NCBI GenBank assembly: GCA_000442015.1
Contig: KE561162.1
Span: 1 to 53,641, forward strand
From: Rozella allomycis CSF55
Lineage: Eukaryota
DNA length: 53,641 nt
Direction: 5' to 3'
Shown here piece after piece: positions 1 to 53,641 of this stretch. The notes beneath the pieces are model-generated. The model was not told where the DNA came from. It was given only the letters and a program-made list of their open reading frames with translations, and did not search any database. Both the position numbers and the translations under genes were made by a program. Position 1 is the first letter of the stretch; every line of letters starts with the position of its first letter.

Positions 1-29
1 GAATATGGCGCCAATTTGTCAACCAGGGT

Positions 30-1826
30 ATGGACCCTACACCACATAAAGAAAGCATAGATTTTGTTAAATATTTATTGGATGGTTCTGGGGTAGAGTC
101 TTCAGTAGATTATGGTCAACTTCGAAGAGATTTGGAATCTATGAGTTCTCCAACGGTAAACTGGCGATTTAGCACAAATAGACTGATGTATCTGAAAAAT
201 CAGGAGCATCAATGATTAATAATACGCCTTCTTTATTAAATAAAAGTTTTGAATTTCCAAAATCCTTGTTAAAATCGAGAAGAAGAGAAGAAACACCTAA
301 AGATTCGTCGAATTCGTCACTTGATTCAACAAAGGTAAATATTAAATGAAAATTAAAAAGCTTGAAGTTGATTCTTTGAATAGAATGTTTGCAGAGGAAG
401 GATTGAAAGAATTTCCAGTTAATTTCTTTACTGGTGTATCCAAAGTTGTTGCACATAATATCACAGCTAAATTTTATGAGGTATTTGGGATGTTTAGGGA
501 CAGATTGAGAAAATTGAATTTATTGGAAGCTGAGAATCAAAAATTTAAGATTGAGATGGATCAAATAAAGCTGGATAATGAAAGGTTAACAATTGAGAAT
601 GATAAATTGATAATTGACAATAATAAATTAAAATCAGAGAATAATAAATTGTTGAAAGAAAATGAATCTTTGACTTGTGAATTTACAACTCTAAAAATAG
701 ATTCAGATGAAAGAAAAGATAAAAATGCAAATGAAAACAATTTAGAAATGAAAAAATTGAATGCAGAGATAAAATTTCTTAAAGAAAAGATTGAAAGAGA
801 AAAAAATGAAGCGAATAAAAATTTTAAAGAATTTATGGGAAGATTGCCAAAAGAAGGAGAATCAAAATATTTAGAAATGTTAAAACTATTTTCAAATGAA
901 AACAAAAATTTAGAAAAAGTTGGAATCTTTGAAAATAGAAATGAAGATGAAAAAATTGTGAATTCAAAGCCTGTTTCTATTTTAATTAAAGAAAATAATT
1001 TATTGAGAAAAGAAAATGATAGATTAAATTTAGAAATGGCTGGACTTCCATCTGCAAAGGAATGGAAAATCGTTCAAAGGAAAGTTAAAGATTTAGAACA
1101 AGAGTTAATTTCTTTATATAAAATTGGTAATTCTCACGATCTTACCCTTCGTTTAATAAAGCAAGACAAATTTAGAAATCTTTTAATAAAGAAACCAGAA
1201 ATTGCTGAGATTGAATCATCAGATGCCATCGATCTCGTCAAAGTAATTTCTTCTTTACATTTCAATAGACTATCTGCTTAAAAATGAAATTGGATGATCC
1301 TTACACTCTCTCTACTAGCATTGATCAGTTAATTCAAACAATAAAATATATCCCTGCAATGGAACGATTCATTAGAGAAGTTGACGTTCTTGTTTGGGGA
1401 AATGAAAAAGTATCACTTATTATTATCATTTAAAGGTTATTCTAACAAACGCTCCTCCTCATCGACTTACCTCCACCCTGGCAAATTTGAAGCGGATCAT
1501 GAAATTTCAGGGCGATAAAACTATCGATAGCGGTATCGATGCCCCTGATCCAATCACTCTTTCAATGATTGACCACTTTAAAGATCTATTCGATGTAACA
1601 AGCATTGAAGGTGTTTATCCAAAAATGAACGAAGTAAATGTTCATTACACTCATCACCTAGCTGTACGTATTCGTTCAAGAAACCAAACACGGATTACGA
1701 ATTTTGGCTGACCTCTTAGATTTATCTCCATCTGTCTCTACATCAAAGATATTGGAATCTATGGCTTCTTATCTCAGAGAAACCAATCAATCAAATAACT
1801 GCAAGGATATAAGCAACAATGAATAA
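30..1826 (+). CDS. CEP70: Centrosomal coiled-coil protein, CEP70-like (multi-exon)
   Basis: Exons joined across tiny GT-AG introns (e.g. 156-181, 335-360). Long coiled coil; C-terminal HFKDLFDVTSIEGVYPKMNE(L)Y resembles the CEP70 C-terminal motif. Confidence 0.65.
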
Positions 1827-1845
1827 AAAATGTTTTAGGCAATAT

Positions 1846-2427
1846 TTATTGCTTTGGCTCTGGTTTAAGAGGCACCACGTGAAGTCCTTCGCTAACGTTA
1901 GCCAACTTCAATTCCCATTCACCATTACTATCCCTCTCAAGCTTATGAACCTCACAATCGCCCATTACTAAAGTATTCTTTTTTGTTAAGCAATAAGGTT
2001 CACTAGCACCTAAAAATCCAATTTTTCGTATCTTTATCATGTCATTTTCAATTGGCTCTATTTGCCATAAAATATTCTTGTCTTTTCCAAATGCCTCAGT
2101 TTCACATTTTCCAAAGGCTATTCCGTGAGCTTTGTATAGATTTTGTTCGGGCGTAACACACATTGGATCAACCTTAGTATATAGACCCTTCTTCTTAATA
2201 TATGCCATAAACTTGCCATCGCCACTGCTCAAGTAACCCGGCACGTTTTTCCACGAAGTAGTACATATCTTTTCTTCCATGAGAACGTTTTCAAAGAACA
2301 CGTATATCAAGGATAGTCCATATTTCGCTGATGAACATCTAGTTAAATCACCCACAATTTTTTGTTCTATCGGTACCGAAAAAACAAATTGACTTAACGT
2401 AAATAGGAGGAGCGCCAAAGTTTTCAT
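1846..2427 (-). CDS. Secreted cysteine-containing protein, possible ricin-B/beta-trefoil lectin-like
   Basis: Intronless 193 aa ORF. Signal peptide MKTLALLLFTLSQFVFS; C..G..C, NILWQI and YCLT...VMGDC patterns. Confidence 0.55.
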   Translation of the reverse strand: MKTLALLLFTLSQFVFSVPIEQKIVGDLTRCSSAKYGLSLIYVFFENVLMEEKICTTSWKNVPGYLSSGDGKFMAYIKKKGLYTKVDPMCVTPEQNLYKAHGIAFGKCETEAFGKDKNILWQIEPIENDMIKIRKIGFLGASEPYCLTKKNTLVMGDCEVHKLERDSNGEWELKLANVSEGLHVVPLKPEPKQ

Positions 2428-2503
2428 TTTGAGACAGTTGTAACAGGAGCGATCCTTTTTTATGGTCTAGGCTAATTTTAGAAACAAAACAAATTCATTA
2501 ATT

Positions 2504-3518
2504 CTATTTATTCATTGAATTAATACAGGTCTTAGAAGTGTATTCATATGCCCTCTCACTTGTGAATGTATGGCCTATTTCTATTTTCATATTTTCTTAC
2601 CAGGAATATGTCCCATATATCCAGAGATGGGATTTCTATCTTTCAATGTCTTTGAAAAGGAGCCTGTTATGTCAGTGTGTTCCATTAACGCATTATTTCT
2701 TTGCTGTTCTAGTATTTTAGGATCTTGAGAAATGTCAAAATTCAAATGTCCGTACGGCGTCGCATATGTATATTTGCTCACTATTACAGTACTAAACATA
2801 ATATTTACATGGTATGTGCCCTGTAAATCCAGGAATCGGCTTCTTGTCATTTGCCAAAAAGTTTGCATGATGCACCCTGGGCTTTTGTCTTGCCACCGGT
2901 GCATCCATGTTAATATCTCCATCTAGTATAGTTTTCTTTACGCTTTTTCCGTAATGGTTTTTCATTTGTGGTATGTAGCCTGTATACCCAGAAATAAACC
3001 TGGCATTCTTTTCAATTTCTAAACTACAAACAACTTCTTCAAATACCTTCAGCTTCTGATATTGGTTTTGCTGCGAACCTAGACTTTACATTTTTATGCT
3101 CCTCCCTTGCTTGTAACTGAGATTGAATTCTTGCCAGTGTATGAGGGGTATCCATTGATCTGGTGTTCAGTTCTTGAAATTCATTAAAAGCATCCTTGGT
3201 AGTCTTAACATAGCCCTTTCCTAAATGTTCTTCTAAGCGGGGAACAAATCCTTTGTGAGAGACTAACAGTGTATTACCAGTATAGCCAGGAATTAAACCG
3301 TCAGAAAATCTATCGTCAGCTATTGCATTTCGCGGTTTTATTGTATTAACTTCATTGTTACCGTTGATCCTCTCAAGGCGCTTTTTCAAATTAGGGTCTT
3401 GCTGAACAATTCTCTTTGTTGCGTTGCCATAAGATTCTCCGATTTGATATTTTAAATTTGGTATGAAACCTGCATAACCAGGAGCTACTACAGTTGAAGA
3501 CTCTAACTTGGAGGGCAT
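2504..3518 (-). CDS. FAM166/CIMIP2-family ciliary microtubule inner protein (multi-exon)
   Basis: Repeated PGY[AT]G[FY][IV]P / SGYMGHIPG motifs; tiny introns, e.g. 3251-3277. Confidence 0.7.
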
Positions 3519-3661
3519 TAAGGAATGACAATAATTTGGTTGCTAAGGACAGGATTGCAATAAACTTATTTTATTCAAGAAATTATTCACAAAATGATAC
3601 AATTAATAGGTTATAGTCATGCTTGGATTAAATGATCAAAAATGAAAATGTCAGGCAAGAT

Positions 3662-4060
3662 TCAAGAATATTCTTCTTCAAAGTCATTCTCGCTATCAGA
3701 GGGTGGAAGGTCTAGCTGATAGTTGTCTATTTTACGGCTCTCTGACAATGATTTTTCTATTTCCGCAAACTTTGGTGGAAATATATCCTCAGCGATCAAC
3801 TGTTTCACATGATCTTGGTTCAATAAATGAACAACTTCAGCGTGAATTTTAGAATTCGCCATTTCGATATTTTGTACTATAAGGTAAGATCCCCTCTTGA
3901 CCCAAACTTTGCTGCGCATACGATTCGGTAATAGGGCTAGCCATTCTGTTCCATCTTCTTTTTCAACTGAATAAAGATTATTTCCTTTTGACTGGACTGC
4001 TTTAACTATTATTTGACCAGATTCCAATTCTGGAGCTTCTTTGTTTCTGTAATTTTTCAT
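3662..4060 (-). CDS. EIF1AD: eIF1A-domain RNA-binding protein
   Basis: SKGNNLYSVE...LALLPNRMRSKVWVKRGSYLIV and C-terminal DLPPSDSE. Likely start is the ATG at 4060. Confidence 0.85.
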   Translation of the reverse strand: MKNYRNKEAPELESGQIIVKAVQSKGNNLYSVEKEDGTEWLALLPNRMRSKVWVKRGSYLIVQNIEMANSKIHAEVVHLLNQDHVKQLIAEDIFPPKFAEIEKSLSESRKIDNYQLDLPPSDSENDFEEEYS

Positions 4061-4082
4061 TTTTCTACAAACGACCAGGGTA

Positions 4083-5478
4083 ATGAATCGTGCCTTTTCC
4101 AAATACGGTGTTTTGAGTAAAGCTCTATACTCCAATGCTAATTATCGTAAATTCCACACATCATGTAATTATAAAATATTAATTTCACACCAGTGAAACT
4201 TTTTAAAAGAACTGAAGATCTATATGAGCTTTTGGGTGTTTCTAAAGATTCTTCAATTAATGAAATCAAAAAGGCGTATTATCAAGTAAAAATTAATGAA
4301 TGTACTTGTTCAGCTTGCCAAGAAATATCATCCAGATACAAATAAGGAAAAGGACGCACAAGAAAAGTTTATTAAAATACAGAACGCATATGAAGTAAGA
4401 AACAAATAGTGGTTGGATAGGTTTTATCTGATGAAAATAAGCGAGCCCAATATGATCAATTTGGAGTGGCAGGAGATGGAATGAATGATAGTTCTGGAGG
4501 TGCGGGATTCTATCAGCAACATCATAATATGAGCATGGATGATATTTTCAATACAATTTTTGGGAATACAGGGGGTAATCCATTTGGCGATATATTTGGG
4601 GACCAACCTACTCATATTCCTTCAGACGTTGTTGTAAAATATCGTATTTGAATTTATTTCCAGGTTTCAATTCCAGTTACATTTATGGAATGGGTAACTG
4701 GGGCTAAAAAGACGATTACATTTTCAAGAAATGTGAGATGTTCTGACTGTGATGGAAAAGGTTATCCATTAGGAAGTAAAGCGTCTAGATGTTCAGATTG
4801 TGATGGAACTGGAATGGTAATGAAATTCTTTATTGTTTAATTCTAGCGTAGATTTAGAGGTGGAAGAGGAATCGACGCCACTGTGACTTGCATGAAGTGT
4901 AGAGGGTCTGGTCGTTCCCACAGAGACACATGCAGAACTTGCGCCGGTGAAGGGGTGAAACAAGTTAAAGAAACTTTGAATATAAAAATACCACGAGGAG
5001 TTGGAAACGCAATGAAAATGAGCGGTAAAGGAAATGAAGCAAATGATCGTCGTTATCGAGCAGGAAATTTGATAATTCAATTGAATGTCCAGCCAAGTTC
5101 TGTATTCAAGAGAGTTGACGACGACATTTACGTTGATATTCAAATTCCATTCACGACAGCAATCCTTGGAGGTTCCGTCAGAGTTCCAACAATAGCAGGT
5201 GACGTCGATTTAAAAATCCCAGCTGGAACTCAACCAGAAGAAAGGAAAAGATTACGAAATAGAGGCATCAGTAATGAAATGACTGGAAATGTCGGTCATG
5301 AATACGTAACGTTCAAAGTCACCCTCCCAACGTAAACTTCAAATTACTTTAACAAAGTAAACTAAGCGATAAACAAAAGGCTCTGCTAGAATTATTTAAC
5401 GAACCAGAATCAGAACAAGAAAAGAATCGTGATTGGAAATCATTCCTAAAAAATATGTTTAAAATGTCACATTCTTGA
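4083..5478 (+). CDS. MDJ1: Mitochondrial type I DnaJ chaperone (multi-exon)
   Basis: Presequence-like N-terminus, J-domain with YHPD (4326-4337), G/F region, CxxCxGxG repeats, C-terminal AILGGSVRVPT and IPAGTQP. Confidence 0.88.
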
Positions 5479-5793
5479 ATTAAACCCGCATGTTCCCTAA
5501 TAAATTACCTTAAACGTTTCCAATTTGTAGTGGCTTTTTCTTTGCCAGGGTCACTTTTTCTGTCCCACAAGCATGAACCAAATTCGTATCCTTTTTGTTT
5601 ATATTGTGTTCACCAATTTCTAGTGTTTGTATGGTGGCCGTTCTGGTCGTAGCCATGCGAACAAAATCTTCTATGATGGAAAACTTACTTCGCTGACGTA
5701 AATGAAGTTTGTTTAGTCATAGTTACTCTGAGAAGATTATTTTATTTTATTCTGACAAAAATATTACAAATGGTGTTATCACTTAACTTTTAG

Positions 5794-6017
5794 ATATCGT
5801 TAAAGGAACAATGCTCACTTTTACGTAAGCTTTTCAAAAACGCAATTCTAGTGACTCCTCAGTAAAGCAAATCGCACTTCACCTAAATGAATCTTTAAAT
5901 TTTGTTATCCAAGATGTTGATGACACACATTTGTTCGTTGACTCCAATTATGCAGAAAACATTGTAAAACAAGTTCAAGCTCAATTAGATAAAAATGTTT
6001 ACATCAAGCCTAAATAA
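5794..6017 (+). CDS. TFB5: TFIIH subunit TFB5/p8 (start not resolved; absent from the ORF track)
   Basis: After removing intron 5825-5851: IVKGTMLTFTDSSVKQIALHLNESLNFVIQDVDDTHLFVDSNYAENIVKQVQAQLDKN, matching the TFB5 IQDLDDTHLFV signature. Confidence 0.8.
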
Positions 6018-6069
6018 TAAATTTCAAGGAAAAAAATTGGTCATCATCTGTAATTTTTTACCAGGGCTT

Positions 6070-7788
6070 ATGATATTTTTCCATTTATTTTTTCTAGGTT
6101 CCTTGTACTGCCAAACTAGTACAGAAGAAGATACATTAACGTCCAGTAGTTCAAATCCAAAAGAATTGGATAATATGCCCGACTCTGTGTTGCAACGACT
6201 TTATGAATATTTGCCGCTTCAGGATGGTTTGAGTTTAAGGTCAACTGCAAATATTTTTAGAAAAACCTTTGATATCACCAAAACCTCGCTAGCCCCAAAG
6301 GTACTTCAGCGAGCATTTGATGAAAATAGCGATATAGCGATAAATGATATGATAAACTCTCTCAAATCTAGAAAAGAAATCTACAAATCTGAAAATTATG
6401 ATTTGATTGCACGAATCTACTATTTTAGTTTACATGATGATAATTTAAAGGCAAAAATTTTGAATGAGCTAAAAGAGAGGAATATCGTTTTGAAAATGAT
6501 TAATGGCTTGTGGCCATTATCGCCCGAAATTGCTAGAGTTTTATATAATGAAAATTGCAGTAAAGATCCAGAAGAGGCATTGAATGACATTATTGAAATG
6601 GATTGCGAAAACCTATTGAAATATTTTTTTCCAGAAGCACATAAAAATAGTCTAAAGGCTAAATCAATGATGGAAGTTGCATTGAAATATGATTCCGTTA
6701 AGGTATTCAAATATCTATTCATCAGACGGGGTATGAATCCAGTAGAATCCTGGGAAATTCCATTTATGCTTTACCCTGGATCCGATGAATTCGTCGAGAA
6801 CATTATTTTAAAATATAGTATACTTTTGGGATCTGAGAAAATATCGAAATTTCTTTATCAAATAGTATTTAAAGCAAAACTGGAAGGTAGAATTGTTAAC
6901 TTATTTCAAGATTCCTTGAATAATGCAATTTTCCTTGACGAATGCAAAATTGTCAAGACACTTCAAGCAATATATCCTGCGACATTCTTTGACGTGAGGA
7001 GAATCACCAAAACATTCGTGAACCGTAAAATTGCTTTAGGTTTGTGTATGTTAAAAGGAAATCCCGATGCTATCCCCGAAACAGTTTGGCAATTGTCGCG
7101 GAATCATAATCTTCGAGCGGTTAAATCGATATTTGGAGAATTTCCTGAAAAGATAAATGAAATTGCTAAACAGCTCGTTTCATCAAAAAGTATCGATTTC
7201 ATCGGGAATATTTTGGAAGATGATTTATTCTTACTTCATATTGAAGATATGATTGATGCGACAGACATGCTTTTTTTCGATTATTCTCGTCATTCTTTTA
7301 AAGAAATGCTATTGCATCATAAAAAAGTACTAGAAGCTGATAAAAAGGTCTTGGAGGCAGTAAAAAGTGATTCTCCAGAAGTCATTGATATTTACTTGAA
7401 GAATGGATTGATTTCAAAACTTGTTGTTTTCGCATACGCCACTGTCCACAAAAATTACTTTAATGTCATCGAGTTTTTAATCAGAGAATATCGTTATGAA
7501 ATAAACATTGCCGAATTTCAGCACATTCTTTTCAATGAGTACAATCAAGGAAGTTTAAACATTCCAAACGTCAAAAAGTTCTTTCTCATATTATCGAGAT
7601 GGAATGATGTATTGTTCCAATCTTTTCAATCCTATTATAACTTCCCATTGCTGGATTTCGTATTGGATAATATGGAGTTGGACGTCGATTCAACTATTGA
7701 TTACATGAAGCTGCTCGCGGTTGATTTTAACTATTCTTTTACTAAATCTGAAAAGGAACGAATGGATATTTACTTAAGATTCTTTTAA
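6070..7788 (+). CDS. Secreted protein with an N-terminal F-box-like motif and helical (ankyrin-like) repeats
   Basis: Intronless. Signal peptide MIFFHLFFLGSLYC; LDNMPDSVLQRLYEYLPLQDGLSLRSTANIFR; repeats such as MEVALKYDSVKVFKYLF and LEAVKSDSPEVIDIYLKNG. Confidence 0.6.
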   Translation: MIFFHLFFLGSLYCQTSTEEDTLTSSSSNPKELDNMPDSVLQRLYEYLPLQDGLSLRSTANIFRKTFDITKTSLAPKVLQRAFDENSDIAINDMINSLKSRKEIYKSENYDLIARIYYFSLHDDNLKAKILNELKERNIVLKMINGLWPLSPEIARVLYNENCSKDPEEALNDIIEMDCENLLKYFFPEAHKNSLKAKSMMEVALKYDSVKVFKYLFIRRGMNPVESWEIPFMLYPGSDEFVENIILKYSILLGSEKISKFLYQIVFKAKLEGRIVNLFQDSLNNAIFLDECKIVKTLQAIYPATFFDVRRITKTFVNRKIALGLCMLKGNPDAIPETVWQLSRNHNLRAVKSIFGEFPEKINEIAKQLVSSKSIDFIGNILEDDLFLLHIEDMIDATDMLFFDYSRHSFKEMLLHHKKVLEADKKVLEAVKSDSPEVIDIYLKNGLISKLVVFAYATVHKNYFNVIEFLIREYRYEINIAEFQHILFNEYNQGSLNIPNVKKFFLILSRWNDVLFQSFQSYYNFPLLDFVLDNMELDVDSTIDYMKLLAVDFNYSFTKSEKERMDIYLRFF

Positions 7789-7818
7789 GAAATAAAAATG
7801 TCATTTAATCAAACAAAT

Positions 7819-8962
7819 TTATTCAATCCTTTTTGTTCCTTTTAATATATTCTTTATAGCCTATTAAAATTGATATTTGAGTAGCATCTTACATTATTTC
7901 CAAAATTTTCGTCTAGGGTCACATTGTTGCCAATTTTCAAGTCCTTTCCAAGGACAGGGGTTGGCCAATGCTTCATGGCCTTTTCAAGTTTAGGATCCAA
8001 TTTTCTTTTCTTTTTATTACATGTTTTTAGAATATTTATTGATTCATCTTCAGTATTTTTCTTGCATATCTTTTTGGTTTGAATAGGTGCTTTGGTAGAA
8101 AGTACTGTGCCACCAAATTCATAATATACAGCAAAATCATTGTTTTGTTTCTTAACCTTGTCAACTTCTATAATCCCTTTTTTAATAACATGGGTGTCAG
8201 GAGTTGGAAGTCTATTGTAATGTTCATCATTAATTCTTTACAATGTCGAGAATTCCGGGCGCAGTGATTTCATTTTGTTAAATTTTTTTATTACATGAGC
8301 ATCGCAATAATTGTGCTTGGCCTTATTTATAAATGTTGAGCATTGTTTTTCATTTTCTCTATAGTCACACAAGCCGACATCAACAGACTTTCCCAATATC
8401 AGCATTTGTTCCTTTCCATCAATGCTACATCCTTCGACAGTTTTAAAGTGAGAAGAATTTTTCTATTCATTTTAACTTTGTAAATTACATTCAAATTTTT
8501 AAGTACAGTAGGGTTAATTATAGCAACCAATAATCCCAAGTCGCACAAAGGATAAAATTGCTTAAATGCGTCATTAAATAAGAATAAGTTACAAACAGTT
8601 TCTTTCATGTCAAATATCTTCAGCATTGCATATTTTTCTCCGTGCACAGTCGTCTTTTCTGGCGAACCAAATATGATGACGCCTGCAAACACACAATTTT
8701 CTTCGCACTCATTTAACATATCTAATTGTGATAGTTCAAGAAACCTTTTATTTTTCATAGACTCTACAAAATATATGAGCTTTTGTTTTGAATCATCTGA
8801 TAAACGAATCCCAGTGAAAGGATCTTTCTCTATTTCATATTCATATTTGTTCAGATTTCCAGATTCACATTTAAAACTCTTCAGTTTTTCTGTTTTTGTT
8901 TTTGCTTCTTTTTCCACCGTTTGCTTTTTAAACTCAAGAAATCTGGAAGCAATTGATTTCAT
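7819..8962 (-). CDS. MCM10: DNA replication factor MCM10 (multi-exon)
   Basis: DPFTGIRL; OB fold (GEKYAMLKIFDM, LFLFNDAF, VAIINP); zinc finger DVGLC...CSTFINKAKHNYCDAH near 8290-8385. Confidence 0.8.
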
Positions 8963-9001
8963 GAAAATTCAAAGCTCAGTACAATAAATTTAAAAAGTTA
9001 T

Positions 9002-9921
9002 TTATTTTTTCTTTATTTCCATTTGAGTTCCTTTCGTTCTCATTTTAGAAGAGTCAAAGGTTTGCCTCTTCTTCTTTGCCTTGCATATCTGTTCATGGAC
9101 TTCTATTCTATCTGTTGCAAATCGTCTGTGACAATTTGAGCACACTATTCTATTGTCATTAGCTTTTGCTGGATATTTAACATCATGTTCCAATTCCGGC
9201 TCTTTTGCTATTTCAGCCTTATCAACAATTTTGTGTTCCACATGTGCCGTTTTATCAGAAGCTCGGGTAGCCAAACTATTTTCGATATCTATATTTTCAG
9301 GGGTTTCGACTTTAGGTGAAACTGTATGCTTAATGGCACCAAGAACCGCTTTGGGCAGCCTGGGCGGGTTGGCGTAATCAGGAAGATTAAGTTGTTGTCG
9401 ATGATTTGGTGGAGCGGATCTTTGTGGCCTTGAGATAACTGCTGAATCACTCAAAGTTCTTTGTCTGTGTTTATCATCATCTAGTGTATCCATCGGTGCT
9501 GGGGCTTTCAAAGGTTCTAGCTCTATACCAAACTTTGGTGCGCTCCTTGTTTTAAGTGGTGCGTGAAGAACCGTCATTGTTCTATTTCTTTTTGTTTGAA
9601 CAACCGGATGATAAACCTTTACGGTTTGCTGTGACACTTTGAGAACTGGAATTGGCGGTTTAACTTGTTGAATAAAGGTTTCGTATTCTTGTATGAGAGA
9701 TGATTGTGGTCTTTTAATTAATCCTTGTTGCAATTGGTTCTTTTGCTGTTGCTGTGTATCTCTGTGCGTGTGAAAGAAATGCCGCAAAACGCCTCTGCCG
9801 CGCAATCTATCAATTGATGCATCATATTCTTTCACTTTATCAAAGTAATCTTTGAGAGGCTGTGAAAAGTATTACCTTGCACTCGATTTGTTGTAAAGGT
9901 TTTTTGATTCGCATCCGACAT
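9002..9921 (-). CDS. C2HC-type zinc finger protein (ZC2HC1/FAM164-like)
   Basis: CSNCHRRFATDRIEVHEQIC followed by KKRQTFDSSKMR. Confidence 0.75.
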
Positions 9922-10032
9922 TACTAATAATAGCTCAATGTTAAAGCATCCTAAATCACTTCAGTCTTCATGTTACATTTGTTCTTATTTACAACAGCAA
10001 AGAAACAAAATGCATGAATATTGTAAATTTCC

Positions 10033-11972
10033 ATGTCTGCTTGTGGATGTGAATATGAACGAGGCGCCGAAGAATCTCTTGACAATAACAGCGACCTTAC
10101 TTGGTACATTATTTACCTTTGATATAAAATAGTCCTATTTGCTTTTCAGATTTTAGTGAGCCTTTCATNTTTTAGCGAGCCTTTCATGACAAAGTGCGGA
10201 CATTCTTTTTGGTACAGCATTAAAAATTATGTCTCACAGTTATAAATGCATATTGAAGGCACTAGAAAACAACAGCTTGTGCCCTTATTGCCAAAGTTTC
10301 TTAACTCGGTCTATGATCTATCCAAACTTTACTCGTAAGAAACAATGCAGTTTCATATGCAGTTAATTCACTTTTGGAAAGATTAAAAAAGACAAAAGAA
10401 GGGGATTATATCACACAATTAATGTCTAAAGACTACCTAAGAGGGGAAGGTATGGAGTGTATTTTTTGCGAATTAGATTATGAAAGAATGATTGAACAAA
10501 TGACTGTTAAAAAACATGAAATAGAATTATGTTCAAAGAAAATTGATTATAAAGTGATTTATAAATTTCTAAAGAAAATCAAAGAAGCCAAAACAGCTGA
10601 ATATGAGCGAGTGCTTAATGAAATCAAAATTCTTGATGAAGATTATAAAAACGTTGAAAAATTCGTTGAGAATTTAGATTATTCAGATGATGAAACCTTT
10701 GAAGTTCCAGAAAATGATTCAAGGATGAGAAATGGAGCAAAAAGAAGTCATTCAGTAAATTTCTCTATTTATATTAATCAAGGAAATGCAAAATAGTTTT
10801 TATTCGACTTTCTTAAATTTAGATAAGCGAACTTGCAATCATCTCGGGGATCTTACAGCTTCTTATTTCAACCATCGATTAAATTCGGGGACCTTTCAAT
10901 CCTTTTCTGAGGTGATTTCAAAATTCTTTAAATATTCACATTTTCGTATCATCAAATCAATTCATGTCTCAGATATCACCCATTCGAACCAAATTGTTTC
11001 GTCCATTGAGTTTAACACAAAAGGATCATTGTTTGCCACTGGTGGTGTAACTAAAAAAATTAGAATTTTTGATTTCCACAGCATTGTTGAAGATAAATCC
11101 TTGACATTGCATTGCCCCTCCCATGAAATACAAACCCCTGCTAAAATAAGTTGCCTTTGCTGGAATTCATTTTTGAAAAGCCAAATCGCATGTAGTGATT
11201 ACGAAGGAGCTATTACCATTTATGATGTAGAGAAAGGCTCCAATCCAGTTATGACCTTTGATGAACATGAGAAAAGAGCGTGGTCGGTTCATGTGTCACC
11301 TTCAGATCCAATGCGTTTAGCCTCAGGCTCAGATGATTGCAGAGTCAAAATTTGGTCAATTAATCAACGTCAATCGGTTTTAACAATTGATAGCCGCGTT
11401 AACGTGTGTTCTGTTCAGTTTAATCCAATGTCTAGTGATCAAGTTACTTTTGGATCTTCTGGTAATCATAGAATTTGCTACTAGTTAGACCATAAAATGT
11501 ATCTATTTGATCTAAGAAATCCTTCGGAACCACTCAACACTTTTGATGGACATAAGAAGGCGGTGTCTCATGTGAAATACGTAGACTCCAACACACTAGT
11601 GACTGCTTCAACAGATAGCACATTGAAATTATGGTGTGCACTAACTGGTGCCTTGCTGAGAACTTACAAAGGCCACTTCAATGAAAGAAATTTTGTTGGT
11701 TTGTCTATCAATAATGATTTTATTGCCTGTGGAAGTGAGAACAATTCAGTTTATTGCTATCATCGAGAGGCGTCTGATCCTTTAATTACTATGAATTTCG
11801 GTTCTTTCAATCCTCTAACTGTAAGCTATTCGTTCTTCAATATTCAAAGGGACGCGAAACTTTTGAAGAGTCTACACCGAACTTTGTAAGTAGTGTGAGC
11901 TGGCTTCGTAACTCTAATTACCTTCTAGCTGCAAACAGTCAAGGTATAATTAAATGCTTATCTATGAACTAA
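10033..11972 (+). CDS. COP1: COP1-like E3 ubiquitin ligase (RING + coiled coil + WD40)
   Basis: Spliced RING CPIC..EPFMTKCGHSFCYKCI..CPYC; WD40 with IVSSIEF, GVTKKI, SDYEG, EHEKRAWSV, GHKKAVSHV, NERNFVGL, ACGSENN, AANSQGIIK. Confidence 0.92.
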
Positions 11973-12048
11973 CTTAACTTGTAACCAATAAAATAAATCT
12001 TATTTCAACATTACAGTCATGGACTTTACAAATTTCGGATTTCAAAAA

Positions 12049-14600
12049 ATGCTCATACACAAACCTGAGTGGTTATGCCATACGAACGAAAAAAATAATA
12101 AAGTGCCACTATTTTGTATAGATGTCTGCTCAACTCTAAATAAAATAGCGACAGGTGGTCTTGGTACGTTGTTAAAAAATGAAACATAGATTGTCTAATA
12201 AAAATTTGGAGGTTTAATGCATTAGAAGAGTTAGAAGATGACAGTGAACAAAAATGTTTGGCTACCTTAAATCGCCACCAGGGTAAGAGAAAGTTTCGTG
12301 ACATGTTCAGGAACAGTATTGTGTGTCCGATGGTCACCAAAAGATGGCAGATATTTGGCCTCTTGTAGTGATGACCGCGTGATATTGATATGGAAATACG
12401 AAGGGTATTGAATTAGTTTTATTAATAGAGAAAATCAAATAATATAGGGAATCTTGTTTCTAGTGATTCAGTTGAGTCGTATACAGTTGCAAAGAGAATC
12501 ACTGGCCACGAATCAGGTAGCATATAATAGTCTCCATAAAAGATGTTGTTGATTTGGCGTGGTCTTTTGATGAAAAATATCTTGCCTCTTGTGGATTGGA
12601 TAATCAGATAATTGTATGGAGCACCAGAGATTTTTCAATGGTACAGAAGTTGGAAGGCCACTCAGGATTTGTCAAAGGATTAGCTTGGGATCCTGCGAAT
12701 ACATTTCTTGCATCTCAAGTAACTATCATGTGTGATATAAACCAAGTCTGATGATAAAAGTGTAACTTTGTGGCGCATTGGGGAATGGCGGGCAGAAAAG
12801 AAGATTTCGGAGCCGTTTAAAGATTCCATTGGTGCTTGTTATTTTTTGAGATTGTCTTGGTCACCTGATGGAGCTTTTATAGCATCTACAGATGCCTACA
12901 ACAACGGTGTTTCTGTTTCAGCAATTTTAAGTCGCGATGAGTCATGGAAACCTTCAAATTCACTGGTGGGACACGAAGGAAGTGTAGAGGTTGTTGTAAA
13001 CGTTTTAAAAGCTCTTTTTTTAGAAATTTAGTCCAATTATTTATGGTGTTTCCGAAGGTAGAAAAAGAGGCGAAGAAGATCAGGGAATTAATGTGGCTTG
13101 TTTGCTTGCTGTCGGAAGTCACGATAACTCTATTTCTATATGGATGACTAATCAAGCAAGACCGTTGGCAATATTTAAGAATGTATTTCAAGAGAACATT
13201 CATGACATGTCGTGGTCTAGTGATGGAATGCATTTATTGGCATGTGGATCTGATGGGACTGTCGTTGTTATGCAATTGGAAAAAGATGATATCAAAGCAA
13301 AGCCCTTGTCTAAATCTCAAAGGGAATCGTTAATGAATGAGAGTGGTTTCATGAAAAAAGAAAATAGATTAATTGAAAATGTTGTGCAATTAAAGTTTGA
13401 AAGAGAAAAGTCCAAAATTGAGGGATTGATAGACGTCATAGAAGAAAACGATTCCCAGCCACTGATTACGACCAGGGTTATTCATGATCTTCCTGATCAG
13501 AAAAATGTTCCACGAGAACAAATAATCACGAAAACTAAAGATGGAAAGAGGAGAATAACCCCAATGTTAATTCAAAAGTTGGATAATGAAGGAAACATTA
13601 AACAATCATCGAATGAGCCAGTCTTAAAAGAAAGATCCAAATCAAAGCGCGTAACCCACTGTGAGCCTGTAACCCTAACGAATAAACTATTAGAAATAAA
13701 ACCGCAACCATTTTACGCAATGCAGACTACAATCAACGAAGCTCAATATCAACTGGAGGCCAAAAATCAACAAAGTTATATTCAATTAGTTTTGCGCAAG
13801 GATAAAAAATATTTTTGGAGTGACATTTTACCCGGGCAAGTTTTGTGTGGAGTTTTGAATGAAAATTTTGTGGCTGTGGCTTGTAGCGGTTCAAAGTTAA
13901 TTGTGTATTCTCAAAATGGAAGAAGAATATTTCCTGTTATTTTATTAGCAGATGAAATTGTGTCTTTATATTGTCAAAATCATTTTCTAATCTGTGTATC
14001 AAAAGATGAAAGAGTCAATGTTTGGTAAATGAATCAGTAGCGTTTAATAGGGACGTTAAGAGAATGAAATGTGTTGTTGAAAGTGCCTCAATTACAAGCA
14101 TTTTGAAAACTTCGAATTTATTTTCTCTAGAAATAGAAAATAATTCAAGATTGAAAGCTAAAATGGAAAATAATAAATGTTTCTTCTTTCATCCAGATTT
14201 ACGAGTTTGGTGCCCATTGGAATCCGAAGAATTTAGACTGGCTGATTCAATGCTGTTTGAAGCTATTTATAATCCCTTGGATTATGAGTCTTTTGAAGAC
14301 TCCCTCGAATGGATTAAAGAACTTTCAATGGCGCCACTTTCAATTAGGCGAAAGGCCACAATTTCTCACATTGAAGTAACGTTTTGCAAATTTATATTTT
14401 AGAATCAAATCGCCTCCTCTCAATTATTGGATATTGAAAAGCAAGTTTATTGGTGGAAACTGTACGCGAAAAACGTCGCCGATCAAGGTCTATTTGAAAA
14501 GGCAAAGGAGATTGTTTCTCTAGTAAAAGACACTGAATTCGAAAATCTCATTTTATCAATCCTTTCTCAGAATAGAAAATTTCAAAGCCTATTCCAATAA
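12049..14600 (+). CDS. HIR1: Histone chaperone HIRA/HIR1 (multi-exon)
   Basis: MLIHKPEWLCH start; WD40 motifs HSGFVKGLAWDP, FLRLSWSPDG, SLVGH; B-domain TKDGKRRITP; YSQNGRRIFP. Confidence 0.92.
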
Positions 14601-14631
14601 AATTGTAATTTTAATCAATCGGATTTATTTT

Positions 14632-15925
14632 CTATACTTGTCCTTTTTGATGCTTTGCGATGTATCTTCTAAATGTGTTGGTTAAAATCATATTGTAAAC
14701 CTCTTTTGCGATTTTGTCTAAACCCTCCTTGTCTTGTCTTTGGATAACAGCCTTTTTCACAGCCGATGGCAAATTCAACTCGTATGGTGCATCTGTTACC
14801 ACAAAGTTTTGATAAATGTTATGAACCGTTTTTGCATTGCTCTCTACTCAAAGAACAGAGAAAATGGTTACCGGGGTCCAATTTTAAAAGTCTGCTATAT
14901 TGTTGGCAAAATAAAATATTTTCGACTGAAAAATCTTCAATTGCTAATTGTTTAAGCTCTTGGAAAGAATCAGGATCTTTCAATGCCTGTTCTAGGGCTT
15001 CAACATTGGCTTGCAAATTGGATTTTTTGACAAACATTAAACGAAGAAGAGGGAAAATGCAAGTATAGAAGTTAGTAAAGATATATCCTAGTAAAGAATA
15101 CATACTAGTGCCTGGTCCTCTTAACGGACTGTCACTTGGCGAGTAATTTGCTACCAAATAAAGTACCAGAAAAAACAAGGTCACTATTAAACTTGTCATC
15201 AATTCTTTTTGTATGTGCAAAGAATCATTAATTTTTCTCAAATGAAACAAGACGCACAAAGTGGCAAAGGCTACTGCTAACCTGTGCCCATTCGAGACCC
15301 ATATAGCGTCAAATGGACATTCGCGTAAAAACAGATATTTGTAGGACACGAAAATATTTATACCGCAAAAGACACCTTCGAGAAGAAATATGTAGCAAGC
15401 CCATTTCATAACCGTTCTAGTTGACATTGATGTGGGCATGTAAATAATATCTTTAGGCGCCATTGATTTTTCATCGACAGATACTCCTGATTTGCTTATG
15501 CTTGACGGTGCATCAAGAACCTTCTTACTGGAGGCGAATATGGAGCTTTTCCCACTTTTTCTCCTCTCCTTTTTAGCGTATATGAATATTGCCACTTTTT
15601 CAATAAAATTTAGCGATGCAACTTCAAACTGAGAGCTTAAATTCATTCTTGCACGCTGGACGGTATTCTGGCAAACCAAATACAATGCTCTCAACAACAA
15701 GCTGTACAATCCAAAGACGATGAACATGTTGTTAATAATTATACGCCCTAGACATGTATAGGATACTAGATCATCGAATTCTTGAAAAGTAAATATTGTA
15801 TTTAATGATGCCACAAACGTAACCGCTGCGTATAAAATCAAGAGTGGCAACATGCGACTTTGAATAGCAACATGATTTCGCAGTCGTATTGAAAAAGCTA
15901 CAGGTAGAAAGTAGAATATGATAAG
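14632..15925 (-). CDS. Multi-pass membrane protein with C-terminal RGS domain (7TM-RGS type), 5' end cut at an N
   Basis: About 6 hydrophobic segments, then RGS motifs EDFSVENILF, IYQNFV..APYELNLP, EVYNMILTNTFRRY (last exon after an intron near 14845-14870). Confidence 0.8.
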
Positions 15926-15926
15926 N

Positions 15927-16211
15927 AAAAAGAAATTTGCGTAGGAGACATCATTAGTAAGAAAAGAACTGTTTAAAAGCATTTTCAATCCAGCAATGTC
16001 TTCTTTAGCCAATGTCACCTTTGCCTTATTCACTAAGACATGATAATCAGTGTTAAGGGTATATAATGCGGAATATTGGCTTGCTTTTTGATCATTGTCA
16101 AAGTTCTCCATCTGTCTTCGATTAATATATTCCAATAATTCAACATCAAAGGTAACTTCTTTGCCCAACTTCATGAAGTCTTGAGCATTCAGTTGAACTA
16201 TGAAACCACGC
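15927..16211 (-). other. N-bounded coding fragment of an unidentified gene
   Basis: Open frame between Ns at 15926 and 16212, unrelated to the flanking genes. Confidence 0.4.
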
Positions 16212-16212
16212 N

Positions 16213-17282
16213 TGAAATTCTTTTGGACGGTACTCTTTGTGTGTATTAATTTTTTACAAAACGCCAAAGCGACAGCAATGACATATAAGCTTTCTCCATA
16301 TGAAAATGCGTGCTTTTACGAAAATATCAAGACAGCGAATAAGAGATTCTTTTTCTACTATGCAGTAACAAATTAAGAGTTGCGATAAAAAGGTTGAGAC
16401 GGGTGGAGATAATTTCCAAATAGACACCTTGATTAGAGATCCTTCGAACGTTGTTATCCATGACAAGAAGATGGAGCAACAAGGTAAAGTGTTGAATGTA
16501 AAGTAAGTAGGTGATTATAGTTATACGGCTGTCCAACCTGGTGAATATACANAACGCAAGTAAAGCATGATTTGGTAATGAAGATTTATCATATGTGATG
16601 GTCTTATCCAAATCAAGATCTATCGTAGCAACATTAAAATATGGTGCCCTGAATAAATCTAGAGCAACAATAGCATGAAGTAATTCTTCATCCGCATATA
16701 ATTTTTCCATATTTTTAACGACAAATTCTTCAGAAACTTTAACCCCACGTGGCTTGTTTTCATTCAAAAATCTAATAAAGCCAATATGCTTCTTAAGGAA
16801 TGCGTATTCGTAGAGAATTGTCAAGTGCATGTGATCCAAATCTTTAATTTTCTTTTCATAAGGACTAAGCAAATCATAGAAATTCTCTTTTTTGAGTCCA
16901 TCAAATATTGGGTGTTTGTTCAGTAAAATTTCCTCTATCAGCAAATGCAACNCTGATGACATGGCAGCCAATAATAGCAAAGGTGATGATGTTATATCAG
17001 TAAATATATTTAATAGTGGGGATAGCCATTGGAAAAGAGTATAAAAAAGTTGGGCAAGGATTTGAATACCATGCTTCATATGCATAAATATTTCAAGGCT
17101 AGGGAACACAGGTAGATGATTGTAATGTTTTGTTAACTAGAAATCATCAGACTGTAATGTCTACTGAATCTCGAGTGTATTGGTTTGCAATGATGGAGAG
17201 TATTTTTATTATTGTGATGGCTGTTATTCAAGTGTATTTGATTAAAACATTTTTTGCTACCAACGCAAAGGGCAAAGTATAA
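16213..17282 (+). CDS. p24/emp24 GOLD-domain cargo receptor, split by an N-bounded insert (16553-16951)
   Basis: Signal peptide, LSPYENACFY, QPGEY; second part REHRNHQTVMSTESRVYWF, TM helix, IKTFF...KGKV*. Not in the ORF track. Confidence 0.85.
16553..16951 (-). other. N-bounded coding fragment lying inside the p24 gene (probably a misplaced contig)
   Basis: Open minus-strand frame exactly between Ns at 16552 and 16952. Confidence 0.45.
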
Positions 17283-17299
17283 TAAAGATTTAAATGATT

Positions 17300-18749
17300 T
17301 TATTTGTGTGATTGTTTAGAGAATGAAATTTCTTCTTTTGAATNCGCTTTGGAAGAACTAGAAGATTCATGTTGATTTGAGGAGCTGCCATCTTCGATAT
17401 ATTTAGGAGATTGATCTTTCNAAGCTTTAACAGGATCTTCACTAATATATGGCATTATACCAAATTCAATGGCATTTTTAAATAACCAGTCCTTGTGAAG
17501 CGGGTTACGTTTAATGACTTCAATGGGAAGATTCAATATCAACCTTTGCAACACGTATTCAGCCAATTCTTTATTACCAACTTGAAGAGAATGTTCCAAA
17601 ATCCCATAAGCGTCAGTAATGTAGTTAATAAGCCCCTTTTCAATGAAATGCTCAATCATTATCTTTCTGTGCTGATTGTAACACTTAAACTGCATTATCA
17701 TAGGGACAGCAAAATATTCCTTTGCCTGTCTATTTTGACCAGTAAAACCACTCCAAACATCAGTTCCATAAACTTGCTTCTTTGTCAAAGCTTTGGAAGA
17801 AGATTCATGTTTATTTGAGGAGCTGCCATCTTCGATATATTTAGGAGATTGATCTGTCTTGANATTCAATCATTAACTTTTTGTGCTGATTGTAACACTT
17901 AAACTGCATTATCATCGTTACAGCAAAATATTCTTTCTTTGTATGTCTATTTTGACCTGTAAAACCACTCCAAACATCATTGCCATAAACTTGCTTCTTG
18001 GTTAACGCTTTGGAAGAAGATTCACGTTGATTTGAGGAGCTGCCATCTTCGATATATTTAGGAGATTGATCTGTCTTGATCATTCTTTCCCCAGCGTATA
18101 AAAATGCCAATTTAGCTATTAATTCATCAGTTTCGTACATATACATTAAAAGACGCTGAAAATTATTGTCGACAATTCTATGAGCTAACTCTTTTTTGTC
18201 AATATAACCAGAATAATTACCAATGAGCTTTCTACACACTTTGGTATTAAGATCGGTCTCGAGAAATTCGTGTCTCCATTCCGATTAGGGTTTGCTTTAA
18301 GAGGAGCTCTTGACATTGCCAGATTACAGACATTCCAAATATCAACACCAACAATATATGCGTAATTGTAATACTCGTTAAAATCTAGTACATCGTCACT
18401 TTCAGTAGATACTTCTACTGCTTTACTCACTTCTATCACATTTCCTTCCTCATCTTCAGGATACATGCCTGCGTTAATAGTAAATTTTACTTGAGATAAC
18501 ATGATTTACGTCACTGAAACGTTCAACTGCTTTAAATACACTTAGAACGGCGTTTGGTCTTTTGTTTGATATGACCTCATTCACTAGAGCACGTCTTTTC
18601 AATAAAGTTCTCAAGTAAAACTCCTTAGTTCTACAAAGAGAGTCAGATTCAACACTTCTCATGAAATACTCCCTATCAAAGTCATCTCCCGCAATATTAG
18701 CAACGAAAAGAAATATAAAGGCAAAAAACAGACACCTTTTTGTTTTCAT
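17300..18749 (-). CDS. Fragmented lineage-specific secreted protein
   Basis: Signal peptide MKTKRCLFFAFIFLFVANIAG; possible 22-nt intron near 18471-18492; unresolved frame change near 18240-18300; 3' part repeated across Ns 17344, 17421 and 17863. Confidence 0.45.
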
Positions 18750-18922
18750 TGGAGCCAGGGTTCCAAACGAAAAATTGCAAAATTTAAAAATAGATTTGGG
18801 AAATTCTGGAAACTAAAATTATGGATTTCTTGGAAACGACAAGAGTGCTAAGTGCTACCTTAAATTTATTCAGACTTGAGAGCCACCTCTATCTCAAACC
18901 CAACCGGTTGATTCCAAAACAA

Positions 18923-18950
18923 TTAGGGTTAAGGTTTTATGAAGGGTTTA
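18923..18950 (+). repeat. Degenerate telomere-like repeats
   Basis: ttagggttaaggttttatgaagggttta. Confidence 0.3.
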
Positions 18951-18987
18951 AAATTGAATCTATTTTTATTCGCTAAATAAAAAATAA

Positions 18988-19272
18988 GACGCCAGCGTAG
19001 CTTAGTGGTATCGGCTGCGGATATGGGCATGTACATATCAAGACGTCCTGGGTTCGAATCCCAGTCGGTGCATACCTTTCCAGCGCTGCTGGTTTTAACG
19101 GTGTATCGGTAAAAACATTGCCGTCGGCCAACGCTGCTTGGAAGATCCTGGCATTCCTTTGGGGTGTTATTAAATCAGGTGAACTGAGTTAAGGGATGGT
19201 AAGGGTTAAATCGTACCAAACCCATCCCCATTCGGAACCCGACGTTAAGCTCAACTTGCAAAAAAAAAAAAA
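18988..19272 (+). mobile_element. tRNA-derived SINE-like retroposon (~285 bp)
   Basis: Pol III A box TAGCTTAGTGG (18998-19008), B box GGTTCGAATCC (19051-19061), unrelated body, A13 tail (19260-19272), identical flanking TAAATAAAAAATAA at 18974-18987 and 19273-19286. Confidence 0.8.
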
Positions 19273-19320
19273 TAAATAAAAAATAATGTACAATGTTAAA
19301 AACCAATATTTGTTAATTGT

Positions 19321-20195
19321 TTATTCATTCAAAAGTAATACAAATCGCAAATGGTTATTTCCACGGACTTCTCTGAACCGTTTCAGGCTTCGAAGTATAT
19401 TCAGTACAGATCTTCCCATGCTATCCAGTTTGAAAACTTTCAAGTCCCATGTTTGGATATCCTTTTCAGTAAAATAAAATGTATTTCTTAAATTGTCGAG
19501 CTCCGCATCTTTATGATCCTATGTCTAAATGCATAATAATGGTTACCCAATATTTTTGCCTTTGAAGAGCATTCATTTTGCCAACAGGAGTAGTAAGTAT
19601 CTTTTGCTTGTCGTGAATTAAGCTGTTCAAATCTTGGATGTATTCGTTCAATTTTTCGCGCGTCATTTTTCCTTTAATCATATACCTGTTTATAAATAGG
19701 CATTTTGAATACTTTGGTATAGAATCGAACTCCTTAATGTTTACGTATGGAACATTGATCGACATTGGCTTTGAAGAAGTCACCTTTCTTGGTATATTTT
19801 TGCCTTTCTCAGCGACTGCATCTTTTGGCAGCGTGTGTTGCTTCAGTTCATTTCCTATATGTTTTGGAATATTCTCCAAAACGTACTCCATTCTTTCCTG
19901 CTGACGAACCATCTTAGCTTTCAAATTCTTTGTCATATATCGGTAATTTTATACTTTAATCATTTCTTTGTACCTAAATTCTTCATCAAATTGTTCCTTC
20001 AATTTCATTGAAGCGATCTGAATTTCTTCATATCGTTGGATTTGATTTTGAAACATGGTTTTCTGGTGGTCATCTAAATTGCCTTGGTGTACTAATTTGA
20101 ATAGAGAGATATTTAATACGTTTCAGTATTTCGTACAGAGCAGATAACTGGCAAGTTTCGATACGCTTATCCAATCGTTCCAAAATTTCATTCAT
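19321..20195 (-). CDS. SKA1: Spindle and kinetochore-associated protein 1 (multi-exon)
   Basis: EFDSIPKYM.KGKMTREKLN, FYFTEKDI and GRSVLNILRSLKRFREVR match the SKA1 microtubule-binding domain. Confidence 0.82.
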
Positions 20196-20324
20196 AAATT
20201 TCACAAATTGTTGAAACCATTTGGACAAATATTGCCATAAACGCAGTATGAAATCACTTCATTATACTTTTTGTCGTTGCCAAGCTCGGCTTAAAAATCA
20301 AATTTGAATTCTACCCTCACGCCT

Positions 20325-20658
20325 ATGATATCTGAAGCGTTTAAATTTTCAAAACTATATTACGATGAAAATTTAGAAAAACAATATGATAATATGGCGA
20401 ATCCTTGCTTTATTGAAATGAAAGAATCAAAAAAGGCCATATCAAAATGGACCAATCATCAGCAACATCTAGTCAAAAAGTCAGATACTCTTGAAGGAAT
20501 CGCATTGAAGTATAATACAACCGTAAATTATATGTCTTTTTTAAATTTAGGTCACTGAATTGAAGAAACTAAATAATCTAGGATCAGTCTCATCTCTTGG
20601 CCTTTATGAAATCGTGATTGTACCTAGAAATACTAAAAATATTAATTATGCAGATTGA
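20325..20658 (+). CDS. Small LysM-domain protein, no signal peptide
   Basis: HLVKKSDTLEGIALKYNTT|VTELKKLNNL...IVIVP across intron 20523-20550. Confidence 0.8.
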
Positions 20659-20685
20659 ATCAGTATTCGCTTACATAAAATTTAT

Positions 20686-21554
20686 TCAAATTGATGACTT
20701 TTTATTTATGAAAGCCCAAAAATCAGAGTAAAATGGATTAGATATTGCATCTGAAGTGTTGACTTCTATGTCGCAATCTGGATTACATTTAGGCAAGCAC
20801 TCCAACAAATTCGAACTAATCTTCCTTCGAACATCTGTTTGATATTGAATTTTGATTTCTTCCCTTAAAGCATCTACCTTTTCCTTTAAGCACGTATTTT
20901 CATCTATCAGAATTGCCAGTTGTTTCTTTTTAATCTTTAATTCCTTCTCATTTATCATTTTTCTCTTGTACACCTTTCCCAAATCTCTTGTAACGAAATC
21001 ATTGTATTTCTAAAATAACACTCCTGACGAATTACTTGATTAATACTATCCAGAAACTCCTTGATCGATCGTTCTTCATGCCCGTATAAATCTTGAGATT
21101 CTTTAGCATATTTTTGTATCATAGTTGCCGCAAATCGTTCATTCGCTAAACGTTCCTTAATCGCCTGTTCTTTTAGGGTATCTATCTGGGCTTTTAAGAC
21201 GTCAGGATGTTTCATTGACACTTTTGTAGATATTTTACCTCAAAGTTGCTTAAATCAAATAATTGGGTTTTCAATTGTTCATGACATTGCACTCTGGATT
21301 GTATAATTGACTCCATGTCTTTCTCATTTAAGCTGTAAAAGTGTACTTTTTTCTTCTTGTTGAATTTCGTTTTCGTAAGCCTCTATTCTATCGCTTAATT
21401 GTTTTTTTGCATTCGATGCGCTTGATGATACGGTATCACTTAAAAGTATCATTTTGTTCAAGTCTTTCAATGTAGTTTCAATTGTTTCATTCAAATTATA
21501 TAAATAATATGTTTTTACTATAGACACGTTCATTTTCTGTTTCTCTTTCTCCAA
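20686..21554 (-). CDS. Coiled-coil protein of unknown function (exon structure and start uncertain)
   Basis: Three consecutive heptad-rich minus-strand ORFs. Confidence 0.5.
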
Positions 21555-21629
21555 TTCCGCATTCTTAGATTTTCTATCATTAATGCCGTCGTTTGAGTTT
21601 ACAGTTCAGCCAAGCGGATCTTCAATTCA

Positions 21630-24154
21630 TCGATTTGGGCAACTTTCTGTGATATTCTGTTTATTTTAGTTGCATAAATTTACATGAGATTCAGAGTTAA
21701 ACAAAGTTGCTGATCATTCGATAGATTACTCTTTGGTTGTGCCTTTGGAATATTTCTACGAAATCTTGGGCCTGCATGAACTAAAATCTCAGAGGAAGAA
21801 GATGTGTTGCAAGATGATAAAGATTTTTCCATGACAACATTAAATTGTAAAATATTAATCTATCGTTTTATTTGCGTTTTGAATAATGTTGTTGAGATCA
21901 ATCCGAGCATCAGCCAAATCTACATCTTTCATTTTCTCAAAATATGATTCAAGAACTTTGGATGTTTCATCATTGAGACACAGAATTCCTTGGTACAGAA
22001 ACCTTATAAACCGTGTAGCGTATTCTTCAGGATTGACTGATGATATTAAATGCTTTTATAGAGTAGAAATTTGTATTACTTTATCATATTTAACAGACTT
22101 AAATAAATGCTCTGCTTTCTTGATGAAGCTATAAGGAGTTAACGTGTCTNCCCTTGGTACAGAAACCTTATAAACCGTGTAGCGTATTCTTTAGGATTGA
22201 CTGATGATATTAAATGCTTTTATAAAGTGGAAATGTGGATTACTTTATCATATTTAACAGATTTAAACAAATGCTCTGCTTTCTTGATGAAGCTATAAGG
22301 AGTTAACGTGTCTATGATTCCAAAGTAATATATTTGGCCCGCCCCATCGCCGGCAATGTCAGCGAGCCAACCTCCTTCATCCCTGTAAAATATACTACAT
22401 TTCCTATGAATGAGACAATCCATTATTACTCTGATTTTGAAGGCATTTCATGAGGCAGAAAATTTGAAGAAGGAACTGGATCTGATTCAACGATGGCTTT
22501 TCTCATCAATGAAGCTTTTCTTTTGGAAGAAGTTGGAGTAGAAGATGTTGATTCCATTCTACTAGGCTGATTTAATATAATTAAAAAAATGTACATCAAA
22601 AACTGAAAGAGATTGGTCTCTAATGTGTTCTGAATTACCTCTGGAATTATAATGTATTCCTACAAGAAAGCTGTAATCCATGATGTTCTGACTAGATAAA
22701 AACTAATTGTAAAGATTAAGCAGATTTACTTTACAATCCTTGTGGATTTGATCAATTAATATTTTTCGTTTTGAGGTATTTATTTCAAGTATCATTTTCT
22801 TTTCCAGCCAATTCAGATCTTTCCGAACAGATCTCGGATTGCCTTCAATGGACTCTTTAGACACCATTCGTCCAACAGTCGATCCCTTTAAATCATAAAT
22901 TTCGTGGATGTCTTTGTGTGGAGGGAAAATATTTCCCATAACCACAAAATGTATTTTTCTGCTATGAGGTAATTTTACTCTGTACAACCCGTAGAATCGG
23001 GATATCAAAGTGTCAGGGTTTTGTTTAATATGCTTTCATTCAACTTTATTAAATTTATTACATTATAATAATTCCGTAATATCTTTCTCATGAATCTGTG
23101 CTCTTCATGATGAATTGTTTTTATAATGAACCTGTAATCTCTAGAATAATAAAAGAAACTCCCAGATTTCCCAGAAGAACCCATTTCAGATAAAACATAC
23201 TTTCCTGTCAACGATATCTTTCTCAAATAGAATACAAAATCTTACAAGGTATTCAGCGGCATCAATTTTAAATTCCTTCCTGATATGCCTAAATACCCAT
23301 GGGGCATAATCTTTAAATTTGAAATCATATTTAGATGAAGGCGTCAACTCATTTCCAGTTCTATTTTCAAATACTAAATGCCTTACATGTCAAATGCAAG
23401 TTTGTGTGCAGCTTTAAAGTCATCGTTCGTTACATCTCTTAGTGGTTTCGCTTCACATCTGGAAACCTTTTAACAGCAAAGATGAAAAATTACTGCACAT
23501 CTAATACCAGTCAACATATCATACATTAAAACATANTTAAAGTCATCATTCGTTACGTCTCTTAGTGGTTTCGCTTCACATCTGGAAACCTTTAACAGCA
23601 AAGATTTAAAATTACTGCACATCTAATACCAGTCAACATATCATACATTAAAACATAATTTCTGTGATCTTCGCCAATTTTAGTACCAAATTGCACAACA
23701 TCGCTGTCGCTATCAGATTTATCCTTCTTCTTCTTTAATGATCTTCTTTTCTTTCCTTCAATAACACTGCCTTCTCTAGGAGGAGAATTCGGTTCAGGAC
23801 TGGGTGTAGACACGGTATTTCTTCGTCTTATATAATTTTCAGCATCAGTTTTATGAGATTCAGCTTCTAATGGCGTGACATTAATTAAGGGCGACGTGAT
23901 ATTATTCATATGTCGGATTTGTGTTTGAGATCCAACTATCAATACTCCAGTTCGCGCACTATCAGCTAAATGTGTTCCAGCAAAACTATTTGGTCTTCTT
24001 TTCAATAACTGGCTGGAAGTGGCGATTCTAAGTTGTGGGACTTTATCATCCTCTATTTTTTCCTCTATCGTTTCACGATTGCTATAAATATAAATAGATT
24101 TTATTACTTTGATTGGTTTGATTCTGCATCCTCTTCAGGGCTTTCGCTTTGCAT
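21630..24154 (-). CDS. MSS4: Phosphatidylinositol-4-phosphate 5-kinase (multi-exon)
   Basis: [70 protein letters not shown]-flanked duplicates at 22150 and 23536. Confidence 0.93.
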
Positions 24155-24200
24155 TAAAGCAATTTTGTAACTTTCGAAACCGAAATTTCGCTAATGGAAA

Positions 24201-25111
24201 ATGCAAAACAAGAAAGACCTCAATGAACTTTTTCAACCTCTTTTGTTTGTTGGATGTGGATCCCTTTTGACAATATGCAGTTATATTTTGTATCAAAGAG
24301 GATTTAGAAAATATTCATCGCCAGATCTCATTCCTAGATTCATGTATGGAAAATATCTATTCGGACACATTGTAGAAGCTTGTGATTCTGATAATGTTCG
24401 GTTCAAGCATATACCTCTTTTTCGTATACTGGGAAACAAAAATGTCGAATATCAAAGTACTTGTCTAAAACATTGACAATAGATAAGAAATTAATGTACA
24501 AAAATACTATGAATATCAGACTAGCGGGTATTGACGCTCCCGAAGTATAAAATTCATCACTTTGTCAACAGATGAGTCATTTTGGAAAGACTGCTCAACC
24601 TTTTAGCAAAGAAGCAATGGAGTTTTTAAATAAATTAACTAAAGATAGATATGCCATTATTAAACCTCTTAGGTTAGATCGTTATTCTAGGCTAGTGGCA
24701 ATGGTGTATGTACGGAAAGGGTTAATAATAAAGAATGTGTCCTTGGACATGATACGAGCGGGATATGCCACAATATATTCAGGAATTGATGCTGAGTATG
24801 ATGGGAAATTAAACAAATTTAAAAAATGTGAAGCAAAGGCCAGGTATGTACTTGATCCAAACCTGTCCTAGGAAGCGACACCGCGGTATGTGGATTCAAT
24901 TAAAAAAGGGTAAATATCAAAGCCCGGCGGAATANCTCTGGGATTGATGCTGAGTATGACGGGAAATTAAGCAAATTTAAAAATTGTGAAGCAAAGGCCA
25001 GGTATGTTCTTGATCTCAACCTGTCCTAGGAAGCGACATCGTGGTATGTGGATTCAATTAAAAAAGGGTAAATATCAAAGCCCAGCGGAATATAAACGAA
25101 ACAATAAATGA
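24201..25111 (+). CDS. LCL3: SNase-like endonuclease LCL3 with N-terminal TM segment
   Basis: DSDNVRFKH, IRLAGIDAPE, HFGKTAQPFS, DRYSRLVA, RGMW. 3' end duplicated across N 24935. Confidence 0.85.
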
Positions 25112-25149
25112 ATAAAGCGTCTATTATCTAACTTTTATACAGAAAATGT

Positions 25150-25382
25150 TTATTTCTCTTGTTGGGCGTTCATGCTATCAGTTGACGCCGATTTTGACTG
25201 CGGATGCTTTGCATATTTAAATTTATCTTCTGCAGTTGCAGGATATCTTGCTTTAGTTTCTTCAATTCTCGCTGCCTCTTCTTTGGTCAATGGATGGAGC
25301 CCCTATACTTAACATGCTAATATCATACTATGTGAGATGCCATTCCTGCAGACCACCATTGCAAATCTTCTCTGGTTGACAT
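25150..25382 (-). CDS. Two-exon ~68 aa protein of unknown function
   Basis: ATG, 26-nt intron (gtatga...tatag), stop: MSTREDLQWWSAGMASHI|GLHPLTKEEAARIEETKARYPATAEDKFKYAKHPQ...QEK*. Fills the spacer exactly. Confidence 0.55.
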
Positions 25383-25524
25383 TTGATTGTTTTGGTAAAG
25401 GTTAAAAATTAATAGGGGAAACCAAGCAATTAGATCNATCTGATAATCAATTGTTCATCTGGGCGGGAATAAAAGCGGGATAGCTGTTCCATGATAAGTT
25501 AAAATAAGTAAATACAAATTAAAT

Positions 25525-27403
25525 TTATTTTTTTCCACTGAGGGCCCTAAAGAGATTTGATACTGGGCCTACACCATTTGGTTCATTTTTCATGGCCTGC
25601 ATCAGTGTAGCCATGAATTCATGATCTGATTCTGGAATTTGGAACGACTCTTGTTGTCCACCATTTTGATTGTTTGAAATTTCTTCTTGATAATCTTCGA
25701 TTTCAGGGCCGTCACCGATGAGGTCATAAAACGCGTCTGTTGGTTTCCCATTCTTGTCATACAAGTTATATTCCTCATCCGATGATGATTCGTCGTCTTT
25801 GTCTTCGGATTTCTTTTTGTTTTCATTTTTCAAGTCTTCAAGATGCGGTTCCCATGTTTTTAATGTTTTGAGCATGCCCTTGAGGAAATCATAATCATTC
25901 TTAGTGTCCTCATCCATTTCATATTTTTCATCTTCAGAATATTCATCATCGCTATCTTCGTCTTGGTTTTCAAATTTATTGGCGATTCCTTCATAGCCAC
26001 TCTCTTTTTCCATAAACTTGGAAAGTTCTGCCAGAGTTTCATCGAAATTAAAATTTGAGAAATCATTATTTATAATTTCAGCTTTAAAAGTATCGAGCCA
26101 ATCATCGGAATCTTCTTTAAGATCGTTTGCATAACTCACCCCTGTTTTAAATCCACTTAGAGCTGTGCCTAATTCCAATGAAGGTTGCGGTCTTTTCATT
26201 AAGATATCATCTTTAAATACATTCAAGTAAGTATCCTTGGCTTTAGCGAGTAATATTTTGTATTTTTCTGATTCGATCATTTCATTCTGGAAGTAACCCT
26301 TGGAATTTAGAGTCATTAAATATCTAGACCAACCTGGAAGCTTTTCAACTGGTACCTATAATATAAGAGGCACTTTGTTACTTCATCTATTGAATTTTCT
26401 TGGGAAAATAAAACATCATTTGCTATTAATTCAAATCCGCAAGTCTAATGGTAACTAATTAGAGAGGTTACCAATTTCATTCCAATGTCAAAATGTTTAA
26501 AGCCATCGTCTCTCGGATTCTTACTTGACTTGAATGATTTTGGTGGATAGAATTTTGTTAATGAAAGGTTTACATAATGCAGTTTGTGCATATTTACTGT
26601 CGTCTCAACAACCTCTTCTTGCGGGAAGTGTTTCATTTTAGATAAAATCTATAAAATAAACAAATAAATTATCTACATATTGCGAGGAGGGATCCCTGTT
26701 GCAAAAGGCATCCACTGCAAATGAGATCAACTGCGGGTTCTTGTTGAGCACATACGCTATCTTGTTAGGAACTAAAACGCGCGCTTTATGAGCTGTATTT
26801 TCAATGCCATTAATCTTCTTTTGAAATTCTTGTTGTAGTTCAGGTTGTGCGACTGTTTTCCCTGACAAAATCAATGGGATTATTTGTGAGGTTACATCAT
26901 TCACAGTGGATGGATAAACTCCAATTTCGGAAGGCGAAGATGGAATAGGAATTAAATGCATTTGTCCATTATGAATGTACACCTCTCTCAATAAATTATA
27001 GGAATTACTCTCTTGTCCATTTCATCAGGTATTAGCCATCCTGGAAGTATATCTTCATTTATATCTACAAGCAAAAATTGGCCATCGTTATCTTGAATTC
27101 TATTAATGGCAAGAATAAATTTGATACTCTATAATCACAGTTTTATCTTGTTTTGAAAACTCTGTCAACGCCTTGGCTATCAAAGTTTCGTCATCTATTG
27201 ATTCTCCAGTATTAGTCTTTCCAAATGCCATAGTGTCATTTTCTTTGTGGGCAAGAAAAAGTATTGTTACTAAAAATCAAGGAAAAGGATTGTTTGTTCC
27301 ATATATAATTTTTAAAATAATCTTTAAAATACATTTGAACTTTTTCAATATTTGGCTTTTCAGTGAAGAACAACGAATAAGAAACTAAAAATTCATCAGA
27401 CAT
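25525..27403 (-). CDS. ECD: Ecdysoneless (ECD/hSGT1 family) protein (multi-exon)
   Basis: NYIWNKQSF, GKTNTGESIDDE, DGQFLL, VYIHNGQMHLIP, AVDAFCNRDP, EDSDDWL, GPVSNL. Confidence 0.85.
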
Positions 27404-27511
27404 TTTTGGTGGCTAGGCTAGTTTGCCCAACTTTGAATACCCTTAAATAAAACGCCATGGATTTTAAAGGGATTCTTGAAAATTAGCCAGCTATTGTAAA
27501 CCTCTCTTTTC

Positions 27512-28864
27512 ATGTCCCATTTCAAAACACAAGATTCCCAAGCCACTCCATTGCGAATGTCATCAGCTAAAACAGCCGTTGCAAACACGGGTAAATCAAA
27601 AAATAATGAATATTTCAAGTCAATCAACTTAATTACCCAGACCCAATCACAACTGGAGGAATAAAGCCAAAATATTCCAAAAGGCAATCAATTCACACTA
27701 ATTTGACGTAGAGACGAAGCAGAAATTTTTTGTTTAAAATTTTCAAACGATGATGATTACATTGCAGCAGCATGCGGTGACTCTTCGATCAAAGTAATAA
27801 GTTTCATCTATTTCAAGTTGGTATACCATTCGAAAACTGGGAATTCCCTTGGAAATTTAGTTGAGCCGAATTCTAAGCTTCCATGTACTACATTGTGTTT
27901 CCGCCCTCAAGTGGCTAATCAGCAAAGAACGAAGAATGTGCTTTTGGCGGGCTGTATGAGCGCATTTATTATATTGATTAGATACTGATGGTCATATTAG
28001 ACATTGGCATTCAACATCTGGAAGGAAGCTGTCAGAGATTTCTGAAGGAGACAACCAGATTTTCACCGTTGATTTTTTCAATGATGGATCTCAATTTGTT
28101 TCAGCGTAAAAATTAGTATTTAATTAATTTAAAGAGGCTCTGATTATACTTTAAGAGTTTATGATGAAAATACACAGTCGTTAATTGTATCGATGTATGC
28201 GGGTCGCGGTGAAGTTACAGCGGGCCATTCGAATAGAATATTTTGCGCCAAATTTCATCCAAAGGATCCAAATATATTGGTTTCAGGTGGATGGGACAAT
28301 ACCATTCAAGTAATTAAAAATATGTATTTGGAAAGGTTTGGGATATTAGAGCGCAATGTTCCATCAGGAGTATTTATGGACCTCACATCTGCGGTGAAGG
28401 GGTTGATTTCACTGATAATGGAGAAAAGATAATCACTGGATCATACCTAAAGGATCAGCCATTGCAAGTAACTATTATAGATGAAAAGAATATAGATATG
28501 GAATTTCCAAACAGGAAATTTGATAGAGAATGTGCAATGGACAATTTCTGATGACAAAAAGCCATGTATGCTTTATTGTGCGCAATACAGTCATGGAGCA
28601 TCTAGCAACAAATTTATCGTAGCTGGTGGAGGCGGTGGTTTGAATGAAGCCAAAATTTTCAATACATCATACAAAAAGGTAAGCATTTTCTTAATTAAGA
28701 GAAACTAGAATCAATGCTTTGGCACTATACAAAATGTTTCGAACGCTATTTATACAGTTGCATTAAGTAAATCGGAAACACAGTTGGCGGTTGGCGGAGG
28801 TGGCAAAACATTGTACATGTACGATGTTGAACATTTGCCGCCTAGTCAAGACTATGTTTATTAA
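27512..28864 (+). CDS. WD40 repeat protein (multi-exon)
   Basis: GHSNRIFCAKFHP...SGGWDNTIQ|VWD and other WD repeats; start uncertain. Confidence 0.8.
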
Positions 28865-28989
28865 TATAAAAATTAAATAAATAGTTTGATAAATACCAAA
28901 TATTATTCCCTACTGCCCTAATTCAATGCATGTTGAAATGTTTCCCATCAGCCATCAAGTCACCAAATTTCGAGAATCTTGGTTTTGAA

Positions 28990-31347
28990 ATGCAATTTGT
29001 TGGAAGGGTTATATCGACAGTTTCAGAATTTTATAAGGATATCAACCCATCCACGCTTTCAGGCGCTATTGATATTATAGTAGTGGAAGATGAACTTGGC
29101 GAATATCACTGTTCACCCTTTCATGTTCGTTTTGGCAAGCTTCAACTACTTCGAGCGCAGGATAAGATCGTAATATACAATATTAATTTCGTTAATAGGT
29201 TGAAGTGTGCGTAAATGGCATTAAGGCTGGAATAAATATGAAGTTGGGTGATGCGGGCGAAGCATTTTTTGTTATTGAAACAGCGGTATGATTTGTAACA
29301 TTTTTAGAGTAGAATCCGCCGCCTGAAAATTATGCGACATCGCCACTTTTGACACCAAAAGGTGATTTGGTAATTGTGTTCAAATGGTGTGATAGACTGA
29401 AAGTTTAGCGTCTTTGGACTTGCAAACTGAACAATCGAATATCGCAAGAGTTGAAGAAATGATACGCAATAAAGAGGAAATGTTTAAGCAAAAAAGTTCG
29501 TCAGAGCCGAGAGATATTGGAATGATGCAACAGAGCCACGAAGATTTAATTATACAGCAACGACATGAGCATGAACAAATAATGGATGTAAATACAATTA
29601 TAATTGATTTGAATAGATTTATGGAGTTTCACCACCAAAGAATCCATCGTGGTCATGGAATTGGGGAGAGATACCACAGAGAGCAAGCGAAGAAGAAATT
29701 TTGAGAGAAAAGGAAGACATTAAAAAGAGATATCAAGAGAGAATTGAAGATATAACAAAAGCTACATCTGATACTGAAATGACGCATGATCTCTTGTTTG
29801 AAGATAATGAAGTGTCTGAAATCAAACCTAACGAGAATTCTAAAGAAGATTTAGAAATTAATGAAGAAGAAATTTCAAAAACATTTATTTCATTTATTTT
29901 GACAGCTTCGTATTTAGAAGAATTGAAAGAAATAAATTTTGATAAAGAGAATGACTTGCAACTATCGCTATGTGGAAATATAATCGTTTCTGCACCTCAA
30001 GATTTAGAAGTTGTCTTCAATAACCACTTAGTTACGTTTTCTATTTATCAACAAAATTGTTCAATATTTGAAAATGAAAATGCTATTTTTAGAATTGAAG
30101 ACAAGTAAGCCACAATTTAACCCTTGAAAGGTTTCTCACGTGGCAATTGATTGCGCCACAAATAACATCATTGTCTTTGTATGGCAAAAGTATCTCCAAA
30201 GAATCATGGACATTATTTTTGGATGCCAAAATAGAACCCTTGAAGAAAATCCAGCAAGGGAGCACAACTCTAGGAAGTCTAAGACGATGGTGGAGAGGGA
30301 GAAATAGATCAACAGTGAATGCCAAGAACATTAATATTAACAAAACAAAAAAGGCAGAAGTAACAAGAGCGAGATCTCTTTCTCCAACGATGCCAAAGGA
30401 ATCTTCATCAAAAGAGAAAAAGAATTATGCTAAATCATTAAGATTAACTTCTGAACAAATAGTAATTCAATTGTAATTCATTAATAAAGAAATCATTGCC
30501 TTTGAATGTAGGAATGAATGAAATATCCTTCTCTGTAGCAAGCTCAAAAGCTACGTGTAAGGCTAGGCTGTTTAAATGGAGAAAGGACACAAAAGTTATT
30601 ATTTCAGACATTGATGGAACAATTACAAAGTACAAACTATTATTCAATCTTAATAGATCTGATGTTATGGGTCATCTTTTAACAATGGTTGGGAGAGATT
30701 GGACACAGCCAGGTGTTGCTAAACTTTACTCGGCAATTAAAAAGAATGGCTACGAATTTCTTTATTTAACATCAAGAGCCATAGGCCAAGTAACGAATAA
30801 TTCATTTTTTAAAAAGGCCGACTACACGAGGGAATATCTAAAGAGTGTTGAGCAAGAATCTTTTCAATTACCTGAAGGGCCTGTTATAATGTCACCAGAT
30901 CGTTTAATAGCAGCGTTTCACAGAGAAGTTATAATGCGACGACCCGAAGAATTCAAAATCGCTTGTTTAAAAGACATCAAAAGTCTTTTCATCGGCGAAA
31001 ATCCTTTTTGTGCAGGTTTTGGAAACAGAATAACTGACGTCTTAAGTTATAGAAGTGTAGAAGTCCCTTGCTCCAAAGTGTTCACTGTTAATTCCCAAGG
31101 AGAAATTAAACTTGAACTCTTTTCTGATTTCAGGTCAACATACACAAAACTAACTGAACTCGCTGATCAATTGTTTCCACCGTTGAATACAAAGGAAATA
31201 ATCGATAATAATTTCAATGATGCTGTTTTTTGGAGAAACCCGTTGCCTCTTTTAATCGAAACCACCGAAGCAAATTCTCCAACTGACAACGATATCACAA
31301 ACGTTGAAGATTCTGAAGATAATGAATCTTCATATTCGTATCTTTAA
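28990..31347 (+). CDS. PAH1: Lipin / phosphatidate phosphatase (multi-exon)
   Basis: N-LIP INPSTLSGAIDIIVV, SPFHVRFGK; HAD motif SDIDGTIT; AGFGNRITD. Confidence 0.95.
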
Positions 31348-31433
31348 ACAAATAAACTATTTATGCATACATTCTAATTTACCTTTTTGAAAAGAGTCAC
31401 ATACTAAACTTGTAATTTTATGAAATTGAAATT

Positions 31434-32051
31434 ATGAAAAGAAGATCCAATTATGGCATAAATAGACTACATCATCTACAACGACTTATACAGGAATTTG
31501 AAAATACTGATAGCGAAAGTAAATCGCATTTATATGCCTTCACAGATAATAAAAGACAGGTGTTGGCAAATTTGGCCAATTTCGGTTACGATTTCAACAA
31601 CTTTCCTCATTTCAACACCTTAAAAATATCAGATTTATTTCTAGGTATCTTATTACCATACATTTTATCTAGAGATTGTATCGTCACAGAAACTGACGAA
31701 TCCTTGATTGAATTTGCCTCTGCTGGCCTCTGCAATACGTGCATTGGTAAGATTAGCCAGTCTAAGACATGTAGATGCCACTATACGAGAAAATCTGATA
31801 GATAATATAGATGACTTGTATACGTTATTCCGGTTCAAAGATTCGAATCAGAAGATCATGTCAAATTTTTTGGCGACATTATACTACATATTAGAAAAGG
31901 ATTCTATTAACAGTAAAATTTTACCATTGTCTAAAAAGTCCTACGTTCAGATATTTTGAAGCAATTGCGTGGAATTAGAGAAGGGGATGGCTATGTGTCC
32001 AAATTGGCTCATTTAGTACTAAAAAAGCATGAAAGCTTAATAAAATGCTAA
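31434..32051 (+). CDS. ARMC7: Armadillo repeat protein ARMC7
   Basis: RLHHLQRLIQEF...KRQVLANLANFGYDFNN...LIEFASAGLCN. Confidence 0.82.
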
Positions 32052-32138
32052 ATACATTGGTTTATTAGATGTTTTCATTGAAGTGTTTTAAATTGTTGTT
32101 TCAATTAAACTGTGGCTTGCGTATTGGTTGCGGACATT

Positions 32139-33954
32139 ATGGAGGACATTGAACGTCATGAAGACATGGTCATCGAAAGATCTTCGATCAGAAGCCCCAA
32201 ATATTCATCTTTGCGTAGAATCGGTATGGTTGTATCAGCCGTGATTTTATCTTTCCTAACTGCCGGAGTTATATTTGGACATGCGGCATTGAGAACCTGT
32301 CTTGAATCCAGCGGCGCTTATCAAGATCTATGCAATGGTACGGATTCTGTAAAAATATTAATCTTTGTCAACTAGTGCCCGGAACGTGAATTGAAACTGG
32401 TTTTGTTGTTTACAATTGCGGCATCCGTCACTAATGTAATTATCGTTTATTAAATCTAAAAAGATTTCAGCTCTCATTTTTGGGACCATATTGGATTATT
32501 TTGGTCCAAAGAAGTCAGGCATTTTGGGATCAATCTTGTCTTTAGGAGGTTGTCTGTTCATGTCCTTTCCTACAAATAGTAATGGTGTTAATCTCATTGT
32601 TATATGTCATTGACAGTTATTTGGCGGGCTACATCTTATTTGCTCTTGGAGGTCCTTGTCTATTTCTTTCCGTTTTACATATATCCGCTGCGTTTCCTTC
32701 AAAATCGGGGTTGATTATGAGTTTCATAACTGGCGCATTTGATTCTTCNCACATATATTTATCATGCCATCACGCACATTCCGTCATGATGCAAGTATTG
32801 AAGATATTAAATCTGAAGCTTCACCATTGCTACAACAAAACAGAAAATCGAAGCTAGCAGGTTTGAGAAATGCAGATGCCAAAGGTCAATTTTACTCCAA
32901 GTTTTATTTGTACGCTCATTTTATTTGCAACATAGATTCATAACTTTATTCATGTGTCTAATGATGTTGCGAATGAATTTCNATTTTCAAATATTATTCA
33001 ACAGTGCCCATAATTGCGTGTTTGACACATATATTTATCATGCCATCACGCACATTCCGTCATGATACAAGTATTGAAGAAATTAAATCTGAAGCTTCAC
33101 CATTGATACAACAAAACAGAAAATCAAAGCTAGCAGGTTTGAGAAATGCAGATGCCAAAGGTCAATTTTACTCCAAGTTTTATTTGTAAATTTTTTCTGT
33201 TTGCAAAATAGATTCATAACTTTATTCATGTGTCTAATGATGTTGCGAATGAATTTCTACATTGGGACTATTTCTAAACAACTGAATCATCTCGAATCAG
33301 CAGAAGACTCGAGTAATTGAAAATAATTCTCTTCATGCAGAGTATTTAATAGAGTTCTTTGACTTGGCTTTACCTCTTGGCGGAGTTGTGGCGGTACCTG
33401 CAATTGGCTATCTTCTTGACAAATTTCAAATTCATGTTTCCATTTACACTGTATCTACAATGGCAACAATATTTGGAATATTCAAGTAAGTTTATCGCAC
33501 ATGGCCAATTTCAGTTTGTTCCCAATGTTCACTTTTCAGCTCTTCTCAATTCTTATTTTTGTAGTTCTAAGACCTNACGCTCATGGTCAATTTTAGTTTG
33601 TTCCCAGTGTTCACTTTTCAGCTCTTATCAATTCTTATTTTCGTAGTTCTAAGACCTCTAGTTTACACAACCGCTAGCGAGTTTTGTGCGAAAATGTAAT
33701 TTTATTCGTGATTGTTATTAAGATTTGGCTTTACGCACTTTGGGAAAATCTATGGCAGCATGACATTGATATCCGGTGTATTTAACTTATTGCAGGTATA
33801 TGAAATTGATTCTTCTTGAAAATAGTATCCATTATCTTCTTTATCACAATCACTTGAAACGTATACACCAGTTAACATTGTGCTGACTTCATTGACAGCG
33901 ATTTCTCTTGGCTTCCCTATTTATGTACAGAAAATGATCAAAGAGGAAAACTGA
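32139..33954 (+). CDS. MFS transporter, SLC43/FMP42-like (multi-exon, disrupted by Ns)
   Basis: AGVIFGHAAL, LDYFGPK, GLIMSFITGAFDSS, LRMNFYIGT, FGFTHFGKIYG. Confidence 0.8.
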
Positions 33955-34149
33955 CACTAAAAATAATAAATATTTAACATCATTTTAACTTGGATAGACT
34001 TGGAATGCTATTTATTGAAGTTGAACTGTTTGTGTTCTTTCGTTGTGAGGGTGAAACACATGAAAAGTTTTACGTAAAGTTCTTTCGTATATTTTAATTT
34101 TATCCTAATTGGTCGATCAATTTAGGAAAACCATCATTTTCTATAATTG

Positions 34150-35664
34150 ATGCTTTTTGCTAGAAATTTCACAAAGCGATACATGACAAGCTACTTATTA
34201 TTTCGCAGAGACTCTCAAATAATCTCGTCTTCCTTGGTCCCAGCTTTAAACAAGCCAGCACTTGAAGCGTTTACCAGCAATATGAAGGCAGGAGAATTCC
34301 GTGCCCTTCCCAGCGAAGGAAACGTCGTAGGTGTTATTGAAGTATCTTCCAAATCCACTGGAAATATGCTTGTTGAAGCTTACCGCAAAGCTGCTGCCAG
34401 TGGGGTGTCTCGTTTGAAGGAATTCCGCAACCCAAAAATTGTTCTTGATTGTGCGTATGCTGGACAAGGTAAAATGCAAATGATGTGATAAAATAGCCGT
34501 TGCGGAGGGAGCCTACTTGTCTCAATACGCTTACGACAAGTTTATTAAAAAGGATGCAGAAGAAGTTGAAGTTGTTCCTGAATTCAAGTGCTTACAAAAA
34601 GAATATGAAGGTGAATTTAATAAAGGCAAAACTATCGCTGAATGCCAAAATTGGGCTAGACATTTGGCAGATACCCCTGCCAATTTGAAACCACCCCAGC
34701 AATTTGTAAAGATTGTGGAGGAGAAGTTTAAAGAAGTTCCGCAAGTTAAGGTTGTTGTTAGAGATGAAAATTGGATTAAGAATGAGAAAATGAACTTGTT
34801 TTATTCAGTAGCAGTTGGTTCAGATCAACCGCCAAGATTGTTGGAATTGCATTACAAGCCACAAAATGCAAAGAACGCCGAGCCAATTGTATTGGTTGGT
34901 AAAGGTGTCACTTTTGATGCGTAATATTTATTTATGGAATTTAGTAGGGGTGGTATTTCATTGAAGCCATCAGCCAATATGGGATTGATGAAAGGTGACA
35001 TGGGTGGTGCTGCATCTGTCATTTCAACGTTGCTAGCGATTGCAAAGTTGAATGTGCCAGTAAACATTGTGGTTCTGACACCGTTAACTGAAAATCTTCC
35101 ATCAGGAAAAGCTACAAAGCCAGGTGATTTGTTTGTCGGAAGAAATGGAGTTTCAGTTGAGGTTGATAATACTGATGCTGAAGGAAGAATGATTCTTGCT
35201 GATACACTTGACTATGCGCATTCCTTTAATCCAAAGCTGATTGTAAGAGCTACTAAATCAATTTGATATAGATTGATGTTGCAACCTTGACAGGAGCAAT
35301 GGATGTTGCATTGGGTCCATTGTACTCTGGAGTGTTTTGCAATGACGATGAATTGTTTTCCAATCTGCACAAGGCTGGCGAAGAGACCTTTGATAGAGTA
35401 TGGCGCATGCCACTGGATGACCAATACAAGGAATTGATGAAGACCAATGTTGCTGACATGAAGAACAGTGGAGGTCGTTCCGGCGGTTCCTGTACCGCCG
35501 CCATATTTCTCAAGCAGTTTATCAAAGACAAGCAAAAATGGGCACATATAGACATGGCTGGTGTAATGGATGTGTCAGGACCAAGCGGCTATTACAAGCA
35601 AAAAGGCATGACAGGAAGACCAACGAGAATGCTTGTAAACTTTATTGAAGACCAATCTAAATAA
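34150..35664 (+). CDS. LAP3: M17 leucyl aminopeptidase
   Basis: VGKGVTFDAGGISLK, MKGDMGGAA, NTDAEGR, DVATLTGA, WAHIDMAG. Confidence 0.95.
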
Positions 35665-35787
35665 ATTTTCCAGTTGACAATTTCCGATTTAATCTGATGA
35701 GATGTAATTAATTAAANAAAAATAAATTTCCAGTTGACAATTTCCGATTTAATCTGATGAGATGTAATTAATTAAACCAGCCACCAT

Positions 35788-36393
35788 ATGTATTCTTCCA
35801 GTGGACTATTGATACCATTGAATCCTTCTTCAGTTTGGAACCGATTATTCGGCTGCATTAGCTTGCGTCTAGTGACATTTGTTATAGCGTTTATTTCCTT
35901 TTTGACGTCGGTTGCCTATCTGTATGGATTCTACAAGCGCTATGAAATGTACGAGGGGATATTCGGACCAACAGCGTTTCGTTTTATTCTGGTAGTGTGT
36001 GTGTTATGGCTGATTGGTTCATTAATTGGACTGTGGGGTGTCGTAAAGGTAAAATGTTATTTGAAGTAATAGAGTAGGAAAGCCATGCGCGAGTTAAAGT
36101 GTTTGCCAAGGCGTATTGGACAGCGTTTGTAGTTGTTGGGGTGTTTGCNCTGGACTGCGTTTGTCGTTGTTGGGGTGTTTGCTACGTTGATTGCTGTGCA
36201 GTTTGTTGCATTGAAGCATGGCGAGGTTTCTGTAGCGATTGCGGCGTTGGTGACTGTGTCGTTTGCGGTATCGTTGATTAGTGGATTGATTGTGGATGAG
36301 TATGTGTCGTTGTTGAGAGTTGAGATGTATGGGGTGCCTGTGAGTGGACATGTGAAGCTTCCGCATGGACATGCTCAAGAAGAGAAAGTATAA
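35788..36393 (+). CDS. Small 4-TM membrane protein of unknown function
   Basis: LFGCISLR followed by four hydrophobic helices; intron near 36049-36077; duplication at N 36149. Confidence 0.6.
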
Positions 36394-36516
36394 ATTAGTT
36401 TTAAATAAAAAGAGTTTACAATTATAGATGTTTATAATATAGAACTTATGATTAAATAAGTTTATGATTAAAAGAGTTTACACTTCAACTAAATTTGTTA
36501 AATTGACTGTTTATTT

Positions 36517-39500
36517 TTATTGGAATAAATTCTGCCTAACCTTTTTAACTGTTGGTGAAGATTGAAATTCTAATTTAGGAGAGGATTGGAATGAAAAGGA
36601 AGAACTTTGAGGTTTGATTGGAGATAGAGCGTCTAGAGTTCTTTTGTTTGAATTTAAAGTTTGAAATTCATCGTTTTCTAATTTAAAAATAAAATTTTCT
36701 GAATTGAAACTATTTTGAGAACTTAATTTTGGAGAATTGAATTCTTTAACATTTGATGAAGAGATATTCTCTCTTAGACTTGACGATATATTATTATTCT
36801 CATTAGGCGAAATATTCTCTTTAACACTTTCTGGTGAAATATTCTCTTTAATATTCTCTTTCTCTTTAGTAATCCTTTTGGGAACTATTTTTAGATTATG
36901 AAATTTCTTACTATTCTTTTTGAGTAATTTAGTGTAATTGTAGAAAGAATCCCAATCTTTATTATTTCTAGTTGGTGGAAAAGGTTTGATTGAAAATTTC
37001 TTAAATTCAGAATCTAAATATTTCAAAAGATTTGATTTTTCATTTATTGTTAAAGAAGAAATAAAAAGAGAAAGAATTTTAAAGAAAGAAAGAACATTTT
37101 GTTTGTGAGATTTGTCAACAGACGCTGATAAATGTTGAATAACAAAATCAATTCCATTGCAATTGAATCTGAATAGAGCGTCTGTAGCAAAAACTGTTTG
37201 TTTAACCATAACAGAATAAATTTGTTTTGATAAAAGAAAAGAATCATTAAAATGTTCAGATTTGTTGCTTTCTAGAAACATTTCAAATGAAGATGAAATA
37301 CATTCTAATAAAATTTGCATTCTTTGAATTTCTGAAACAATTGATTTGAAAACATTAAATGATAAAAATTCTTTCATTATTTCATTAATGATTTCCAAGT
37401 CAAATTTATTATAATAACATAAAATCTTCTTCAATGATGAAACATTAAAGAAATCTAATTTAAATGATCTCAAAAGTGATAAAACTAAAATCTCACATTC
37501 TTCCTTCGTCCATTTATTAGATTTTATATTTCGTAAATATTTAAAACATGAATCAAAAAATGAAAAAAATGATGAAGAGATCTGTGGCTTAGAGATCAGA
37601 TTCAGCCACTCAATTGCCATGATGACGTCATCAAAAGTACCACTTTCAGAAGCCTTTATTAATAGATGAGCTAGATTTAATTTTTCATCATCATTTAGTT
37701 TATTAAAATTCCATAAAGATTGAACATATTTGATCCTTGGAGTTAGAAAAGGTTTTTCATCATCTAAAGATAATTCCAGATTAACTTTTTTAGATAAATT
37801 AAAAATTCTTTCTTCATCTTCAGATTCAATCAATAAAGATTTCAATTCTTCTAATTTCAATAAACTCTTTTCAATAATGTTCTGTTGATTCATTAAATGA
37901 GAAATCACAGAAGAAATTTTTGAATTGTTTGAATTCATCAAGAAGCATCGTTTAACGTCATCCCAAATCCCATCAACTTTCTCTTCCATTTCATTTAATG
38001 GGAATGTAATACATTCAACTAATTCACAAACTAAAATACTCTTTTCTACATCACCTGAATAAATAGAAAATAATTCATCCATTTCTTCTATTAAAATATT
38101 TGAATAATCTTTATTCTTACAACAAACTTTTAATAACTTTAAAGCAGAAACATTTATTTCATTTTGATCATCTTTGGAAATTTCTAAAATAGATTCCAAA
38201 TTTTCTAAATCTTTTAAATTAATTTGATTAAAAAATAATTCATAAAATTCATCTTTAATATTCAACAAAAAATAACAAACTTTTTCAACAATCTTTTCTT
38301 CTTGCAGAAAAATTGTTTTCATAAATTCTGACATTGAATTTCTAACCTTCAAATGAGAATCAAACATCAACAATGAAATCTCTTTAATTAATTCATCAGA
38401 AATCATTCCATTCAAATATGAAAATTTTATTATTTCAATCGCTGTTATTCTATTCAATTCATGATCATCTTCTTTAGCTATTTCTATTATTCTATTCCTA
38501 AACCTTTCAATCCACGATCTAAATCCAACAACTCTTTCTTGCTTCTTCATCAAATAATTAACTCCATTCAAACAACTATTTCTCACTAAATACTCTGGAT
38601 CACTCAAAAACCATCCAAAATATCGCAAATTATTTGAATCACTAAACAAATTTGGCTTCAAATCAACCCATTTAGATAACTCTGAAATACAACAACTTCT
38701 AATATGAAAATCTACATCTCTATATCGCTGAATAAACACAGCCTCATAAAACAATCCAATTTGATTCTCAATCTCTTCAATCTCACTCGTATAATCATTC
38801 CCATCTTCAACAATCTCCTTATTCTGTATCTTTTCTCCCAAATTCACAATCTTCTCCTCTATAAAATTACACCGCTGGCAAAACGACGTTATCACATAAT
38901 TCACTACAACAGTCGCAACATGTCTAATCGCTCTCTTCCTAGATCTAGACAACTCTCCCAGCCATTCCAAAAAATGACTCAAAATATCACTGTCCAGCTC
39001 AATCTCCTTGAAAAGAAACAATACAAACGACTCCAAATTCTTCATCAGCTTTTTCGTCTCCTTGCCCTTGTCACTCAGCATCGACGTGCCCTCAAAATCC
39101 TCGCTAATCATCTCCACACAATCATCACTCTTCACATCCTCCTTGCTCACATACCTCTCATATCCAGCAATCTATACACCCCACATCAACCTCATTACCT
39201 TCAACACCAGCGTAAAAAACCGATAGCTCTCATACTTGTCCTCCCGTATCTCATTACTATACTCATGCGCAAGCGTCTTCAACGCAGCCCTGCTACTGCT
39301 AATCGCATCTATAACCATCACAAAACCTAATTACTAAACAAGTCCAGCGCCTCGTTATCATCCTCCACTCTTCTCCTCTTCGCACGCCCTCTCACTGTTC
39401 TGCTATTGGAAACTTGTTCCTCGGGCTCACTGTCTTCATGCGAAAACCCATCCTCTTCTTCAACCGCAGACTCGTCCTCCTCCTCACTGTCTTCCTTGTA

Positions 39501-39616
39501 ATTTTGCGAAGACGTTCGCGCTGATCGGCGGAACCGACTGTCAACTCTAATCTCANGGAACCGACTGTCAACCCTAATCTCATCCGATATTATACATCCT
39601 ACTCGTCAACATCCAT
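36517..39616 (-). CDS. SCC3: Cohesin STAG/Scc3 subunit
   Basis: RAIRHVAT, FIQRYRDVDFHIRSCCISELSKW, LRYFGWFLSD, RFRNRIIEIA. Confidence 0.88.
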
Positions 39617-39758
39617 TTCTTAACTTCGTGGCTGGGTCAGGTTGGTTTGCCGCCCTTAATTCTCATAAACTTTTAATTNATTTAATCAAATTATTCAATT
39701 CTTTTATTGGTTTATTGTTTTGGTTTATTGTCTGATTTTGTAAAATTCTTGATGGGTT

Positions 39759-40730
39759 ATGGCGGAATTGCATACACCTACTCAACGGCAACGGCTTGTT
39801 TTGGAGAGATCGCGATACTATGACAAGAAGTCTAGAATTACTCATTTAGATATTGATACAGCCAGAGACGAGAGTTGTCAAACTGCACACGAGATTTGTG
39901 ACCCCAGAAGTGATACGCCAAAGTCTGCAAAAAATGTATGCAAAGAAACAAACAGAAAAATTGATGAATCAGAAAAATGCAGTTTACTGATAAAAGAATT
40001 CGAATCCAGCATGAAATCTGATAAAAACGATGTTGAAGCCAAAAAACGAGAAGAATTGGATCGACTAAAGATGAAAGAAATAGAACAGACCAAGTATATC
40101 ATGGATCTAGAGTTTCGGCTGCAAGAGAAAGAATGGAAACTGTCTCAGACAAACATATTGCTTGAAAACAATAGATCACACTCCACAGCCAGCGAAACAA
40201 AGATGCGGAAATTAGAAAGCGAGTTGTTACATGCGAACAAGGCTTTGCAAGAAGCGGCTTTGAGAGAGAAACAATTGAGAAACGCATGTCAGATGGAGAT
40301 TTTGAAAGCGAAACAGAACATGCAGGTTGAAATCGATCATATTAAGCGCCAACTGCTGGAAAGAATAGATAATGAAGAGAAAATTACAAATTCGGAATCT
40401 AGGAGAATCAAAGAACTTGAACATGAGATTGTAGCCACACAAGCACAGCTCTTTAAACTTCAGAATGAAAATGAACTTTTGAAATGCGAATGCGAAGCTA
40501 ATAAAATTAAATACAAGGAAACGGAGATTAATTTGAAGAATTCTGAATCGTCGAGAAATAAATTAATAGATTCTATTAAGCATCTGAAAGATGAATTGAC
40601 CATGTACACGCAATTTTTGGAAGATAAAAATTTTGAAATGCATCGACTGGAGAACGATATTCTACAATTGACCTTGGAAATCCAGGAAAAGTTTACAACC
40701 TTCATCAACGACTACAAGCAAGAATATTGA
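39759..40730 (+). CDS. Coiled-coil protein of unknown function
   Basis: 323 aa heptad-rich ORF. Confidence 0.65.
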   Translation: MAELHTPTQRQRLVLERSRYYDKKSRITHLDIDTARDESCQTAHEICDPRSDTPKSAKNVCKETNRKIDESEKCSLLIKEFESSMKSDKNDVEAKKREELDRLKMKEIEQTKYIMDLEFRLQEKEWKLSQTNILLENNRSHSTASETKMRKLESELLHANKALQEAALREKQLRNACQMEILKAKQNMQVEIDHIKRQLLERIDNEEKITNSESRRIKELEHEIVATQAQLFKLQNENELLKCECEANKIKYKETEINLKNSESSRNKLIDSIKHLKDELTMYTQFLEDKNFEMHRLENDILQLTLEIQEKFTTFINDYKQEY

Positions 40731-40921
40731 AATAAAAACCGTATTAGGTATTAGATATTAAGTAATGCTTTATTGATAACCAAACCCATATATTGTTCGA
40801 CCCTGCCTCTTCAATGCATACACTACATCNACTTTGGAAATCAAGGAAAAGTTTACAGCCTTCATCAACGACTACAAACAAGAATACTAAAATAAAAAAG
40901 TATTAGATGTTAAATAATGCT

Positions 40922-41233
40922 TTATTGATAGCCAAACCCATATATTGTTCGACCCTGCCTCTTCAATGCATACACTACATCCATAGTCGATACTGTATTC
41001 CTCTTAGCATGTTCAGTATAAGTAACAGCATCTCTAAGTGTCACTGTGAGGAAATCTTTCAAGCATTGCCGGATTTCAGGATATATGGCAGCAGACAATC
41101 TCTTCACACCGCCCCTGCGAGCAAGTCGTCTAATGGCACCGCGAGTTACACCAGTGATTGCATCCCTTAGTATTTTGCGGTGACGCTTTGCACCTGATTT
41201 TCCCATTCCTTTTCCTTTGCCTCTTCCTACCAT
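40922..41233 (-). CDS. H4: Histone H4 (divergent)
   Basis: [44 protein letters not shown]. Confidence 0.95.
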
Positions 41234-41887
41234 TTTCTGTGGCTTGGATTGTCACACTGCAACAACTCCGAAAATTGGATATTTCAAAATTCAATATTTC
41301 TATAGTTTTAACTCAGAACATAAATGTTGATATATTTAAGAGAAATATGTGTGAAATAATGAATGGAAAATCAATTAATCAAATAAGAATTCAAACAATA
41401 TTTTTATAATATGTGTGACCAATGAATGGAAAATCAATTAATAACATTATAAGAAATGCCTTGCTCTTGTACATATGTTTACAGAATTCAGAGCCACAAT
41501 TCATGCCTGGAGCGAACAGTTCAACAAACATTGTATTTATTTTTATGGAAAAGAAGGTTTCTAAATGTCTATGTTGCAAAATGTCACAGCGTGATTCGCA
41601 AAGTTGGAAAATAGGCCCAATCTGGATGAGCGGGCTCATTGATTACGCGTCATTTACGTCAAGCAGATTTTTAAAAGAAATCACCTTAAAATGTAAAAAT
41701 CACTTCTGCCTAGGGCAATAATTGGAGATATTTTCATTTTTCTTTACTCATTCTTAGGGGTTTATGTGATCATGCATTGGGAAATATCTCACAAAGTTCT
41801 TCGATTTACACCTTTTGGGCGTTGAAAAATATTGCCACATAACGTGACCCACAAAATTGGAAATGCCCAATCTGGAACCCTTGTAAG

Positions 41888-43699
41888 ATGAGGTTGATTT
41901 GTCTGTTTTTAATAGCGTGTATAACCTGTCATTCTCGTTTGATGACATTGCCCTGGGAAGTCGATGCGATAATCTTTGAATTTCTGTCTACAAAAGAAAT
42001 ATTTATGCAACTACAAAGATATCCATACAAGACTAAGTACAAGGATTTATTTAGAATTATTTCAATGTGTGGAATCTCGATGGTGCAGGAAGATCCGTCG
42101 TCGAAAGTTGAATTTAAACTTGATGGTTCAAACACAGATATCAGTTGTTTCGATGGTACAGATCCGGCACAAGTTAGTTTCTTCTTGAGAGCTTTTAAAT
42201 TGAATTTTGAGGCTCACTATGCAACCCTTCAGGATTATGTGAAAAAATCACATGTTTTTCAGTTATACGGGTTTGATGGATCCTTGACTATGACTGTACA
42301 TGATGACAACATCCTAAAAGTCTTGGAAAACCATCATAATTTAGTAGGAATATCAAAGTTGTTTTTTGATATCAGAACCAAACAACTTACCCAAAGCATG
42401 TTAGACTCTATTGCCGACGTCTTGCAAGCTTCAAAGTCTGTTAAACATTTAGTGATAGACAATCTCAATATTGCGAGAGATATTAATAATTTTAATTTTT
42501 GTAAACTATTCGGCTCATTTAAATATCTTGAATCTCTGAAAATNGTTATACGGGTTTGATGGATCCTTGACTATGACTGTACATGATGACAACATCCTAA
42601 AAGTCTTGGAAAACCATCATAATTTAGTAGGANCACATACGGGTTTGATGGATCCTTGACAATGGCTGTATATGATGACAACATCCTAAAAGTCTTGGAA
42701 AACCATCATAATGTAGTAGGATTATCAAAGTTGTTTGTTGATATCAGAACCAAACAACTTACCCAAAGCATGTTAGACTCTATTGCCGACGTCTTGCAAG
42801 CTTCAAAGTCTGTTAAACATTTAGTGATAGACAATCTTAATATTGCGAGAGATATTAATAATTTAAATTTTTGTAAACTATTCGACTCATTTAAATATCT
42901 TGAATCTCTGAAAATGATCGAATTTGAATTAAGACCATTGCAACTTGAATATCTATCGAATAATATTTTGTCATTAGGGAACCTAAAGACTTTGGCAATT
43001 TATTTAAGTAATAAACACGGTAAATACGGATATTGGGTCAATGGAAGGGATGTGATGCAGATACTGGCAGACAATCTGATGAATATTGAAGAATTGCATA
43101 TTGATTTTCGTGATTATGCAGAAAATGTAGATACTATATACTTTTTCGATAAAATTTCAAGGTCTAAAATGAAAAGTCTTACAATTCACGGGTTTTACAA
43201 GTTATCAGACGCTCAGGTGCACAAGTTTGCAACAAGCTACGGAAATCTTTGAGAATTAAGGTTGAAATTATCCTACGGAAACATGCTTAATATGGGAAAT
43301 TTTATAAAACACTTGAACCAATTCAATATAGAAACACTGGAAATTCCAATTGAATATGATAGAGTTAAAGTTATGTGGAATTGGATTGCCACGCATACAA
43401 AAACTGTAAAACGATTAATTGTAGTTGATGCTAACATAACGCTTCAAGATATGCGTGAATTTCTTTCAGATGTTTCTCCAAGCCTAGAATTCCTTGATCT
43501 TCTCCAAACGTCAATTGCAATTAGAGATATTTATGCTTTTACCGATCTTTTATTGAAAACAAATATCAAATATCTAAAGTTACCTAGGTTGCATGATAAT
43601 GTTGTCTGGAAGCTAAGGCGTACTTTGAGAAACAAGATTGTAGTATTGTTGCCTCAAGATTGTAATAAGACAATAAAAGGCCATAGGCTTATTAAATAA
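41888..43699 (+). pseudogene. Secreted F-box-like/LRR paralog 1, with a premature stop (43250-43252) and assembly duplications
   Basis: Colinear with paralog 2; TGA where the paralogs have CGA; Ns at 42544 and 42633. Confidence 0.7.
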
Positions 43700-44328
43700 A
43701 CGATTTATTTAACATTATTGCAAGTGCAGAATATACATGGTACAACAAGATCTATGTCAATGATTACAAATGACAACATTTCTTTGCCTGTTGGTCATTG
43801 ATCTTACTGCATGTCTAGTTGCTCAAAAATTAAAAGGAATATCATCGTCGCATCTAGGTACGAACCAATAACCATAGAAAATTTCTATATCGGCAATTAT
43901 TTTACATTGAGACCCACAAGTTGGAAACCCTTGAATTAATGAATCTGATGAGTGGGTTACGCGTCAAAACACTTAAAATATAAAGATGTAGTCGCATTGG
44001 GAGAATTGGATATGTCTTCTAAAATTTAAATTCTATCACTTATCCTCGCCATTGTAGTGATATCACTTGAAGGGGAAACCATTCGAAAAGAGTCGGGACC
44101 TCCTGAAATTNATGAGACCCACAAAGTTGGAAACCCTTGAATTAATGAATCTGAAGATATGTCTTCTGACTTCTAAAATTTAAATTCTATCACTTATCCT
44201 CGCCTTTGTAGTGATATCACTTGAAGGGGAAACCATTCGACAAAGAGTCGGGACCTCCTGAAAATTTCAAAGAAAAACGTGACTAGCAAAACTGGAAACT
44301 TTCAAACTCAATCTGGAACCCTTGTAAG

Positions 44329-45720
44329 ATGAGGTTAATTTTTCTCTTTTTAATAGCAAGTATAACTTGTCATTCTCGTTTGATGACATTTCCCTGGGAA
44401 GTGGATGCGATAATCTTTGACTTCCTGTCTACAAAAGAAAGATTTAAGCGACTAAAAAGATATCCATACAAGACAAAGTACAAGGATTTATTTAAAATCA
44501 TTTCCAAGTGTGGAATCTATATGGCGCAAGAAGATCCGAAGTCGAAAGTTGAATTTAAACTTGATGGGACGAAAACAGATATCAGTTGTTTCGATGGTAC
44601 AGATCCGGGGTTAGTTAGTTTTTTCTTGAGAGCATTTAAATTGAATGTTGAGGTTCACTATGAAAAAATTCAGGATTATGTCACAAAGTCGCATGTCATT
44701 AGGAAATACGGATTTGATGGATCCTTGCGTTTGACTATTAATGACGAAAACATTCTACCATTCTTGGAGAACAATCAGACTTTAGTAGGAATATCAAAGC
44801 TGTTTGTTGATATAAAAGCCAAGCAAATCACTCAACGTATGTTGGACTCAATTGCTAAAGTTTTGCAACTGTCGTCGTCAGTGAAGCATTTCGTAATGGG
44901 AAACGCTGAGATCCCCGGAGAGATTAATAATTTTATGTTTAACTGTCTATTAGATTCATTTAAAAATCTTGAATCCCTGAAAATGATCTTTTTTGAATTA
45001 AAACTACATCAAGTGGAATATCTGGCCAATAATATTCTTCCTTTGGGCAACCTGAAGACTTTAGATATTTCGATAAGTTATAAAGATGGATTTTGGATCA
45101 ATGGAAAAAATATAATGCAAATATTGGCAGACAATTTGAAAAACATTGAAGATTTACGTGTAGACTGCTTAGGAAAAGCGGAAGATTTAGAAATGATATA
45201 TTTTTTTGAAAAAATCGCACAGTCAAATGTAAAAAGGCTTGCTATTCATGGCTTTTTTAACTTTTCAAGAGAGCAGGCGTTGACAATTTCTCAAAGCTAC
45301 GGAAATCTACGAGAATTGAGACTGCAACTATATTACGCAAATATAAGGAGAATAGGAACTTTTATAAAACATATGAATCAATATAATATTGAAACGTTGG
45401 AAATTCCAATTGAACATACCGAGATTAAAGTTAGCTGGCATTGGATAGCCACGCACACCAAAAATGTGAAACAATTAATTATAGTTAACGCTCACATAAC
45501 AATTCAAGATATGCATTTATTTCTTTCAAATGTTTCTCCGACGTTAGAATTCCTTGATCTTTTGCAAACAACGTTTGCAATTGAGAAGATTACCCATTTT
45601 ACAAGTCTTTTATTGAAAACAAATATCAAATATCTAAAGTTGCCCACTTTGAATGATGAAGTTTTAAGGAAATTAAAGGGTAATTTAAAAAATAAGATCA
45701 TTTTATTATTGCCTAAATAA
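44329..45720 (+). CDS. Secreted F-box-like/LRR protein paralog 2 (intact, 463 aa)
   Basis: MRLIFLFLIASITCHS + LMTFPWEVDAIIFDFLS + LxxLxL repeats (NLESLKM, NLKTLDI, NLRELRL, TLEFLDL, NIKYLKL). Confidence 0.8.
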   Translation: MRLIFLFLIASITCHSRLMTFPWEVDAIIFDFLSTKERFKRLKRYPYKTKYKDLFKIISKCGIYMAQEDPKSKVEFKLDGTKTDISCFDGTDPGLVSFFLRAFKLNVEVHYEKIQDYVTKSHVIRKYGFDGSLRLTINDENILPFLENNQTLVGISKLFVDIKAKQITQRMLDSIAKVLQLSSSVKHFVMGNAEIPGEINNFMFNCLLDSFKNLESLKMIFFELKLHQVEYLANNILPLGNLKTLDISISYKDGFWINGKNIMQILADNLKNIEDLRVDCLGKAEDLEMIYFFEKIAQSNVKRLAIHGFFNFSREQALTISQSYGNLRELRLQLYYANIRRIGTFIKHMNQYNIETLEIPIEHTEIKVSWHWIATHTKNVKQLIIVNAHITIQDMHLFLSNVSPTLEFLDLLQTTFAIEKITHFTSLLLKTNIKYLKLPTLNDEVLRKLKGNLKNKIILLLPK

Positions 45721-45764
45721 AATCCATTTGTAAATCATAAAATTTGTTCTTCTTTTCATATTTA

Positions 45765-45821
45765 TAAGGGTTGATCAGGGTTAAGGGTTAGGGTTGAGGG
45801 GGTTAAATAAAGATTTAGGGG
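45765..45821 (+). repeat. Degenerate TTAGGG-like tract / G-quadruplex motif
   Basis: taagggttgatcagggttaagggttagggttgaggggg, with five G-runs of at least 3. Confidence 0.6.
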
Positions 45822-46539
45822 AAACTATTCGTCAAAATTACCATGGGATCGCCAAGCCCCCATGTAAGTCATTAATAAGCCAGATCCCCCGACATTAATA
45901 TACTTCACAATCAGAAATTTCGGGTCCCAAACACTAGTCAGATTCTCATTCAACCCTAAATCATGTGCCAACCCACTCTTCTACGGATGGATGCACGAAC
46001 AGTACAGAGATACCGCGTCTATGACCACGAATCCGTTCTTACTCTAAACAAAGTAATCCTCGCATTTCAAAAATAACCACGCACGGACGCTATATCTATC
46101 ATTTTGAGTTTGATAGCCTGATCACGAGGGAATAGGTATACTTTAAAGGAAGACGAAGAAAACTCAAAAATACGAGAGAGTACAATCCTAAATACAGAAC
46201 TCAAATATGGCTGTCAACAGCTCCCAAGGACGAGGGATCCACTAAGCTGCAATTATTGAGCAGTTTACAATGCTAGTTTTATCTTTGCTGAGACGAACCA
46301 GTTTTATACGGCGTCGGGCGTGGTATTCTTTGGTAGATAAGGGGGTTCTAAATTGGCGGGTGAGGTATAGGATGAAAGTTCAATTGAAATCAAAAACCTT
46401 CCCACTGCAAGCTTTGTTACTTAATACTTTATCCAACAGACCAATATATAACTGATTTTTTCTAATTCACGCGTCGCCGAAAATTGTCTCAACGTGATCC
46501 ACAAATTTGGTAATTTTGCCAATCTGGAACCCTTGCAAG

Positions 46540-48074
46540 ATGAAATTATTTTGTTTCTCTCTAATAGCAAGTATAACTTGCTATTCTCGTTTGATGACTA
46601 CACCATGGGAAGTCGATTCGAGAATATTTGATTTTCTATCTGCAAAAGAAAAATTTGAGCGACTTCAAAGAGAGCCCTATAGTGAAAAATACAAGGATTT
46701 ATTTAAAATCATTTCAACATGTGGAATCTATATGGTTCAAAAGGATCCGATGTCGAAAGTTGAATTTAAACTTGATGGAAGGAACGCAGATATCAGCTGT
46801 TTCGATGGTACAGACCCTGTATTAGTTGGTTTTTTCTTAAACGCATTTAAATTGAAAATTGAAGCTCACTATGAAAACATTCAGGATTATGTCACAAAGT
46901 CACATGTCATTAGGAAATACGGATTTGATGAATCATTGCGTGTCACTATTGATGATGGAAACTTGCTAACATTCTGGGAGTACAAGCATTCTTTATTTGG
47001 AATATCAAAATTATTTATTGACATTAAAACAACGCAAATTACGCAAAATATGTTGGACTCTATCGCGGAAGTCTTGCAACTGTCGCCGTCAGTGAAGCAT
47101 TTAGTGATAGGCAACCGTGAATTTGCGAGAGGAATTAATAATNCTTAATTGGAATATCAAAATTATTTATTGATATTAAAACAAAGCAAATTACGGAAAA
47201 TATGTTGGACTCTATCGCGGAAGTCTTGCAACTCTCACAGTCTTTGAAGCATTTAGTGATAGGCAACCGTGAATTTGCGAGAGGAATTAATAATTTCAAC
47301 TTTTTCAAACTGTTTGACTCATTTAAATATCTTGAATCTCTGAAATTGATCCATTTTGAATTAAAGCCACCTCAAGTAGATTATTTATCGAATAATATTC
47401 TTTCATTAGGCAATCTAAAGACTTTAGAAATTTCACTAAGTTATAAAGATGGGTATTGGGTCAATGGAAGGAATGTAATGCAGATTTTGGCAGACAATCT
47501 GAAAAACATTGAAAATTTACGTATAGACTGCTTAGGAAAAGCGGAAGATTTAGAAGTGATATATTTTTTTGACAAAATCGCAAATTCTAATGTAAAAAGG
47601 CTTATAATTCATGGTTTCTTCAACTTTTCAAACGAGCAAGCGATGAAGATTTCACGGAGCTACGGAAATCTACGAGAATTAAGATTGAACTTATACTACG
47701 GAAATGTAAGACGAATAGGAAATTTTATATTACACTTAAATGAATTCAATATTGAAACGCTAGAAATTCCAATGGAACATTCTGGGATTAAAGTTAGCTG
47801 GCATTGGGTAGCTACGCACACCAAAAATGTGAAACATTTGATTATTGATAACGCTCACATAACACTTCAAGATATGCATGACTTTCTGTCAAATGTTTCC
47901 CCAAGGTTAGAATTCCTCAACCTTTTGCATACAAGTTTTGGTTTCAAAAACATGGATCATTTTGCAAAACTTTTGTTGAGAACAAACATTAAATATCTAA
48001 AGTTGCCTAACTTGGATAACAACGCTTTGGCGAGGCTGAAACTTAACTTGAAAGACAAGATAGTATTCTTGTAG
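46540..48074 (+). CDS. Secreted F-box-like/LRR paralog 3 (broken only by the N 47143 duplication)
   Basis: MKLFCFSLIASITCYS + LMTTPWEVDSRIFDFLS; colinear with paralog 2. Confidence 0.78.
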
Positions 48075-48099
48075 CATCAATAAATTCTATAATATTTGT

Positions 48100-48745
48100 T
48101 GATCCATGATTTTTTGTTAGTAACCATTTCATCGCATTCAAAGGGAGAATAACTTCCTTTAGATTGAAGTTTCAATTACCCTGATCCGTCACTCTGACGG
48201 AGTCGATTCGCCCATGTAGGTGGCAAATTGGCAATCGCTATTTGGAACATCCATCGCGAATGTTGAACTGGATTGGGTGTGAACTCAGGGATAGTAATGT
48301 AATTGCAATATCATTGGGATCTTGCCATCAATTATTGGTATTGGAAAAATATTTCAATCAATAATTGAGATATTGGAGATAGCAACAACTTTTAGATATA
48401 TTTCGGTCGAAATAAGAGTCTAAGACCGTTTTTCTAATTGAACTCTTTAGTTAATTCAAACAAAAACTATTTTTTGATTCAGACTTCAAAATTCTTCTAA
48501 CATTAATGAACCATTAACCATTTTAAAAAAGTTCGTCTTTTCGTTTTAAAAGGAAACTCAAAAGAAATTATACAATAATCAGAGATATCTGGTTTCTCCA
48601 AAACTTCACCTACAACTTTAATCCAATCATTACAATCAGATTGAAAAGATTGCAAGAATAAATTGCTTTTATCTTTTTCATATTCAAATGTTCCATCGAA
48701 AACTTGATAAACCGTAAACGTGAATACAAAAGCTTCTTTTAGCAT
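48100..48745 (-). pseudogene. Degenerate ORF, possibly ADF-H (cofilin/twinfilin)-like
   Basis: DYCIISFEF...RTFLKW and a later KSSIRK segment loosely fit ADF-H; downstream frames have stops that I could not splice out. Confidence 0.25.
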
Positions 48746-48882
48746 TAAAGGGAAATGTTTTTTTAGTAAAATTGTTTTTTAATCTTTGAATTAATTTTAA
48801 TAAAACACCAGAGTTTTCATTAATTTAATAATTACAAAAAAAATCAGTCCTTTTCACAGTACCCAGACCCTTGGCAAACTTA

Positions 48883-49489
48883 ATGACATTTCAAGCACCG
48901 CAGACACCCATCGCAGCGCTTGGATCACCTCTACCATCCACCCAAGAATCAGCGGCGATTACGTTACAGGATGTGACTGATGAAATAACACACGCGGATA
49001 GAATCAAGAAAATCAAAACTGTTGATTCTGCACTAATAACACCGGCTATTCTTTGCGAGGTAACTAATTATATAATATGTATTAATCTAGACGAAGATAT
49101 ACGAGCATCAAATGTTGCATACTGCTGTTACTAATGCTAACCCTGCGAATGTGGCGCCCCTTTGGGCTGAAGAATTGATTGCCAATAATCAAACATTAAT
49201 GAACAGTACAAGAACTTTGATGAACAGGACAAGCCCTGAGTTGCTGGCACAACGTTTGATGAACGAGTCTGCGGCTCAGATGAGCCATCCTATCACTCTC
49301 ACAAATCATCCAGACACGGGAGCCCCTCCGCCGCAGATAAATGTGAATACAGTGCATGATCTGGCCAATGTGGGTGCTCAGCAAGTGACCTTGCTGACAA
49401 CGTTTTATGGGATTAATGTCGCCAACATGAATGCCATGCAACGGAAACGGGCCCTTGCTGCCTTGCTTCATGTCAAATTGCTATTGTGA
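48883..49489 (+). CDS. Mug135-like family protein (two exons)
   Basis: Intron 49060-49090 restores the frame. APLWA, short coiled coil, QRLMN, GAPPP, T..DL, LTTFYG...RKRALA.LL, as in the Mug135-like C-terminal domain. Confidence 0.6.
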
Positions 49490-49862
49490 ACAAGTGCTCG
49501 TTAACTGGAAGGGGAAGTCTCAAAATGAATAAATTTTAAAAATAACATGAATTTCTAAAGTTGCAATTTTAGCACTTGATATTTCTATTTTCTTGTCCCT
49601 CTCAATTGGCCAAATAGATCTTTATCGTTAACATGAAACACACCTCTATATTTTTCTCACAAATCAACATTCATGATGTCATGTTTGACCAACTTTAATC
49701 TTTGATAACCCATATTCCTATGAAACTTATTAATAGCATATGACTAAAATTACCTACCCAGAAAATATAGTCATGATGGAAATGTGATTATGACGTAGTA
49801 CTTGCCAGTTGCCATTACATTTTATCTATTTACCAATAAAATAAGGCACAATAAATAATGAG

Positions 49863-50425
49863 GAGTTTTCATTATTTTAATAATTACAAAAAAAGATCAG
49901 TCCTTTTCACATTAACGCATACCCTTGGCAAAGTTAATGACATTTCAAGCACCGCAGACACCCATCCCAGCGCTTGGATGCAATAGCACATGCTGATAGA
50001 ATAAAGAGAATCAAAAATGTTGATTCTGCATTAATAACACCGGATATGCTTTAATCTAGGCGAAAATATACGAGCATCAAATGTTGCACACTGCGGTTAC
50101 CAACGCCAATCCTGCGAATGTGGCGCCACTTTGGGCTGAAGAATTGATTGCCAATAATCAAACATTAATGAACAGTACAAGAACGTCGGATGGCTCATCT
50201 GAACCGCAGTCTCGTTCATCAAACGTTGAGCCCGTAGCTCAGGGCTTGCCCTGTTCAACAACGTTCTTGTCCTGTTCATCAATGTTTTTGGCAATCAATT
50301 CTTGAGCCCAAAGTGGTGCCACATTTGCAGGATTGGTTAGTAACCGCTGTATGCAACATTTGATGCTCGTAATCTTTCGCCTAGATCAATACAAAAGCAT
50401 TCCGGTGTTATCACTGCAGAACAAC
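49863..50425. repeat. Inverted-repeat pseudocopy of the Mug135-like gene (arms 50019-50186 and 50261-50425), preceded by a copy of its 5' flank
   Basis: 49863-50186 is a direct degenerate copy of about 48811-49215; about 50188-50425 is the reverse complement of about 49021-49290; no N at the junction. Confidence 0.85.
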
Positions 50426-50537
50426 ACCTGTTGTAAAGAAAGTATGTTATTCCGACCCAAAATGACCCTATACTTTCTTTCAAATTTTTGTAAAAGCATT
50501 ATTCGATTTCAGGAAATTTAGAAATTAGATATTCTAA

Positions 50538-53502
50538 ATGACTGATCATGAAGTCATAAAGTCCATTCTCGGTGTAGATTTTAATTCTCCTGTTGTAAAA
50601 ATACATTAAAATTGCAAACAGCTTAAACACCTCAAGGAAGAGTTTGAACAAGAAAATCTTGCGTTGGAGTTTTCCCAGGAGACTATTGACAGAGTTTTGT
50701 TTTCATTGTTATCTAATGCTAAAAAGACACCATCTATAGATATATTGTTTAAGCTCTACAAGCGTTGTCTTGAAAGAAATGAGAAGGTCGTTCAGTCACT
50801 TAGAGAATTGATAGTGTCATATACGGGATTGTTGTTTCAAATGCCAAGCATGTTTGAAAAGTAATTTTGCGGATATTTGGTTTGATAGAAATGAACATCC
50901 TACTATTGAGGGGATTGTTGGTGATGAAAAGGGGGAAATGTTTTGGAATGATTTTCTACAACGATTTCAAAATGATGCAGAGTTTCCAAGTGTATATTAT
51001 TAGTTATTGTAAAATAGATCATTGAAATGATGACAATGTCACTTGTTTTACCTTTACGAGCGAAAAGATTGGTTGATGGCGACTATCGAGATATTGTGTC
51101 TGTAAGTTCAATTTCTGATTATAAAATAGAAATTCAAAAGTTTATTAAAAAACAAAATAATTGCAGAACAAATTTCCAGATTAGATTCTTTCAATTTGAC
51201 TAATTTGCAGAGTGCTAGAGATTTTGAAATTCGATCCATACTAGGGCCATTTTTCAGACTTTCATTTTTTCCTGATTTAGATGTAAAATAGAAATTAGAA
51301 AATTAATAAAGAATGAAACAAAGAATGTCTATTTTCCAAATGTTGAAAGAGTGACAAGAAATGAAATTGAATCAGCTAATTATACTCTTGTATCTATTTT
51401 TAAAAGCCTTGCTGTAAAATAAGTTTGCTGACTTCCTTTAGATTGACTTGAATGAAATTTCAATGACATTTTTAAAGGCATCTTCAGTTTCAAAGGAGAA
51501 TTTCTTAGGATTTTTGACCAAAGTGATAAATTTGAATAAGAAGAGAGCTGGAATGCAAGCTGACATGGAAACAGTTGGCACTGAAGGATTCATGCTAAAC
51601 ATTTTATACCTTTTGCTTTCTCTATGCAATCCATTTTTAAATGAAGAAAAAGTAAATATTTTAGCGTTAATTTTTTCTAGTTTAAGCTTGTTGATAAAGA
51701 ATACTTTAAACATTCAAATAGAATTCAATTGGACGATGAAACAAGAATAACTCTTTCTCAAGAAGAGGCCTCAAAATATTTTGGTATCTCAATTAATATT
51801 TCGCATTCAATTAGCGTCTGATTTGCAGCAATGTAATTTTATTTCAGATTGTTTCTATTTAACAATGACTTTCCTTCATTTAGGATTGTTAAAGTCTATC
51901 GATATCATGACTGAAAAATCTAAAGAAATAAATGAACTACGTGAAGCGATAAAAAGAATTGAAAGTTCATCAAATTTTAATCCCCTCAACGATGCTTTAA
52001 AAAAGAAATGGCAAGATTCAATTGACCAGGGTGTTAGGGATATTCTAATTTATGAAAGCGTTTTAAAAGACGCAGAAATTATTAATTCAATTCATCAATT
52101 ATATTCCTGTTTCATTAATTATATTTTTACAGACTTTAATTTGGCTGAACCGTTTCCAAAATATTTTAGTCATTTCCCTCAATATTACATTGAAGATTTG
52201 TGTGAATTTTATGTTTATCTTTCTCGCTTTGATCCTCAATGTTTAAACCAACTCAATCTTTTACCAGTCATTAAACTATCTATAGTAATCACTACCAGCA
52301 ATGAATTGAGAAATCCTTTCATTAAATCCAAATTTATCCAAGTAAAAATTAATTCATTTCTTGATTTCTGTTTATTGCTGGTTGGTTCCATTATTCTGAT
52401 CCATACGTGGGTGTCAACCAACAGTTGTTTCATGACCCATTTGTTGTTTCTCACTTTATCCCGTCATTAATTCAATTCTACATTGGTAATTCCTTGCTTT
52501 AATCTTTATTTAGATGCTGAAAGCACTGGCGCTTCATCGCAATTTTATGACAAGTTTAGCATTCGTTATGAAATCTCTCTAATCTTCAAATTCTTATGGA
52601 AGCTAGATGATCATCATAAAAGAATGATCCAAAGCTTCAAAACTAAAGAAAATATCAGGTTTTTTAATCTCTTATTAAATGACATCACCTACCTCCTCGA
52701 CGAATCCTTAACAAAACTAACTGAAATAAATAAACTACAGCATGAGCTAGAAAACAATTCCTTGAGTCAAAATGAAAGATCTGAAAAAGAAAAAACTTTA
52801 TATCGTACAGAAAGGCAAGTTACATCAACACTTACACTTGGAAATGCAACTCTGGAAATGCTGAAAATGATAACATCAAAGGTCACTGAACCATTCTTTG
52901 CCCCAGAAATTGTAGAGCGTTTAGCGGCCGCTCTCAATTACCATCTATCGCAACTGGTTGGTCCTTCATGCATTGAACTAAAAGTCAGGAATCCAGAAAA
53001 GTACAAATTCAATCCAAAAGGTCTCTTAAGTGATCTCATAGATCTCTACTTGAATCTCTCTTCGCAACCATTCATTGCTGCTCTTTCAAAAGATCAAAGA
53101 TCTTTTAAATTTGCAAATTTCGAACGAGCTGCGCAGATTATGAGCAGGAGCATGTTAAAGTCGCCATCTCAGATTGAAAAATGGATAGATATCGGCAAAA
53201 GGGTTCTTGATGCGCAAAAAGATAACAAAGATGATGAAGAAGCTATGGGCGAGATTCCCGATGAGTTTTTGGATCCTGTCATGTTTACACTGATGGAAGA
53301 TCCGGTTATTTTACCTACTAGCAATGTCACTGTGGATAGGAGCACTATTGCTTTGCATTTGCTGAATGACAAGTCTGATCCGTTCAATAGGCAGCCGTTG
53401 GATGAGTCTATGTTAATACCAAGTAAGTTGATGTTGGAAATTTAAAAAGATGTAAAATTGTTGGAAAGGATTAACGAATTTAAATCACGAAATAAAAAAT
53501 GA
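50538..53502 (+). CDS. UFD2: U-box E4 ubiquitin ligase (multi-exon)
   Basis: [49 protein letters not shown]-box [18 protein letters not shown]...DPFNRQPL. Confidence 0.95.
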
Positions 53503-53641
53503 TTTAATTATTATTTGCATGTTTATTTTGCTATATTCTTAAGCCTAGTAGGCTAGTAGCCTAGTAAAACCAAAAATTAAAACTATACAAATGTGTATGT
53601 ATCATTGTATCATGTTGAAAGATGGGTAAAAGTTAACACAA

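What the first reader, a model, noticed from the sequence alone, without database searches (positions are those of the whole stretch)
48811..50425. Mug135-like gene paired with a promoter-bearing hairpin pseudocopy: candidate hpRNA/siRNA silencing module
Seen: about 370 bp after the intact gene (48883-49489), its 5' flank and ATG are duplicated (from 49863). A deleted sense copy follows and then flips into an antisense copy, giving ~165-nt arms (50019-50186 and 50261-50425) around a 74-nt loop that is itself antisense to the gene. No N lies at the junction. The arms share variants absent from the neighbouring gene (gcggtt, ccaatcctgc, ccacttt, ctaggcgaa, loss of the intron donor), so they are closer to each other than to it. 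Known: inverted gene duplications give rise to endogenous hairpin RNAs and plant miRNA genes, and Drosophila hpRNAs suppress selfish meiotic-drive genes; Mug135 is a poorly characterised, meiotically upregulated family. Inference: a co-promoted hairpin RNA may silence this family, as a gene/suppressor pair.
Basis: partly seen in the sequence, partly recalled or inferred. Interest (0 to 1): 0.8.

Follow-up and report, generated by a model that had tools for sequence, protein, structure and literature searches.

The report
Decayed inverted copies beside Tdk-like gene
Next to a small Rozella gene distantly related to a fission-yeast "killer" meiotic-drive gene lie two broken partial copies, one flipped, that could fold into a long RNA hairpin, but the sequence looks like decaying gene copies rather than a maintained silencing device.

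Summary
The anatomy is real. The window is Rozella allomycis CSF55. Gene O9G_003433 (48883-49489, 191 aa) is followed after 373 nt by a sense pseudocopy (49863-50186) that turns into an antisense pseudocopy (50188-50426). This gives arms of 169 and 166 nt around a 74-nt loop. De Bruijn contigs from two full-depth runs cross the turn.

The gene is a remote relative of Tdk1/Mug135, a proven killer meiotic driver family rich in pseudogenes (PMC11551393, PMC12930445).

The sequence tests lean against a maintained hairpin:
- The left arm is nearer to the gene (7.5%) than to the right arm (11.2%).
- 14 of 19 coding differences among the three copies are synonymous, which is coding-type divergence.
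- Arm transitions give 2 G:U against 5 A:C pairs on the + strand, and the arms differ by 7 indels.
- Only 3 of 146 right-arm 21-mers match the mRNA perfectly.

No RNA run was available, so expression and small RNAs are untested. My verdict is birth-and-death debris of a Tdk-like gene with hairpin potential. I put the suppressor reading at about 0.15-0.2.

The parts
48811..48882 (+). 5' flank of the intact gene that is duplicated downstream. It is 72 nt of the 137-nt gap to a divergent minus-strand ORF.
   Evidence: 67 matches, 5 mismatches and 2 indels against 49863-49936. The upstream ORF is read.
48883..49489 (+). Intact gene O9G_003433, 191 aa. Exons 48883-49059 and 49091-49489, with a 31-nt phase-0 intron at 49060-49090. 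It is a remote Tdk1/Mug135_C-like protein.
   Evidence: identical to deposited protein P0001; for family
49490..49862 (.). Unique 373-nt spacer between the gene and the pseudocopy. An AATAAA at about 49527 lies 40 nt after the stop codon.
   Evidence: no other match in the window
49863..49936 (+). Duplicated 5' flank ahead of the pseudocopy's ATG. It is a possible but untested promoter remnant.
49937..50186 (+). Sense pseudocopy (L). It covers the gene's ATG to gene position 49215/49217, with 56-nt and 29-nt deletions. The reading frame is broken after 19 codons.
50018..50186 (+). Left hairpin arm, 169 nt (sense to the gene).
50187..50260 (.). 74-nt loop. Positions 50188-50260 are antisense to gene 49218-49290, 65 of 73 identical.
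50188..50426 (-). Antisense pseudocopy (R), equal to gene 49020-49290 on the minus strand. It carries a 23-nt deletion over the intron donor and six smaller indels of 1, 1, 1, 1, 2 and 5 nt.
50261..50426 (-). Right hairpin arm, 166 nt (antisense to the gene when read on the + strand).

Best explanation
The locus is birth-and-death debris of a Tdk1/Mug135_C-like gene in Rozella allomycis. One intact copy (O9G_003433) is followed by the remains of two extra copies: a direct one (L) and an inverted one (R). Deletions, or a replication template switch, have joined them so that they now abut.

Both remnants are non-coding. L is frameshifted and both have lost the intron donor. Most of the substitutions that separate the three copies are synonymous. 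They therefore arose in lineages that were still under protein-coding selection (the intact gene's own lineage and possibly once-functional extra copies), not under selection for RNA pairing.

The 165-nt imperfect inverted repeat is a by-product. If transcribed, from the duplicated 5' flank or by read-through from the gene, it would form a long imperfect hairpin and might incidentally feed RNAi. Nothing in the sequence shows that pairing or target complementarity is being maintained.

Shown: the anatomy, the junction in reads, the pseudogene state, the remote family link, the codon-position bias and the weak target match. Inferred: the mechanism of origin and the lack of function.
For: - Anatomy and broken frames.
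- Junction: contigs X1 record 8 (depth 176.7) and X2 record 15 (depth 289.3) start at 50155 and run past 50700. Neighbouring unique contigs have depths of 230-385. The 56-mer shared with the gene (50129-50184) has about double depth, 623.
- Distances: L-G 7.5%, L-R 11.2%, G-R 13.0% of 161 columns. Private changes are L 4, R 13, G 7.
- Coding differences inside the arms: 14 of 19 are synonymous against 24% expected, p = 6e-6. By class: gene-private 6 of 7, R-private 6 of 10, L-private 2 of 2.
- Arm mismatches: 7 transitions give 2 G:U and 5 A:C on the + strand. There are also 4 transversions and 7 indels.
- Target match: right-arm 21-mers antisense to the spliced mRNA are 3 of 146 perfect, 11 with one mismatch, 24 with two, and 108 with three or more.
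- The 5' flank (67 of 72 identical) is no better kept than the rest.
- Family link: phmmer finds 5 remote relatives at E 1.6e-6 to 5e-4. All 5 give Mug135_C matches, at E 2e-5 to 4e-3. P0006 passes the Mug135_C cut-off, and P0003 and P0004 pass the DUF3294 cut-off. The AlphaFold2 model has pLDDT of 90 or more over about residues 90-190. Its two best PDB matches of 350,542 chains are Tdk1 (9ja5_A and 9ja6_A, probability 1.00, E 0.03-0.04, TM 0.43-0.55). The three best listed feature hits (scores 0.93-0.95) are clusters in which 20-42% of members carry Mug135_C, and the service reports that 9 of the ten best family-bearing hits share a family or clan.
- Family habit: in Schizosaccharomyces 49 of 93 tdk loci are pseudogenes, with tandem pseudogene pairs and local duplication (PMC12930445, passages and section 13).
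Against: - No RNA data could be laid, so a functional transcript is not excluded.
- The pseudocopy keeps the gene's 5' flank and ATG. The hairpin is very stable on either strand.
- The remnant has persisted in a compact genome long enough for about 11% arm divergence.
- L and R seem to share the left boundary of the donor-removing deletion and 7 substitutions. The history is therefore not resolved. Gene conversion from the gene into L, or independent deletions in the AT-rich intron, must be invoked.
- The private-change asymmetry is only borderline (4 against 13, p = 0.049; 3 against 11, p = 0.057).
- Pfam itself gives no hit for the whole protein, and the profile found no PDB sequence match to Tdk1, so family membership rests on transitive and structural evidence.
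Confidence: 0.62

Rival explanations
1. hpRNA suppressor. The duplicated 5' flank drives a + strand RNA that folds into the 165-nt hairpin. Dicer cuts it into siRNAs, and those from the right arm guide Argonaute to the O9G_003433 mRNA. This would keep a Tdk-like selfish gene in check, as Nmy/Tmy hairpins do for Dox genes in Drosophila simulans.
For: - The hairpin folds at -246.6 kcal/mol, z = -25.
- The junction is real in reads.
- The 5' flank and ATG are duplicated.
- 38 of 146 right-arm 21-mers are within 2 mismatches of the mRNA.
- R. allomycis Argonaute and Dicer were apparently used to root a tree (PMC7313128 legend).
- The family's founder Mug135 is Tdk1, a killer meiotic driver (PMC11551393). 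Remote IPR013902 genes are proposed as drivers (PMC12930445).
- hpRNA suppression of drivers is established in flies (PMC10292708, abstract).
Against: - There is no G:U excess on the + strand (2 against 5), and the arms differ by 7 indels.
- Divergence tracks codon position.
- The antisense arm is the most diverged copy (13.0% from the gene). Only 3 of 146 of its 21-mers are perfect matches.
- No second annotated copy of the family was detectable in Rozella to be silenced.
- The protein lacks a confident N-terminal domain, so its being a driver is itself unshown.
- A suppressor 1 kb from the driver is tightly linked to it, whereas theory favours unlinked suppressors (inference).
Confidence: 0.18
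2. The remnant acts in another way. One option is a structured element in the upstream region of the UFD2-type E4 ligase gene, whose ATG at 50539 lies 112 nt past the right arm. Another is the source of a short protein (ORF 50081-50302, 74 aa) that keeps part of the stalk helix and could interfere with assembly of the parent protein.
For: - Position relative to the UFD2 gene.
- An open 74-codon frame begins with an ATG inside the left arm.
- Tdk1 assembles through its stalk helix (PMC11551393).
Against: - There is no Pfam hit for the 74-aa ORF. About half of it is antisense-derived sequence with no homology.
- There is no conservation data and no expression data.
- Such ORFs are expected by chance in a recent pseudogene.
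Confidence: 0.05
3. Assembly artefact: a mis-joined haplotype or a chimeric fold-back read produced the inversion.
For: - Elsewhere in the window the assembly contains near-identical tandem blocks separated by single Ns, which look like haplotypes laid side by side.
- The low-depth run X5 has a contig that joins gene-type left-arm sequence to the junction.
Against: - There is no N within 2.7 kb.
- In two runs from two studies, k-mer contigs cross 50186/50187 with 32 nt on the left and over 500 nt on the right, at normal depth.
- Gene-specific and pseudocopy-specific contigs each have full depth, not half (X2: 338 and 385). The shared 56-mer has about double depth.
- Only the assembled order uses every node once.
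- The X5 path is explained by missing cover (depth 0 at 49169-49235).
Confidence: 0.03

Closest known systems
tdk (Tdk1/Mug135) killer meiotic driver family and IPR013902/PF08593 superfamily of fungi
   Same: - A C-terminal globular domain preceded by a long helix.
- An invariant HPDTG..PP and FY core shared with relatives that hit Mug135_C/DUF3294.
- A locus with local duplication and pseudogenised copies, as described for tdk loci: 49 of 93 are pseudogenes, with tandem pseudogene pairs (PMC12930445).
   Different: - The whole protein gets no Pfam hit and no sequence hit to Tdk1 in PDB.
- It is 191 aa against 357 aa.
- There is no confident N-terminal Z-shaped domain (residues 1-35 and 43-59 have pLDDT below 50).
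- Only one annotated copy was detected in the species.
- Rozellomycota is not among the phyla named in the section I read (Basidiomycota, Ascomycota, Mucoromycota).
- Drive activity is untested.
Drosophila simulans hpRNA suppressors Nmy and Tmy of the Dox driver family
   Same: An inverted partial duplicate of a (putatively) selfish gene that can fold into a long hairpin (PMC10292708 abstract).
   Different: - Here there is no small-RNA or expression evidence.
- The hairpin sits 1 kb from its would-be target rather than at an unlinked locus.
- The arms carry 11 mismatches and 7 indels, and only 3 of 146 21-mers match the target perfectly.
- It is a fungus-like parasite with no observed sexual cycle.
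Young plant MIRNA genes and endo-siRNA hairpins born from inverted duplication of their target genes (recalled, no call)
   Same: Arms derive from the target's coding sequence, and the loop also derives from the gene.
   Different: This comparison is recalled, not tested here. No processing evidence is available.
Duplication with inverted triplication (DUP-TRP/INV-DUP type) products of replication template switching or fold-back repair (recalled, no call)
   Same: The gene segment 49020-49215 is present three times, the third copy inverted. Flanking segments are present twice.
   Different: The copies differ by 7-13% and largely at synonymous sites. A single recent event therefore does not explain them. 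No clear microhomology is visible at the junction.

Membership tests
Tdk / Mug135_C (PF08593, IPR013902) superfamily | Pfam PF08593 (Mug135_C) domain above the gathering score | tested here: not met
   hmmscan of P0001 gives 0 families at E up to 10. Exon 2 alone gives only DUF3294 at E 0.11, 12.6 bits against a cut-off of 20.6.
Tdk / Mug135_C (PF08593, IPR013902) superfamily | Homology to domain-bearing members by transitive sequence search | tested here: met
   phmmer over 1.84 billion representatives gives 5 hits at E 1.6e-6 to 5e-4 over residues 71-185. All 5 give Mug135_C matches at E 2e-5 to 4e-3. P0006 scores 25.0 bits against a cut-off of 23.8. P0004 (28.8 bits) and P0003 (20.7 bits) pass the DUF3294 cut-off of 20.6. 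The invariant alignment columns include H132 P133 D134 T135 G136, P139 P140, F164 and Y165. The three best Atlas feature hits (0.93-0.95) are clusters in which 20-42% of members carry Mug135_C.
Tdk / Mug135_C (PF08593, IPR013902) superfamily | Long alpha-helix followed by a globular C-terminal domain, as in the Tdk1 cryo-EM structure | tested here: met
   The model has helices 34-75, 77-105 and 108-118, then a compact domain, with pLDDT of 90 or more from about residue 90. The top two Foldseek PDB hits are Tdk1 9ja5_A and 9ja6_A (probability 1.00, E 0.028 and 0.040, TM 0.43-0.55). The next hit has E 4.3. The model rests on a 6-sequence alignment.
Tdk / Mug135_C (PF08593, IPR013902) superfamily | [quoted passage not shown] | tested here: inconclusive
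   Residues 1-35 and 43-59 have pLDDT below 50, and no N-terminal domain is recognisable. The paper treats members that lack it as possibly pseudogenised.
Tdk / Mug135_C (PF08593, IPR013902) superfamily | Killer meiotic drive activity (single-protein toxin-antidote) | not testable with these tools
   This needs crosses or heterologous expression. [quoted passage not shown]
hpRNA / endo-siRNA locus | Long inverted repeat able to form an intramolecular duplex | tested here: met
   -246.6 kcal/mol on the + strand and -262.2 kcal/mol on the - strand, with z of -25 and -26. None of 100 shuffles folds as well on either strand.
hpRNA / endo-siRNA locus | Single transcript through both arms | not testable with these tools
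   No listed holder is on record as RNA, and the one read-laying run used DNA contigs.
hpRNA / endo-siRNA locus | Dicer-sized small RNAs from both arms | not testable with these tools
   No small-RNA data could be reached. I found no paper on Rozella small RNAs in the searches.
hpRNA / endo-siRNA locus | High complementarity of arm-derived guides to a target mRNA | tested here: inconclusive
   Of 146 right-arm 21-mers, 3 are perfect, 11 have 1 mismatch, 24 have 2, 23 have 3 and 85 have 4 or more. The match is weak but not nil.
hpRNA / endo-siRNA locus | Dicer and Argonaute in the genome | not tested
   No genome is held for this window. The only evidence is a figure legend implying that R. allomycis Argonaute and Dicer served as the root (PMC7313128). 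Supplementary tables that may list them are closed.
hpRNA / endo-siRNA locus | Selection for pairing (G:U or compensatory changes between arms) | tested here: not met
   The 7 transitions give 2 G:U and 5 A:C on the + strand, and the reverse on the - strand. There are also 4 transversions and 7 indels. With only one locus, no covariation test is possible.

The most novel reading that the evidence does not exclude
The hairpin is a working endo-siRNA source that holds a Tdk-like killer gene in check in an early-diverging fungal lineage. It would be the first hairpin-RNA/driver pair outside animals. It would also be evidence that both the Tdk superfamily and RNAi-based suppression of drivers reach back to the base of Fungi. 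The present mismatches would then reflect an ageing suppressor of a gene that is itself losing activity.
Probability: 0.1. Interest if true: 0.8.

Novelty: new member of a known kind. Interest (0 to 1): 0.4.

Why it matters
There are two modest gains.

First, an orphan 'hypothetical protein' of Rozella allomycis is linked by sequence transitivity and by predicted fold to Tdk1/Mug135. That family has been proven to hold killer meiotic drivers and is proposed to date from the fungal ancestor. The sections of that work I read name only Basidiomycota, Ascomycota and Mucoromycota. A Rozellomycota member, with pseudogenised local copies as in fission yeast, fits the deep-origin idea.

Second, the locus is a clean natural case of a driver-family gene with a neighbouring hairpin-forming remnant. 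One stranded RNA and small-RNA experiment would decide whether RNAi acts on it. If it does not, the locus is ordinary gene-family debris.

Tried and rejected
- No RNA holder was listed for 48700-50700. One RNA run of the same species label held next to none of the words, so expression could not be examined.
- No genome is held for the window. A search for other copies, other hairpins and Dicer/Argonaute genes was therefore impossible.
- Earlier findings: nothing on this genome.
- Rfam: 0 matches at E up to 1 over 48500-50800.
- Pfam on the whole protein gave 0 families. The PDB sequence search with the 6-sequence profile gave only two chance-level hits at E 0.35-0.39, neither of them Tdk1.
- Metagenome scan: 38 pattern matches yielded 1 confirmed relative (L001, 2195 nt). 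It has no inverted repeat of 25 nt or more. One short contig says little.
- Runs X5 and X6 (low depth) cover the stretch only in part. X6 has no cover beyond 50173. X5's contig joins gene-type sequence to the junction, which I read as a path through the shared 56-mer where cover is missing.
- A first count from the three-way alignment (2 G:U against 8 A:C, p = 0.11; L 4 against R 15, p = 0.019) included columns beside indels. I replaced it with the pairwise and gap-filtered counts.
- Clustering of the 7 shared arm variants (6 lie within 50060-50128, none in the 56 nt identical between L and the gene) suggests gene conversion. I did not test this formally, and the numbers are too small.
- Papers read for RNAi in Rozella that said nothing about it: PMC6206976 (resource table only), PMC5751038, PMC10393165 and PMC4313915, PMC7017984.
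- PMC9457484 said nothing on Rozella ploidy.
- PMC2659443 mentions mug135 only in an expression table.
- 'DUF3294' occurs in 0 papers.
Full report
**What the window is.** The exon-2 translation of the gene in question matches, at 100% over its length, a single deposited protein: 'hypothetical protein O9G_003433 [Rozella allomycis CSF55]', 191 aa, on a contig of 53,641 nt. My splice model (48883-49059 + 49091-49489, 31-nt phase-0 intron) gives exactly that protein. The window has 29-39% G+C. Downstream lies a UFD2-type E4 ubiquitin ligase gene, with ATG read at 50539 and Ufd2P_core and U-box domains. Upstream lies a tandem triplicated leucine-rich-like gene.

**The observation.**
- After a unique 373-nt spacer, 72 nt of 5' flank and the ATG recur from 49863 (67 matches, 5 mismatches, 2 indels).
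- The sense pseudocopy (L) runs to 50184/50186. It lacks 56 nt of exon 1, so the frame closes after 19 codons. It also lacks 29 nt over the exon-1 end and the intron donor.
- At 50186/50188 the sequence turns. Positions 50188-50426 are the reverse complement of gene 49290-49020 (R), with a 23-nt gap over the donor and six small indels.
- The arms are 50018-50186 and 50261-50426. The 74-nt loop is antisense to the gene (65 of 73).
- Arm against arm gives 148 matches, 11 mismatches and 7 indels covering 17 nt.
- As RNA the + strand folds at -246.6 kcal/mol and the - strand at -262.2. Shuffles average -105 and -111, and none of 100 shuffles reaches these values on either strand.
- All five inverted pairs of 45 nt or more in the whole window belong to this locus.
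- No Rfam family matches.

**Is it in the reads?** The window has 24 single Ns, the nearest at 47143. Several of them sit between 93-97% identical tandem blocks. The assembly therefore does contain haplotype artefacts, and a check was warranted.

I laid Logan contigs of four runs from four studies. All are labelled DNA?, and they may include the sample the assembly came from.
- In X1 and X2, contigs start at 50155 and run beyond 50700. That gives 32 nt left of the turn and more than 500 nt right of it, at depths 176.7 and 289.3.
- Unique neighbouring contigs have depths of 230-385.
- The 56 nt that L shares exactly with the gene (50129-50184) form their own node at about double depth (623 in X2).
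- Gene-specific and L-specific contigs each have full depth, not half, so they are not alleles. Only the assembled order uses each node once.
- X5 (depth about 5) has a contig that joins gene-type variants to the turn. With zero cover at 49169-49235, that is the expected false path through the shared 56-mer.
- X6 does not cover the turn.

The junction is real at the k-mer level. Long reads were not available.

**What the gene is.**
- Pfam finds nothing in the whole protein. It gives only a sub-threshold DUF3294 hit for exon 2 (E 0.11).
- An exhaustive phmmer search finds five remote relatives from metagenomes (E 1.6e-6 to 5e-4, 35-38% identity over residues 71-185).
- All five give Mug135_C matches (E 2e-5 to 4e-3). 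One passes the Mug135_C cut-off and two pass the DUF3294 cut-off.
- The six sequences share an invariant HPDTG..PP block and an FY pair.
- An AlphaFold2 model on this shallow alignment is confident (pLDDT of 90 or more) from about residue 90 to 190. It shows long helices followed by a compact domain.
- Its two best matches among 350,542 PDB chains are the cryo-EM structures of Tdk1 (probability 1.00, E 0.03-0.04, TM 0.43-0.55). The next hit has E 4.3.
- The protein-language search gives three top hits of 0.93-0.95 to clusters in which 20-42% of members carry Mug135_C, and it reports that 9 of the ten best family-bearing hits share a family or clan.

**What is known about the family.** The literature changes the background. 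S. pombe mug135 is tdk1, a single-gene killer meiotic driver whose PF08593 domain and preceding helix were solved (PMC11551393, passages). A 2025 preprint (PMC12930445; abstract, passages, sections 8 and 13) reports the following:
- 93 tdk loci in Schizosaccharomyces, 49 of them pseudogenes, with tandem pseudogene pairs and local duplication.
- 478 IPR013902 proteins, predominantly in Basidiomycota, Ascomycota and Mucoromycota.
- A proposal of an ancient driver superfamily.

Rozellomycota is not named in what I read, and the supplements are closed.

**How the three copies relate.** Over 161 gap-free columns of the arm region, L differs from the gene at 12 sites (7.5%), from R at 18 (11.2%), and R from the gene at 21 (13.0%). 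Private changes are L 4, R 13 and gene 7. Leaving out columns within 3 nt of gaps gives 3, 11 and 6. The left arm is closer to the gene than to its partner arm.

On the other side, L and R appear to share the left edge of the donor-removing deletion and the two substitutions beside it. That points to a common dead ancestor. The two signals conflict. Gene conversion from the gene into the direct copy L, or independent deletions in the AT-rich intron, would reconcile them. I could not decide between these.

**Codon position, not pairing.** Of 19 coding differences inside the arms, 14 are synonymous, where 24% would be expected (p = 6e-6). By class this is gene-private 6 of 7, R-private 6 of 10 (5 of 7 without one indel-adjacent cluster) and L-private 2 of 2. 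Most divergence therefore arose in lineages under protein-level selection. Those lineages are the intact gene and its ancestors, and perhaps extra copies that once worked.

Outside the conserved helix the picture is looser. In exon 1, 5 of 8 L-to-gene differences are non-synonymous, and in the loop part 5 of 8 are.

On the - strand the counts are reversed. This is no sign of selection for pairing, and with one locus no covariation test is possible.

**Silencing capacity now.** On a + strand hairpin, only the right arm yields guides antisense to the gene. Of its 146 21-mers, 3 match the spliced mRNA perfectly, 11 have one mismatch, 24 have two and 108 have three or more. In the loop there are 0 perfect matches and 9 of 54 with one mismatch.

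**Context for RNAi and drive.**
- One paper's legend says R. allomycis was used as the root of phylogenies that include an Argonaute + Dicer tree (PMC7313128). The other papers I opened say nothing about Rozella RNAi.
- No second annotated family member was detectable. One search found 1 protein among those of 72-231 aa. None of the five remote hits comes from an NCBI genome record.

**Verdict.** The simplest account is the turnover typical of this gene family: extra direct and inverted copies, now truncated and joined, beside one intact gene. The hairpin is a consequence of their orientation. It may well give double-stranded RNA if transcribed, but pairing, target match and the 5' flank show no better preservation than neutral decay allows. 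A suppressor 1 kb from its target is also not what drive theory favours (inference).

I put this reading at about 0.6, a working hpRNA suppressor at 0.15-0.2, other functions at about 0.05 and an artefact at about 0.03. The suppressor reading stays open until RNA data exist.

Noticed in passing
window 21988-22313, 24779-25092, 33496-33657, 32750-33257, 42262-42721, 40748-40981, 17717-18079: Single Ns (for example 22150, 24935, 33576, 42544, 42633, 40830, 17863, 32749/32982) sit between or beside 92-100% identical direct repeats. This looks like two haplotypes of a heterozygous strain laid in tandem by the assembler, so local 'tandem duplications' next to an N in this assembly are suspect.
   Followed up: partly
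window 41867-48074: Three tandem copies (period 2.06-2.44 kb, 66-90% identical) of a long ORF with leucine-rich-repeat-like sequence. The third copy gives no Pfam hit at E up to 0.01.
   Followed up: partly
window 48898-48931: A second form of the gene's exon 1 is present as a minor contig in run X1 (depth 91) and as the only form in low-depth run X6. It has C>T at 48898 (Pro to Ser by my reading), G>T at 48918 (synonymous) and a 6-nt in-frame insertion after 48931. It is an allele or an unassembled second copy. The frame is kept.
   Followed up: no
window 49516-49629 and 50614-50664: There are further two-state sites in the reads. Three SNPs in the spacer appear in X1 (depths 125 and 236). 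Three in the UFD2 5' region are carried by the X2 and X5 contigs. This is consistent with a heterozygous or mixed culture.
   Followed up: no
window 50539-53445: A UFD2-type ubiquitin chain elongation factor (Ufd2P_core E 1.5e-93, U-box E 1.9e-22). By my reading, exon 1 ends before an intron at about 50596-50622. Its ATG lies 112 nt beyond the right arm.
   Followed up: partly
window 38001-40000: Strong negative GC skew (-0.416) in one 2-kb bin, against values within +/-0.2 elsewhere.
   Followed up: no
window 48503-48745 (minus strand): An 80-codon ORF lies divergent from the gene, only 137 nt from its ATG. It has no Pfam hit. The shared intergenic stretch may be a bidirectional promoter, of which only the gene-proximal 72 nt were duplicated.
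   Followed up: no
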